Source: Octopus sinensis
Lineage: Eukaryota
Direction: 5' to 3'
DNA length: 64,000 nt
NCBI RefSeq assembly: GCF_006345805.1
Contig: NC_043026.1
Coordinates: 8,866,001-8,930,000 of the forward strand
Part shown: piece by piece, positions 1-64,000 of the stretch
How positions within the stretch are numbered: the stretch's first letter is position 1
How the letters are laid out: each line of letters opens with the position of its first letter
Translations under genes and position numbers: made by a program
The notes under the pieces: generated by a model
The model's input: the letters and a program-made list of their open reading frames with translations, nothing else
What the model was told of the DNA's origin: nothing
Database searches by the model: none

Positions 1-97
1 TTCTGATATCATCGATATAGAATACGATTTTGCCAAAATATCGCGTTTTCGTAGAACACCTATTTACTGTATCTGTAGAAAAAACGGCCGTTGAAGA

Positions 98-2045
98 AAA
101 TATCTTACAAACATGTTACAAACTACAGAATTTTCTCAATAAAGCCAAGAGGAAAAGATGTTTTATGTAACACATTCTACCAGTATACGAAGTTTAAAAC
201 TTTTTAGTTACCTAGAAATTATGTTAAAAACTGCCGTTCAAACAGAAAAGATCCCCAATCTTTTTCTTAAACGAGGGACATATTCATACGGCACAGAATG
301 TTTTTTTACCTCAATAGACGTGAGTGATTGGTTGAAATTGCCGAAATGCTTGAAATTAAAGACGAAATATCTTACAAACTACAGAATTTTCTCAATAAAG
401 CCAAGAGGAAAAGATGTTTTATGTAACACATTCTACCAGTATACGAAGTTTAAAACTTTTTAGTTACCTAGAAATTATGTTAAAAACTGCCGTTCAAACA
501 GAAAAGATCCCCAATCTGTTTCTTAAACAAGGGACATATTCATACGGCACAGAATGTTTTTTTACCTCAATAGACGTGAGTGATTGGTTGAAATTGCCGA
601 AATGCTTGAAATTAAAGACGAAATATCTTACAAACTACAGAATTTTCTCAATAAAGCCAAAAGGAAAAGGTGTTTTATGTAACACATTCTACCAGTATAC
701 GAAGTTTAAAATTTTTTAGTTACCTAGAAATTATGTTAAAAACTGCCGTTCAAACAGAAAAGATCCCCAATCTTTTTCTTAAACGAGGGACATATTCATA
801 CGGCACAGAATGTTTTTTTACCTCAATAGACGTGAGTGATTGGTTGAAATTGCCGAAATGCTTGAAATTAAAGACGAAATATCTTACAAACTACAGAATT
901 TTCTCAATAAAGCCAAGAGGAAAAGATGTTTTATGTAACACATTCTACCAGTATACGAAGTTTAAAACTTTTTAGTTACCTAGAAATTATGTTAAAAACT
1001 GCCGTTCAAACAGAAAAGATCCCCAATCTGTTTCTTAAACAAGGGACATATTCATACGGCACAGAATGTTTTTTTACCTCAATAGACGTGAGTGATTGGT
1101 TGAAATTGCCGAAATGCTTGAAATTAAAGACGAAATATCTTACAAACTACAGAATTTTCTCAATAAAGCCAAAAGGAAAAGGTGTTTTATGTAACACATT
1201 CTACCAGTATACGAAGTTTAAAATTTTTTAGTTACCTAGAAATTATGTTAAAAACTGCCGTTCAAACAGAAAAGATCCCCAATCTTTTTCTTAAACGAGG
1301 GACATATTCATACGGCACAGAATGTTTTTTTACCTCAATAGACGTGAGTGATTGGTTGAAATTGCCGAAATGCTTGAAATTAAAGACGAAATATCTTACA
1401 AACTACAGAATTTTCTCAATAAAGCCAAGAGGAAAAGATGTTTTATGTAACACATTCTACCAGTATACGAAGTTTAAAACTTTTTAGTTACCTAGAAATT
1501 ATGTTAAAAACTGCCGTTCAAACAGAAAAGATCCCCAATCTGTTTCTTAAACAAGGGACATATTCATACGGCACAGAATGTTTTTTTACCTCAATAGACG
1601 TGAGTGATTGGTTGAAATTGCCGAAATGCTTGAAATTAAAGACGAAATATCTTACAAACTACAGAATTTTCTCAATAAAGCCAAAAGGAAAAGGTGTTTT
1701 ATGTAACACATTCTACCAGTATACGAAGTTTAAAATTTTTAGTTACCTAGAAATTATGTTAAAAACTGCCGTTCAAACAGAAAAGATCCCCAATCTTTTT
1801 CTTAAACGAGGGACATATTCATACGGCACAGAATGTTTTTTTACCTCAATAGACGTGAGTGATTGGTTGAAATTGCCGAAATGCTTGAAATTAAAGACGA
1901 AATATCTTACAAACTACAGAATTTTCTCAATAAAGCCAAGAGGAAAAGATGTTTTATGTAACACATTCTACCAGTATACGAAGTTTAAAACTTTTTAGTT
2001 ACCTAGAAATTATGTTAAAAACTGCCGTTCAAACAGAAAAGATCC
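98..2045. repeat. 256-bp satellite/VNTR, 7 full monomers plus partial (unit 1)
   Basis: Anchor gttttatgtaacacattctacc every 256 bp (ORF starts 158, 414, 670, 926, 1182, 1438, then 1694, 1949). Array ends at gaaaagatcc. Confidence 0.98.
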
Positions 2046-2049
2046 ATAA

Positions 2050-2175
2050 ACTTTGCCTTTCACCTTTTTCTGCTAGGGTTCAATAAAATAAATACCAGTT
2101 GACTACTCGGGTCCATGAAATCGACTGACACTTGACCCTCCCCGAAATTTCTGGATTTCTACCAAAATCTTTAAA
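2050..2175 (+). mobile_element. Degenerate 3' half of an Octopus-type tRNA SINE, directly upstream of the gene A promoter (present in every unit)
   Basis: actttgcctttca...caataaaataaataccagttgactactcgggtccatgaaatcgact resembles the core of the intact SINE copies in this window (gtcgactttgcctttcatcctttcggggtcgat...gtaccagtt...ggggtcgatgtaatcgact). Confidence 0.65.
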
Positions 2176-2212
2176 AAACAAAAGAAAAAAAGAAGAAAAA
2201 CCAGTATTTCAT

Positions 2213-2374
2213 ACGCATGCGCACTAAGCGTATTTCCGCCTCCATTCATTCATTTTAACAAACTTGATTTCAGTCGGAATTTCTCTCAATTCACTCCCAA
2301 ACACATTTATAATACATTTCTCAACCACCTGGCGCACTTCTAACAACAACACCATCCTTTTTTAAACCATTTCC
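2213..2374 (+). promoter_or_regulatory. Putative promoter motif and non-coding exon 1 of gene A1
   Basis: NRF1-like ACGCATGCGCA at 2213-2223. Donor cc|GTAAGT at 2375. Matching acceptor tttctttattatttcAG at 3950-3951. Mirrored in the B arms. No transcript data. Confidence 0.6.
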
Positions 2375-2934
2375 GTAAGTATTAAACTATTTAATTTCTA
2401 AATACTTCCTGTCTCAGATGTCCTTTGATTTGTGCGACATTTGGCTGCTATTTCTAGCTATGGAGGCTACCTTCTACACTTTCCATCATTTTCCCACGTT
2501 TCTTGTGTTTTCATTGTGGATAAATGCCAGAAACGGCCTCAGACTCACCGATATTTTAAATCGTAAACAGAAGCAACCAGGGGCGAAGAATAGGGTTGAA
2601 AAAAATCATAAATGTGTTTATGAAGAGAAAAACTTCAAAAGATGGGAAAGTGAAACGAGGAGGGTTGTCTTAGGATGTGCTAGAAACAACAGCCAAATCT
2701 CCCTTAAATCACACTTTTTCCTTTGAAAATATTTACAATATTTTATTTTTTTGTTACCGAAAAGGTTTCTCCCATCGTTTTTAAGGGCAAAAATATGTTT
2801 GTTTTTTTTTTTTTTCAAGTGAAAAGTGAAGGGGCTGGTGGTAAATGAAATTTTGAGAATGCGATTTTTCAAAAAAGTTTTTTCAGAATCGGATCCTCCA
2901 TAACCAAAAAGTGGGATTCCGTAAAAAAAAACAG

Positions 2935-2984
<50 letters not shown>

Positions 2985-3334
2985 CAAAATGGGACAAGAA
3001 CGCAAAACATCCAAATAGACGATACAAAAAACACGGACGGGTCATTGGAAGCCTTCTTCAGTCAAGAACCGGATCATCCTCGCAATCCATTTTACCCTAA
3101 CTTATGACGGAAAAATCGGATCTTGTAAATTTTCCGAAAGTCCCCCACCCCCGGGTCGTTAGCACAGTTTTTTTTTTTTTTTTTTCATTTTCGTTTTCTA
3201 CATAGTTACGGACAAAACCCTTTGTAACTTTCGTCCTGTGTTTTGTCCCTTTATGTTTTAATTGATTTTTGTTAGCCCTTGTGGCCAATAAACGAACGAA
3301 TTATTATTATTATTATTATTATTTTGTTGTCTTT

Positions 3335-3432
3335 GAACGACGATAATTTCCTGAAACAGTGATTCTGTTATAATGGTTTCAATGCATTTCGGGAAGGCCA
3401 TTTGCTTAGCTGATGTACTTTTTGTAGGCATT
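3335..3432 (+). other. 98-bp intronic island shared by A and B introns
   Basis: Reverse complement aligns without gaps to 10050-10147 with 11 mismatches in 98 (manual count). Confidence 0.85.
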
Positions 3433-3476
3433 TAAACAAGAGGTCTATAAGTCCCCTATTCATCAATTTCACAATA

Positions 3477-3703
3477 TCATCATCATCATCATCGTTTAGC
3501 ATCCGTTTTCCATGCTAGCATGGGTTGGACGGTTCAACTGGGGTCTGGGAAGCCAGAAGGCTGCACCAGGCCCAGTCTGATCTGGCAAGGTTTCTATGGC
3601 TGGATGCCCTTCCTAACGCCAACCACTCCATGAGTGTAGTGGGTGCTTTTTATGTGCCAGACGAGTCTGGCAAACAGCCATGCCCGGATGGTGCTTTTTA
3701 CGT

Positions 3704-3704
<1 letters not shown>
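3477..3704 (-). mobile_element. SINE/LINE 3' fragment with (GAT)n tail in gene A intron (also 15018-15245, 25812-26039, 38451-38678, 50850-51077)
   Basis: (cat)n cgtttagcatccgttttccatgctagcatgggttggacgg...ggctggatgcccttcctaacgccaaccac. Recognised as an abundant octopus retroposon with an RTE-like microsatellite tail; exact family name not established. Confidence 0.75.
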
Positions 3705-3743
<39 letters not shown>

Positions 3744-4332
3744 TATGAATGTTGTGCAGTAAGAATGTGTAACTGGAATTTAGAAATATGTTAACTTCAC
3801 ACAAGATTTTCTGATGTAAATTTTAATAAATTAAAAAGTTCTGTTGTTCAGTTAAATGTTTGTTTCTAGAGTTTATCTTTATGGAAATGTTGAATCTGTA
3901 TTTTTTTAAGTAGCCTCTATATCTTACACTGTTGTTTCTTTATTATTTCAGAATATCAGATGACATTGGCATAACTGAAGATACATTCTCATTATTTATC
4001 ATCTTTTAAAGACCAAAATGAAAATATTGTACAGAACAGATATATAAGATTGTTTCTACAAATCTGTGGTGGAATTCCTCTGAAATGTGTTATTAGCAAA
4101 TCTTCTGGACATCACTGGCTGGAGTGTCTACAAGATGTGTCTCTTTGCAAATTAAACTTGGGTAAATTTACTAACGAGTTTTGGGACAAAGGTAACAGTG
4201 GACAGAAATACAGCAGTCGAAATACTTGCAAACAAAAGACTATAGAAGTACAAAGAAGAAAACATATATATATATATATATTGTGAGAAACTAAAGGATC
4301 TGACTTTTCCAGAAGAAAAAGGGAAACAAAAA

Positions 4333-5524
4333 TTGTCACATGACTGTGATGTGTGTAAAAAGTCCTTCTCTGAAAAGGGTAACTTGTATAAGCACAAACG
4401 TATTCATACGGTAGAGAAGCCATTTCATTGTGACAACTGTGGTAAATCATTCTCTCAAAAGGGTCGCTTGAATATGCACAAGCGTATTCATACAGGGGAG
4501 AAACCATTTCACTGTGACATCTGTGGTAAATCATTCTCTCAAAATAATAACTTGACTAGACACAAACGTATTCATACTGGAGAGAAGCCTTATCGTTGTG
4601 ATGTCTGTGGTAAATCATTCTCTGACCGAAGTAATTTAAATTCTCACAAGCGTATTCATACAGTAGAGACACCATATTCTTGTGATATCTATGGTAAATC
4701 ATTCACTCAAAGTGGGAACTTAGCTAAACACAAACGTTTCCATACAGGAGAGAAGCTATATCAGTGCAACATCTGTGGCAAATCTTTCTCTGCCAGTAGG
4801 AACCTAACTACTCATAAACGTATTCATACAGGAGAGAAGCCATATCAGTGCAACATCTGTGGCAAATCTTTCTCTTCCAGTAGTAACATAACTAACACAC
4901 AGACGTATTCATACAGGAGAAACACCACATTCTTGTGACATCTGTGGTACATCATTCTCTCAAAGTGGGAGTTTAAATGCTCACAAACGTATTCATACAG
5001 GAGAGAAGCTGTATTACTGCGACATCTGTGGCAAATCTTTCTCTCTTAGTAGTAACCTAACTACACATAAGCGTATTCATACAGGAGAGAAGCCCTATCA
5101 CTGTGATGTCTGTGGTACATCATTCTCTCAAAGTGGGAACTTAACTGCTCACAAACGTATTCATACAGGAGAGAAGCTGTATCAGTGCGACATCTGTGGC
5201 AAATCTTTCTCTCTTAGTACGAACCTAACTAGACATAAGCGTATTCATACAGGAGAGAAGCCCTATCACTGTGATGTCTGTGGTACATCATTCTCCTACC
5301 AAAGTGCTTTCATTTCTCACAAACATATTCATACAGGAGAGACACCATATTCTTGTGATATCTGTGGAAGGTCATTCACTCAACATGGCAACTTAACTTC
5401 TCACAAACGTATTCATACAGGAGAGACACCATATTCTTGTGATATCTGTGGAAGGTCATTCACTCAACGTGGCAACTTAACTTCTCACAAACGTGTTCAT
5501 CAGGGGAAGAAGCAATCCCACTGA
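4333..5524 (+). pseudogene. C2H2 ZNF gene A1, 14-finger type, with a +1 frameshift in finger 7
   Basis: ORF 4333-4938 has 7 fingers and then leaves frame at actaacacacagac (other copies actaaacacagac). Fingers continue in another frame to TGA 5522-5524. Could be an assembly indel. Confidence 0.85.
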
Positions 5525-5793
5525 TATTTGTGCTAAATCATAATCTGTAAGGGGTGACTGAACCCTTTACCATGCAGATTATTCTGTCGAATGTGAGGGT
5601 TATTTATTCCCATTATTTTCAATTTGTCCTGCATTAACCCACAGCTTTCAAATTTTGATGATATGATTGTGTATTTTCACAATGACATTGTAGGGTAGGT
5701 GTAAGAAGCCGACTCTGACTAGTTTGATCATAAAATAGGTAGAATATTTGGGCCAGATATGGCTGGTTTAAATTCTAAAGAGTGGACACTAGA

Positions 5794-5934
5794 TGCACCA
5801 AGTTGTCTGATCTGGCAGTGTTTCTACAGCTGGATGCCCTTCCTAATGCCAACCTGTCTGTGAGTGTAGTGGGTGCTTTTTACGTGCCACCTGCACAGGT
5901 GCCAGACGAGGCTGGCAAACGGCCACGATCGGAT
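5794..5934 (-). mobile_element. Partial copy of the (GAT)n-tailed retroposon downstream of A (also 17381-17521, 53174-53314; longer at 28476-28695 and 41127-41346)
   Basis: ctgatctggcagtgtttctacagctggatgcccttcctaatgccaac...gtgctttttacgtgccac is the same family as 3477-3704. Confidence 0.75.
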
Positions 5935-6296
5935 ATTTTAAATACAGTCCTGCCCTGTCTCACTGTAGCATTGCTCTCCGCTAGTCCTGACCTGTATGTT
6001 CCACCCCCATTCCCTGTCTTACTGTATTATTGCTACTGGCTTGCCCTCAACCTATGTCTTCCACCCACATGTAACAAGAAAACTTTTTACACACCCTGCC
6101 CCCAACAAACCAATCTACATCTCTTTTTCACATTCCTTCCATACACTATGCCTACCTCTCACTCCCCCAATCCTGTCCTCATGGTGCTGTTCATCTGTAT
6201 CATTGCTATCCGGTAGCCCCCTGACCCTATATAATACCCAGGTTGTCATCACTCAACACCCCCTACACTCTAATCATGCTTCCTTTGCAGTATCCT

Positions 6297-6486
6297 ATTC
6301 CTTTACTACCCACAAGGGGCTACACACAGAGAGGAGACAAACAAGGACAGATAAAGGGATTAAGTTGATTACATCGACCCCAGTGCGTAACTGGTACTTA
6401 TTTAATCGACCCCGAAAGGATGAAAAGCAAAGTCGACCTCGGCGGAATTTGAACACAGAGCCTAACTTTTCTGCCAGCTCGCCGCC
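6297..6486 (-). mobile_element. tRNA-derived Octopus SINE with 15-bp TSD (also about 17884-18073, 29058-29200, 41709-41851, 53677-53866)
   Basis: Head ggcggcgagctggcagaa, B-box-like gttcaaattcc, core gtcgactttgc(c/t)tttcatcctttcggggtcg. Flanked by cctttgcagtatcct (6282-6296) and cctatgcagtatcct (6485-6499). Confidence 0.85.
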
Positions 6487-8242
6487 TATGCAGTATCCTG
6501 TCCCTTATATTATGACGTTTGAACATCAAGGGTATGCCCTGGCACTTGCCACCATCTATATCTCCCTCTTCCTTTACTCAACCATCCTCATCTATGCTCT
6601 AATCCCCTCCCTAGTGAATACGCCCATCATTTTGCCACAATGTCCATCGTGTTGTCTCCCACCCTTATCTCCGCCTGCATTTCCCTCAGGCTGGGTAACC
6701 ATGTATCTCCTTTGTGGCGGCACACCCTTTCCTGATCTCTCTCTCTCTCTCTCTCTGGCCTGGTAAACTTGTACTTCCTCTACAGCAACAGACAGATCAC
6801 AACAAAAGATGCTGCCCAACACACAAAACCAAGCCATGAACATGCTACAGAATTTCAACTGTGATACAACTTCCACTGTTCCAGATAGAGTTACTTAAAA
6901 CTTGCCAAACCTGTTACTTCACAATTTGTAAGACATTTATATACTCTTTACTCTTTTACTTGTTTCAGTCATTGACTTTGAGTAAGTCCTCAACACCACC
7001 GTCTTCCTTTCAAGCTCTTTTAACCATTTTTTGGGAGCTGTCAAGTCCCACACAAGAAATTCCTTTGCCATTTCAACACAAAGTTCAATTACAGTTCAAA
7101 ATGTAAGAAAATAAAACAAGACACAAAAAAAGAAGGGAAGAAATAAAATAAAAAATAACAGTTCAAAAAAGAGTTCTTTTATTCTTTTAAATAAACGAAA
7201 GCTTTGAAGAAGAGAGTTCAAATCCAGGCAAAGAAATAAATTAATTTTCGGCCGTAAAGGTACTCCTGGCCAAATGTACATAGGTTCCTTGGTATGAATC
7301 ATTTTTACCTGTAATTGGTAAAAGAAATCCAAACAAAATACTGGCTACAGCCAACGGTAACTGTACCAGGTTCTAATCATTAGGGCGAGGATACGTCCCT
7401 CCACTGTTTTTGTTTTTTTTATGAATCCACAATATTCCCACTAAATTCACAAAACAGCAGCAGGCGAAATTTGTTAACAAAAAAGAACAATATAACAAAT
7501 TACACCCAGCTCAGATAAAACAAAATCACTGGCCTCGACAACCTTCTCTGTTTTTGTTCTTTTTTCTTGTAATTGGCCAGAGCCAAAACACTCACGTCCA
7601 CCTTGCAAAAACAGTCCTTCCTGCCTTGGTAATCCACAGACACGAAGATAATTTTTGCGGAGGGGCTACGCCTCCTCGAAAACACAATTCTCACTGCAAA
7701 GTGAGTCTTTATAGGCGGCCACAGGCAGGCAAATGTCTGGAGCAGATTGGAGTCTATTACTCACCAAAAAATATTAAATACAGGGCAACAAACTCCACTA
7801 AACCCTCAAAATATACGACAAACGCCTACCTGTAGTCGAGCCTCAAAGTTCAATATTTCACGACGAAAGACGTGACATCAAGCAGCAAGAACTCTCTGCC
7901 AAAAACAAACACGTCCGTCTCCGACAAAGGTAAGCAAGCTACTTACCACACAACTACTCCTGTTTACTCAATTTGAAAACTCTTTGTATTGTCTTTTGTC
8001 TCCTGTGTCTGTGTGTGTGCGCCTAAGTTCATATATGAGTAGTGTCCCTTTAATATCACGCAAAAATTGATAAAAATTTGAGAATTAAAATTAAATATCT
8101 TTTTTCTAATTGATAGAATTTTACTAAACCTTTGGATGGCAAATTGAAAATAATGTGAATATATAAACATCGCATTCGACAGAATAACGTACATGGTAAA
8201 GGGTTTCAGTAACCCCTTAGAGATTATGATTTAGTTTAAATA

Positions 8243-9247
8243 TTAGTGGGATTGCTTCTTCCCCTTATGAACACATTTGTGAGAAGTTAAGCTGCTATGT
8301 TGAGTAAATAACCTTCCACAGATATCACAAGAATATGGTGTCTCTCCTGTATGAATACGTTTATGGGTCATTAGGTTACTACTGGTAGAGAAAGATTTAT
8401 TACAGACATCACAAGAATATGGTGTCTCTCCTGTATGAATACGTTTATGTTTATCTAAGTTGCCACTTTGAGAGAATGATTTACCACAGATTTCACAGTG
8501 AAATAGTGTCTCTCCTGTATGAATACGTTTGTGTAAAGTCAAATAAATATTTTGAGAGAATAATTTACCACAGATATCACAAGAATATGGTGTTTCTCCT
8601 GTATGAATACGTCTGTGTCCAGTTAAGTTAGAACTCACGGTGAATGATTTACCACAGATATCACAAGGATATGGTGACTCTCCTGTATGAATACGTTTAT
8701 GATAAGTTAGAGCACTTTTACCAGGAAATAATTTACCACAGATATTACAGGAATATGGCTTCTTCCCTGTATGAATACGCTTGTGATTAGTTAAAGCACT
8801 TCTTTGAGAGAATGATTTACCACAGATGTCACATTGAAATGGCTTCTCTCCTGTATGACAATGCTGGTGATTACTTAAAACACTTTGGTCAGAGAATCTT
8901 GTACCACAGACACTACAATGATATGGTGACTCTCCTGTATGAATACGTTTATGTTGAGTTAGAGCACTTTTATCAGAAAATGATTTACCACAGATATTAC
9001 AGGAATATGGCTTCTCTCCTGTATGAATACGTTTATGTTTAGCTAAGTTGCCACTTTGAGAGAATGATTTACCACAGATATCACAGTGAAATGGCTTCTC
9101 TCCTGTATGAATACGTTTGTGACTATTTAAGTTACATTTACTTGAGAAAGACTTTTTACACACATCACAGTCATGTGACAATTTTTGTCTCTCTTTTTTG
9201 CTAACTTCTGGTAAAATCTGTTCCTTCACTTTCTCACTCTTTTCCAT
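8243..9247 (-). CDS. C2H2 zinc-finger protein B1, 334 aa, 11 fingers
   Basis: ATG-initiated ORF with 11 CxxC-x12-HxxxH fingers, TGE(K/T/S)PY linkers and C-terminal GKKQSH. Putative upstream acceptor at 9604-9605. Confidence 0.95.
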   Translation of the reverse strand: MEKSEKVKEQILPEVSKKERQKLSHDCDVCKKSFSSKCNLNSHKRIHTGEKPFHCDICGKSFSQSGNLAKHKRIHTGEKPYSCNICGKSFSDKSALTQHKRIHTGESPYHCSVCGTRFSDQSVLSNHQHCHTGEKPFQCDICGKSFSQRSALTNHKRIHTGKKPYSCNICGKLFPGKSALTYHKRIHTGESPYPCDICGKSFTVSSNLTGHRRIHTGETPYSCDICGKLFSQNIYLTLHKRIHTGETLFHCEICGKSFSQSGNLDKHKRIHTGETPYSCDVCNKSFSTSSNLMTHKRIHTGETPYSCDICGRLFTQHSSLTSHKCVHKGKKQSH

Positions 9248-10049
9248 TATTTTTCCTTCAACTTCACAATATACGTTCTTTTTTTATTCTTTTTGCTCCT
9301 ATAGTCTTCTGTTTACAAATATTTCAACTGTTGTATTTCTGGCCACTGTTACCTTTGTCACAAAACAACTAAATTTATCCACATTCAATCTGCAAACAGG
9401 CTCATCTTGTAGACACTCCAGCCAATGATGTCCAGAAGGTTTGCTAATAACACATTTCAGAGTAAATATATCAGAGGAATTCCACCACAGATTTATAGAA
9501 ACAATCTTATATATCTGTTCTGTACAATATTTCCATTTTGGTCTTTAAAAAGCTGATAAATAATGAGAATGTATCTTCAGTTATGCCAATGTCATCTGAT
9601 ATTCTGAAATAATAAAGAAACAACAGTGTAAGATATAGAGGCTACTTAAAAAAATACAGATTCAACATTTCCATGAAGATAAACTTTAGAAATAAACATT
9701 TAACTGAACAACAGAACTTTCTAATTTATTAATATTTATATCAGCTTAGCACTTATTCTATCAGCCACTTTTGCCAAACCACAGGTTTATGGGGACATAA
9801 ACACACCAACACTGTTTGTCAAGTGTTGAAGGGGTGGGAGGACAACACCCACACCCACACATATATATATATTGGGCTTCCTTCAGTTTCCATCTCCCAA
9901 ATCCATTCACAAAGCCAGAGGATATTGTAGAAAATGCATGTCTGTGACTAGTTACCTAACAGCTCACAATTTCTTCTCTTTAACTCCATATAGGGAAAAA
10001 ATTATTGGAAATAGTCATTACTCACTTTGCCCCATGAGGAGATTTCACG

Positions 10050-10147
10050 AATGATTACAAAAAGTTTATCAGCCAAGCAAATGGCCTTCCCTGAATGCAT
10101 TGAAAACATTATAACAGAATCACTATTTCAGGAAATTATCATTGTTC
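10050..10147 (-). other. B-intron copy of the 98-bp shared island (also 21658, 33636, 46288, 57438)
   Basis: Inverted match to 3335-3432, i.e. same sense relative to transcription of each gene. Confidence 0.85.
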
Positions 10148-10428
10148 TCTTTGAGTGTGTAGAAAGAGAAATTTGGCAGAGGCAAGAAAAGGTGAAATTG
10201 TCTCTTCAAATTATCCAGAATTACATTTGAAAACAAAGACTCAAACACATCAATATCTATCCTTCGACATCTTAAAGATCAGAAATGCAAAAAGCTATTC
10301 AAGTATCGAATTCAAATGAAAGAGAATCAGAGAAAAATTGCAAATGATGTGAAATTAATGAATATCGAATAAATGGGGGTAAAAAAATCAATATAAAATA
10401 TCATCAACAGTTTCTTCAAGATCTCTTC

Positions 10429-10742
10429 GTGGTTAGGGCAGCGGACACGCGGTCGTAGAATTGCGGTTTCGATTCCCAGACCGGGCGTTGTGAGTGTTTA
10501 TTGAGCGAAAACACCTAAAAGCTCCACGAGGCCCCGGCAGGGGATGGTGGTGATCCCTGCTGTACTCTTTCACCACAACTTTCTCTCACTCTTACTTCCT
10601 GTTTCTGTTGTACCTGTATTTCAAAGGGCCGGCCTTGTCACTCTGTGTCACGCTGAATGTCCCCGAGAACTACGTTAAGGGTACACGTGTTTGTGGAGTG
10701 CTCATCGTCGTAACCGACGGAGTGCTTCCATCCACTAACAAG
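10429..10742 (+). mobile_element. Second tRNA-headed SINE family in B intron (also from 22037, 34010, 46664, 57817)
   Basis: 5'-clipped tRNA-like head gtggttagggcagcggac(a/t)cgcggtcgtag(a/g)attgcggtttcgattcccagaccgggcg with B-box-like GTTTCGATTCC, followed by a ~250-bp non-tRNA body. Confidence 0.7.
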
Positions 10743-11011
10743 AGATTATTGAAAGTAGTCATTACTCATTTTGCCCCATCTTAGTCATGATTTTTGATAA
10801 TTGAAAATTACCAAATTAGACACTAAACGGGGGGTAAAAATTGATCTGGAATCTAAGAGGAGAAGAATATTGATGGTTAAACACCGAACATCATCCAGAT
10901 AATTTATTAGTAACCTCGATTATTATCGGATTGAGAGTTGAGGGAAAATTTCTTGATAATAAAAAGGACCTGCAACTCCAACAACTATAAGGACAAATTC
11001 CCAGTCCTAAA

Positions 11012-11214
11012 TATATATTTATTTACTCACCACAAGGGGCTACACACTGAGGGGACAAACAAGGCCAGAAAAACGGATTAAGTCGATTATATCGACCCCG
11101 AAAGGATGAAAGGCAAAGTCGACCCCGGCGGAATTTGAACTCAGAACGTAACGGCAGACGAAATACGTCCACGCATTTCGCCCGGGGTGTTAACCCTTCT
11201 GCCAGCTCGCCGCC
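11012..11214 (-). mobile_element. tRNA-derived SINE with 12-bp TSD; single here, head-to-tail dimer in units 2-5 (22621-22980, 34594-34953, 47248-47606, 58401-58760)
   Basis: Full head ggcggcgagctggcagaa...gttcaaattccgccggggtcgactttgcc. TSD cccagtcctaaa at 11000-11011 and 11218-11229. Confidence 0.85.
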
Positions 11215-11579
11215 ATCCCCAGTCCTAAAATATAATGTAGCAATACTCACAAAAATCATAAATCCAAACAAAATAGGAGAAACGGGAAAATACTCATTTT
11301 GCCCCGCTTACTAATTATGTCCCTTACCTTATATCAAGAAACAAGGGTTCGATAAATTATAATAAAGCATTGGATTCTCAGCATTTCTGTGGTTGGAGTT
11401 TATTTTAAGAACATTTCTCCACCTAAAACACACAACAAACAAACTTAAAGAAGAAACGATGGAGCGTGTAGGAGGTTGCCGCCATAGCTAGAAATAGCAG
11501 CCAAATGTGGAACAGATCAAAGGACATCTGAGACACCAAAGTATTAAAAGATTAAATGTTTTCGTTGTTTAATACTTAC

Positions 11580-11747
11580 GGAAATGTCTTTATAAAGGAT
11601 GGTGTTGTTGTTGGAAGTGCGTCAGGTGGTTGAGAAATGTATAATAAATGTGTTTGGGAGTGAATTGAGAGAAATTCTGGCACCAGACATCAAATGTTTG
11701 TCGTAACGTAATGAATGGGGGCGTACGTACGTTTAGTGCGCATGCGT
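11580..11747 (-). promoter_or_regulatory. Putative promoter motif and exon 1 of gene B1
   Basis: TGCGCATGCGT at 11737-11747. Minus-strand donor cc|GTAAGT at 11579. Reverse complement of the A arm. Confidence 0.6.
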
Positions 11748-12115
11748 ATGAAATATTGGTTTCAAATTTTGGCACAACGCCAGCAATATCGGCGGAGGTG
11801 TTGGGGGGGGGGCCTAAGTCGCTTACCTGGACCTCAGTAGACAACTAGTATTTATTTTATTGTGTCCCGCCCCAGCAAAGATATTAAAGGCAAAGTCGAC
11901 CTCGTCGTAATTTACGCATATATACATAAATATCGATGTAGGCACAACACGTGCACCCCACCGATGTCTGGGTGTTTTTTTTTGGGGGGGGGGGGGGGGT
12001 CCCAAAAATGTTTTCGGATTCTGATATCATCGATATAGAATACGATTTTGCCAAACTATCGCGTTTTCGTAGAACACCTATTTACTGTATCTGTAGAAAA
12101 AACGGCCGTTGAAGA

Positions 12116-13553
12116 AAATATCTTACAAATATCTTACAAACTACAGAATTTTCTCAATAAAGCCAAGAGGAAAAGATGTTTTATGTAACACATTCTACCA
12201 GTATACGAAGTTTAAAACTTTTTAGTTACCTAGAAATTATGTTAAAAACTGCCGTTCAAACAGAAAAGATCCCCAATCTTTTTCTTAAACGAGGGACATA
12301 TTCATACGGCACAGAATGTTTTTTTACCTCAATAGACGTGAGTGATTGGTTGAAATTGCCGAAATGCTTGAAATTAAAGACGAAATATCTTACAAACTAC
12401 ACAATTTTCTCAATAAAGCCAAGAGGAAAAGATGTTTTATGTAACACATTCTACCAGTATACGAAGTTTAAAACTTTTTAGTTACCTAGAAATTATGTTA
12501 AAAACTGCCGTTCAAACAGAAAAGATCCCCAATCTGTTTCTTAAACAAGGGACATATTCATACGGCACAGAATGTTTTTTTACCTCAATAGACGTGAGTG
12601 ATTGGTTGAAAATGCCGAAATGCTTGAAATTAAAGACGAAATATCTTACAAACTACAGAATTTTCTCAATAAAGCCAAGAGGAAAAGATGTTTTATGTAA
12701 CACATTCTACCAGTATACGAAGTTTAAAACTTTTTAGTTACCTAGAAATTATGTTAAAAACTGCCGTTCAAACAGAAAAGATCCCCAATCTTTTTCTTAA
12801 ACGAGGGACATATTCATACGGCACAGAATGTTTTTTTACCTCAATAGACGTGAGTGATTGGTTGAAATTGCCGAAATGCTTGAAATTAAAGACGAAATAT
12901 CTTACAAACTACACAATTTTCTCAATAAAGCCAAGAGGAAAAGATGTTTTATGTAACACATTCTACCAGTATACGAAGTTTAAAACTTTTTAGTTACCTA
13001 GAAATTATGTTAAAAACTGCCGTTCAAACAGAAAAGATCCCCAATCTTTTTCTTAAACGAGGGACATATTCATACGGCACAGAATGTTTTTTTACCTCAA
13101 TAGACGTGAGTGATTGGTTGAAATTGCCGAAATGCTTGAAATTAAAGACGAAATATCTTACAAACTACACAATTTTCTCAATAAAGCCAAGAGGAAAAGA
13201 TGTTTTATGTAACACATTCTACCAGTATACGAAGTTTAAAACTTTTTAGTTACCTAGAAATTATGTTAAAAACTGCCGTTCAAACAGAAAAGATCCCCAA
13301 TCTGTTTCTTAAACAAGGGACATATTCATACGGCACAGAATGTTTTTTTTACCTCAATAGACGTGAGTGATTGGTTGAAAATGCCGAAATGCTTGAAATT
13401 AAAGACGAAATATCTTACAAACTACAGAATTTTCTCAATAAAGCCAAGAGGAAAAGATGTTTTATGTAACACATTCTACCAGTATACGAAGTTTAAAACT
13501 TTTTAGTTACCTAGAAATTATGTTAAAAACTGCCGTTCAAACAGAAAAGATCC
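12116..13553. repeat. 256-bp VNTR, 5 full monomers plus partial (unit 2)
   Basis: Anchors 12176, 12432, 12688, 12944, 13200, 13457. Confidence 0.98.
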
Positions 13554-13720
13554 ATAAACTTTGCCTTTCACATTTTTCTGCTGGGGTTCAATAAAATAAA
13601 TACCAGTTGACTACTCGGGTCCATGAAATCGACTGACACTTGACCCTCCCCGAAATTTCTGGTTTTCTACCAAAATCTTTAAAAAACAAAAGAAAAAAAG
13701 AAGAAAAACCAGTATTTCAT

Positions 13721-13882
13721 ACGCATGCGCACTAAGCGTATTTCCGCCTCCATTCATTCATTTGAAAAAACTTGATTTAAGTCGGAATTTCTCTCAATTC
13801 ACTCCCAAACACATTTATAATACATTTCTCAACCACCTGACGCACTTCTAACAACAACACCATCCTTTTTTAAACCATTTCC
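13721..13882 (+). promoter_or_regulatory. Putative promoter motif and exon 1 of gene A2
   Basis: ACGCATGCGCA at 13721, donor at 13883, acceptor AG ending at 15511. Confidence 0.6.
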
Positions 13883-14442
13883 GTAAGTATTAAACTATTT
13901 AATTTCTAAATACTTCCTGTCTCAGATGTCCTTTGATTTGTGCGACATTTGGCTGCTATTTCTAGCTATGGAGGCTACCTTCTACACTTTCCATCATTTT
14001 CCCACGTTTCTTGTGTTTTCACTGTGGATAAATGCCAGAAACGGCCTCAGACTCACCGATATTTTAAATCGTAAACAGAAGCAACCAGGGGCGAAGAATA
14101 GGGTTGAAAAAAAATCATAAATGTGTTTATGAAGAGAAAAACTTCAAAAGATGGGAAAGTGAAACGAGGAGGGTTGTCTTAGGATGTGCTAGAAACAACA
14201 GCCAAATCTCCCTTAAATCACACTTTTTCCTTTGAAAATATTTACAATATTTTATTTTTTTGTTACCGAAAAGGTTTCTCCCATCGTTTTTAAGGGCAAA
14301 AATATGTTTGTTTTTTTTTTTTTTCAAGTGAAAAGTGAAGAGGCTGGTGGTAAATGAAATTTTGAAAATGCGATTTTTCAAAAAAGTTTTTTCAGAATCG
14401 GATCCTCCATAACCAAAAAGTGGGATTCCGTAAAAACAAAAG

Positions 14443-14444
<2 letters not shown>

Positions 14445-14531
<87 letters not shown>
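14445..14531. repeat. (TA)n microsatellite in A intron, longest copy; length varies between units
   Basis: Direct inspection; shorter homologous tracts near 2937, 25184, 37926, 50316, 61199. Confidence 0.98.
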
Positions 14532-14536
<5 letters not shown>

Positions 14537-15240
14537 CAAAATGGGACAAGAACGCAAAACATCCAAATAGACGATACAAAAAACACGGACGGGTCATTGG
14601 AAGCCTTCTTCAGTCAAGAACCGGATCATCCTCGCAATCCATTTTACCCTAACTTATGACGGAAAAATCGGATCTTGTAAATTTTCCGAATGTCCCCCAC
14701 CCCCCGGGTCGTTAGCACAGTTTTTTTTTTTTTTTCATTTTCGTTTTCTACATAGTTACGGACAAAACCCTTTGTAACTTTCGTCCTGTGTTTTGTCCCT
14801 TTATGTTTTAATTGATTTTTGTTAGCCCTTGTGGCCAATAAACGAACGAATTATTATTATTATTTTGTTGTCTTTGAACGACGATAATTTCCTGAAACAG
14901 TGATTCTGTTATAATGGTTTCAATGCATTTAGGGAAGGCCATTTGCTTAGCTGATGTACTTTTTGTAGGCATTTAAACAAGAGGTCTATAATTCCCCTAT
15001 TCATCAATTTCACAATATCATCATCATCATCATCGTTTAGCATCCGTTTTCCATGCTAGCATGGGTTGGACGGTTCAACTGGGGTCTGGGAAGCCAGAAG
15101 GCTGCACCAGGCCCAGTCTGATATGGTAAAGTTTCTACGGCTGGATGCCTTTCCTAACGCCAACCACTCCATGAGTGTAGTGGGTGCTTTTTACGTGCCA
15201 GACGAATCTGGCAAACAGCCATGCCCGGATGGTGCTTTTT

Positions 15241-15302
<62 letters not shown>

Positions 15303-15710
15303 TATATAATGTTGTGCAGTAGGAATGTGTAACTGGAATTTAGAAATATGTTAACTTCACACAAGATTTTCTGATGTAAATTTTAATAAATTAAAAAGTT
15401 CTGTTGTTCAGGTAAATGTTTGTTTCTAGAGTTTATCTCTATGGAAATGTTGAATCTGTATTTTTTTAAGTAGCCTCTATATCTTACACTGTTGTTTCTT
15501 TATTATTTCAGAATATCAGATGACATTGGCATAACTGAAGATACATTCTCATTATTTATCATCTTTTAAAGACCAAAATGAAAATATTGTACAGAACAGA
15601 TATATAAGATTGTTTCTATAAATCTGTGGTGGAATTCCTCTGATATATTTACTCTGAATTGTGTTATTAGCAAACCTTCTGGACATCACTGGCTGGAGTG
15701 TCTACAAGAT

Positions 15711-15834
15711 GTGTCTCTTTGCAAATTAAACTTGGGTAAATTTACTAACGAGTTTTGGGACAAAGGTAACAGTGGACAGAAATACAGCAGTGAAAATACT
15801 TGCAAACAAAAGACTATAGAAGTACAAAGAAGAA

Positions 15835-15872
<38 letters not shown>

Positions 15873-17111
15873 GAGAAACTAAAGGATCTGACTTTTCCAG
15901 AAGAAAAAGGGAAACAAAAATTGTCACATGACTGTGATGTGTGTAAAAAGTCCTTCTCTGAAAAGGGTCACTTGTATAAGCACAAACGTATTCATACGGT
16001 AGAGAAGCCATTTCATTGTGACAACTGTGGTAAATCATTCTCTCAAAAGGGTCGCTTGAATATGCACAAGCGTATTCATACAGGGGAGAAACCATTTCAC
16101 TGTGACATCTGTGGTAAATCATTCTCTCAAAATAATAACTTGACTAAACACAAACGTATTCATACTGGAGAGAAGCCTTATCGTTGTGATGTCTGTGGTA
16201 AATCATTCTCTGACCGAAGTAATTTAAATTCTCACAAGCGTATTCATACAGTAGAGACACCATATTCTTGTGATATCTATGGTAAATCATTCACTCAAAG
16301 TGGGAACTTAGCTAAACACAAACGTTTCCATACAGGAGAGAAGCTATATCAGTGCAACATCTGTGGCAAATCTTTCTCTGCCAGTAGGAACCTAACTACT
16401 CATAAACGTATTCATACAGGAGAGAAGCCATATCAGTGCAACATCTGTGGCAAATCTTTCTCTTCCAGTAGTAACATAACTAAACACAGACGTATTCATA
16501 CAGGAGAAACACCACATTCTTGTGACATCTGTGGTACATCATTCTCTCAAAGTGGGAGTTTAAATGCTCACAAACGTATTCATACAGGAGAGAAGCTGTA
16601 TTACTGCGACATCTGTGGCAAATCTTTCTCTCTTAGTAGTAACCTAACTACACATAAGCGTATTCATACAGGAGAGAAGCCCTATCACTGTGATGTCTGT
16701 GGTACATCATTCTCTCAAAGTGGGAACTTAACTGCTCACAAACGTATTCATACAGGAGAGAAGCTGTATCAGTGCGACATCTGTGGCAAATCTTTCTCTC
16801 TTAGTACGAACCTAACTAGACATAAGCGTATTCATACAGGAGAGAAGCCCTATCACTGTGATGTCTGTGGTACATCATTCTCCTACCAAAGTGCTTTCAT
16901 TTCTCACAAACATATTCATACAGGAGAGACACCATATTCTTGTGATATCTGTGGAAGGTCATTCACTCAACATGGCAACTTAACTTCTCACAAACGTATT
17001 CATACAGGAGAGACACCATATTCTTGTGATATCTGTGGAAGGTCATTCACTCAACGTGGCAACTTAACTTCTCACAAACGTGTTCATCAGGGGAAGAAGC
17101 AATCCCACTGA
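15711..17111 (+). CDS. C2H2 ZNF A2, 14 fingers (finger 5 CDIY, degenerate); start codon uncertain
   Basis: Open frame. Fingers start just after TTG 15921. The listed start is GTG and the first in-frame ATG lies inside finger 2. Confidence 0.85.
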
Positions 17112-19850
17112 TATTTGTGCTAAATCATAATCTGTAAGGGGTGACTGAACCCTTTACCATGCAGATTATTCTGTCGAATGTGAGGGTTATTTATTCCCAT
17201 TATTTTCAATTTGTCCTGCATTAACCCACAGCTTTCAAATTTTGATGATATGATTGTGTATTTTCACAATGACATTGTAGGGTAGGTGTAAGAAGCCGAC
17301 TCTGACTACTTTGATCATAAAATAGGTAGAATATTTGGGCCAGATATGGCTGGTTTAAATTCTAAAGAGTGGACACTAGATGCACCAAGTTGTCTGATCT
17401 GGCAGTGTTTCTACAGCTGGATGCCCTTCCTAATGCCAACCTGTCTGTGAGTGTAGTGGGTGCTTTTTACGTGCCACCTGCACAGGTGCCAGACGAGGCT
17501 GGCAAACGGCCACGATCGGATATTTTAAATACAGTCCTGCCCTGTCTCACTGTAGCATTGCTCTCCGCTAGTCCTGACCTGTATGTTCGACCCCCATTCC
17601 CTGTCTTACTGTATTATTGCTACTGGCTTGCCCTCAACCTATGTCTTCCACCCACATGTAACAAGAAAACTTTTTACACACCCTGCCCCCAACAAACCAA
17701 TCTACATCTCTTTTTCACATTCCTTCCATACACTATGCCTACCTCTCACTCCCCCAATCCTGTCCTCATGGTGCTGTTCATCTGTATCATTGCTATCCGG
17801 TAGCCCCCTGACCCTATATAATACCCAGGTTGTCATCACTCAACACCCCCTACACTCTAATCATGCTTCCTTTGCAGTATCCTATTCCTTTACTACCCAC
17901 AAGGGGCTACACACAGAGAGGAGACAAACAAGGACAGATAAAGGGATTAAGTTGATTACATCGACACCAGTGCGTAACTGGTACTTATTTAATCGACCCC
18001 GAAAGGATGAAAAGCAAAGTCGACCTCGGCGGAATTTGAACACAGAGCCTAAATTTTCTGCCAGCTCGCCGCCTATGCAGTATCCTGTCCCTTATATTAT
18101 GACGTTTGAACATCAAGTGTATGCCCTGGCACTTGCCACCATCTATATCTCCCTCTTCCTTTACTCAACCATCCTCATCTATGCTCTAATCCCCTCCCTA
18201 GTGAATACGCCCATCATTTTGCCACAATGTCCATCGTGTTGTCTCCCACCCTTATCTCCGCCTGCATTTCCCTCAGGCTGGGTAACCATGTATCTCCTTT
18301 GTGGCGGCACACCCTTTCCTGATCTCTCTCTCTCTCTCTCTCTCTGGCCTGGTAAACTTGTACTTCCTCTACAGCAACAGACAGATCACAACAAAAGATG
18401 CTGCCCAACACACAAAACCAAGCCATGAACATGCTACAGAATTTCAACTGTGATACAACTTCCACTGTTCCAGATAGAGTTACTTAAAACTTGCCAAACC
18501 TGTTACTTCACAATTTGTAAGACATTTATATACTCTTTACTCTTTTACTTGTTTCAGTCATTGACTTTGAGTAAGTCCTCAACACCACCGTCTTCCTTTC
18601 AAGCTCTTTTAACCATTTTTTGGGAGCTGTCAAGTCCCACACAAGAAATTCCTTTGCCATTTCAACACAAAGTTCAATTACAGTTCAAAATGTAAGAAAA
18701 TAAAACAAGACACAAAAAAAGAAGGGAAGAAATAAAATAAAAAATAACAGTTCAAAAAAGAGTTCTTTTATTCTTTTAAATAAACGAAAGCTTTGAAGAA
18801 GAGAGTTCAAATCCAGGCAAAGAAATAAATTAATTTTCAGCCGTAAAGGTACTCCTGGCCAAATGTACATAGGTTCCTTGGTATGAATCATTTTTACCTG
18901 TAATTGGTAAAAGAAATCCAAACAAAATACTGGCTACAGCCAACGGTAACTGTAACAGGTTCTAATCATTCGGGCGAGGATACGTCCCTCCACTGTTTTT
19001 GTTTTTTTTATGAATCCAAAATATTCCCACTAAATTCACAAAACAGCAGCCACCGAGAGCAGGCGAAATTTGTTAACAAAAAATAACAATATAACAAATT
19101 ACACCCAGCTCAGATAAAACAAAATCACTGGCCTCGACAACCTTCTCTGTTTTTGTTCTTTTTTCTTGTAATTGGCCAGAGCCAAAACACTCACGTCCAC
19201 CTTGCAAAAACAGTCCTTCCTGCCTTGTACTCCTTGGTAATCCACAGACACGAAGATAATTTTTGCGGAGGGGCTACGCCTCCTCGAAAACACAATTCTC
19301 ACTGCAAAGTGAGTCTTTATAGGCGGCCACAGGCAGGCAAATGTCTGGAGCAGATTGGAGTCTATTACTCACCAAAAAATATTAAATACAGGGCAACAAA
19401 CTCCACTAAACCCTCAAAATATACGACAAACGCCTACCTGTAGTCGAGCCTCAAAGTTCAATATTTCACGACGAAAGACGTGACATCAAGCAGCAAGAAC
19501 TCTCCGCCAAAAACAAACACGTCCGTCTCCGACAAAGGTAAGCAAGCTACTTACCACACAACTACTCCTGTTTACTCAATTTGAAAACTCTTTGTATTGT
19601 CTTTTGTCTCCTGTGTCTGTGTGTGTGCGCCTAAGTTCATATATGAGTAGTGTCCCTTTAATATCACGCAAAAATTGATAAAAATTTGAGAATTAAAATT
19701 AAATATCTTTTTTCTAATTGATAGAATTTTACTAAACCTTTGGATGGCAAATTGAAAATAATGTGAATATATAAACATCACATTCGACAGAATAACGTGC
19801 ATGGTAAAGGGTTTCAGTAACCCCTTAGAGATTATGATTTAGTTTAAATA

Positions 19851-20855
19851 TTAGTGGGATTGCTTCTTCCCCTTATGAACACATTTGTGAGAAGTTAAGC
19901 TGCTATGTTGAGTAAATAACCTTCCACAGATATCACAAGAATATGGTGTCTCTCCTGTATGAATACGTTTATGGGTCATTAGGTTACTACTGGTAGAGAA
20001 AGATTTATTACAGACATCACAAGAATATGGTGTCTCTCCTGTATGAATACGTTTATGTTTATCTAAGTTGCCACTTTGAGAGAATGATTTACCACAGATT
20101 TCACAGTGAAATAGTGTCTCTCCTGTATGAATACGTTTGTGTAAAGTCAAATAAATATTTTGAGAGAATAATTTACCACAGATATCACAAGAATATGGTG
20201 TTTCTCCTGTATGAATACGTCTGTGTCCAGTTAAGTTAGAACTCACGGTGAATGATTTACCACAGATATCACAAGGATATGGTGACTCTCCTGTATGAAT
20301 ACGTTTATGATAAGTTAGAGCACTTTTACCAGGAAATAATTTACCACAGATATTACAGGAATATGGCTTCTTCCCTGTATGAATACGCTTGTGATTAGTT
20401 AAAGCACTTCTTTGAGAGAATGATTTACCACAGATGTCACATTGAAATGGCTTCTCTCCTGTATGACAATGCTGGTGATTACTTAAAACACTTTGGTCAG
20501 AGAATCTTGTACCACAGACACTACAATGATATGGTGACTCTCCTGTATGAATACGTTTATGTTGAGTTAGAGCACTTTTATCAGAAAATGATTTACCACA
20601 GATATTACAGGAATATGGCTTCTCTCCTGTATGAATACGTTTATGTTTAGCTAAGTTGCCACTTTGAGAGAATGATTTACCACAGATATCACAGTGAAAT
20701 GGCTTCTCTCCTGTATGAATACGTTTGTGACTATTTAAGTTACATTTACTTGAGAAAGACTTTTTACACACATCACAGTCATGTGACAATTTTTGTCTCT
20801 CTTTTTTGCTAACTTCTGGTAAAATCTGTTCCTTCACTTTCTCACTCTTTTCCAT
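19851..20855 (-). CDS. C2H2 ZNF B2, 334 aa, 11 fingers, same protein as B1
   Basis: ORF track sequence identical to 8243-9247. Confidence 0.95.
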   Translation of the reverse strand: MEKSEKVKEQILPEVSKKERQKLSHDCDVCKKSFSSKCNLNSHKRIHTGEKPFHCDICGKSFSQSGNLAKHKRIHTGEKPYSCNICGKSFSDKSALTQHKRIHTGESPYHCSVCGTRFSDQSVLSNHQHCHTGEKPFQCDICGKSFSQRSALTNHKRIHTGKKPYSCNICGKLFPGKSALTYHKRIHTGESPYPCDICGKSFTVSSNLTGHRRIHTGETPYSCDICGKLFSQNIYLTLHKRIHTGETLFHCEICGKSFSQSGNLDKHKRIHTGETPYSCDVCNKSFSTSSNLMTHKRIHTGETPYSCDICGRLFTQHSSLTSHKCVHKGKKQSH

Positions 20856-23345
20856 TATTTTTCCTTCAACTTCACAATATACCTTCTTTTTTTATTCTTT
20901 TTGCTTCTATAGTCTTTTGTTTACAAATATTTCAACTGTTGTATTTCTGGCCACTGTTACCTTTGTCACAAAACAACTAAATTTATCCACATTCAATCTG
21001 CAAACAGGCTCATCTTGTAGACACTCCAGCCAGTGATGTCCAGAAGGTTTGCTAATAACACATTTCAGAGTAAATATATCAGAGGAATTCCACCACAGAT
21101 TTATAGAAACAATCTTATATATCTGTTCTGTACAATATTTCCATTTTGGTCTTTAAAAAGCTGATAAATAATGAGAATGTATCTTCAGTTATGCCAATGT
21201 CATCTGATATTCTGAAATAATAAAGAAACAACAGTGTAAGATATAGAGGCTACTTAAAAAAATACAGATTCAACATTTCCATGAAGATAAACTTTAGAAA
21301 TAAACATTTAACTGAACAACAGAACTTTCTAATTTATTAATATTTATATCAGCTTAGCACTTATTCTATCAGCCACTTTTGCCAAACCACAGGTTTATGG
21401 GGACATAAACACACCAACACTGTTTGTCAAGTGTTGAAGGGGTGGGAGGACAACACCCACACCCACACATATATATATATTGGGCTTCCTTCAGTTTCCA
21501 TCTCCCAAATCCATTCACAAAGCCAGAGGATATTGTAGAAAATGCATGTCTGTGACTAGTTACCTAACAGCTCACAATTTCTTCTCTTTAACTCCATATA
21601 GGGAAAAAATTATTGGAAATAGTCATTACTCACTTTGCCCCATGAGGAGATTTCACGAATGATTACAAAAAGTTTATCAGCCAAGCAAATGGCCTTCCCT
21701 GAATGCATTGAAAACATTATAACAGAATCACTATTTCAGGAAATTATCATTGTTCTCTTTGAGTGTGTAGAAAGAGAAATTTGGCAGAGGCAAGAAAAGG
21801 TGAAATTGTCTCTTCAAATTATCCAGAATTACATTTGAAAACAAAGACTCAAACACATCAATATCTATCCTTCGACATCTTAAAGATCAGAAATGCAAAA
21901 AGCTATTCAAGTATCGAATTCAAATGAAAGAGAATCAGAGAAAAATTGCAAATGATGTGAAATTAATGAATATCGAATAAATGGGGGTAAAAAAATCAAT
22001 ATAAAATATCATCAACAGTTTCTTCAAGATCTCTTCGTGGTTAGGGCAGCGGACACGCGGTCGTAGGATTGCGGTTTCGATTCCCAGACCGGGCGTTGTG
22101 AGTGTTTATTGAGCGAAAACACCTAAAAGCTCCACGAGGCCCCGGCAGGGGATGGTGGTGATCCCTGCTGTACTCTTTCACCACAACTTTCTCTCACTCT
22201 TACTTCCTGTTTCTGTTGTACCTGTATTTCAAAGGGCCGGCCTTGTCACTCTGTGTCACGCTGAATGTCCCCGAGAACTACGTTAAGGGTACACGTGTTT
22301 GTGGAGTGCTCATCGTCGTAACCGACGGAGTGCTTCCATCCACTAACAAGAGATTATTGAAAGTAGTCATTACTCATTTTGCCCCATCTTAGTCATGATT
22401 TTTGATAATTGAAAATTACCAAATTAGACACTAAACGGGGGGTAAAAATTGATCTGGAATCTAAGAGGGAGAAGAATATTGATGGTTAAACACCGAACAT
22501 CATCCAGATAATTTATTAGTAACCTCGATTATTATCGGATTGAGAGTTGAGGGAAAATTTCTTGATAATAAAAAGGACCTGCAACTCCAACAACTATAAG
22601 GACAAATTCCCAGTCCTAAATATATATTTCTTTACTCACCACAAGGGGCTAGACACTGAGGGGACAAACAAGGCCAGAAAAACGGATTAAGTCGATTATA
22701 TCGACCCCGAAAGGATGAAAGGCAAAGTCGACCCCGGCGGAATTTGAACTCAGAACGTAACGGCAGACGAAATATCTATTTTTTTACTGCCCACAAGGGG
22801 CTAAACACAGAGGGAAGAAACAAGGACAGACATAGGTATTAAGTCGATTACATCGACCCCAGTGCGTAACTGGTACTTTATTTATCGACCCCGCCGGAAT
22901 TTAAACTCAGAACGTAACGGCAGACGAAATACGTCCACGCATTTCGCCCGGGGTGTTAACCCTTCTGCCAGCTCGCCGCCATCCCCAGTCCTAAAATATA
23001 ATGTAGCAATACTCACAAAAATCATAAATCCAAACAAATTAGGAGAAACGGGAAAATACTCATTTTGCCCCGCTTACTAATTATGTCCCTTACCTTATAT
23101 CAAGAAACAAGGGTTCGATAAATTATAATAAAGCATTGGATTCTCAACATTTCTGTGGTTGGAGTTTATTTTAAGAACATTTCTCCACCTAAAACACACA
23201 ACAAACAAACTTAAAGAAGAAACGATGGAGCGTGTAGGAGGCTGCCGCCATAGCTAGAAATAGCAGCCAAATGTGGAACAGATCAAAGGACATCTGAGAC
23301 ACCAAAGTATTAAAAGATTAAATGTTTTCGTTGTTTAATACTTAC

Positions 23346-23516
23346 GGAAATGTCTTTATAAAGGATGTTGTTGTTGTTGTTAGATGTGCGTCAGGTGGTT
23401 GAGAAATCTATTACAAATGTGTTTGGGAGTGAATTGAGAGAAATTCTGGCACCAGACATCAAATGTTTGTCGTAACGTAATGAATGGAGACGGACGTACG
23501 TTTCGTGCGCATGCGT
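23346..23516 (-). promoter_or_regulatory. Putative promoter motif and exon 1 of gene B2
   Basis: TGCGCATGCGT at 23506-23516, donor at 23345, acceptor at 21212-21213. Confidence 0.6.
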
Positions 23517-23879
23517 ATGAAATATTGGTTTCAAATTTTGACACAACGCCAGCAATATCGGCGGAGGTGTTGGGGGGGGGGCCTAAGTCGCTTACCTGGA
23601 CCCCAGTAGACAACTAGTATTTATTTTATTGTGTCCCGCCCCAGCAAAGATATTAAAGGCAAAGTCGACCTCGTCGTAATTTACGCATATATACATAAAT
23701 ATCGATGTAGGCACAACACGTGCACCCCACCGATGTCTGGGTGTTTTTTTTTGGGGGGGGGGGTTCCAAAAATGTTTTCGGATTCTGATATCATCGATAT
23801 AGAATACGATTTTGGCAAACTATCGCGTTTTCGTAGAACACCTATTTACTGTATCTGTAGAAAAAACGGCCGTTGAAGA

Positions 23880-24292
23880 AAATATCTTACAAATATCTTA
23901 CAAACTACAGAATTTTCTCAATAAAGCCAAGAGGAAAAGATGTTTTATGTAACACATTCTACCAGTATACGAAGTTTAAAACTTTTTAGTTACCTAGAAA
24001 TTATGTTAAAAACTGCCGTTCAAACAGAAAAGATCCCCAATCTGTTTCTTAAACAAGGGACATATTCATACGGCACAGAATGTTTTTTTACCTCAATAGA
24101 CGTGAGTGATTGGTTGAAATTGCCGAAATGCTTGAAATTAAAGACGAAATATCTTACAAACTACACAATTTTCTCAATGAAGCCAACAGGAAAAGATGTT
24201 TTATGTAACACATTCTACCAGTATACGAAGTTTAAAAGTTTTTAGTTACCTAGAAATCATGTTAAAAACTGCCGTTCAAACAGAAAAGATCC
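23880..24292. repeat. 256-bp VNTR, 1 full monomer plus partial (unit 3)
   Basis: Anchors 23940, 24196. Confidence 0.97.
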
Positions 24293-24460
24293 ATAAACTT
24301 TGCCTTTCACTTTTTTTCTGCTGGGGTTCAATAAAATAAATACCAGTTGACTACTCGGGTCCATGAAATCGACTGACACTTGACCCTCCCCGAAATTTCT
24401 GGATTTCTACCAAAATCTTTAAAAAACAAAAGAAAAAAAGAAGAAAAACCAGTATTTCAT

Positions 24461-24622
24461 ACGCATGCGCACTAAGCGTATTTCCGCCTAAATTCCTTCA
24501 TTTTAACAAACTTTATTTTAGTCGGAATTTCTCTCAATTCACTCCCAAACACATTTATAATACATTTCTCAACCACCTGACGCACTTCTAACAACAACAC
24601 CATCCTTTTTTAAACCATTTCC
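24461..24622 (+). promoter_or_regulatory. Putative promoter motif and exon 1 of gene A3
   Basis: Motif at 24461, donor at 24623, acceptor ending at 26293. Confidence 0.6.
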
Positions 24623-25181
24623 GTAAGTATTAAACTATTTAATTTCTAAATACTTCGTGTCTCAGATGTCCTTTGATTCGTGCGACATTTGGCTGCTATT
24701 TCTAGCTATGGAGGCTACCTTCTACACTTTCCATCATTTTCCCACGTTTCTTGTGTTTTCACTGTGGATAAATGCCAGAAACGGCCTCAGACTCACCGAT
24801 ATTTTAAATCGTAAACAGAAGCAACCAGGGGCGAAGAATAGGGTTGAAAAAAGATCATAAATGTGTTTATGAAGAGAAAAACTTCAAAAGATGGGAAAGT
24901 GAAACGAGGAGGGTTGTCTTAGGATGTGCTAGAAACAACAGCCAAATCTCCCTTAAATCACACTTTTCCTTTGAAAATATTTACAATATTTTATTTTTTT
25001 GTTACCGAAAAGGTTTCTCCCATCGTTTTTAAGGGCAAAAATGTTTTTTTGTTTTTTTTTTCAAGTGAAAAGTGAAGAGGCTGGTGGTAAATGAAATTTT
25101 GAAAATGCGATTTTTCGAAAAAAGTTTTTTCAGGATCGGATCCTCCATAACCAAAAAGTGGGATTCCGTGAAAAAAAACAG

Positions 25182-25216
<35 letters not shown>

Positions 25217-25275
25217 GGTATGTAGAAAAATACAACATGGACAAGAACGTATAACTCATAGAAGACGATACAATA

Positions 25276-25326
<51 letters not shown>

Positions 25327-26034
25327 CAAAATGGGACAAGAACGCAAAACATCCAAATAGACGATACAAAAAACACGGACGGGTCATTGGAAGCCTTCTT
25401 CAGTCAAGAACCGGATCATCCTCGCAATCCATTTTACCCTAACTTATGACGGAAAAATCGGATCTTGTAATTTTCCGAAAGTCCCCCACCCCCGGGTCGT
25501 TAGCACAGTTTTTTTTTTTTTTTTCATTTTCGTTTTCTACATAGTTACGGACAAAACCCTTTGTAACTTTGTCCTCTGTTTTGTCCCTTTATGTTTTAAT
25601 TGATTTTTGTTAGCCCTTGTGGCCAATAAACGAACGAATTATTATTATTATTATTATTTTGTTGTCTTTGAACGACGATAATTTCCTGAAACAGTGATTC
25701 TGTTATAATGGTTTCAATGCATTTCGGGAAGGCCATTTGCTTAGCTGATGTACTTTTTGTAGGCATTTAAACAAGAGGTCTATAAGTCCCCTATTCATCA
25801 ATTTCACAATATCATCATCATCATCATCGTTTAGCATCCGTTTTCCATGCTAGCATGGGTTGGACGGTTCAACTGGGGTCTGGGAAGCCAGAAGGCTGCA
25901 CCAGGCCCAGTCTGATCTCGCAAAGTTTCTACGGCTGGATGCCCTTCCTAACGCCAACCACTCCGTGAGTGTAGTGGGTGCTTTTTACGTGCCAGACGAG
26001 TCTGGCAAACGGCCATGCTCGGATGGTGCTTTTT

Positions 26035-26084
<50 letters not shown>

Positions 26085-26492
26085 TATGAATGTTGTGCAG
26101 TAAGAATGTGTAACTGGAATTTAGAAATATGTTAACTTCACACAAGATTTTCTGATGTAAATTTTAATAAATTAAAAAAGTTCTGTTGTTCAGGTAAATG
26201 TTTATTTCTAGAGTTTATCTTTATGGAAACGTTGAATCTGTATTTTTTTCAGTAGCCTCTATATCTTACACTGTTGTTTCTTTATTATTTCAGAATATCA
26301 GATGACATTGGCATAACTGAAGATACATTCTCATTATTTATCATCTTTTAAAGACCAAAATGAAAATATTGTACAGAACAGATATATAAGATTGTTTCTA
26401 CAAATCTGTGGTGGAATTCCTCTGATATATTTACTCTGAAATGTGTTATTAGCAAATCTTCTGGACATCACTGGCTGGAGTGTCTACAAGAT

Positions 26493-26614
26493 GTGTCTCT
26501 TTGCAAATTAAACTTGGGTAAATTTACTAACGAGTTTTGGGACAAAGGTAACAGTGGACAGAAATACAGCAGTCGAAATACTTGCAAACAAAAGACTATA
26601 GAAGTACAAAGAAG

Positions 26615-26648
<34 letters not shown>

Positions 26649-28139
26649 GAGAAACTAAAGGATCTGACTTTTCCAGAAGAAAAAGGGAAACAAAAATTGT
26701 CACATGACTGTGATGTGTGTAAAAAGTCCTTCTCTGAAAAGGGTAACTTGTATAAGCACAAACGTATTCATACGGTAGAGAAGCCATTTCATTGTGACAA
26801 CTGTGGTAAATCATTCTCTCAAAAGGGTCGCTTGAATATGCACAAGCGTATTCATACAGGGGAGAAACCATTTCACTGTGACACCTGTGGTAAATCATTC
26901 TCTCAAAATAATAACTTGACTAAACACAAACGTATTCATACTGGAGAGAAGCCTTATCGTTGTGATGTCTGTGGTAAATCATTCTCTGACCGAAGTGATT
27001 TAAATTCTCACAAGCGTATTCATACAGGAGAGACACCGTATTCTTGTGATATCTGTGGTAAATCATTCACTCAAAGTGGGAACTTAGCTAAACACAAACG
27101 TTTCCATACAGGAGAGAAGCTATATCAGTGCAACATCTGTGGCAAATCTTTCTCTGCCAGTAGGAACCTAACTACTCATAAACGTATTCATACAGGAGAG
27201 AAGCCATATCAGTGCAACATCTGTGGCAAATCTTTCTCTTCCTGTAGTAACATAACTAAACACAGACGTATTCATACAGGAGAGACACCACATTCTTGTG
27301 ACATCTGTGGTACATCATTCTCTCAAAGTGGGAGTTTAAATGCTCACAAACGTATTCATACAGGAGAGAAGCTGTATTACTGCGACATCTGTGGCAAATC
27401 TTTCTCTCTTAGTAGTAACCTAACTACACATAAGCGTATTCATACAGGAGAGAAGCCCTATCACTGTGATGTCTGTGGTACATCATTCTCTCAAAGTGGG
27501 AACTTAACTGCTCACAAACGTATTCATACAGGAGAGAAGCTGTATCAGTGCGACATCTGTGGCAAATCTTTCTCTCTTAGTACGAACCTAACTAGACATA
27601 AGCGTATTCATACAGGAGAGAAGCCCTATCACTGTGATGTCTGTGGTACATCATTCTCTGTCCAAAGTGTTTTAAAATCTCACAAACATGATCATAGAGG
27701 AGAGAAGCCATTTCACTGTGATGTCTGTGGTAAATCATTCTTTCAAAAAGGTAACTTGACTACACACAAACGTATTCATACAGGGGAGAGACCATATTTT
27801 TGTGATATCTGTGGTAAATCATTCTCTGAAAGTGGCAGCCTAACTACTCATAAACGTATTCATACAGGAGAGACACCATATCACTGTGATATCTGTGGTA
27901 AATCATTCTCTGACCAAAGTGCTTCCATTTCTCACAAACGTATTCATACAGGAGAGACACCATATTCTTGTGATATCTGTGGTAGGTCATTCACTCAACA
28001 TGGCAGCTTAACTTCTCACAAACGTATCCATACAGGAGAGAAGCCATATCCTTGTGATATCTGTGGAAGGTCATTCACTCAACGTGGCAACTTAACTTCT
28101 CACAAACGTGTTCATCAGGGGAAGAAGCAATCCCACTGA
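26493..28139 (+). CDS. C2H2 ZNF A3, 17 fingers; start codon uncertain
   Basis: Open frame with 17 fingers after TTG 26697, finger 5 intact (CDIC). No ATG before finger 2. Confidence 0.85.
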
Positions 28140-29867
28140 TATTTGTGCTAAATCATAATCTGTAAGGGGTGACTGAACCCTTTACCATGCAGATTATTGT
28201 GTCGAATGTGAGGGTTATTTATTCACATTATTTTCAATTTGTCATGCATTAACCCACAGCTTTCAAATTTTGATGATATGATTGTGTATTTTCACAATGA
28301 CATTGTAGGGTAGGTGTAAGAAGCCGACTCTGACTAGTTTGATCATAAAATAGGCAGAATATTTGGGCCAGATATGGCTGGTTTAAATTCTAAAGAGTGG
28401 ACAGTAGATGTACCAACACTTCTTACTTCTCACAAGGACCATAAGGAGCCATTATTGACTGCCATTGAAAATATTTCATCATCATCATTTAACGTCCGTT
28501 TTCCATGCTAGCATGGGTTGGACGGTTCAACTGGGGTCTGGGAAGCCCGAAGGCTGCACCAGGTTGTCTGATCTGGCAGTGTTTCTACAGCTGGATGCCC
28601 TTCCTAATGCCAACCACTCCATGAGTGTAGTGGGTGCTTTTTACGTGCCACCTGCACAGGTGCCAGACGAGGCTGGCAAACGGCCACGATCGGATATTTT
28701 AAATACAGTCCTGCCCTGTCTCACTGTAGCATTGCTCTCCGCTAGTCCTGACCTGTATGTTCCACCCCCATTCCCTGTCTTACTGTATTATTGCTACTGG
28801 CTTGCCCTCAACCTATGTCTTCCACCCACATGTAACAAGAAAACTTTTTACACACCCTGCCCCCAACAAACCAATCTACATCTCTTTTTCACATTCCTTC
28901 CATACACTATGCCTACCTCTCACTCCCCCAATCCTGTCCTCATGGTGCTGTTCCTCTGTATCATTGCTATCCGGTAGCCCCCTGACCCTATATAATACCC
29001 AGGTTGTCATCACTCAACACACCCTACACTCTAATCATGCTTCCTTTGCAGTATCCTATTCCTTTACTCCCCACAAGGGGCTAAACACAGAGGGGACAAA
29101 CGGATTAAGTCGATTACATCGACCCCAGTGCATAACTGGTACTTATTTAATGGACCTCGGCGGAATTTGAACTCAGAGCCCAACGGCAGGCGAAATACCG
29201 CCTTTGCAGTATCCTGTCCCTTATATTATGACGTTTAAACCCCAAGGTTGTGCCCTGGCACTTGCCACCATCTATATCTCTTTCTTCCTTTACTCAAGGA
29301 TCCCCATTTATGTTCTGATCCCCTCCCTAGTGAATACGCCCATCATTTAGCCACTATATCCATCGTGTTGTCTCCCACCCTCTATCACCTTCTCCTGCTT
29401 TTCCCTCGGGCTGGGTAACCATGTATCTCCTTTGTGGCGGCACACCCGTTTCTGTCTTCATCCTGATCTCTCTCTCTGGCCTGGTAAACTTGTACTTCCT
29501 CTACAGCAACGGACAGATCTCAACAACAGATGCTGCCCAACAAACAGAACCAAGCCATGAAGATGCTACAGAATTTCAACTGTGATACAACTCCCACTGT
29601 TCCAGATAGAGTTTGTTAAAACTTGCCAAACCTGTTACTTCACAATTTGTAAGAAATTTGCCATGTATTTTTATAAAGAGTTGTAATAAATAATAGTTGC
29701 CTTCAATTTACCTGGTTCTTCTTGTCATTCTTTTATATAAAGGTAACTCCAGGCACACAAACTAGACCAGCCACAGTTAACTCGCCAGCAAAACTCATAA
29801 CCAATGCTACAGAATTTCAACTGTGATACAACTTCCACTATTCCAGATCGAGTTTGTTAAAATTTCT

Positions 29868-30114
29868 GACGGTTCAACTGGGGTCTGGGAAACCAGAAGG
29901 CTGCACTAGGCCCAGTCTGATCTGACAAAGTTTCTACAGCTGGATGCCCTTCCTAATGCCAACCACTCCGTTAGTGTAGTGGTTGCTTTCACGTGCCACT
30001 GGCACGGAGGCCAAACGATGCTGGCAACAGCTACAATCGGATGGTGCTTTTTACGTGCAACCTGCACGGAGGACAGACGGGCTGCGCTGGCAGCGGCCAC
30101 GTTCAGATGGTTCC
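29868..30114 (-). mobile_element. Extra copy of the (GAT)n-tailed retroposon inside a 681-bp block specific to units 3 and 4 (also 42519-42765)
   Basis: gacggttcaactggggtctgggaaaccagaaggctgcactaggcccagtctgatctg...ctggatgcccttcctaatgccaaccac. Confidence 0.75.
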
Positions 30115-31672
30115 TTTGTGTGTGTATATGTATATATACTACTCGTAGTAATACCTGTCATTAATTGGGTAATTGCTTTTATTCTTTCTTGAGAGCCCCA
30201 TTCAAAGTATTATTATATGTATAGTTTACCCCTCCTGTATGTGTGTATTTTATAAGAGAAAAATGAAATAACTGAAGTAGGAAAAAGACCAGTTTCATAC
30301 ACAGGCTTCTGTTTTATTTATCAAAACACTAATGGCAATTATATACTCCTTACTCTTTTACTTGTTTCAGTCATTGACTTTGAGTAAGTCCTCAACACCA
30401 CCGTCTTCCTTTCAAGCTCTTTTAACCATTTTTTGGGAGCTGTCAAGTCCCACACAAGAAATTCCTTTGCCATTTCAACACAAAGTTCAATTACAGTTCA
30501 AAATGTAAGAAAATAAAACAAGACACAAAAAAAGAAGGGAAGAAATAAAATAAAAAATAACAGTTCAAAAAAGAGTTCTTTTATTTTTTTAAATAAACGA
30601 AAGCTTTGAAGAAGAGAGTTCAAATCCAGGCAAAGAAATAAATTAATTTTCGGCCGAAAAGGTACTCCTGGCCAAATGTACATAGGTTCCTTGGTATGAA
30701 TCGTCTTTACCCGTAATTGGTAAAAGAAATCCAAACACAATACTGGCTACAGCCAACGGTAACTGTACCAGGTTCTAATCATTCGGGCGAGGATACGTCC
30801 CTCCACTGCTTTTTTTTTTTTTAATGAATCCAAAATATTCCCACTAAATTCACAAAACAGCAGCAGGCGAAATTTGTTAACAAAAAATAACAATATAACA
30901 AATTACACCCAGCTCAGATAAAACAAAATCACTGGCCTCGACAACCTTCTCTGTTTTTGTTCTTTTTTCTTGTAATTGTCCAGAGCCAAAACACTCACGT
31001 CCACCTTGCAAAAACAGTCCTTCCTGCCTTGTACTCCTTGGTAATCCACAGACACGAAGATAATTTTCGCAAAGAAATTAATTTTTGCGGAGGGGCTATG
31101 CCTCCTCGAAAACACAATTCTCACTGCAAAGTGAGTCTTTATAGGCGGCCACAGGCAGGCAAATGTCTGGAGCAGATTGGAGTCTATTACTCACCAAAAA
31201 ATATTAAATACAGGGCAACAAACTCCACTAAACCCTCAAAATATACGACAAACGCCTACCTGTAGTCGAGCCTCAAAGTTCAATATTTCACGACGAAAGA
31301 CGTGACATCAAGCAGCAAGAACTCTCTGCCAAAAACAAACACATCTGTCTCCGACAAAGGTAAGCAAGCTACTTACCACACAACTACTCCTGTTTACTCA
31401 ATTTGAAAACTCTTTGTATTGTCTTTTGTCTCCTGTGTCTGTGTGTGTGCGCCTAAGTTCATATATGAGTAGTGTCCCTTTAATATCACGCAAAAATTGA
31501 TAAAAATTTGAGAATTAAAATTAAATATCTTTTTTCTAATTGATAGAATTTTACTAAACCTTTGGATGGCAAATTGAAAATAATGTGAATATATAAACAT
31601 CGCATTCGACAGAATAACGTACATGGTAAAGGGTTTCAGTAACCCCTTAGAGATTATGATTTAGTTTAAATA

Positions 31673-32677
31673 TTAGTGGGATTGCTTCTTCCCCTTATGA
31701 ACACATTTGTGAGAAGTTAAGCTGCTATGTTGAGTAAATGACCTTCCACAGATATCACAAGAATATGGTGTCTCTCCTGTATGAATACGTTTATGGGTCA
31801 TTAGGTTACTACTGGTAGAGAAAGATTTATTACAGACATCACAAGAATATGGTGTCTCTCCTGTATGAATACGTTTATGTTTAGCTAAGTTGCCACTTTG
31901 AGAGAATGATTTACCACAGATTTCACAGTGAAATAGTGTCTCTCCTGTATGAATACGTTTGTGTAAAGTCAAATAAATATTTTGAGAGAATAATTTACCA
32001 CAGATATCACAAGAATATGGTGTTTCTCCTGTATGAATACGTCTGTGTCCAGTTAAGTTAGAACTCATGGTGAATGATTTACCACAGATATCACAAGGAT
32101 ATGGTGACTCTCCTGTATGAATACGTTTATGATAAGTTAGAGCACTTTTACCAGGAAATAATTTACCACAGATATTACAGGAATATGGCTTCTTTCCTGT
32201 ATGAATACGCTTGTGATTAGTTAAAGCACTTCTATGAGAGAATGATTTACCACAGATGTCACATTGAAATGGCTTCTCTCCTGTATGACAATGCTGGTGA
32301 TTATTTAAAACACTTTGGTCAGAGAATCTTGTACCACAGACACTACAATGATATGGTGACTCTCCTGTATGAATACGTTTATGTTGAGTTAGAGCACTGT
32401 TATCAGAAAATAATTTGCCACAGATATTACAGGAATATGGCTTCTCTCCTGTATGAATACGTTTATGTTTAGCTAAGCTGCCACTTTGAGAGAATGATTT
32501 ACCACAGATTTCACAGTGAAATGGCTTCTCTCCTGTATGAATACGTTTGTGACTATTTAAGTTACATTTACTTGAGAAAGACTTTTTACACACATCACAG
32601 TCATGTGACAATTTTTGTCTCTCTTTTTTGCTAACTTCTGGTAAAATCTGTTCCTTCACTTTCTCACTCTTTTCCAT
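31673..32677 (-). CDS. C2H2 ZNF B3, 334 aa, 11 fingers, variant type II
   Basis: ATG ORF with 9 amino-acid differences from B1. Confidence 0.95.
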   Translation of the reverse strand: MEKSEKVKEQILPEVSKKERQKLSHDCDVCKKSFSSKCNLNSHKRIHTGEKPFHCEICGKSFSQSGSLAKHKRIHTGEKPYSCNICGKLFSDNSALTQHKRIHTGESPYHCSVCGTRFSDQSVLNNHQHCHTGEKPFQCDICGKSFSHRSALTNHKRIHTGKKPYSCNICGKLFPGKSALTYHKRIHTGESPYPCDICGKSFTMSSNLTGHRRIHTGETPYSCDICGKLFSQNIYLTLHKRIHTGETLFHCEICGKSFSQSGNLAKHKRIHTGETPYSCDVCNKSFSTSSNLMTHKRIHTGETPYSCDICGRSFTQHSSLTSHKCVHKGKKQSH

Positions 32678-35308
32678 TATTTTTCCTTCAACTTCACAAT
32701 ATACCTTCTTTTTTTATTCTTTTTGCTTCTATAGTCTTTTGTTTACAAATATTTCAACTGTTGTATTTCTGGCCACTGTTACCTTTGTCACAAAACAACT
32801 AAATTTATCCACATTCAATCTGCAAACAGGCTCATCTTGTAGACACTCCAGCCAGTGATGTCCAGAAGGTTTGCTAATAACACATTTCAGAGTAAATATA
32901 TCAGAGGAATTCCACCACAGATTTATAGAAACAATCTTATATATCTGTTCTGTACAATATTTCCATTTTGGTCTTTAAAAAGCTGATAAATAATGAGAAT
33001 GTATCTTCAGTTATGCCAATGTCATCTGATATTCTGAAATAATAAAGAAACAACAGTGTAAGATATGGAGGCTACTTAAAAAAATACAGATTCAACATTT
33101 CCATAAAGATAAACTCTAGAAATAAACATTTAACTGAACAACAGAACTTTCTAATTTATTAATATTTACATCACAAAATCCTGTTTGAAGCTAAAATATT
33201 TCTAAACTCCAGCTCCACATTCATAAAAACACACACATACACTTTTTTACTGGTTTCAGTTGTTTTGACTGTGGTCATGCTGGAGCACCAACTTTAAAGG
33301 CTTCAGTCAATAGAATCAATGCTAGGACTTATTTTTTGAGCTTAGCACTTATTCTATCAGCCACTTTTGCCAAACCACAGGTTTATGGGGACATAAACAC
33401 ACCAACACTGTTTGTCAAGTGTTGAAGGGGTGGGAGGACAACACACCCACATATATATTGGGCTTCCTTCAGTTTCCATCTCCCAAATCCATTCACAAGG
33501 CCAGAGGATATTGTAGAAAATGTATGTCTGTGACTAGTTACCTAACAGCTCACAATTTCTTCTCTTTAATTCCATAAAGGGAAAAAATTACTGGAAATAG
33601 TCATTACTCATTTTGCCCCATGAGGAGATTCCACGAATGATTACAAAAAGTTTATCAGCCAAGCAAATGGCCTTCCCTGAATGCATTGAAAACATTATAA
33701 CAGAATCACTTTCAGGAAATTATCATTGTTCTCTTTGAGTGTGTAGAAAGAGAAATTTGGCAGAGGCAAGAAAAGGTGAAATTGTCTCTTCAAATTATCC
33801 AGAATTACATTTGAAAACAAAGACTCAAACATCAATATCTATCCTTCGACATCTTAAAGATCAGAAATGCAAAAAGCTATTTAAGTATCGAATTCAAATG
33901 AAAGAGAATCAGAGAAAAATTGCAAATGATGTGAAATTAATGAATATCGAATAAATGGGGGGAAAAAATCAACATAAAATATCATCAACAGTTTCTTCAA
34001 GATCTCTTCGTGGTTAGGGCAGCGGACTCGCGGTCGTAGGATTGCGGTTTCGATTCCCAGACCGGGCGTTGTGAGTGTTTATTGAGCGAAAACACCAAAA
34101 AGCTCCACGAGGCCCCGGCAGGGGATGGTGGTGATCCCTGCTGTACTCTTTCACCACAACTTTCTCTCACTCTTACTTCCTGTTTCTGTTGTACCTGTAT
34201 TTCAAAGGGCCGGCCTTGTCACTCTGTGTCACGCTGAATGTCCCCGAGAACTACGTTAAGGGTACACGTGTTTGTGGAGTGCTCATCGTCGTAACCGACG
34301 GAGTGCTTCCATCCACTAACAAGAGATTATTGAAAGTAGTCATTACTCATTTTGCCCCATCTTAGTCATAATTTTTGATAATTGAAAATTACCAAATTAG
34401 ACACTAAACGGGGGTTAAAAATTGATCTGGAATCTAAGAGAGAGAAGAATATTGATGGTTAAACACCGAACATCATCCAGATAATTTATTAGTAACCTCG
34501 ATTATTATCGGATTGAGAGTTGAGGGAAAATTTCTTGATATTAAAAAGGACCTGCAACTCCAACAACTATAAGGACAAATTCCCAGTCCTAAATATATAT
34601 TTCTTTACTCACCACAAGGGGCTAGACACTGAGGGGACAAACAAGGCCAGAAAAACGGATTAAGTCGATTATATCGACCCCGAAAGGATGAAAGGCAAAG
34701 TCGACCCCGGCGGAATTTGAACTCAGAACGTAACGGCAGACGAAATATCTATTTTTTTACTGCCCACAAGGGGCTAAACACAGAGGGAAGAAACAAGGAC
34801 AGACATAGGTATTAAGTCGATTACATCGACCCCAGTGCGTAACTGGTACTTTATTTATCGACCCCGCCGGAATTTAAACTCAGAACGTAACGGCAGACGA
34901 AATACGTCCACGCATTTCGCCCGGGGTGTTAACCCTTCTGCCAGCTCGCCGCCATCCCCAGTCCTAAAATATAATGTAGCAATACTCACAAAAATCATAA
35001 ATCCAAACAAATTAGGAGAAACGGGAAAATACTCATTTTGCCCCGCTTACTAATTATGTCCCTTACCTTATATCAAGAAACAAGGGTTCGATAAATTATA
35101 ATAAAGCATTGGATTCTCAGCATTTCTGTGGTTGGAGTTTATTTTAAGAACATTTCTCCACCTAAAACACACAACAAACAAACTTAAAGAAGAAACGATG
35201 GAGCGTGTAGGAGGCTGCCGCCATAGCTAGAAATAGCAGCCAAATGTGGAACAAAATCTGATTCACAAAGTATTAAAAGATTAAATGCTTTCGTTGTTTA
35301 ATACTTAC

Positions 35309-35476
35309 GGAAATGTCTTTATAAAGGATGGTGTTGTTGTTGGAAGTGCGTCAGGTGGTTGAGAAATCTATTACAAATGTGTTTAGGAGTGAATTGAGAG
35401 AAATTCTGGCACCAGACTTCAAATGTTTGTCGTAACGTAATGAATGGAGACGGACGTACGTTTAGTGCGCATGCGT
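35309..35476 (-). promoter_or_regulatory. Putative promoter motif and exon 1 of gene B3
   Basis: Motif at 35466-35476, donor at 35308, acceptor at 33034-33035. Confidence 0.6.
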
Positions 35477-35841
35477 ATGAAATATTGGTTTCAAATTTTG
35501 GCACAACGCCAGCAATATCGGCGGAGGTGTTGGGGGGGGGGCCTAAGTCGCTTACCTTGACCTCAGTAGACAACTAGTATTTATTTTATTGTGTCCCGCC
35601 CCAGCAAAGATATTAAAGGCAAAGTCGACCTCGTCGTAATTTACGCATATATACATAAATATCGATGTAGGCACAACACGTGCACCCCACCGATGTCTGG
35701 GTGTTTTTTTTTTAGGGGGGGGGGGGTCCCAAAAACGTTTTCGGATTCTGATATCATCGATATAGAATACGATTTTGCCAAAATATCGCGTTTTCGTAGA
35801 ACACCTATTTACTGTATCTGTAGAAAAACGGCCGTTGAAGA

Positions 35842-37034
35842 AAATATCTTACAAATATCTTACAAATATCTTACAAACTATAGAATTTTCTCAATAAAGC
35901 CAAGAGGAAAAGATGTTTTATGTAACACATTCTACCAGTATACGAAGTTTAAAATTTTTTAGTTACCTAGAAATTATGTTAAAAACTGCCGTTCAAACAG
36001 AAAAGATCCCCAATCTTTTTCTTAAACGAGGGACATATTCATACGGCACAGAATGTTTTTTTTACCTCAATAGACGTGAGTGATTGGTTGAAATTGCCGA
36101 AATGCTTGAAATTAAAGACGAAATATCTTACAAACTACACAATTTTCTCAATAAAGCCAAGAGGAAAAGATGTTTTATGTAACACATTCTACCAGTATAC
36201 GAAGTTTAAAACTTTTTAGTTACCTAGAAATTATGTTAAAAACTGCCGTTCAAACAGAAAAGATCCCCAATCTGTTTCTTAAACAAGGGACATATTCATA
36301 CGGCACAGAATGTTTTTTTACCTCAATAGACGTGAGTGATTGGTTGAAATTGCCGAAATGCTTGAAATTAAAGACGAAATATCTTACAAACTACACAATT
36401 TTCTCAATAAAGCCAAGAGGAAAAGATGTTTTATGTAACACATTCTACCAGTATACGAAGTTTAAAACTTTTTAGTTACCTAGAAATTATGTTAAAAACT
36501 GCCGTTCAAACAGAAAAGATCCCCAATCTGTTTCTTAAACAAGGGACATATTCATACGGCACAGAATGTTTTTTTACCTCAATAGACGTGAGTGATTGGT
36601 TGAAATTGCCGAAATGCTTGAAATTAAAGACGAAATATCTTACAAACTACACAATTTTCTCAATAAAGCCAAGAGGAAAAGATGTTTTATGTAACACATT
36701 CTACCAGTATACGAAGTTTAAAACTTTTTAGTTACCTAGAAATTATGTTAAAAACTGCCGTTCAAACAGAAAAGATCCCCAATCTGTTTCTTAAACAAGG
36801 GACATATTCATACGGCACAGAATGTTTTTTTACCTCAATAGACGTGAGTGATTGGTTGAAATTGCCGAAATGCTTGAAATTAAAGACGAAATATCTTACA
36901 AACTACACAATTTTCTCAATAAAGCCAAGAGGAAAAGATGTTTTATGTAACACATTCTACCAGTATACGAAGTTTAAAACTTTTTAGTTACCTAGAAATT
37001 ATGATAAAAACTGCCGTTCAAACAGAAAAGATCC
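35842..37034. repeat. 256-bp VNTR, 4 full monomers plus partial (unit 4)
   Basis: Anchors 35913, 36170, 36426, 36682, 36938. Confidence 0.98.
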
Positions 37035-37201
37035 ATAAACTTTGCCTTTCACATTTTTCTGCTGGGGTTCAATAAAATAAATACCAGTTGACTACTCGGG
37101 TCCATGAAATCGACTGACACTTGACCCTCCCCGAAATTTCTGGTTTTCTACCAAAATCTTTAAAAAACAAAAGAAAAAAAGAAGAAAAACCAGTTTTTCA
37201 T

Positions 37202-37363
37202 ACGCATGCGCACTAAGCGTATTTCCGCCTCCATTCATTCATTTTAACAAACTTGATTTCAGTCGAAATTTCTCTCAATTCACTCCCAAACACATTTATA
37301 ATACATTTCTCAACTACCTGACGCACTTCTAACAACAACACCATCCTTTTTTAAACCATTTCC
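37202..37363 (+). promoter_or_regulatory. Putative promoter motif and exon 1 of gene A4
   Basis: Motif at 37202, donor at 37364, acceptor ending at 38928. Confidence 0.6.
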
Positions 37364-37923
37364 GTAAGTATTAAACTATTTAATTTCTAAATACTTCCTG
37401 TCTCAGATGTCCTTTGATTCGTGCGACATTTGGCTGCTATTTCTAGCTATGGAGGCTACCTTCTACACTTTCCATCATTTTCCCACGTTTCTTGTGTTTT
37501 CACTGTGGATAAATGCCAGAAACGGCCTCAGACTCACCGATATTTTAAATCGTAAACAGAAGCAACCAGGGGCGAAGAATAGGGTTGAAAAAAATCATAA
37601 ATGTGTTTATGAAGAGAAAAACTTCAAAAGATGGGAAAGTGAAACGAGGAGGGTTGTCTTAGGACGTGCTAGAAACAACAGCCAAATCTCCCTTAAATCA
37701 CACTTTTTCCTTTGAAAATATTTACAATATTTTATTTTTTTGTTACCGAAAAGGTTTCTCCCATCGTTTTTAAGGGCAAAAATATGTTTTTTTGTTTTTT
37801 TTTCAAGTGAAAAGTGAAGGGGCTGGTGGTAAATGAAATTTTGAAAATGCGATTTTTCGAAAAAAGTTTTTTCAGGATCGGATCCTCCATAACCAAAAAG
37901 TGGGATTCCGTAAAAAACAAAAG

Positions 37924-37969
<46 letters not shown>

Positions 37970-38673
37970 CAAAATGGGACAAGAACGCAAAACATCCAAA
38001 TAGACGATACAAAAAACACGGACGGGTCATTGGAAGCCTTCTTCAGTCAAGAACCGGATCATCCTCGCAATCCATTTTACCCTAACTTATGACGGAAAAA
38101 TCGGATCTTGTAAATTTTCCGAAAGTCCCCCACCCCCCGGGTCGTTAGCGCAGTTTTTTTTTCATTTTCGTTTTCTACATAGTTACGGACAAAACCCTTT
38201 GTAACTTTCGTCCTGTGTTTTGTCCCTTTATGTTTTAATTGATTTTTGTTAGCCCTTGTGGCCAATAAACGAACGAATTATTATTATTATTATTATTTTG
38301 TTGTCTTTGAACGACGATAATTTCCTGAAACAGTGATTCTGTTATAATGGTTTCAATGCATTTAGGGAAGGCCATTTGCTTAGCTGATGTACTTTTTGTA
38401 GGCATTTAAACAAGAGGTCTATAATTCCCCTATTCATCAATTTCACAATATCATCATCATCATCATCGTTTAGCATCCGTTTTCCATGCTAGCATGGGTT
38501 GGACGGTTCAACTGGGGTCTGGGAAGCCAGAAGGCTGCACCAGGCCCAGTCTGATATGGTAAAGTTTCTACGGCTGGATGCCCTTCCTAACGCCAACCAC
38601 TCCGTGAGTGTAGTGGGTGCTTTTTATGTGCCAGACGAGTCTGGCAAACAGCCATGCCCGGATGGTGCTTTTT

Positions 38674-38719
<46 letters not shown>

Positions 38720-39251
38720 TATGAATGTTGTGCAGTAGGAATGTGTAACTGGAATTTAGAAATATGTTAACTTCACACAAGATTTTCTGATGTAAATTTT
38801 AATAAATTAAAAAAGTTCTGTTGTTCAGGGAAATGTTTATTTCTAGAGTTTATCTTTATGGAAACGTTGAATCTGTATTTTTTTCAGTAGCCTCTATATC
38901 TTACACTGTTGTTTCTTTATTATTTCAGAATATCAGATGACATTGGCATAACTGAAGATACATTCTCATTATTTATCATCTTTTAAAGACCAAAATGAAA
39001 ATATTGTACAGAACAGATATATAAGATTGTTTCTACAAATCTGTGGTGGAATTCCTCTGATATATTTACTCTGAAATGTGTTATTAGCAAATCTTCTGGA
39101 CATCACTGGCTGGAGTGTCTACAAGATGTGTCTCTTTGCAAATTAAACTTGGGTAAATTTACTAACGAGTTTTGGGACAAAGGTAACAGTGGACAGAAAT
39201 ACAGCAGTCGAAATACTTGCAAACAAAAGACTATAGAAGTACAAAGAAGAA

Positions 39252-39299
<48 letters not shown>

Positions 39300-39347
39300 G
39301 AGAAACTAAAGGATCTGACTTTTCCAGAAGAAAAAGGGAAACAAAAA

Positions 39348-40790
39348 TTGTCACATGACTGTGATGTGTGTAAAAAGTCCTTCTCTGAAAAGGGTAACTT
39401 GTATAAGCACAAACGTATTCATACGGTAGAGAAGCCATTTCATTGTGACAACTGTGGTAAATCATTCTCTCAAAAGGGTCGCTTGAATATGCACAAGCGT
39501 ATTCATACAGGGGAGAAACCATTTCACTGTGACACCTGTGGTAAATCATTCTCTCAAAATAATAACTTGACTAAACACAAACGTATTCATACTGGAGAGA
39601 AGCCTTATCGTTGTGATGTCTGTGGTAAATCATTCTCTGACCGAAGTGATTTAAATTCTCACAAGCGTATTCATACAGGAGAGACACCGTATTCTTGTGA
39701 TATCTGTGGTAAATCATTCACTCAAAGTGGGAACTTAGCTAAACACAAACGTTTCCATACAGGAGAGAAGCTATATCAGTGCAACATCTGTGGCAAATCT
39801 TTCTCTGCCAGTAGGAACCTAACTACTCATAAACGTATTCATACAGGAGAGAAGCCATATCAGTGCAACATCTGTGGCAAATCTTTCTCTTCCTGTAGTA
39901 ACATAACTAAACACAGACGTATTCATACAGGAGAGACACCACATTCTTGTGACATCTGTGGTACATCATTCTCTCAAAGTGGGAGTTTAAATGCTCACAA
40001 ACGTATTCATACAGGAGAGAAGCTGTATTACTGCGACATCTGTGGCAAATCTTTCTCTCTTAGTAGTAACCTAACTACACATAAGCGTATTCATACAGGA
40101 GAGAAGCCCTATCACTGTGATGTCTGTGGTACATCATTCTCTCAAAGTGGGAACTTAACTGCTCACAAACGTATTCATACAGGAGAGAAGCTGTATCAGT
40201 GCGACATCTGTGGCAAATCTTTCTCTCTTAGTACGAACCTAACTAGACATAAGCGTATTCATACAGGAGAGAAGCCCTATCACTGTGATGTCTGTGGTAC
40301 ATCATTCTCTGTCCAAAGTGTTTTAAAATCTCACAAACATGATCATAGAGGAGAGAAGCCATTTCACTGTGATGTCTGTGGTAAATCATTCTTTCAAAAA
40401 GGTAACTTGACTACACACAAACGTATTCATACAGGGGAGAGACCATATTCTTGTGATATCTGTGGTAAATCATTCTCTGAAAGTGGCAGCCTAACTACTC
40501 ATAAACGTATTCATACAGGAGAGACACCATATCACTGTGATATCTGTGGTAAATCATTCTCTGACCAAAGTGCTTCCATTTCTCACAAACGTATTCATAC
40601 AGGAGAGACACCATATTCTTGTGATATCTGTGGTAGGTCATTCACTCAACATGGCAGCTTAACTTCTCACAAACGTATCCATACAGGAGAGAAGCCATAT
40701 CCTTGTGATATCTGTGGAAGGTCATTCACTCAACGTGGCAACTTAACTTCTCACAAACGTGTTCATCAGGGGAAGAAGCAATCCCACTGA
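39348..40790 (+). CDS. C2H2 ZNF A4, 17 fingers; start codon uncertain (listed start is TTG)
   Basis: 480-aa open frame, nearly identical to the finger region of A3. Confidence 0.85.
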
Positions 40791-43700
40791 TATTTGTGCT
40801 AAATCATAATCTGTAAGGGGTGACTGAACCCTTTACCATGCAGATTATTCTGTCGAATGTGAGGGTTATTTATTCACATAATTTTCAATTTGTCCTGCAT
40901 TAACCCACAGCTTTCAAATTTTGATGATATGATTGTGTATTTTCACAATGACATTGTAGGGTAGGTGTAAGAAGCCGACTCTGACTAGTTTGATCATAAA
41001 ATAGGTAGAACATTTATGCCAGATATGGCTGGTTTAAATTCTAAAGAGTGGACAGTAGATGTACCAACACTTCTTACTTCTCACAAGGACCATAAGGGGC
41101 CATTATTGACTGCCATTGAAAATATTTCATCATCATCATTTAACGTCCGTTTTCCATGCTAGCATGGGTTGGACGGTTCAACTGGGGTCTGGGAAGCCCG
41201 AAGGCTGCACCAGGTTGTCTGATCTGGCAGTGTTTCTACAGCTGGATGCCCTTCCTAATGCCAACCACTCCATGAGTGTAGTGGGTGCTTTTTACGTGCC
41301 ACCTGCACAGGTGCCAGACGAGGCTGGCAAACGGCCACGATCGGATATTTTAAATACAGTCCTGCCCTGTCTCACTGTAGCATTGCTCTCCGCTAGTCCT
41401 GACCTGTATGTTCCACCCCCATTCCCTGTCTTACTGTATTATTGCTACTGGCTTGCCCTCAACCTATGTCTTCCACCCACATGTAACAAGAAAACTTTTT
41501 ACACACCCTACCCCCAACAAACCAATCTACATCTCTTCTTCACATTCCTTCCATACACTATGCCTACCTCTCACTCCCCCAATCCTGTCCTCATGGTGCT
41601 GTTCCTCTGTATCATTGCTATCCGGTAGCACCCTGACCCTATATAATACCCAGGTTGTCATCACTCAACACACCCTACACTCTAATCATGCTTCCTTTGC
41701 AGTATCCTATTCCTTTACTCCCCACAAGGGGCTAAACACAGAGGGGACAAACGGATTAAGTCGATTACATCGACCCCAGTGCATAACTGGTACTTATTTA
41801 ATGGACCTCGGCGGAATTTGAACTCAGAGCCCAACGGCAGGCGAAATACCGCCTTTGCAGTATCCTGTCCCTTATATTATGACGTTTAAACCCCAAGGTT
41901 GTGCCCTGGCACTTGCCACCATCTATATCTCTTTCTTCCTTTACTCAAGGATCCCCATTTATGTTCTGATCCCCTCCCTAGTGAATACGCCCATCATTTA
42001 GCCACTATATCCATCGTGTTGTCTCCCACCCTCTATCACCTTCTCCTGCTTTTCCCTCGGGCTGGGTAACCATGTATCTCCTTTGTGGCGGCACACCCGT
42101 TTCTGTCTTCATCCTGATCTCTCTCTCTGGCCTGGTAAACTTGTACTTCCTCTACAGCAACGGACAGATCTCAACAACAGATGCTGCCCAACAAACAGAA
42201 CCAAGCCATGAAGATGCTACAGAATTTCAACTGTGATACAACTCCCACTGTTCCAGATAGAGTTTGTTAAAACTTGCCAAACCTGTTACTTCACAATTTG
42301 TAAGAAATTTGCCATGTATTTTTATAAAGAGTTGTAATAAATAATAGTTGCCTTCAATTTACCTGGTTCTTCTTGTCATTCTTTTATATAAAGGTAACTC
42401 CAGGCACACAAACTAGACCAGCCACAGTTAACTCGCCAGCAAAACTCATAACCAATGCTACAGAATTTCAACTGTGATACAACTTCCACTATTCCAGATC
42501 GAGTTTGTTAAAATTTCTGACGGTTCAACTGGGGTCTGGGAAACCAGAAGGCTGCACTAGGCCCAGTCTGATCTGACAAAGTTTCTACAGCTGGATGCCC
42601 TTCCTAATGCCAACCACTCCGTTAGTGTAGTGGTTGCTTTCACGTGCCACTGGCACGGAGGCCAAACGATGCTGGCAACAGCTACAATCGGATGGTGCTT
42701 TTTACGTGCAACCTGCACGGAGGACAGACGGGCTGCGCTGGCAGCGGCCACGTTCAGATGGTTCCTTTGTGTGTGTATATGTATATATACTACTCGTAGT
42801 AATACCTGTCATTAATTGGGTAATTGCTTTTATTCTTTCTTGAGAGCCCCATTCAAAGTATTATTATATGTATAGTTTACCCCTCCTGTATGTGTGTATT
42901 TTATAAGAGAAAAATGAAATAACTGAAGTAGGAAAAAGACCAGTTTCATACACAGGCTTCTGTTTTATTTATCAAAACACTAATGGCAATTATATACTCC
43001 TTACTCTTTTACTTGTTTCAGTCATTGACTTTGAGTAAGTCCTCAACACCACCGTCTTCCTTTCAAGCTCTTTTAACCATTTTTTGGGAGCTGTCAAGTC
43101 CCACACAAGAAATTCCTTTGCCATTTCAACACAAAGTTCAATTACAGTTCAAAATGTAAGAAAATAAAACAAGACACAAAAAAAGAAGGGAAGAAATAAA
43201 ATAAAAAATAACAGTTCAAAAAAGAGTTCTTTTATTTTTTTAAATAAACGAAAGCTTTGAAGAAGAGAGTTCAAATCCAGGCAAAGAAATAAATTAATTT
43301 TCGGCCGAAAAGGTACTCCTGGCCAAATGTACATAGGTTCCTTGGTATGAATCGTCTTTACCCGTAATTGGTAAAAGAAATCCAAACACAATACTGGCTA
43401 CAGCCAACGGTAACTGTACCAGGTTCTAATCATTCGGGCGAGGATACGTCCCTCCACTGCTTTTTTTTTTTTTTAATGAATCCAAAATATTCCCACTAAA
43501 TTCACAAAACAGCAGCAGGCGAAATTTGTTAACAAAAAATAACAATATAACAAATTACACCCAGCTCAGATAAAACAAAATCACTGGCCTCGACAACCTT
43601 CTCTGTTTTTGTTCTTTTTTCTTGTAATTGTCCAGAGCCAAAACACTCACGTCCACCTTGCAAAAACAGTCCTTCCTGCCTTGTACTCCTTGGTAATCCA

Positions 43701-44324
43701 CAGACACGAAGATAATTTTCGCAAAGAAATTAATTTTTGCGGAGGGGCTATGCCTCCTCGAAAACACAATTCTCACTGCAAAGTGAGTCTTTATAGGCGG
43801 CCACAGGCAGGCAAATGTCTGGAGCAGATTGGAGTCTATTACTCACCAAAAAATATTAAATACAGGGCAACAAACTCCACTAAACCCTCAAAATATACGA
43901 CAAACGCCTACCTGTAGTCGAGCCTCAAAGTTCAATATTTCACGACGAAAGACGTGACATCAAGCAGCAAGAACTCTCTGCCAAAAACAAACACATCTGT
44001 CTCCGACAAAGGTAAGCAAGCTACTTACCACACAACTACTCCTGTTTACTCAATTTGAAAACTCTTTGTATTGTCTTTTGTCTCCTGTGTCTGTGTGTGT
44101 GCGCCTAAGTTCATATATGAGTAGTGTCCCTTTAATATCACGCAAAAATTGATAAAAATTTGAGAATTAAAATTAAATATCTTTTTTCTAATTGATAGAA
44201 TTTTACTAAACCTTTGGATGGCAAATTGAAAATAATGTGAATATATAAACATCGCATTCGACAGAATAACGTACATGGTAAAGGGTTTCAGTAACCCCTT
44301 AGAGATTATGATTTAGTTTAAATA

Positions 44325-45329
44325 TTAGTGGGATTGCTTCTTCCCCTTATGAACACATTTGTGAGAAGTTAAGCTGCTATGTTGAGTAAATGACCTTCCA
44401 CAGATATCACAAGAATATGGTGTCTCTCCTGTATGAATACGTTTATGGGTCATTAGGTTACTACTGGTAGAGAAAGATTTATTACAGACATCACAAGAAT
44501 ATGGTGTCTCTCCTGTATGAATACGTTTATGTTTAGCTAAGTTGCCACTTTGAGAGAATGATTTACCACAGATTTCACAGTGAAATAGTGTCTCTCCTGT
44601 ATGAATACGTTTGTGTAAAGTCAAATAAATATTTTGAGAGAATAATTTACCACAGATATCACAAGAATATGGTGTTTCTCCTGTATGAATACGTCTGTGT
44701 CCAGTTAAGTTAGAACTCATGGTGAATGATTTACCACAGATATCACAAGGATATGGTGACTCTCCTGTATGAATACGTTTATGATAAGTTAGAGCACTTT
44801 TACCAGGAAATAATTTACCACAGATATTACAGGAATATGGCTTCTTTCCTGTATGAATACGCTTGTGATTAGTTAAAGCACTTCTATGAGAGAATGATTT
44901 ACCACAGATGTCACATTGAAATGGCTTCTCTCCTGTATGACAATGCTGGTGATTATTTAAAACACTTTGGTCAGAGAATCTTGTACCACAGACACTACAA
45001 TGATATGGTGACTCTCCTGTATGAATACGTTTATGTTGAGTTAGAGCACTGTTATCAGAAAATAATTTGCCACAGATATTACAGGAATATGGCTTCTCTC
45101 CTGTATGAATACGTTTATGTTTAGCTAAGCTGCCACTTTGAGAGAATGATTTACCACAGATTTCACAGTGAAATGGCTTCTCTCCTGTATGAATACGTTT
45201 GTGACTATTTAAGTTACATTTACTTGAGAAAGACTTTTTACACACATCACAGTCATGTGACAATTTTTGTCTCTCTTTTTTGCTAACTTCTGGTAAAATC
45301 TGTTCCTTCACTTTCTCACTCTTTTCCAT
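44325..45329 (-). CDS. C2H2 ZNF B4, 334 aa, 11 fingers, same protein as B3
   Basis: ORF track sequence identical to 31673-32677. Confidence 0.95.
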   Translation of the reverse strand: MEKSEKVKEQILPEVSKKERQKLSHDCDVCKKSFSSKCNLNSHKRIHTGEKPFHCEICGKSFSQSGSLAKHKRIHTGEKPYSCNICGKLFSDNSALTQHKRIHTGESPYHCSVCGTRFSDQSVLNNHQHCHTGEKPFQCDICGKSFSHRSALTNHKRIHTGKKPYSCNICGKLFPGKSALTYHKRIHTGESPYPCDICGKSFTMSSNLTGHRRIHTGETPYSCDICGKLFSQNIYLTLHKRIHTGETLFHCEICGKSFSQSGNLAKHKRIHTGETPYSCDVCNKSFSTSSNLMTHKRIHTGETPYSCDICGRSFTQHSSLTSHKCVHKGKKQSH

Positions 45330-47971
45330 TATTTTTCCTTCAACTTCACAATATACCTTCTTTTTTTATTCTTTTTGCTTCTATAGTCTTTTGTTTACAA
45401 ATATTTCAACTGTTGTATTTCTGGCCACTGTTACCTTTGTCACAAAACAACTAAATTTATCCACATTCAATCTGCAAACAGGCTCATCTTGTAGACACTC
45501 CAGCCAGTGATGTCCAGAAGGTTTGCTAATAACACATTTCAGAGTAAATATATCAGAGGAATTCCACCACAGATTTATAGAAACAATCTTATATATCTGT
45601 TCTGTACAATATTTCCATTTTGGTCTTTAAAAAGCTGATAAATAATGAGAATGTATCTTCAGTTATGCCAATGTCATCTGATATTCTGAAATAATAAAGA
45701 AACAACAGTGTAAGATATGGAGGCTACTTAAAAAAATACAGATTCAACATTTCCATAAAGATAAACTCTAGAAATAAACATTTAACTGAACAACAGAACT
45801 TTCTAATTTATTAATATTTACATCACAAAATCCTGTTTGAAGCTAAAATATTTCTAAACTCCAGCTCCACATTCATAAATACACACACATACACTTTTTT
45901 ACTGGTTTCAGTTGTTTTGACTGTGGTCATGCTGGAGCACCAACTTTAAAGGCTTCAGTCAATAGAATCAATGCTAGGACTTATTTTTTGAGCTTAGCAC
46001 TTATTCTATCAGCCACTTTTGCCAAACCACAGGTTTATGGGGACATAAACACACCAACACTGTTTGTCAAGTGTTGAAGGGGTGGGAGGACAACACACCC
46101 ACATATATATTGGGCTTCCTTCAGTTTCCATCTCCCAAATCCATTCACAAGGCCAGAGGATATTGTAGAAAATGTATGTCTGTGACTAGTTACCTAACAG
46201 CTCACAATTTCTTCTCTTTAATTCCATAAAGGGAAAAAATTACTGGAAATAGTCATTACTCATTTTGCCCCATGAGGAGATTCCACGAATGATTACAAAA
46301 AGTTTATCAGCCAAGCAAATGGCCTTCCCTGAATGCATTGAAAACATTATAACAGAATCACTCTTTCAGGAAATTATCATTGTTCTCTTTGAGTGTGTAG
46401 AAAGAGAAATTTGGCAGAGGCAAGAAAAGGTGAAATTGTCTCTTCAAATTATCCAGAATTACATTTGAAAACAAAGACTCAAACATCAATATCTATCCTT
46501 CGACATCTTAAAGATCAGAAATGCAAAAAGCTATTTAAGTATCGAATTCAAATGAAAGAGAATCAGAGAAAAATTGCAAATGATGTGAAATTAATGAATA
46601 TCGAATAAATGGGGGGAAAAAATCAACATAAAATATCATCAACAGTTTCTTCAAGATCTCTTCGTGGTTAGGGCAGCGGACTCGCGGTCGTAGGATTGCG
46701 GTTTCGATTCCCAGACCGGGCGTTGTGAGTGTTTATTGAGCGAAAACACCAAAAAGCTCCACGAGGCCCCGGCAGGGGATGGTGGTGATCCCTGCTGTAC
46801 TCTTTCACCACAACTTTCTCTCACTCTTACTTCCTGTTTCTGTTGTACCTGTATTTCAAAGGGCCGGCCTTGTCACTCTGTGTCACGCTGAATGTCCCCG
46901 AGAACTACGTTAAGGGTACACGTGTTTGTGGAGTGCTCATCGTCGTAACCGACGGAGTGCTTCCATCCACTAACAAGAGATTATTGAAAGTAGTCATTAC
47001 TCATTTTGCCCCATCTTAGTCATAATTTTTGATAATTGAAAATTACCAAATTAGACACTAAACGGGGGTTAAAAATTGATCTGGAATCTAAGAGAGAGAA
47101 GAATATTGATGGTTAAACACCGAACATCATCCAGATAATTTATTAGTAACCTCGATTATTATCGGATTGAGAGTTGAGGGAAAATTTCTTGATATTAAAA
47201 AGGACCTGCAACTCCAACAACTATAAGGACAAATTCCCAGTCCTAAATATATATTTCTTTACTCACCACAAGGGGCTAGACACTGAGGGGACAAACAAGG
47301 CCAGAAAAACGGATTAAGTCGATTATATCGACCCCGAAAGGATGAAAGGCAAAGTCGACCCCGGCGGAATTTGAACTCAGAACGTAACGGCAGACGAAAT
47401 ATCTATTTTTTTACTGCCCACAAGGGGCTAAACACAGAGGGAGAAACAAGGACAGACATAGGTATTAAGTCGATGACATCGACCCCAGTGCGTAACTGGT
47501 ACTTTATTTATCGACCCCGCCGGAATTTAAACTCAGAACGTAACGGCAGACGAAATACGTCCACGCATTTCGCCCGGGGTGTTAACCCTTCTGCCAGCTC
47601 GCCGCCATCACCAGTCCTAAAATATAATGTAGCAATACTCACAAAAATCATAAATCCAAACAAATTAGGAGAAACGGGAAAATACTCATTTTGCCCCGCT
47701 TACTAATTATGTCCCTTACCTTATATCAAGAAACAAGGGTTCGATAAATTATGATAAAGCATTGGATTCTCAGCATTTCTGTGGTTGGAGTTTATTTTAA
47801 GAACATTTCTCCACCTAAAACACACAACAAACAAACTTAAAGAAGAAACGATGGAGCGTGTAGGAGGCTGCCGCCATAGCTAGAAATAGCAGCGAAATGT
47901 GGAACAGATCAAAGGACATCTGAGACACCAAAGTATTAAAAGATTAAATGTTTTCGTTGTTTAATACTTAC

Positions 47972-48139
47972 GGAAATGTCTTTATAAAGGATGGTGTTGT
48001 TGTTAGATGTGCGTCAGGTGGTTGAGAAATCTATTACAAATGTGTTTGGGAGTGAATTGAGAGAAATTCTGGCACCAGACATCAAATGTTTGTCGTAACG
48101 TAATGAATGGAGACGGACGTACGTTTAGTGCGCATGCGT
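47972..48139 (-). promoter_or_regulatory. Putative promoter motif and exon 1 of gene B4
   Basis: Motif at 48129-48139, donor at 47971, acceptor at 45686-45687. Confidence 0.6.
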
Positions 48140-48499
48140 ATGAAATATTGGTTTCAAATTTTGGCACAACGCCAGCAATATCGGCGGAAGTGTTGGGGGG
48201 GGGCTAAGTCGCTTACCTTGACCCAGTAGACAACTAGTATTTATTTTATTGTGTCCCGCCCCAGCAAAGATATTAAAGGCAAAGTCGACCTCGTCGTAAT
48301 TTACGCATATATACATAAATATCGATGTAGGCACAACACGTGCACCCCACCGATGTCTGGGTGTTTTTTTTGGGGGGGCGGGGGTCCCAAAAATGTTTTC
48401 GGATTCTGATATCATCGATATAGAATACGATTTTGGCAAACTATCGCGTTTTCGTAGAACACCTATTTACTGTATCTGTAGAAAAACGGCCGTTGAAGA

Positions 48500-49424
48500 A
48501 AATATCTTACAAATATCTTACAAACTACAGAATTTTCTCAATAAAGCCAAAAGGAAAAGGTGTTTTATGTAACACATTCTACCAGTATACGAAGTTTAAA
48601 ATTTTTTAGTTACCTAGAAATTATGTTAAAAACTGCCGTTCAAACAGAAAAGATCCCCAATCTTTTTCTTAAACGAGGGACATATTCATACGGCACAGAA
48701 TGTTTTTTTACCTCAATAGACGTGAGTGATTGGTTGAAATTGCCGAAATGCTTGAAATTAAAGACGAAATATCTTACAAACTACAGAATTTTCTCAATAA
48801 AGCCAAGAGGAAAAGATGTTTTATGTAACACATTCTACCAGTATACGAAGTTTAAAACTTTTTAGTTACCTAGAAATTATGTTAAAAACTGCCGTTCAAA
48901 CAGAAAAGATCCCCAATCTGTTTCTTAAACAAGGGACATATTCATACGGCACAGAATGTTTTTTTACCTCAATAGACGTGAGTGATTGGTTGAAATTGCC
49001 GAAATGCTTGAAATTAAAGACGAAATATCTTACAAACTACAGAATTTTCTCAATAAAGCCAAAAGGAAAAGGTGTTTTATGTAACACATTCTACCAGTAT
49101 ACGAAGTTTAAAATTTTTTAGTTACCTAGAAATTATGTTAAAAACTGCCGTTCAAACAGAAAAGATCCCCAATCTTTTTCTTAAACGAGGGACATATTCA
49201 TACGGCACAGAATGTTTTTTTACCTCAATAGACGTGAGTGATTGGTTGAAATTGCCGAAATGCTTGAAATTAAAGACGAAATATCTTACAAACTACAGAA
49301 TTTTCTCAATGAAGCCAACAAGAAAAGATGTTTTATGTAACACATTCTACCAGTATACGAAGTTTAAAACTTTTTAGTTACCTAGAAATTATGTTAAAAA
49401 CTGCCGTTCAAACAGAAAAGATCC
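48500..49424. repeat. 256-bp VNTR, 3 full monomers plus partial (unit 5)
   Basis: Anchors 48560, 48816, 49072, 49328. Confidence 0.98.
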
Positions 49425-49591
49425 ATAAACTTTGCCTTTCACCTTTTTCTGCTAGGGTTCAATAAAATAAATACCAGTTGACTACTCGGGTCCATGAAAT
49501 CGACTGACACTTGACCCTCCCCGAAATTTCTGGATTTCTACCAAAATCTTTAAAAAACAAAAGAAAAAAAGAAGAAAAACCAGTATTTCAT

Positions 49592-49753
49592 ACGCATGCG
49601 CACTAAGCGTATTTCCGCCTCCATTCATTCATTTTAACAAACTTGATTTCAGTCGGAATTTCTCTCAATTCACTCCCAAACACATTTATAATACATTTCT
49701 CAACCACCTGGCGCACTTCTAACAACAACACCATCCTTTTTTAAACCATTTCC
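49592..49753 (+). promoter_or_regulatory. Putative promoter motif and exon 1 of gene A5
   Basis: Motif at 49592, donor at 49754, acceptor ending at 51326. Confidence 0.6.
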
Positions 49754-50313
49754 GTAAGTATTAAACTATTTAATTTCTAAATACTTCCTGTCTCAGATGT
49801 CCTTTGATTTGTGCGACATTTGGCTGCTATTTCTAGCTATGGAGGCTACCTTCTACACTTTCCATCATTTTCCCACGTTTCTTGTGTTTTCACTGTGGAT
49901 AAATGCCAGAAACGGCCTCAGACTCACCGATATTTTAAATCGTAAACAGAAGCAACCAGGGGCGAAGAATAGGGTTGAAAAAAATCATAAATGTGTTTAT
50001 GAAGAGAAAAACTTCAAAAGATGGGAAAGTGAAACGAGGAGGGTTGTCTTAGGATGTGCTAGAAACAACAGCCAAATCTCCCTTAAATCACACTTTTTCC
50101 TTTGAAAATATTTACAATATTTTATTTTTTTGTTACCGAAAAGGTTTCTCCCATCGTTTTTAAGGGCAAAAATATGTTTGTTTTTTTTTTTTTTCAAGTG
50201 AAAAGTGAAGGGGCTGGTGGTAAATGAAATTTTGAGAATGCGATTTTTCAAAAAAGTTTTTTCAGAATCGGATCCTCCATAACCAAAAAGTGGGATTCCG
50301 TAAAAAAAAACAG

Positions 50314-50359
<46 letters not shown>

Positions 50360-51072
50360 CAAAATGGGACAAGAACGCAAAACATCCAAATAGACGATAC
50401 AAAAAACACGGACGGGTCATTGGAAGCCTTCTTCAGTCAAGAACCGGATCATCCTCGCAATCCATTTTACCCTAACTTATGACGGAAAAATCGGATCTTG
50501 TAAATTTTCCGAAAGTCCCCCACCCCCCGGGTCGTTAGCACAGTTTTTTTTTTTTTTTCATTTTCGTTTTCTACATAGTTACGGACAAAACCCTTTGTAA
50601 CTTTCGTCCTGTGTTTTGTCCCTTTATGTTTTAATTGATTTTTGTTAGCCCTTGTGGCCAATAAACGAACGAATTATTATTATTATTATTATTATTTTGT
50701 TGTCTTTGAACGACGATAATTTCCTGAAACAGTGATTCTGTTATAATGGTTTCAATGCATTTCGGGAAGGCCATTTGCTTAGCTGATGTACTTTTTGTAG
50801 GCATTTAAACAAGAGGTCTATAAGTCCCCTATTCATCAATTTCACAATATCATCATCATCATCATCGTTTAGCATCCGTTTTCCATGCTAGCATGGGTTG
50901 GACGGTTCAACTGGGGTCTGGGAAGCCAGAAGGCTGCACCAGGCCCAGTCTGATATGGTAAAGTTTCTACGGCTGGATGCCCTTCCTAACGCCAACCACT
51001 CCATGAGTGTAGTGGGTGCTTTTTATGTGCCAGACGAGTCTGGCAAACAGCCATGCCCGGATGGTGCTTTTT

Positions 51073-51118
<46 letters not shown>

Positions 51119-51713
51119 TATGAATGTTGTGCAGTAAGAATGTGTAACTGGAATTTAGAAATATGTTAACTTCACACAAGATTTTCTGATGTAAATTTTA
51201 ATAAATTAAAAAGTTCTGTTGTTCAGTTAAATGTTTGTTTCTAGAGTTTATCTTTATGGAAATGTTGAATCTGTATTTTTTTAAGTAGCCTCTATATCTT
51301 ACACTGTTGTTTCTTTATTATTTCAGAATATCAGATGACATTGGCATAACTGAAGATACATTCTCATTATTTATCATCTTTTAAAGACCAAAATGAAAAT
51401 ATTGTACAGAACAGATATATAAGATTGTTTCTACAAATCTGTGGTGGAATTCCTCTGAAATGTGTTATTAGCAAATCTTCTGGACATCACTGGCTGGAGT
51501 GTCTACAAGATGTGTCTCTTTGCAAATTAAACTTGGGTAAATTTACTAACGAGTTTTGGGACAAAGGTAACAGTGGACAGAAATACAGCAGTCGAAATAC
51601 TTGCAAACAAAAGACTATAGAAGTACAAAGAAGAAAACATATATATATATATATATATATATTGTGAGAAACTAAAGGATCTGACTTTTCCAGAAGAAAA
51701 AGGGAAACAAAAA

Positions 51714-52904
51714 TTGTCACATGACTGTGATGTGTGTAAAAAGTCCTTCTCTGAAAAGGGTAACTTGTATAAGCACAAACGTATTCATACGGTAGAGAAG
51801 CCATTTCATTGTGACAACTGTGGTAAATCATTCTCTCAAAAGGGTCGCTTGAATATGCACAAGCGTATTCATACAGGGGAGAAACCATTTCACTGTGACA
51901 TCTGTGGTAAATCATTCTCTCAAAATAATAACTTGACTAGACACAAACGTATTCATACTGGAGAGAAGCCTTATCGTTGTGATGTCTGTGGTAAATCATT
52001 CTCTGACCGAAGTAATTTAAATTCTCACAAGCGTATTCATACAGTAGAGACACCATATTCTTGTGATATCTATGGTAAATCATTCACTCAAAGTGGGAAC
52101 TTAGCTAAACACAAACGTTTCCATACAGGAGAGAAGCTATATCAGTGCAACATCTGTGGCAAATCTTTCTCTGCCAGTAGGAACCTAACTACTCATAAAC
52201 GTATTCATACAGGAGAGAAGCCATATCAGTGCAACATCTGTGGCAAATCTTTCTCTTCCAGTAGTAACATAACTAAACACAGACGTATTCATACAGGAGA
52301 AACACCACATTCTTGTGACATCTGTGGTACATCATTCTCTCAAAGTGGGAGTTTAAATGCTCACAAACGTATTCATACAGGAGAGAAGCTGTATTACTGC
52401 GACATCTGTGGCAAATCTTTCTCTCTTAGTAGTAACCTAACTACACATAAGCGTATTCATACAGGAGAGAAGCCCTATCACTGTGATGTCTGTGGTACAT
52501 CATTCTCTCAAAGTGGGAACTTAACTGCTCACAAACGTATTCATACAGGAGAGAAGCTGTATCAGTGCGACATCTGTGGCAAATCTTTCTCTCTTAGTAC
52601 GAACCTAACTAGACATAAGCGTATTCATACAGGAGAGAAGCCCTATCACTGTGATGTCTGTGGTACATCATTCTCCTACCAAAGTGCTTTCATTTCTCAC
52701 AAACATATTCATACAGGAGAGACACCATATTCTTGTGATATCTGTGGAAGGTCATTCACTCAACATGGCAACTTAACTTCTCACAAACGTATTCATACAG
52801 GAGAGACACCATATTCTTGTGATATCTGTGGAAGGTCATTCACTCAACGTGGCAACTTAACTTCTCACAAACGTGTTCATCAGGGGAAGAAGCAATCCCA
52901 CTGA
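51714..52904 (+). CDS. C2H2 ZNF A5, 14 fingers (finger 5 CDIY); start codon uncertain (listed start is TTG)
   Basis: 396-aa open frame; first in-frame ATG at 51855, inside finger 2. Confidence 0.85.
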
Positions 52905-55630
52905 TATTTGTGCTAAATCATAATCTGTAAGGGGTGACTGAACCCTTTACTATGCAGATTATTCTGTCGAATGTGAGGGTTATTTATTCCCATTATTTTC
53001 AATTTGTCCTGCATTAACCCACAGCTTTCAAATTTTGATGATATGATTGTGTATTTTCACAATGACATTGTAGGGTAGGTGTAAGAAGCCGACTCTGACT
53101 AGTTTGATCATAAAATAGGTAGAATATTTGGGCCAGATATGGCTGGTTTAAGTTCTAAAGAGTGGACACTAGATGCACCAAGTTGTCTGATCTGGCAGTG
53201 TTTCTACAGCTGGATGCCCTTCCTAATGCCAACCTGTCTGTGAGTGTAGTGGGTGCTTTTTACGTGCCACCTGCACAGGTGCCAGACGAGGCTGGCAAAC
53301 GGCCACGATCGGATATTTTAAATACAGTCCTGCCCTGTCTCACTGTAGCATTGCTCTCCGCTAGTCCTGACCTGTATGTTCGACCCCCATTCCCTGTCTT
53401 ACTGTATTATTGCTACTGGCTTGCCCTCAACCTATGTCTTCCACCCACATGTAACAAGAAAACTTTTTACACACCCTGCCCCCAACAAACCAATCTACAT
53501 CTCTTTTTCACATTCCTTCCATACACTATGCCTACCTCTCACTCCCCCAATCCTGTCCTCATGGTGCTGTTCATCTGTATCATTGCTATCCGGTAGCCCC
53601 CTGACCCTATATAATACCCAGGTTGTCATCACTCAACACCCCCTACACTCTAATCATGCTTCCTTTGCAGTATCCTATTCCTTTACTACCCACAAGGGGC
53701 TACACACAGAGAGGAGACAAACAAGGACAGATAAAGGGATTAAGTTGATTACATCGACCCCAGTGCGTAACTGGTACTTATTTAATCGACCCCGAAAGGA
53801 TGAAAAGCAAAGTCGACCTCGGCGGAATTTGAACACAGAGCCTAACTTTTCTGCCAGCTCGCCACCTATGCAGTATCCTGTCCCTTATATTATGACGTTT
53901 GAACATCAAGGGTATGCCCTGGCACTTGCCACCATCTATATCTCCCTCTTCCTTTACTCAACCATCCTCATCTATGCTCTAATCCCCTCCCTAGTGAATA
54001 CGCCCATCATTTTGCCACAATGTCCATCGTGTTGTCTCCCACCCTTATCTCCGCCTGCATTTCCCTCAGGCTGGGTAACCATGTATCTCCTTTGTGGCGG
54101 CACACCCTTTCCTGATCTCTCTCTCTCTCTCTCTGGCCTGGTAAACTTGTACTTCCTCTACAGCAACAGACAGATCACAACAAAAGATGCTGCCCAACAC
54201 ACAAAACCAAGCCATGAACATGCTACAGAATTTCAACTGTGATACAACTTCCACTGTTCCAGATAGAGTTACTTAAAACTTGCCAAACCTGTTACTTCAC
54301 AATTTGTAAGACATTTATATACTCTTTACTCTTTTACTTGTTTCAGTCATTGACTTTGAGTAAGTCCTCAACACCACCGTCTTCCTTTCAAGCTCTTTTA
54401 ACCATTTTTTGGGAGCTGTCAAGTCCCACACAAGAAATTCCTTTGCCATTTCAACACAAAGTTCAATTACAGTTCAAAATGTAAGAAAATAAAACAAGAC
54501 ACAAAAAAAGAAGGGCAGAAATAAAATAAAAAATAACAGTTCAAAAAAGAGTTCTTTTATTCTTTTAAATAAACGAAAGCTTTGAAGAAGAGAGTTCAAA
54601 TCCAGGCAAAGAAATAAATTAATTTTCGGCCGTAAAGGTACTCCTGGCCAAATGTACATAGGTTCCTTGGTATGAATCATTTTTACCTGTAATTGGTAAA
54701 AGAAATCCAAACAAAATACTGGCTACAGCCAACGGTAACTGTAACAGGTTCTAATCATTAGGGCGAGGATACGTCCCTCCACTGTTTTTGTTTTTTTTAT
54801 GAATCCAAAATATTCCCACTAAATTCACAAAACAGCAGCCGCCGAGAGCAGGCGAAATTTGTTAACAAAAAAGAACAATATAACAAATTACACCCAGCTC
54901 AGATAAAACAAAATCACTGGCCTCGACAACCTTCTCTGTTTTTGTTCTTTTTTCTTGTAATTGGCCAGAGCCAAAACACTCACGTCCACCTTGCAAAAAC
55001 AGTCCTTCCTGCCTTGGTAATCCACAGACACGAAGATAATTTTTGCGGAGGGGCTACGCCTACTCGAAAACACAATTCTCACTGCAAAGTGAGTCTTTAT
55101 AGGCGGCCACAGGCAGGCAAATGTCTGGAGCAGATTGGAGTCTATTACTCACCAAAAAATATTAAATACAGGGCAACAAACTCCACTAAGCCCTCAAAAA
55201 ATACGACAAACGCCTACCTGTAGTCGAGCCTCAAAGTTCAAAATTTCACGACGAAAGACGTGACATCAAGCAGCAAGAACTCTCCGCCAAAAACAAACAC
55301 GTCCGTCTCCGACAAAGGTAAGCAAGCTACTTACCACACAACTACTCCTGTTTACTCAATTTGAAAACTCTTCGTATTGTCTTTTGTCTCCTGTGTCTGT
55401 GTGTGTGCGCCTAAGTTCATATATGAGTAGTGTCCCTTTAATATCACGCAAAAATTGATAAAAATTTGAGAATTAAAATTAAATATCTTTTTTCTAATTG
55501 ATAGAATTTTACTAAACCTTTGGATGGCAAATTGAAAATAATGTGAATATATAAACATCACATTCGACAGAATAACGTGCATGGTAAAGGGTTTCAGTAA
55601 CCCCTTAGAGATTATGATTTAGTTTAAATA

Positions 55631-56635
55631 TTAGTGGGATTGCTTCTTCCCCTTATGAACACATTTGTGAGAAGTTAAGCTGCTATGTTGAGTAAATAAC
55701 CTTCCACAGATATCACAAGAATATGGTGTCTCTCCTGTATGAATACGTTTATGGGTCATTAGGTTACTACTGGTAGAGAAAGATTTATTACAGACATCAC
55801 AAGAATATGGTGTCTCTCCTGTATGAATACGTTTATGTTTATCTAAGTTGCCACTTTGAGAGAATGATTTACCACAGATTTCACAGTGAAATAGTGTCTC
55901 TCCTGTATGAATACGTTTGTGTAAAGTCAAATAAATATTTTGAGAGAATAATTTACCACAGATATCACAAGAATATGGTGTTTCTCCTGTATGAATACGT
56001 CTGTGTCCAGTTAAGTTAGAACTCACGGTGAATGATTTACCACAGATATCACAAGGATATGGTGACTCTCCTGTATGAATACGTTTATGATAAGTTAGAG
56101 CACTTTTACCAGGAAATAATTTACCACAGATATTACAGGAATATGGCTTCTTCCCTGTATGAATACGCTTGTGATTAGTTAAAGCACTTCTTTGAGAGAA
56201 TGATTTACCACAGATGTCACATTGAAATGGCTTCTCTCCTGTATGACAATGCTGGTGATTACTTAAAACACTTTGGTCAGAGAATCTTGTACCACAGACA
56301 CTACAATGATATGGTGACTCTCCTGTATGAATACGTTTATGTTGAGTTAGAGCACTTTTATCAGAAAATGATTTACCACAGATATTACAGGAATATGGCT
56401 TCTCTCCTGTATGAATACGTTTATGTTTAGCTAAGTTGCCACTTTGAGAGAATGATTTACCACAGATTTCACAGTGAAATGGCTTCTCTCCTGTATGAAT
56501 ACGTTTGTGACTATTTAAGTTACATTTACTTGAGAAAGACTTTTTACACACATCACAGTCATGTGACAATTTTTGTCTCTCCTTTTTGCTATCTTCTGGA
56601 AAAATATGTTCCTTCACTTTCTCACTCTTTTCCAT
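55631..56635 (-). CDS. C2H2 ZNF B5, 334 aa, 11 fingers; type I body with altered N-terminus (EHIFPEDSKK)
   Basis: ATG ORF; differs from B1 in the N-terminal segment and finger 2 (CEIC). Confidence 0.95.
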   Translation of the reverse strand: MEKSEKVKEHIFPEDSKKERQKLSHDCDVCKKSFSSKCNLNSHKRIHTGEKPFHCEICGKSFSQSGNLAKHKRIHTGEKPYSCNICGKSFSDKSALTQHKRIHTGESPYHCSVCGTRFSDQSVLSNHQHCHTGEKPFQCDICGKSFSQRSALTNHKRIHTGKKPYSCNICGKLFPGKSALTYHKRIHTGESPYPCDICGKSFTVSSNLTGHRRIHTGETPYSCDICGKLFSQNIYLTLHKRIHTGETLFHCEICGKSFSQSGNLDKHKRIHTGETPYSCDVCNKSFSTSSNLMTHKRIHTGETPYSCDICGRLFTQHSSLTSHKCVHKGKKQSH

Positions 56636-59113
56636 TATTTTTCCTTCAACTTCACAATATACCTTCTTTTTTTATTCTTTTTGCTTCTGTAGTCTTTTGT
56701 TTACAAATATTTCAACTGTTGTATTTCTGGCCACTGTTACCTTTGTCACAAAACAACTAAATTTATCCACGTTCAATCTGCAAACAGGCTCATCTTGTAG
56801 ACACTCCAGCCAATGATGTCCAGAAGGTTTGCTAATAACACATTTCAGAGTAAATATATCAGAGGAATTCCACCACAGATTTATAGAAACAATCTTATAT
56901 ATCTGTTCAGTAAAATATTTTCATTCTGGTCTTTAAAAAGCTGATAAATAATGAGAATGTATCTTCAGTTATGCCAATGTCATCTGATATTCTGAAATAA
57001 TAAAGAAACAACAGTGTAAGATATAGAGGCTACTTAAAAAAATACAGATTCAACATTTCCATGAAGATAAACTTTAGAAATAAACATTTAACTGAACAAC
57101 AGAACTTTCTAATTTATTAATATTTATATCAGCTTAGCACTTATTCTATCAGCCACTTTTGCCAAACCACAGGTTTATGGGGACATAAACACACCAACAC
57201 TGTTTGTCAAGTGTTGAAGGGGTGGGAGGACAACACCCACACCCACACATATATATATATTGGGCTTCCTTCAGTTTCCATCTCCCAAATCCATTCACAA
57301 AGCCAGAGGATATTGTAGAAAATGCATGTCTGTGACTAGTTACCTAACAGCTCACAATTTCTTCTCTTTAACTCCATATAGGGAAAAAATTATTGGAAAT
57401 AGTCATTACTCACTTTGCCCCATGAGGAGATTTCACGAATGATTACAAAAAGTTTATCAGCCAAGCAAATGGCCTTCCCTGAATGCATTGAAAACATTAT
57501 AACAGAATCACTATTTCAGGAAATTATCATTGTTCTCTTTGAGTGTGTAGAAAGAGAAATTTGGCAGAGGCAAGAAAAGGTGAAATTGTCTCTTCAAATT
57601 ATCCAGAATTACATTTGAAAACAAAGACTCAAACACATCAATATCTATCCTTCGACATCTTAAAGATCAGAAATGCAAAAAGCTATTCAAGTATCGAATT
57701 CAAATGAAAGAGAATCAGAGAAAAATTGCAAATGATGTGAAATTAATGAATATCGAATAAATGGGGGGAAAAAAATCAATATAAAATATCATCAACAGTT
57801 TCTTCAAGATCTCTTCGTGGTTAGGGCAGCGGACACGCGGTCGTAGAATTGCGGTTTCGATTCCCAGACCGGGCGTTGTGAGTGTTTATTGAGCGAAAAC
57901 ACCTAAAAGCTCCACGAGGCCCCGGCAGGGGATGGTGGTGATCCCTGCTGTACTCTTTCACCACAACTTTCTCTCACTCTTACTTCCTGTTTCTGTTGTA
58001 CCTGTATTTCAAAGGGCCGGCCTTGTCACTCTGTGTCACGCTGAATGTCCCCGAGAACTACGTTAAGGGTACACGTGTTTGTGGAGTGCTCATCGTCGTA
58101 ACCGACGGAGTGCTTCCATCCACTAACAAGAGATTATTGAAAGTAGTCATTACTCATTTTGCCCCATCTTAGTCATGATTTTTGATAATTGAAAATTACC
58201 AAATTAGACACTAAACGGGGGGTAAAAATTGATCTGGAATCTAAGAGAGAGAAGAATATTGATGGTTAAACACCGAACATCATCCAGATAATTTATTAGT
58301 AACCTCGATTATTATCGGATTGAGAGTTGAGGGAAAATTTCTTGATAATAAAAAGGACCTGCAACTCCAACAACTATAAGGACAAATTCCCAGTCCTAAA
58401 TATATATTTATTTACTCACCACAAGGGGCTAGACACTGAGGGGACAAACAAGGCCAGAAAAACGGATTAAGTCGATTATATCGACCCCGAAAGGATGAAA
58501 GGCAAAGTCGACCCCGGCGGAATTTGAACTCAGAACGTAACGACAGACGAAATATCTATTTTTTTACTGCCCACAAGGGGCTAAACACAGAGGGAAGAAA
58601 CAAGGACAGACATAGGTATTAAGTCGATTACATCGACCCCAGTGCGTAACTGGTACTTTATTTATCGACCCCGCCGGAATTTAAACTCAGAACGTAACGG
58701 CAGACGAAATACGTCCACGCATTTCGCCCGGGGTGTTAACCCTTCTGCCAGCTCGCCGCCATCCCCAGTCCTAAAATATAATGTAGCAATACTCACAAAA
58801 ATCATAAATCCAAACAAATTAGGAGAAACGGGAAAATACTCATTTTGCCCCGCTTACTAATTATGTCCCTTACCTTATATCAAGAAACAAGGGTTCGATA
58901 AATTATAATAAAGCATTGGATTCTCAGCATTTCTGTGGTTGGAGTTTATTTTAAGAACATTTCTCCACCTAAAACACACAACAAACAAACTTAAAGAAGA
59001 AACGATGGAGCGTGTAGGAGGTTGCCGCCATAGCTAGAAATAGCAGCCAAATGTGGAACATCTGAGACACCAAAGTATTAAAAGATTAAATGCTTTCGTT
59101 GTTTAATACTTAC

Positions 59114-59281
59114 GGAAATGTCTTTATAAAGGATGGTGTTGTTGTTAGATGTGCGTCAGGTGGTTGAGAAATCTATTACAAATGTGTTTAGGAGTGAATT
59201 GAGAGAAATTCTGGCACCAGACTTCAAATGTTTGTCGTAACGTAATGAATGGGGGCGTACGTACGTGTAGTGCGCATGCGT
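59114..59281 (-). promoter_or_regulatory. Putative promoter motif and exon 1 of gene B5
   Basis: Motif at 59271-59281, donor at 59113, acceptor at 56992-56993. Confidence 0.6.
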
Positions 59282-59646
59282 ATGAAATATTGGTTTCAAA
59301 TTTTGGCACAACGCCAGCAATATCGGCGGAGGTGTTGGGGGGGGGGCCTAAGTCGCTTACCTTGACCTCAGTAGACAACTAGTATTTATTTTATTGTGTC
59401 CCGCCCCAGCAAAGATATTAAAGGCAAAGTCGACCTCGTCGTAATTTACGCATATATACATAAATATCGATGTAGGCACAACACGTGCACCCCACCGATG
59501 TCTGGGTGTTTTTTTTTTGGGAGGGGGGGGTCCCAAAAATGTTTTCGGATTCTGATATCATCGATATAGAATACGATTTTGCCAAAATATCGCGTTTTCG
59601 TAGAACACCTATTTACTGTATCTGTAGAAAAAACGGCCGTTGAAGA

Positions 59647-60304
59647 AAATATCTTACAAACTACAGAATTTTCTCAATAAAGCCAACAGGAAAAGATGTT
59701 TTATGTAACACATTCTACCAGTATACGAAGTTTAAAACTTTTTAGTTACCTAGAAATTATGTTAAAAACTGCCGTTCAAACAGAAAAGATCCCCAATCTG
59801 TTTCTTAAACAAGGGACATATTCATACGGCACAGAATGTTTTTTTACCTCAATAGACGTGAGTGATTGGTTGAGATTGCCGAAATGCTTGAAATTAAAGA
59901 CGAAATATCTTACAAACTACACAATTTTCTCAATGAAGCCAAGAGGAAAAGATGTTTTATGTAACACATTCTACCAGTATACGAAGTTTAAAACTTTTTA
60001 GTTACCTAGAAATTATGTTAAAACTGCCGTTCAAACAGAAAAGATCCCCAATCTGTTTCTTAAACAAGGGACATATTCATACGGCACAGAATGTTTTTTT
60101 TACCTCAATAGACGTGAGTGATTGGTTGAGATTGCCGAAATGCTTGAAATTAAAGACGAAATATCTTACAAACTACACAATTTTCTCAATGAAGCCAAGA
60201 GGAAAAGATGTTTTATGTAACACATTCTACCAGTATACGAAGTTTAAAACTTTTTAGTTACCTAGAAATTATGTTAAAAACTGCCGTTCAAACAGAAAAG
60301 ATCC
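59647..60304. repeat. 256-bp VNTR, 2 full monomers plus partial (unit 6)
   Basis: Anchors 59696, 59952, 60208. Confidence 0.98.
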
Positions 60305-60471
60305 ATAAACTTTGCCTTTCACTTTTTTCTGCTGGGGTTCAATAAAATAAATACCAGTTGACTACTCGGGTCCATGAAATCGACTGACACTTGACCCTCC
60401 CCGAAATTTCTGGTTTTCTACCAAAATCTTTAAAAAACAAAAGAAAAAAAGAAGAAAAACCAGTATTTCAT

Positions 60472-60632
60472 ACGCATGCGCACTAAGCGTATTTCCGCCT
60501 CCATTCATTCATTTTAACAAACTTGATTTAAGTCGGAATTTCTCTCAATTCACTCCCAAACACATTTATAATACATTTCTCAACCACCTGACGCACTTCT
60601 AACAACAACACCATCCTTTTTAAACCATTTCC
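60472..60632 (+). promoter_or_regulatory. A-type promoter motif and exon 1, now upstream of gene C
   Basis: Motif at 60472, donor at 60633. The next matching acceptor is at 62881-62882. Confidence 0.55.
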
Positions 60633-61196
60633 GTAAGTATTAAACTATTTAATTTCTAAATACTTCGTGTCTCAGATGTCCTTTGATTCGTGCGACCTTT
60701 GGCTGCTATTTCTAGCTATGGAGGCTACCTTCTACACTTTCCATCATTTTCCCACGTTTCTTGTGTTTTCACTGTGGATAAATGCCAGAAACGGCCTCAG
60801 ACTCACCGATATTTTAAATCGTAAACAGAAGCAACCAGGGGCGAAGAATAGGGTTGAAAAAAGATCATAAATGTGTTTATGAAGAGAAAAACTTCAAAAG
60901 ATGGGAAAGTGAAACGAGGAGGGTTGTCTTAGGATGTGCTAGAAACAACAGCCAAATCTCCCTTAAATCACACTTTTTCCTTTGAAAATATTTACAATAT
61001 TTTATGTTTTTGTTACCGAAAAGGTTTTTCCCATCGTTTTTAAGGGCAAAAATATGTTTGTTTGTTTTTTTTTTTTCAAGTGAAAAATGAAGAGGCTGGT
61101 GGTAAATGAAATTTTGAGAATGCGATTTTTCAAAAAACTTTTTTCAGAATCGGATCCTCCAGAACCAAAAAGTGGGATTCCGTAAAAAAAAAACAG

Positions 61197-61243
<47 letters not shown>

Positions 61244-61247
<4 letters not shown>

Positions 61248-62550
61248 ATGTTACATTACTCGGTAGTCAAGATAAAACTCTGAGTTTCAGATGCCGAAGT
61301 GGAAATCCACAACACCATCTCTTCGGTTATCTGGCTATTTGAAAACGTTATGAAAAAATACCGTTAAAAATGAAGGGAAATTACTCTGTTATAACTCTGC
61401 TTTGCTTGCGTACTTATACATCGCTCGCATTTTTCGTCATAAAAATTATAAAAATACATAAAAATATATAAAATTATATAAAAATATATAAATTCTTCTT
61501 GGGACATAACACAGAAAGCATGTTCTATCCGTTTTCTTTAGGGGACCAAAAACGTAACAGAAATTTAGTCACATGTGGGCATGATCCGAAAAGCTCTGTC
61601 CTTGTATTTAGACATGTGGTAGGGTCTAAGCTGCTTTTCCAGATAAGCCATCTCTCCATGTCGCATAAACCGCACCTTCCGCTGCCGTTAGTATAGGGCT
61701 TACATCTGGCCAAAATCTTCCATTGTATGTTATAATCGACACCTTTATCTCTTAAAGACCAAATATGATTGGATAATTGTGTCGCTTTTCTTTGTTCCAG
61801 TGCCTAAAGCTCAAAGTGTGGTTATTGAACCTGGCTTTGAAATTACCCTCTGTAAGCCCACGTATTTCTTCGTCGAAACGGTGTCTTTAGTGGTTATAGA
61901 GTTTACGGTAGCTTCATATATGATGGTCTTGGACATACAAGCTCCATTTAGCGGGCACAATTCTTTATTCCTGCATGAACAGCTGTTTTCTTCTCGTGGT
62001 TTTTGTATGTTATGATTGATTATGTTTTTAAAATTGGTAGTTGAACTAAAACTAATTTTTAAATTGTGTCTATTGAAGAGTTTCCTATAAGCATGGTTAA
62101 CTGGAAAATGTCTATCTATCAGTGCTAGGAAATATTTACCTATATTGAAGGCCACCTCGGGTGAGTAAGGGGGCGTAAACCAGATGACCTTCCTATTTCT
62201 ATTATTCCTTTTCCTTACTGTTGGGCTAGTGATAGGTGTATATTTTATTTTTTCGCTAAAACCACTATCTTTTAAAGCTTTATTATAAACTGGGGCAACG
62301 CTATTGAAGATGTCCTCATTAGATGAGAGGCTAGAAATCCTCTTACTAATATTTTTAACTAAATTTTTGAATACTATAGGGGGATGGCATGAACCTACAT
62401 TAATATAACTTAGTCTATCATTGGGCTTCCTATAAGGCTTATAAATATTATTATTAAGATCTAAGGAAACGTCTAAGAAATTGACAACCGTCAGGTTAGT
62501 GTCTATAGTTATACTAAGTCCGAAGTGTTTCATTAACTGGATAATATCTA
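61244..62550 (-). mobile_element. 5'-truncated Penelope-like retroelement (RT C-terminus plus GIY-YIG endonuclease, two frameshifts) ending in (TA)n
   Basis: ORF 61811-62533: VNFLDVSL, SCHPP, IWFTPPYS, CSCx5CPLNGAC, IIYEATV...KKYVG. After two inferred 1-nt deletions the frame continues TEGNFKARFNNH...QLSNHIW...WKIL...RCGLCDME...LNTRTEL...CPH to 61525. From memory this Cys pattern and TA targeting fit the Hydra clade of PLEs (unverified). Confidence 0.9.
61264..61337 (-). ncRNA. Type I hammerhead-ribozyme-like motif in the PLE 3' end
   Basis: Minus strand: agataa-CCGAAGA-gatg...catc-t-GAAA-ctcagag-UU-ttatct. Stems I, II and III all pair by hand. Two deviations from the canonical core. Confidence 0.55.
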
Positions 62551-63237
62551 TGGCTGATAGAATAAGTGCTAAGCTGAAAAAATAAATCCTAGCATTGATT
62601 CTATTGACTGAAGCCTTTAAAGCTGGTGCTCCAGCATGACCACAGTCAAAACAACTAAAACCAGTAAAAAAGTGTGTGTGTGTGTGTATTTATGAATGTG
62701 GAGCTGGAGTTTAGAAATATGTTAGCTTCAAACAGGATTTTGTGATGTAAATATTAATAAATTAGAAAGTTCTGTTGTTCAGTTAAATGTTTATTTCTAG
62801 AGTTTATCTTTATGGAAATGTTGAATCTGTATTTTTTTAAGTAGCCTCCATATCTTACACTGTTGTTTCTTTATTATTTCAGAATATCAGATGACATTGG
62901 CATAACCAAAGATACATTCTCATTATTTATCATCTTTTAAAGACCAGAATGAAAATATTTTACTGAACAGATATATAAGATTGTTTCTATGAATCTGTGG
63001 TGGAATTCCTCTGATATATTTACTCTGAATTGTGTTATTAGCAAACCTTCTGGACATCACTGGTTGGAGTGTCTACACGATGAGTCTGTTTGCAGATTGA
63101 ACGTGGATAAATTTAGTTGTTTTGTGACAAAGGTAACAGTGGCCAGAAATATAACAGTTAAAATATTTGTAAACAAAAGACTATAGAAGCAAAAAGAATA
63201 AAAAAAGAAGGTATATTGTGAAGTTGAAGGAAAAATA

Positions 63238-64000
63238 ATGGAAAAGAGTGAGAAAGTGAAGGAACATATTTTTCCAGAAGTTAGCAAAAAAGAGAGACAA
63301 AAATTGTTACATGACTGTGATGTGTGTAAAAAGTCTTTCTCACAAAAAGGTACCTTAAATAGTCACAAACGTATTCATACAGGAGAGACACCGTATTATT
63401 GTGATATCTGTGGTAAATCATTCTCTCAAAGTAGCAACTTAACTGCTCACAAACGTTCCCATACAGGAGAGAAGCCATTTCACTGTGAAATCTGTGGTAA
63501 ATCATTCTCTCAAAAACAGAACTTGACTACACATAAACGTATTCATACAGGAGAGAAGCCATATCATTGTAGTGTCTGTGGTACAATATTCTCTCACCAA
63601 AGTGTTTTAAATAATCACCAGCATTGTCATACAGGAGAGAAGCCATATTCCTGTAATATCTGTGGTAAAATATTTCCTGGTAAAAGTGCTCTAACTAATC
63701 ACAAACGTATTCATACAGGAGAGTCCCCATATCATTGTGATATCTGTGGTAAATCATTCTCTCAAAGTTGCAACTTAACTACTCACAAACGTTCCCATAC
63801 AGGAGAGAAGCCATACCACTGTGATATCTGTGGTAAATCATTCTCTCAAAAAATTACCTTGACTACCCACAAATGTATTCATACAGGAGAGAAGCCATAT
63901 CATTGTAGTGTCTGTGGTACGAGTTTCTCTCACCAAAGTGTTTTAAATTATCACCAGCATTGTCATACAGGAGAGAAGCCATATTCCTGTAATATCTGTG
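63238..64000 (+). CDS. C2H2 ZNF gene C (B-type N-terminus, new finger set), at least 9 fingers, runs off the window
   Basis: Manual translation from ATG 63238: [60 protein letters not shown]..., no stop to 64000. Not in the ORF track, presumably because it has no stop inside the window. Confidence 0.93.

What the first reader, a model, noticed from the sequence alone, without database searches (positions are those of the whole stretch)
11412..14034. Palindromic bidirectional-promoter cassette driving a head-to-head ZNF pair
Seen: 11412-11896 and 13558-14034 are imperfect inverted repeats, repeated at every B/A junction. From the centre outwards each arm has a SINE relic, TGCGCATGCGT, a ~150-nt pyrimidine-rich segment, catttcc|GTAAGT and ~150 nt more homology. 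Each points to an identical acceptor (tttctttattatttcAG|aatatcagatgacattggc) 1.6-2.3 kb away, upstream of the finger ORF. Established: TGCGCATGCGC is the NRF1/Ewg motif, enriched with CCAAT boxes at bidirectional promoters. Inference: one two-exon ZNF gene was duplicated in inverted orientation with its promoter, and this self-contained divergent pair became the unit of amplification. Divergent ZNF pairs may already be noted for cephalopods (needs a literature check); the mirrored promoter/exon plus VNTR core is what looks undescribed.
Basis: partly seen in the sequence, partly recalled or inferred. Interest (0 to 1): 0.85.

Follow-up and report, generated by a model that had tools for sequence, protein, structure and literature searches.

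The report
Head-to-head octopus zinc-finger gene array
The mirrored "arms" are real, but each is just the ordinary start region (promoter-like motif plus a short non-coding first exon) shared by some 200 related octopus zinc-finger genes; here two already different family members sit back to back around a transposon-derived repeat, and that 11-13 kb pair was copied in tandem, so this is an ordinary gene-cluster rearrangement and not a special palindromic promoter device.

Summary
OBSERVATION: confirmed. Arms 11412-11896 and 13558-14034 are inverted repeats (79-95% by segment). They recur at all five complete junctions in the window, each with TGCGCATGCGT, CATTTCC|GTAAGT and an identical acceptor 1.6-2.3 kb away.

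INTERPRETATION: partly supported.
- The arm is not a dedicated palindromic cassette. It is the standard 5' module of a large C2H2-ZNF family. Genome counts (control hits): donor 212 (0), acceptor 235 (0), MEKSEK start context 175 (5).
- Most members lie head-to-tail; only about 14 pairs are head-to-head.
- A and B are not sister copies, so "one gene duplicated in inverted orientation" fails.
- The two motifs lie 944-1973 bp apart, so these are two separate promoters, not a <1 kb bidirectional promoter.
- The VNTR belongs to a dispersed ~240-bp repeat family that already sits upstream of head-to-tail paralogs.
- Units lacking the L arm were amplified too.
- All five A gene bodies in the window lack the family start codon (30-nt deletion). 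All B copies are intact.

SUPPORTED: a promoter-like, invariant, CpG-rich NRF1-like motif; a conserved splice donor and acceptor; and tandem amplification of the A/B pair.

No transcript data could be reached. Interest is low to moderate.

The parts
8243..9247 (-). Gene B coding region: 334-aa C2H2 zinc-finger protein (11 fingers), start ATG 9247-9245, stop 8245-8243
   Evidence: Translation; Pfam zf-C2H2/zf-H2C2_2; identical-length intact ORF in 7 of 7 B copies; the start MEKSEK... matches an annotated O. vulgaris relative
9248..9602 (-). Gene B exon-2 leader (355 nt between the acceptor and the ATG), with five short uORFs
   Evidence: the first ~140 nt are 93% conserved among 12 paralog lineages (measured on A coordinates)
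9603..11579 (-). Gene B putative intron 1 (GT..AG, 1977 nt); mostly unrelated to A's intron except the ends and a 92-nt island (10056-10147)
11580..11735 (-). Gene B putative non-coding exon 1 (maximum extent; TSS unknown), ending in CATTTCC|GTAAGT
11736..11748 (-). L copy of the invariant NRF1-like element (TACGCATGCGCAC on the gene's strand)
11780..11896 (-). L copy of the dispersed-repeat relic ('SINE relic'); homology with other family members ends at 11896
11897..12126 (.). 230-bp junction-specific segment (includes T/G homopolymers) that breaks the symmetry; found only at A/B junctions
   Evidence: only hits at 8842377 and 8853676 in the upstream 200 kb
12127..13553 (+). 256-bp-period VNTR (5.6 copies here), derived from a dispersed ~240-bp repeat family, in the orientation of gene A's upstream region; each unit carries CCAAT/ATTGG
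13558..13660 (+). R copy of the dispersed-repeat relic; the junction with the VNTR-family element is the same as in head-to-tail paralogs
13720..13732 (+). R copy of the invariant NRF1-like element TACGCATGCGCAC
13733..13882 (+). Gene A putative non-coding exon 1 (maximum extent; no ATG), ending in CATTTCC|GTAAGT; highly conserved core 13784-13882
13883..15511 (+). Gene A putative intron 1 (1629 nt). The first ~130 nt are conserved in the family and include the YY1-like element, mutated to ATGGAGGC at 13968-13975
15512..17111 (+). Gene A exon 2: open frame 15582-17111 (509 codons, 13 fingers) with no start codon before finger 2. The 30-nt deletion junction is at 15867-15885; the first in-frame ATG is at 16062
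60471..64000 (+). Sixth unit: mosaic gene with an R-type arm joined to a B-like exon 2 that keeps the start codon (ATG at 63238)

Best explanation
Each arm is the ordinary 5' end of a gene from a large, lineage-specific octopus C2H2 zinc-finger family. From upstream to downstream the module runs: a relic of dispersed repeats, an invariant NRF1-like site (TACGCATGCGCAC) in a small CpG-rich patch, a short non-coding first exon ending in CATTTCC|GTAAGT, an intron of about 0.7-3 kb, a strongly conserved acceptor, then one large exon holding a ~355-nt leader, the family start codon (MEKSEK...) and the finger array. Most family members lie head-to-tail. In this sub-array a rearrangement placed one family member (B) upstream of, and opposite to, a different member (A). 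B abuts the transposon-derived ~240-bp repeat that already lay upstream of A. The resulting 10.7-12.7 kb A/B unit then spread by unequal crossing-over or segmental duplication. A's upstream repeat expanded into a 256-bp minisatellite whose copy number differs between neighbouring units. The junction therefore holds two separate, outward-facing copies of the family promoter, about 1-2 kb apart, and not one shared bidirectional promoter. In this window B is an intact gene. A has lost the family start codon and a conserved YY1-like element, so A is most likely a decaying or non-coding passenger.

Shown: the anatomy, copy census, orientations, phylogeny, deletions and conservation pattern. Inferred: promoter activity, use of the donor and acceptor, NRF1 binding, and the order of events.
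For: - Family-wide module: exon-1 and acceptor modules occur about 20 times in the adjacent 200 kb, nearly all on one strand, 6-10 kb apart.
- Genome counts: exon-1 core 81, motif 21-mer 78, acceptor 235, donor 212 (0 control hits for each), start context 175 (5 control hits).
- An 8-copy same-orientation array with a 6.4-kb period lies at C30:10.15-10.20 Mb.
- Only about 14 (-,+) pairs lie within 3 kb of each other.
- Promoter-like signature: the motif is 98.5% conserved among 12 lineages, against 51% and 68% for its flanks. The exon-1 core is 89% and the donor 93% conserved. The motif and donor stay intact even in dispersed copies whose exon-1 core has drifted. CpG o/e is 1.41-1.57 in the arms against 0.64 for the window.
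- Gene model: the family ATG lies ~355 nt inside exon 2, and an annotated O. vulgaris relative starts at MEKSEK.
- A and B are not sisters.
- VNTR origin: the unit matches 88-92% copies on other contigs (4726 first-look candidates), and partial units sit upstream of head-to-tail paralogs with the same junction to the relic.
- Separate promoters: motif gap 944-1973 bp.
- Amplification does not need both arms: L037, L039 and L040 lack the L arm and share the same structure.
- A's decay: a 30-nt deletion removes the ATG in all five A bodies of the window (7 genome-wide). ATGGCGGC is changed to ATGGAGGC in all R arms. Two of 7 A copies have premature stops, against 0 of 7 B copies.
Against: - No transcript, CAGE or chromatin data could be reached, so TSS position, splicing and promoter activity are inferences.
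- Conservation does not mark exon boundaries. The 140 nt of intron before the acceptor (92.5%) and ~130 nt after the donor (79%, with an invariant block) are about as conserved as the exons. Gene conversion or recent duplication could explain part of the pattern.
- The leader has five uATGs, which is unusual for a 5'UTR.
- Arm-less B-like copies keep intact ORFs, and an O. vulgaris relative has the acceptor block but no arm within 7 kb upstream. So the arm may not be needed for expression.
- Deep nodes of the exon-1 tree are weak, and 5' modules and gene bodies are mosaic, so the exact origin of the pair is not resolved.
- Copy counts may be inflated by uncollapsed haplotypes in the assembly.
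Confidence: 0.7

Rival explanations
1. One two-exon ZNF gene was duplicated in inverted orientation together with its promoter. This created a palindromic bidirectional-promoter cassette that co-drives both genes, and this self-contained divergent pair became the unit of amplification because of that property.
For: The arms are mirrored and recur at every junction. Nrf-1, CCAAT and YY1 motifs are enriched at divergent promoters (PMC2077898). Each VNTR unit carries CCAAT/ATTGG. The pair is the tandem unit in the window. One junction has a motif gap of 944 bp.
Against: A and B are no closer to each other than to head-to-tail paralogs; A's acceptor block is sister to 8696362-/8673759-. The same module heads about 200 genes, mostly head-to-tail. 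Spacing exceeds 1 kb once exon 1 is included. The VNTR is a dispersed repeat belonging to A's side only. Arm-less units were amplified too. A lacks a start codon here.
Confidence: 0.1
2. The arms are terminal inverted repeats of a mobile element (or a composite transposon) whose cargo is the VNTR. The nearby ZNF exons are incidental.
For: An inverted-repeat geometry with a repetitive core. The inner ends and the core are made of dispersed repeats.
Against: The exon-1 block is not high-copy: 259 first-look candidates, with all scored hits in the ZNF region of C30. All 81 hits to the 33-mer core are on C30. The five motif sites outside the cluster are complete 5' gene modules, 90-93% identical over more than 1.5 kb to a cluster gene, and are single rather than paired. 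Most copies are single and unpaired. The arms point outwards to a conserved acceptor and ZNF ORF in every case.
Confidence: 0.02
3. The arm is conserved upstream DNA (an enhancer or old promoter relic), but the GTAAGT is not used. Transcription of these genes starts close to 'exon 2', within the very conserved block around the supposed acceptor, so the genes are effectively single-exon.
For: The ~140 nt either side of the acceptor are the best-conserved non-coding part (92-93%). The acceptor block is found without any arm within 7 kb in an O. vulgaris relative. Arm-less B-like copies keep intact ORFs. The leader has five uATGs.
Against: The donor 20-mer is conserved in 212 copies with 0 control hits, many of them exact, across several chromosomes and in copies whose neighbouring exon-1 core has drifted. 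The acceptor has a textbook polypyrimidine tract plus CAG, conserved in 235 copies. Donor and acceptor numbers match. No promoter-like motif or CpG enrichment was seen next to exon 2.
Confidence: 0.15

Closest known systems
Bidirectional (divergent) promoters of animals (TSSs <1 kb apart on opposite strands; Nrf-1, CCAAT, YY1, Sp1, GABP motifs over-represented; PMC2077898, PMC3082894)
   Same: Head-to-head genes. A near-consensus NRF1-type palindrome close to each presumed start. A YY1-like element in most family members. CCAAT boxes in the intervening repeat. A CpG-rich patch.
   Different: Two separate mirrored promoter copies, 0.94-2.0 kb apart motif to motif (1.3-2.3 kb donor to donor), not one shared region. 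The same promoter module works in a single orientation in most family members. One partner (A) lacks a start codon in this window. The CCAAT next to the motif is present only in B and is not conserved.
Lineage-specific tandem clusters of C2H2 zinc-finger genes (octopus C2H2 expansion, PMC12513265 and Albertin et al. 2015 as cited in PMC10547256; by my own recollection, mammalian KRAB-ZNF clusters on human chromosome 19 grown by in-situ tandem duplication)
   Same: Hundreds of young paralogs in a megabase-scale cluster. The finger array sits in one large exon preceded by small 5' exon(s). Finger number varies between copies (13 vs 17 here). There are pseudogenised copies and mosaic or recombinant genes.
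   Different: No effector domain such as KRAB was detected, only a short MEKSEK... N-terminus. This sub-array's repeat unit is a divergent gene pair, not a single gene. The family-wide NRF1-type promoter module has not, to my knowledge or in the library searched, been described.
Gene-bearing macrosatellites / ampliconic arrays (from my own knowledge: D4Z4-DUX4, CT47, and the palindromic amplicons of mammalian sex chromosomes)
   Same: Multi-kilobase units at 96-99% identity in tandem, each carrying genes. Higher-order blocks are repeated in both orientations across about 0.6 Mb.
   Different: The unit holds two diverged paralogs plus an internal minisatellite. There is no evidence on copy-number polymorphism between individuals or on the epigenetic state.
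Transposon-derived minisatellites (a dispersed element that expands locally into a tandem array)
   Same: The 256-bp unit matches a dispersed ~240-bp family that forms short tandems elsewhere, and a 143-bp-period array at C30:9.606-9.609 Mb.
   Different: The class of the parent element is unknown (no RNA-family or tRNA match in the arms; the unit itself was not classified). Any regulatory role for the array is untested.

Membership tests
Bidirectional promoter (standard definition) | Two genes head-to-head on opposite strands | tested here: met
   Donors, acceptors and ORFs point outwards from every junction. Direction of transcription is inferred from splice signals and ORFs, not from RNA.
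Bidirectional promoter (standard definition) | [quoted passage not shown] | tested here: not met
   The gap between the two motifs is 944, 1190, 1452, 1725 and 1973 bp; donor-to-donor distance is 1276-2302 bp. The TSSs must lie between motif and donor, so separation is roughly 1.0-2.3 kb. The exact TSSs are unknown.
Bidirectional promoter (standard definition) | Shared regulatory region / co-expression of the pair | not testable with these tools
   No expression or reporter data were available.
NRF1/Ewg-type binding site | Palindromic GCGCATGCGC core | tested here: inconclusive
   The site is GCGCATGCGT, 9 of 10; the perfect palindrome is absent from the window. It is invariant in the 27-copy alignment and in all 28 arm copies, and the surrounding 21-mer has 78 genome copies with at most 1 mismatch. 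It forms a sharp conservation island. Protein binding is not testable here.
Functional C2H2 zinc-finger gene | Tandem C2H2 fingers in an open frame with a start codon | tested here: met
   Gene B: 334 aa, 11 fingers, ATG in a good context (AAAATAATGG), intact in 7 of 7 copies.
Functional C2H2 zinc-finger gene | Same feature, for gene A of this window | tested here: not met
   The open finger frame has no ATG before finger 2, because a 30-nt deletion removed the family start in 5 of 5 A bodies in the window. One copy is also frameshifted (4246-5524).
Inverted duplication of a single gene | The two arms/genes are each other's closest relatives | tested here: not met
   Acceptor block: the A clade groups with 8696362-/8673759- (support 100/99); A-B is 91.6% against 96.4% for A-8696362. 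Exon-1 block: A-B is 84.3%; B matches other paralogs at 86-90%.
TIR-bounded transposable element | Paired arms bounding mobile DNA at many unrelated sites, with target-site duplications | tested here: not met
   The arms are confined to ZNF family loci, mostly unpaired, and always followed by the family intron and acceptor. TSDs were not sought because no such copies exist.
SINE (inner 'relic') | Dispersed high-copy short element with a pol III (tRNA/7SL/5S-like) head | tested here: inconclusive
   It is dispersed: 499 first-look candidates, with 77-84% hits on other contigs. No tRNA-like or Rfam match was found. The fragment is only ~100 nt.
Tandem segmental array (macrosatellite-like) | Multi-kb units, head-to-tail, high identity | tested here: met
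   Periods are 10.7-12.7 kb from the R-motif positions. Unit-to-unit identity is 96-99% over up to 11.5 kb. At least 8 contiguous units lie at 8.84-8.93 Mb and 4 more at 9.22-9.26 Mb.

The most novel reading that the evidence does not exclude
The A/B unit is a functional regulatory device and not a by-product. Two mirrored NRF1-type promoters are coupled or insulated by a copy-number-variable, NF-Y-site-bearing minisatellite, so that VNTR length sets the relative output of an intact ZNF gene (B) and a start-codon-less, non-coding partner transcript (A) that regulates it. In the arm-less units, A's promoter would act bidirectionally on B.
Probability: 0.05. Interest if true: 0.6.

Novelty: new member of a known kind. 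Interest (0 to 1): 0.3.

Why it matters
The cephalopod C2H2-ZNF expansion is a headline feature of octopus genomes, yet the papers I could search say nothing about promoters, exon structure or gene orientation in these clusters.

This locus gives a concrete gene model that can be tested directly. About 200 paralogs share one 5' module: an invariant NRF1-like site, a non-coding first exon, a conserved acceptor and leader, and an MEKSEK start. If the module is confirmed by RNA data, it would help explain how a young family of ~200 genes can be expressed coordinately. It would also help annotators separate intact genes from start-less copies.

The locus also illustrates how clusters grow. It shows inversion of one member, tandem amplification of a two-gene unit, minisatellite expansion of a transposon fragment, and recombination between 5' modules and gene bodies.

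It does not reveal a new kind of promoter.

Tried and rejected
1. Full-length protein search with B was swamped by vertebrate ZNFs and said nothing about the gene model.
2. Exact-protein look-ups for B found nothing (mistakenly lacked the initial Met). Records of this genome appear to be withheld, so no annotated gene extent or UTR exon could be retrieved.
The rest of the cluster was mapped only through pattern coordinates and 3-kb loci.
4. dN/dS within A and within B was uninformative because copies differ by only 0-1%. B vs the older copy 8839761 gives pN/pS of about 0.68.
5. Rfam and ARAGORN on the arms gave no hits.
6. Pfam on the VNTR ORF and the tail-to-tail spacer ORFs gave no hits.
7. 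I first concluded that every gene with an R-type arm lacks the start codon. The genome-wide pattern search showed the deletion in only 7 genes, so the claim is now limited to this array.
8. The apparent common upstream limit of acceptor-block homology at 15323 was rejected as meaningful. It coincides with a (TA)n tract in the query and low-complexity masking.
9. An alternative donor after the YY1-like block was considered. It is weak and not conserved (reading).
10. The O. vulgaris locus L030 was examined as a cross-assembly comparison. It is a distant paralog on another chromosome, not the ortholog.
11. The sigma-70 promoter scanner was not used, since it is irrelevant to a eukaryote.
Full report
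WHAT THE WINDOW IS

The window is C30:8,866,001-8,930,000 of a 2.72-Gb, 13,516-contig eukaryotic genome. The closest annotated relatives of its proteins are from Octopus vulgaris, so it is an octopus of the O. vulgaris/sinensis group. The exact species is not given. My recollection that these assembly statistics fit O. sinensis is unverified.

Self-comparison shows a tandem array of 10.7-12.7 kb units, 96-99% identical. Each unit contains a plus-strand zinc-finger ORF (type A), a minus-strand one (type B), and between their 5' sides a 256-bp-period tandem repeat. Both ORFs are multi-finger C2H2 proteins by Pfam.

CHECK OF THE OBSERVATION

The inverted repeat is real. Homology between the two halves is patchy:
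- inner relic, 13558-13634 vs 11896-11817, 79%;
- motif/exon-1/donor block, 13706-13999 vs 11762-11454, 84%, with a 111-nt stretch at 95%;
- a 92-nt island inside the introns;
- the acceptor plus exon 2, 15371-16761 vs 9744-8341, 82%, with the ~375 nt around the acceptor (15371-15744) at 94-95%.

All the listed features recur at every junction: TGCGCATGCGT, CATTTCC|GTAAGT and the identical 36-nt acceptor. The stretch between motif and donor is 60-62% pyrimidine.

The cassette is not a true palindrome. A 230-bp segment found only at A/B junctions lies between the L arm and the VNTR. The R arm has an A-rich insertion. The VNTR has a single orientation.

THE ARM IS THE FAMILY'S ORDINARY 5' END

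In the 200 kb immediately upstream (C30:8.66-8.86 Mb), the exon-1 block and the acceptor block each occur 21 times. Nearly all are on the minus strand, as head-to-tail genes 6-10 kb apart with introns of 0.7-3 kb.

Genome-wide counts, with reversed-pattern control hits in brackets:
- exon-1 core 33-mer, up to 3 mismatches: 81 hits (0), all on C30;
- motif with flanks, 21-mer, up to 1 mismatch: 78 hits (0);
- acceptor 36-mer, up to 3 mismatches: 235 hits (0);
- donor 20-mer, up to 1 mismatch: 212 hits (0);
- start-codon context, 23-mer, up to 2 mismatches: 175 hits (5).

The last three include other chromosomes. They also include an eight-copy same-orientation array with a 6.4-kb period at C30:10.15-10.20 Mb.

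Only about 14 minus/plus donor pairs lie within 3 kb of each other. The exon-1 block without the repeat relic gives only 259 first-look candidates, which is the family size and not a transposon copy number.

Five motif sites outside the cluster turned out to be complete single 5' modules of dispersed family members, 90-93% identical over more than 1.5 kb to a cluster gene.

IS IT A PROMOTER AND A FIRST EXON?

There is no RNA evidence; what follows is inference from conservation. Among 12 paralog lineages:
- the motif segment 13719-13735 is 98.5% conserved, against 51% for the 22 nt before it and 68% for the 48 nt after it;
- the exon-1 core 13784-13882 is 89% conserved;
- the donor region is 93% conserved.

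The motif and donor remain exact in dispersed copies whose exon-1 core has seven or more changes. CpG observed/expected is 1.41-1.57 in the arms against 0.64 for the window. The donor is a consensus GTAAGT. The acceptor has a long pyrimidine tract plus CAG.

The family start codon (AAAATAATGG, MEKSEK...) lies about 355 nt inside exon 2. An annotated O. vulgaris relative begins at exactly that Met.

The Nrf-1 motif is an ancient metazoan core-promoter element (PMC4773876). It is among five motifs over-represented at divergent promoters (PMC2077898).

Four points argue for caution:
- The 140 nt of intron before the acceptor and the 130 nt after the donor are about as conserved as the exons.
- The leader carries five uATGs.
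- An O. vulgaris paralog has the acceptor block but no arm within 7 kb.
- Arm-less B-like genes keep intact ORFs.

I put about 0.7 on the arm being a promoter plus a used first exon.

ORIGIN OF THE PAIR

Trees and identity matrices show that A and B are not sister sequences.
- Acceptor block: the A copies form a clade (support 100/99) with the head-to-tail genes 8696362- and 8673759- (96.4% identity), while A vs B is 91.6%. B's clade contains the head-to-tail gene 8749208-.
- Exon-1 block: A vs B is 84.3%, no higher than A vs other paralogs (78-85%), and B is closer to others (86-90%).

The palindrome is therefore only family-level homology between two already-diverged members brought head-to-head by a rearrangement. 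It is not an inverted duplication of one gene. Deep nodes are weak, and 5' modules and gene bodies are mosaic. For example, the sixth unit of the window joins an R-type arm to a B-like exon 2. The precise history is therefore open.

THE VNTR

The 256-bp unit is not locus-specific. It gives 4726 first-look candidates and ~240-bp copies at 88-92% identity on C29, C27, C28, C15 and small contigs. These often form two- or three-unit tandems. A 143-bp-period derivative array lies at C30:9.606-9.609 Mb.

Partial units (positions 1-146 and 200-254) lie about 150 bp upstream of the exon-1 block of head-to-tail paralogs, in the same relative orientation. Their junction to the repeat relic (...AAAAGATCC..|TTTGCCTTTCAC) is the same as in gene A.

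So the repeat is ancestral to the family's upstream region and belongs to A's side. In the A lineage it expanded into arrays of about 2 to 7.6 units that differ between neighbouring units. B's homology with the family stops exactly at the relic edge (11896), which is the likely rearrangement breakpoint.

NOT A BIDIRECTIONAL PROMOTER BY DEFINITION

The gap between the two motifs is 944-1973 bp in the window (953-2487 bp start-to-start across the cluster). Exon-1 ends are 1276-2302 bp apart. The accepted definition is TSSs less than 1 kb apart. The simplest reading is two separate promoters. Whether they influence each other is untested.

AMPLIFICATION DOES NOT DEPEND ON THE PALINDROME

R-type arms at 96% identity or more occur 23 times, in four blocks of alternating orientation:
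- 8.84-8.93 Mb, plus strand
- 9.00-9.06 Mb, minus strand
- 9.22-9.26 Mb, plus strand
- 9.32-9.40 Mb, minus strand

L-type partners within 3 kb exist for about 13 of them. At three units in the minus-strand blocks (L037, L039, L040), the partner gene's L arm, the 230-bp segment and about 700 nt of the intron beyond the arm are deleted. A partial VNTR unit abuts the intron directly. This arm-less form recurs with identical spacing.

GENE CONTENT OF THE PAIR

B is a 334-aa, 11-finger ORF, intact in 7 of 7 copies.

All five A bodies in the window carry a 30-nt in-frame deletion between GTGA microhomologies that removes the family ATG. Genome-wide this deletion occurs in only seven genes: six in this array and one at 9.234 Mb. 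Genes with R-type arms in the other blocks keep the start codon.
- A's first in-frame ATG is inside finger 2, at 16062.
- One A copy is frameshifted (4246-5524), and another upstream has an early stop.
- All R arms carry ATGGAGGC where most of the family has a YY1-like ATGGCGGC.
- No AATAAA or ATTAAA occurs within 1.3 kb after A's stop, whereas B has one 190 nt after its stop.

In this window the "pair" is therefore one intact gene plus a probably decaying or non-coding partner.

LITERATURE

No held paper links cephalopods, ZNFs and bidirectional promoters. The 2025 study of cephalopod C2H2 expansions does not mention promoters, exons, orientation or pseudogenes. Wells et al. 2023 treats octopus ZNFs only in bulk. 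The family-wide 5' module therefore appears undescribed, but it is a detail of a known phenomenon.

VERDICT

Promoter-like arms, splice signals and pair-wise amplification hold. The palindromic cassette, the inverted duplication of one gene and the bidirectional promoter do not.
- The locus is a new member of a known kind: a lineage-specific tandem ZNF cluster with a locally inverted member, an amplified two-gene unit and a transposon-derived minisatellite.
- Interest is 0.3.

Noticed in passing
window 12127-13553 (and 109-2045, 35864-37034, 48511-49424, 59647-60304); G000:C30:9605696-9609440; C29:11538066-11538872: The 256-bp VNTR unit belongs to a dispersed ~240-bp repeat family (4726 first-look candidates) that forms short tandems with 17-24-bp spacers on other chromosomes. 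A long 143-bp-period derivative array lies about 0.7 Mb away. The element class is unknown.
   Followed up: partly
window 60471-64000: The last unit is a mosaic: an A-type (R) arm and intron start joined to a B-like exon 2 that keeps the start codon (ATG at 63238). This is evidence for recombination or gene conversion between 5' modules and gene bodies.
   Followed up: partly
window 15867-15885 (also 4279, 26643, 39294, 51660): The 30-nt deletion that removes the family start codon lies directly after a (TA)n microsatellite, which reads as IYIYIY in the open frame. The microsatellite length differs between copies, and its closest ATG-bearing relative (8827856-) has the same microsatellite.
   Followed up: partly
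window 4246-5524; 15582-17111; 26364-28139; 39237-40790; 51621-52904: A copies come in 13-finger and 17-finger versions, with one frameshifted copy, and B copies come in two near-identical alleles. The two kinds of unit are interleaved along the array, which suggests a higher-order repeat.
   Followed up: partly
window 15372-15650 and 9465-9744: About 140 nt either side of the acceptor is the best-conserved non-coding block of the family (92-93% among 12 lineages). It includes two short conserved uORFs (MTLA, MEILYRTDI/MKILYRTDI). The 355-nt leader has five uATGs. The reason for this conservation is unexplained.
   Followed up: partly
window 11478-11491 (B, sense ATGGCGGC) and 13962-13975 (A, ATGGAGGC): A YY1-like element sits within an invariant block (GGCTGCTATTTCTAGCTATGG...) about 80 nt downstream of the donor. 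It is conserved in most family members but mutated at its CpG in all R-type arms.
   Followed up: partly
G000:C30 9.00-9.19 Mb vs 9.34-9.53 Mb: Positions and orientations of about 12 family modules repeat at an offset of 334-338 kb, which suggests a large direct segmental duplication or an uncollapsed haplotype in the assembly. Within each copy there is a local mirror arrangement centred near 9.154 and 9.488 Mb.
   Followed up: no
G000:C30:8973131-8974094 and 9288628-9289498: Two further head-to-head family pairs have no VNTR, and their exon-1 cores are only about 0.75 kb apart. They are better candidates for a true <1 kb bidirectional promoter than the junctions in the window.
   Followed up: no
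G000:C30:10152201-10201444: Eight or more family donors lie in the same orientation at a regular 6.4-kb period. This is a clean head-to-tail tandem array of the same gene family.
   Followed up: no
window 17112-19850 (and the equivalent tail-to-tail spacers, e.g. ORFs 5969-6766, 17556-18428, 53349-54242): The spacer between the 3' ends of A and B holds 265-297-codon open frames in C-rich sequence with no Pfam match. No AATAAA or ATTAAA occurs within 1.3 kb after A's stop, whereas B has one at 8054.
   Followed up: partly
L030 (O. vulgaris GCA_951406725.2, OX597841.1:6932811-6950001): A distant family member on another chromosome of a second octopus assembly has the acceptor block (90% identical) and the MEKSEK start, but no arm, motif or donor within 7 kb upstream. 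Its annotated protein ends in a non-finger tail.
   Followed up: partly

Follow-up and report, generated by a model that had tools for sequence, protein, structure and literature searches.

A Penelope-like element separates an A-type 5′ region from a B-like coding exon in a candidate chimeric zinc-finger gene of Octopus sinensis

At the apparent edge of a tandem A/B array of C2H2 zinc-finger genes in Octopus sinensis, a 5′-truncated Penelope-like element (PLE) lies downstream of the promoter, exon 1, and 5′ intron of an A-type gene and is followed, in inverted orientation, by the intron end and coding exon of a B-like gene. We refer to the resulting gene as C. By sequence comparison, C appears to be a true chimeric C2H2 zinc-finger gene, and we lean towards a PLE-associated rearrangement having made it from an A-type 5′ half and an older B-like 3′ half. 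The array lies on chromosome record CM016888.1, and the window, which is the whole 64-kb stretch analyzed here, contains no sequence gaps; adding 8,866,000 to a window position gives the position in the record. Array units are ~12 kb long with a mutual identity of 96–99%, and the window holds five A genes (A1–A5) and five B genes (B1–B5) besides C. The only gene models on record for this chromosome, B2, B3, and one A2, each fall within the window, and no database record was found for the B5 protein or for the PLE ORF.

Self-BLAST of the window delimits the segments of the C locus. Positions 60001–61250 aligned with the five A-type copies on the plus strand at 97.4–97.9% identity, 61251–62550 had no second match anywhere in the 64 kb, and 62551–64000 aligned with B3 and B4 on the minus strand (33363–31915 and 46015–44567; 88.9% overall). 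The alignments of B1, B2, and B5 to C start only at 62743, reflecting a 157-bp deletion in these copies, and A bodies align with C only from 62691, at 80.5–81.9%. A preliminary description of this DNA had a sixth A-type unit running to a (TA)n tract that ends at 61243, a minus-strand PLE up to 62550 and, from 62551, an inverted B-type intron end and exon 2 with its ATG intact. These boundaries were all recovered, through the TA run and the identity of its flank to A1–A5, the protein remnants on the minus strand, and the minus-strand B3/B4 matches with the ATG at 63238. The head-to-head pairing of C with B5, also proposed there, was confirmed as well (Table 1). The junction features and PLE protein remnants are deterministic and are not chance matches.

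Table 1. Features of the C locus and its neighbor B5, in window positions
Feature	Positions	Strand	Basis and remarks
B5 coding exon	55631..56635	−	ORF list and translation; 334 aa, 11 C2H2 fingers; head-to-head partner of C
256-bp tandem repeats, 2.6 copies	59647..60304	.	TRF; between divergent B5 and A-type/C promoters
Left flank, sixth array copy of A-type 5′ region	60305..61198	+	Divergence from A1–A5 1.8–2.5%; A–A divergence 0.1–2.2%
A-type conserved block, putative core promoter and non-coding exon 1 of C	60460..60632	+	Sharp bounds, conserved between A and B lineages; ends at donor
Proposed chimeric intron, 2250 nt, GT...AG	60633..62882	+	A-type 5′ part, (TA)22, PLE, B-type 3′ part; predicted from sequence
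(TA)22 microsatellite	61199..61243	.	22.5 units; closes A-type left flank
Probable Hydra-clade PLE, 5′-truncated, ~1.3 kb	61244..62550	− (antisense to C)	Homologs at 40–51% identity; single copy in window
Putative degenerate minimal hammerhead-ribozyme remnant, PLE 3′ UTR	61268..61334	−	Pattern scan and covariance model; ends ~25–30 nt before (TA)n
PLE ORF remnant	61528..62548	−	tblastn; coding remnant spread over three frames
CxH motif, CPH	61570-61584	−	PLE ORF remnant
CxxC motif, CGLC	61663-61674	−	PLE ORF remnant
GIY-YIG core, IIYEA...KYVGL	61853-61924	−	PLE ORF remnant
CxCX5C linker, CSCRNKELC	61955-61981	−	PLE ORF remnant
RT C-terminus and thumb-like FLDV...KPYRKP	62381-62479	−	PLE ORF remnant
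B-type intron 3′ part	62551..62882	+ (inverted relative to B1–B5)	95.9–100% to B3 and B4 per 100-bp window
Putative exon 2 5′ UTR, B-type	62883..63237	+	Alignment; 3.2–4.6% from B, ~11% from A
C coding region, partial	63238..64000	+	At least 254 codons, 8 intact C2H2 fingers; continues past window end

At 60001–61243, the A-type 5′ region (promoter, exon 1, and 5′ intron) occurs for the sixth time, ~97.5% identical to A1–A5 and with a number of private differences similar to that of A3. The conserved block inside this copy contains the palindrome ACGCATGCGCA at 60472–60482 and runs up to the donor GT at 60633–60634, where CATTTCC|GTAAGTATTAAAC is unchanged in all 11 copies. Upstream, the 256-bp tandem repeat ranges from 1.6 to 7.6 copies across units. 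A homologous (TA)n of 14–43 units is present without a PLE in all five A copies, and the tract appears to have been a target already there before the PLE arrived. Past (TA)n, the five A copies run on into TAAAATACAAAATGGG and not into PLE sequence; the 3′ part of the A-type intron contains TAAAATACAAAATGGGAC. We also observed that the (TA)n region is unstable in the array, in that unit alignments break at (TA)n and A3 has a local duplication flanked by (TA)n.

The insert between the flanks had been described as a PLE on the minus strand, and its identity could be refined: its motifs point to a PLE of the Hydra clade. Two frameshifts, near 61856 and 61795, interrupt the coding remnant, in which IIYEA...KYVGLTEGNFKARFNNH aligns to the GIY-YIG region of 120 homologs. 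The Pfam GIY-YIG model reached only E=0.004 on the insert, below the cut-off; no RT domain, RVT_1 included, was detected by Pfam in either the insert or its relatives, and a PDB sequence search gave no matches. CCHH is absent from the GIY-YIG core of the insert, with no Cys from IIYEA to KYVGL. Hydra-clade PLEs have a CxCX5C linker instead of CX2-5CxxC and a GIY-YIG core without CCHH, together with CxxC and CxH (Craig et al. 2021, PMC8557442); their GIY-YIG endonuclease is C-terminal, with CxxC and CxH around conserved E and N residues, and their RT has an N-terminal RWK motif and DKT replacing DKG (PMC8557442). They are shorter than 3 kb, often 5′-truncated, inserted in (TA)n, equipped with a hammerhead motif, and found in molluscs (PMC8557442). 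The insert resembles them in its GIY-YIG, CxCX5C, CxxC, and CxH motifs, the lack of CCHH, the 5′ truncation, and the (TA)n target, but differs in being a fragment without the RT core, with two frameshifts, a mutated ribozyme core, and one-sided (TA)n. Its truncation falls downstream of the RWK and DKT motifs, so that neither is present in the insert. No further PLE copy or remnant was found in the 64 kb. An apparent continuation of PLE coding similarity to the right of 62550, into B-intron sequence, was rejected: identity was ~20%, with stop codons, a long gap, and no independent match in the B copies.

The opposite, 3′ end of the PLE adjoins (TA)22. In the putative hammerhead remnant of its 3′ UTR, the core, CCGAAGA, has a C in place of U4, and helix II is enlarged. 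A covariance model built from the relatives alone returned 61334–61268 as its top hit across the window (15.3 bits, E ~0.09); Rfam hammerhead scans were negative for this region, for the insert 3′ UTR, and for the loci of three relatives. By pattern and pairing, the relatives have complete minimal hammerheads 35–38 nt before (TA)n, and because the remnant sits at a conserved distance from (TA)n, the 3′ end of the PLE appears to be complete. The relatives further have (TA)n flanks, ORFs of ~2.2 kb, and partial tandems. Both RWK (...IRWKAYF and ...LRWKAIF) and DKT (FADKTTNMY and FADKTSNMY) are carried by full-length relatives in locus L003. In copy 2 of L003 and in L004, the element is flanked by TA repeats at both ends. 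L005, one of the three relatives, has (TA)n on its 3′ side only and none at the 5′ junction, so one-sided (TA)n alone is no proof of rearrangement. The copies in L004 and L005 are 5′-truncated.

The right junction reads ...ATAATATCTA|TGGCTGATAG at 62550/62551 with an uncertainty of 2 nt; the 5′ boundary of the PLE carries the same uncertainty (62548–62550), and the TA at 62549–62550 could belong to either side. In the five B copies, TGGCTGATAG is preceded by ...GGTTTGGCAAAAG and not by PLE sequence. Within this flank, 140 bp retained by B3 and B4 are missing from B1, B2, and B5. Outside the finger repeats (62551–63300), the flank is 96.4% identical to B3. At the acceptor AG (62881–62882), TTTCTTTATTATTTCAG|AATATC is unchanged in A, B, and C; the donor and acceptor both survive, as claimed earlier, and their positions give the predicted intron a length of 2250 nt. 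The ORF of C opens with the B-type ATG, which A genes do not have. The fingers that follow derive from B but have been restructured, and four of them are duplicated internally as a 336-bp block (63356–63664 vs 63692–64000, 92.9% identity); every Zn ligand is intact, and amino-acid changes are concentrated in the recognition helices of fingers 1 and 3. The dN/dS of C, ~0.7–0.8, comes from few sites and is no proof of function. Homology searches with the finger region of C were swamped by generic ZNF matches, and those with its non-finger N-terminus returned no candidates.

The 5′ part of C is A-type (96.9% identity vs 71% to B; ~2% from A, ~29% from B), and the 3′ part is B-type (96.4% vs 85% to A; 3.2–4.6% from B, ~11% from A). 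Trees of the two parts are discordant, and on this basis we consider C to be a chimera. That the PLE flanks come from different genes was borne out: A copies and B copies each continue otherwise beyond the respective junctions, so the flanks are contiguous in neither lineage. Nor is there a target-site duplication (TSD), again as the preliminary description had noted, since the 30-nt flanks share no k-mer of 4 nt or longer. None of the other ten genes in the window has a PLE-free A/B chimeric intron.

The proposal of an A promoter on a B-like body is independently supported by the discordant trees, but the body is no simple B copy. Five sites group B1–B5 against C, and C has ten private derived sites; its body represents an older B-like lineage, an outgroup to B1–B5, with a restructured finger array. 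On account of these sites and of the restructured fingers, we rejected a recent origin of C from B5 by inverted or fold-back copying. An older mirror-image array may lie to the right of the window. C and the adjacent B5 exclusively share seven variants, four of them derived, and no other B copy shares C-specific variants. Such exclusive sharing is expected for conversion between neighboring inverted repeats, and it supports true physical adjacency of C and B5.

In the account that we favor, a GIY-YIG nick in (TA)n would have primed reverse transcription of PLE RNA, and the incomplete PLE cDNA would then have been ligated to another DNA end some distance away, within a B-like intron. The DNA in between would have been lost or inverted, in parallel with L1-mediated deletions and inversions. 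The outcome would be a promoter swap in which an A-type promoter could drive B-type exon 2 with its ATG, the antisense PLE being removed within the 2250-nt GT–AG intron. The fingers of C may have diversified later, and short patches of gene conversion may have passed between C and B5, its inverted neighbor. The elements of this signature that we observed are a complete PLE 3′ end in (TA)n, a truncated 5′ end against a non-(TA)n site in the B-type intron, and no TSD. With two frameshifts and a mutated ribozyme core in the PLE, the event is not recent, and subsequent mutation could have obscured the junctions. The retroelement may have brought about the join, and not simply be situated there. 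The stricter claim, that a promoter-swapped, start-codon-competent ZNF gene at the growing edge of the array was the direct product of one aberrant PLE retrotransposition, in which TPRT began in the intronic (TA)n and a second break captured the cDNA end, is one we put forward only tentatively and with some doubt. Template switching of the PLE RT onto host RNA was rejected; it would need an antisense, intron-containing transcript of a B-like gene.

The same final structure would be expected from two steps, an ordinary PLE insertion in the (TA)n of the sixth A unit (A6) and then an unrelated deletion or inversion by end joining, with breakpoints inside the PLE and the B-like intron. The PLE would then be a passive landmark and its 5′ truncation really a breakpoint. 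Because the PLE occupies more than half of the intron, intron–intron joins that keep a spliceable gene would often hit it, and the instability of the (TA)n region is visible in the array. Still, this sequence calls for two events where one would do, and 5′ truncation is normal for PLE copies, as in L004 and L005; we judge it unlikely. The chimeric A-5′/B-3′ intron might instead have come first, for example by breakage at the palindromic (TA)n, with the PLE inserted later at the distal edge of the tract and its TSD hidden in the repeat. This we regard as quite unlikely, for although Hydra-clade PLEs seek (TA)n, TSDs in microsatellites are not discernible, the TA at 62549–62550 could represent the final TA of the target tract, and L005 has (TA)n solely on its 3′ side, the PLE would have had to insert precisely into the terminal unit of a (TA)n at least 22 units long. 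Moreover, TA repeats flank L003 copy 2 and L004 on both sides, and the PLE-free intermediate is absent from the other ten genes of the window.

Loss of the TSD and flanks from two loci are also the classical signature of recombination between transposable elements. Here, non-allelic homologous recombination between two same-orientation PLE copies, the first in the (TA)n of A6 and the second in the B-like intron, would have deleted the intervening DNA and left one hybrid, consistent with the single PLE in the window. It requires two same-family insertions close together, however, the second of them outside (TA)n (in B-type introns, the closest short TA run is ~115 bp away), against the preference of the clade, and the 64 kb hold no other copy or remnant; among the readings to which we gave a grade, this is the least probable. 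Barely more credible is an assembly artifact, either a misjoin in or around the PLE or the wrong placement of C beside B5. Units of 12 kb at 96–99% identity are hard to assemble, and the window ends 1.4 kb past the junction. Against this, the window is gap-free, the PLE is unique and, at 1.3 kb, far below long-read length, the junctions are base-precise, one of them would remain a non-canonical PLE junction, and the seven variants exclusive to C and B5 (four derived) tie the two together. Finally, taking the A genes as the chimeras and C as ancestral, with an array unit junction at (TA)n, is less parsimonious; it calls for an additional event and does not account for the B–C discordance (29% in the 5′ part vs 3.5% in the 3′ part). 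Weighing these readings, we retain a PLE-associated rearrangement as the preferred origin of C.

The locus is a base-resolved case, from a cephalopod, of an element apparently of the little-studied Hydra PLE clade that marks the two breakpoints of a promoter/exon-1 shuffle onto the coding exon of a paralog. It offers one concrete route to new regulatory and coding combinations in the very large octopus C2H2 zinc-finger family, and it suggests that the retrotransposition-mediated rearrangement signature of human L1 may extend to GIY-YIG retroelements. We know of no earlier example of germline PLE-bridged exon shuffling, and C would be the first if a single retrotransposition event made it; in that case, the locus would suggest a part for (TA)n-seeking PLEs, along with the (TA)n tracts dispersed in these genes, in remodeling cephalopod ZNF clusters.

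A mobile element at a gene-shuffling breakpoint is nonetheless a known kind of event, and the C locus is a fresh example rather than a new kind of system. For L1, deletions, duplications, and fold-back inversions have been described in which the 3′ junction is canonical, the 5′ end is attached to a distant break, and a TSD is absent (Rodriguez-Martin et al. 2020, PMC7058536). The C locus shares with them a canonical 3′ junction at a preferred target, a 5′-truncated end on non-adjacent DNA, the lack of a TSD, and an element bridging the breakpoints, and we infer an L1-type mechanism by this analogy. L1, however, is an APE-type LINE whose events were somatic, whereas here the element is a GIY-YIG PLE and the event is germline and fixed in the assembly. 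Gilbert and Symer, both in 2002, reportedly described L1 retrotransposition-mediated rearrangements as well. Penelope elements are said by Evgen'ev and colleagues to lie at inversion breakpoints in the Drosophila virilis group; there too a PLE is exactly at a rearrangement breakpoint, but those are large cytological inversions attributed to ectopic recombination or dysgenesis, whereas the present case is a kilobase-scale join making a chimeric gene. Tandem expansions of C2H2 zinc-finger genes in octopus genomes were reportedly described by Albertin and co-workers in 2015. The C locus resembles them in its clustered recent duplicates, finger-level turnover, and recognition-helix changes; the point here is a promoter/exon-1 swap at the array edge, not expansion.

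The window (GC ~35%, eukaryotic in character, with C2H2 zinc-finger genes) is free of gaps over its whole length and belongs to GCA_006345805.1, the chromosome-scale genome of Octopus sinensis (PMC10700109). Window position p corresponds to p + 8,866,000 in record CM016888.1, an offset set by the 100% identity of that locus to window 21673–42677. Five complete units of 10.7–12.7 kb are followed by the start of a sixth. Each unit pairs a plus-strand A gene (A1–A5) with a minus-strand B gene (B1–B5), tail to tail, and each B gene faces the A gene of the following unit head to head; between the two is a block of 256-bp tandem repeats, which could be a spacer or regulatory array. Repeat copy number differs by unit, from 1.6 to 7.6. 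Open reading frames between the gene tails gave no Pfam match. Gene models are on record for just three of the genes: B2 and B3, each single-exon, and A2 (267 aa).

The two halves of gene C, at the presumed array edge, have different closest relatives, which makes C a genuine A/B chimera. In a window self-comparison, 60001–61250 matched all five A copies at 97.4–97.9% (96.9% to A4 over 60300–61255), no second match to 61251–62550 was found anywhere in the window, and 62551–64000 aligned in reverse orientation with B3 and B4 at 88.9%. This last value understates the relationship between C and B: outside the finger repeats, 62551–63300 is 96.4% identical to B3, an array-grade similarity. The left flank of C differs from A1–A5 by 1.8–2.5%, with private differences on a par with A3's; it is an ordinary A-type copy, the sixth. 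The right flank is 3.2–4.6% from B1–B5 (0–2.5% among themselves) and ~11% from A; five sites set all B copies together against C, and this flank is a near sister to B1–B5. A bodies align with it only from 62691, at ~81%, and the 5′ block is only ~71% identical between A- and B-type genes. Alignments of B1, B2, and B5 to C begin only at 62743 because of a 157-bp deletion common to these three, a derived marker dividing the B copies into two groups.

The junctions were then compared with the other copies. The left flank ends in a (TA) run at 61199–61243; all five A copies carry (TA)n of 14–43 units at the same place, without the insert, and continue into TAAAATACAAAATGGG. The right breakpoint, 62550/62551, reads ...ATCTA/TGGCTGATAG, and all five B copies have GGTTTGGCAAAAG directly before TGGCTGATAG, with no adjoining TA run. 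Each flank therefore has "empty" paralogues of its own, and the two sets do not match. The two 30-nt insert flanks share no k-mer of at least 4 nt, and so there is no target-site duplication. The preliminary description had read this locus as an A-type flank, a minus-strand Penelope-like element (PLE) lacking a target-site duplication, and inverted B-type sequence from a different gene; that structural reading is confirmed, and every coordinate holds. The intronic (TA)n microsatellite is the break point of many unit-to-unit alignments and marks an unstable site. In A3 (25185–25321), ~65 bp following it are locally duplicated, with (TA)n runs of 14 and 21 units flanking the diverged extra copy.

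The insert (61244–62550), in minus-strand orientation, codes for the C-terminal portion of a protein that has 120 relatives in the database, at 40–51% identity. By tblastn, the coding remnant runs from 62548 to ~61540 across three frames; it has frameshifts near 61856 and 61795 and lacks any in-frame stop. Similarity seemingly extending right of 62550 was noise. The Pfam GIY-YIG match was sub-threshold (E=0.004). The linker, CSCRNKELC, fits CxCX5C; within the GIY...YIG core, IIYEA...KYVGL, there are no cysteines and therefore no CCHH; CGLC and CPH bracket the conserved residues E and N. A CxCX5C linker, a core without CCHH, and CxxC/CxH mark out the Hydra clade among C-terminal-endonuclease PLEs (PMC8557442), whose members are short (<3 kb), occur in molluscs, and lie almost always within (TA)n (Craig et al. 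2021, PMC8557442). Judged on motifs, this comparison is decisive for a Hydra-clade assignment, and the insert reads as a 5′-truncated member with a complete 3′ terminus in the clade's preferred target.

We took the genomic context of three loci carrying relatives of the insert (L003, L004, and L005). Full-length copies at L003 have the RWK and DKT motifs of the Hydra clade; the copies at L004 and L005 are 5′-truncated and have TA repeats on one side or on both. L003:2343–7766 (ENA ERZ25067561 contig) holds two different Hydra-clade subfamilies back to back, the second a partial tandem in which a full-length copy follows a 5′-truncated one; with (TA)5 and (TA)26 as its limits, this tandem is a textbook example of a PLE insertion unit. 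The 3′ UTR of every relative has a complete minimal hammerhead, 35–38 nt ahead of the flanking (TA)n, in the order helix I, CUGANGA, hairpin, GAA, 3-bp helix III, cleavage site; Rfam 15 models at E up to 1 did not report these. A covariance model built from the relatives alone, searched on both strands of the window, gave as its top match 61334–61268 in the insert 3′ UTR (15.3 bits, E ~0.09 window-wide), where other base pairs maintain helices I and III, core U4 is C, and helix II is expanded.

Putative exon 1 is a sharply bounded block conserved across the A and B lineages, starting at ~60460 with the ACGCATGCGCA palindrome and ending in the invariant CATTTCC/GTAAGTATTAAAC. The palindrome resembles an NRF1/ewg-type promoter motif. 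The acceptor, TTTCTTTATTATTTCAG/AATATC, does not vary among A, B, and C; the surviving splice signals noted earlier stand, and the predicted 2250-nt intron is similar in length to that of B (~2283 nt). In all five A genes, a length-variable (AT)n takes the place of the segment that in B and C holds the ATG and first codons (…AATAATGGAAAAGAGTGAG…), and the A genes therefore lack an equivalent start codon; no in-frame ATG precedes the fingers in A1–A5. Repeat length sets the upstream frame, open in A2 and A3 and closed in A1, A4, and A5. The A genes could be start-less pseudogenes, or translation may begin elsewhere in them. C would couple an A-type 5′ region to a putative exon 2 that has kept its start codon.

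The fingers of C are B-derived and then restructured. Fingers 1, 3, 4, and 5 best match B fingers 1, 2, 4, and 6 at 90–98%, and fingers 6–8 duplicate fingers 2–4 of C; B1–B5 are 98.6–99.5% identical among themselves. For C, dN is ~0.064 and dS ~0.079, with replacements concentrated in the recognition helices of fingers 1 and 3.

Coordinates of features in the array and in relatives of the insert
Feature	Coordinates	Remark
Hammerhead motifs of relatives	L003:5240-5277, L003:7640-7677, L004:5179-5213, L005:4772-4802	
ACGCATGCGCA palindrome	60472-60482, and the matching site of every A and B copy	Invariant
(AT)n replacing ATG segment, A1-A5	3930-3990, 15500-15560, 26280-26330, 39239-39296, 51310-51360	A4 (39239-39296) exact, others approximate
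B-type intron segment, ~157 bp	33174-33329 (B3), 45826-45981 (B4), 62585-62742 (C)	Absent from B1, B2, B5
Internal tandem duplication in C, 336 bp, four fingers	63356-63664 vs 63692-64000	92.9% identity; absent from B copies
256-bp tandem repeat blocks	109-2045, 12127-13553, 23891-24292, 35864-37034, 48511-49424, 59647-60304	Between every divergent B/A promoter pair
ORFs, 170-288 aa	5996-6766, 17583-18428, 53376-54242, 28465-28977, 41116-41628	Relatively GC-rich stretch between A and B tails
C/B5 exclusive variants	62947-63273 (C) vs 56600-56930 (B5)	Inverted repeats ~5.4 kb apart

Three structural features bear on the origin of C: a canonical 3′ junction in the endonuclease target, a 5′-truncated end on formerly non-adjacent DNA, and no target-site duplication. 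L1-mediated deletions, duplications, and fold-back inversions show this signature, the nascent cDNA having been attached to another, distant break (PMC7058536). The match favours a single PLE-bridged rearrangement, in which nascent PLE cDNA would have been joined to a distant break in the same way; as a whole package we rate this somewhat better than even, and the single-event step taken alone lower. It is unlikely that the PLE first inserted in the ordinary way and was then cut by an unrelated deletion or inversion. Less probable again is a chimeric intron that already existed, joined at (TA)n, with the PLE inserted later at the tract's distal edge, though the ambiguous TA at 62549–62550 and relative L005 keep it alive.

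Misassembly at the junction, a doubt raised in the preliminary description, is very improbable. Seven variants, four of them derived, are exclusive to C and its inverted neighbour B5 and lie in short patches; almost none are exclusive to C and any other B copy. They suggest short gene-conversion tracts between these head-to-head inverted repeats and are an internal argument for real B5–C adjacency. No further remnant of the PLE family was found elsewhere in the window, and recombination between two PLE copies is the least probable account. The window stops within C. On a larger scale, the bridged rearrangement could reflect a deletion towards a downstream plus-strand B-like gene, an inversion inside a terminal unit, or a mirror-image array of older date.

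PLEs at rearrangement breakpoints are known in Drosophila, and turnover of tandem ZNF genes is known in octopus. The insert belongs to an already described clade; the novelty lies in this particular example, resolved to the base. The rearrangement signature of this locus is already known for LINEs, and a possible extension is that retrotransposition-bridged rearrangement also occurs with a GIY-YIG element.
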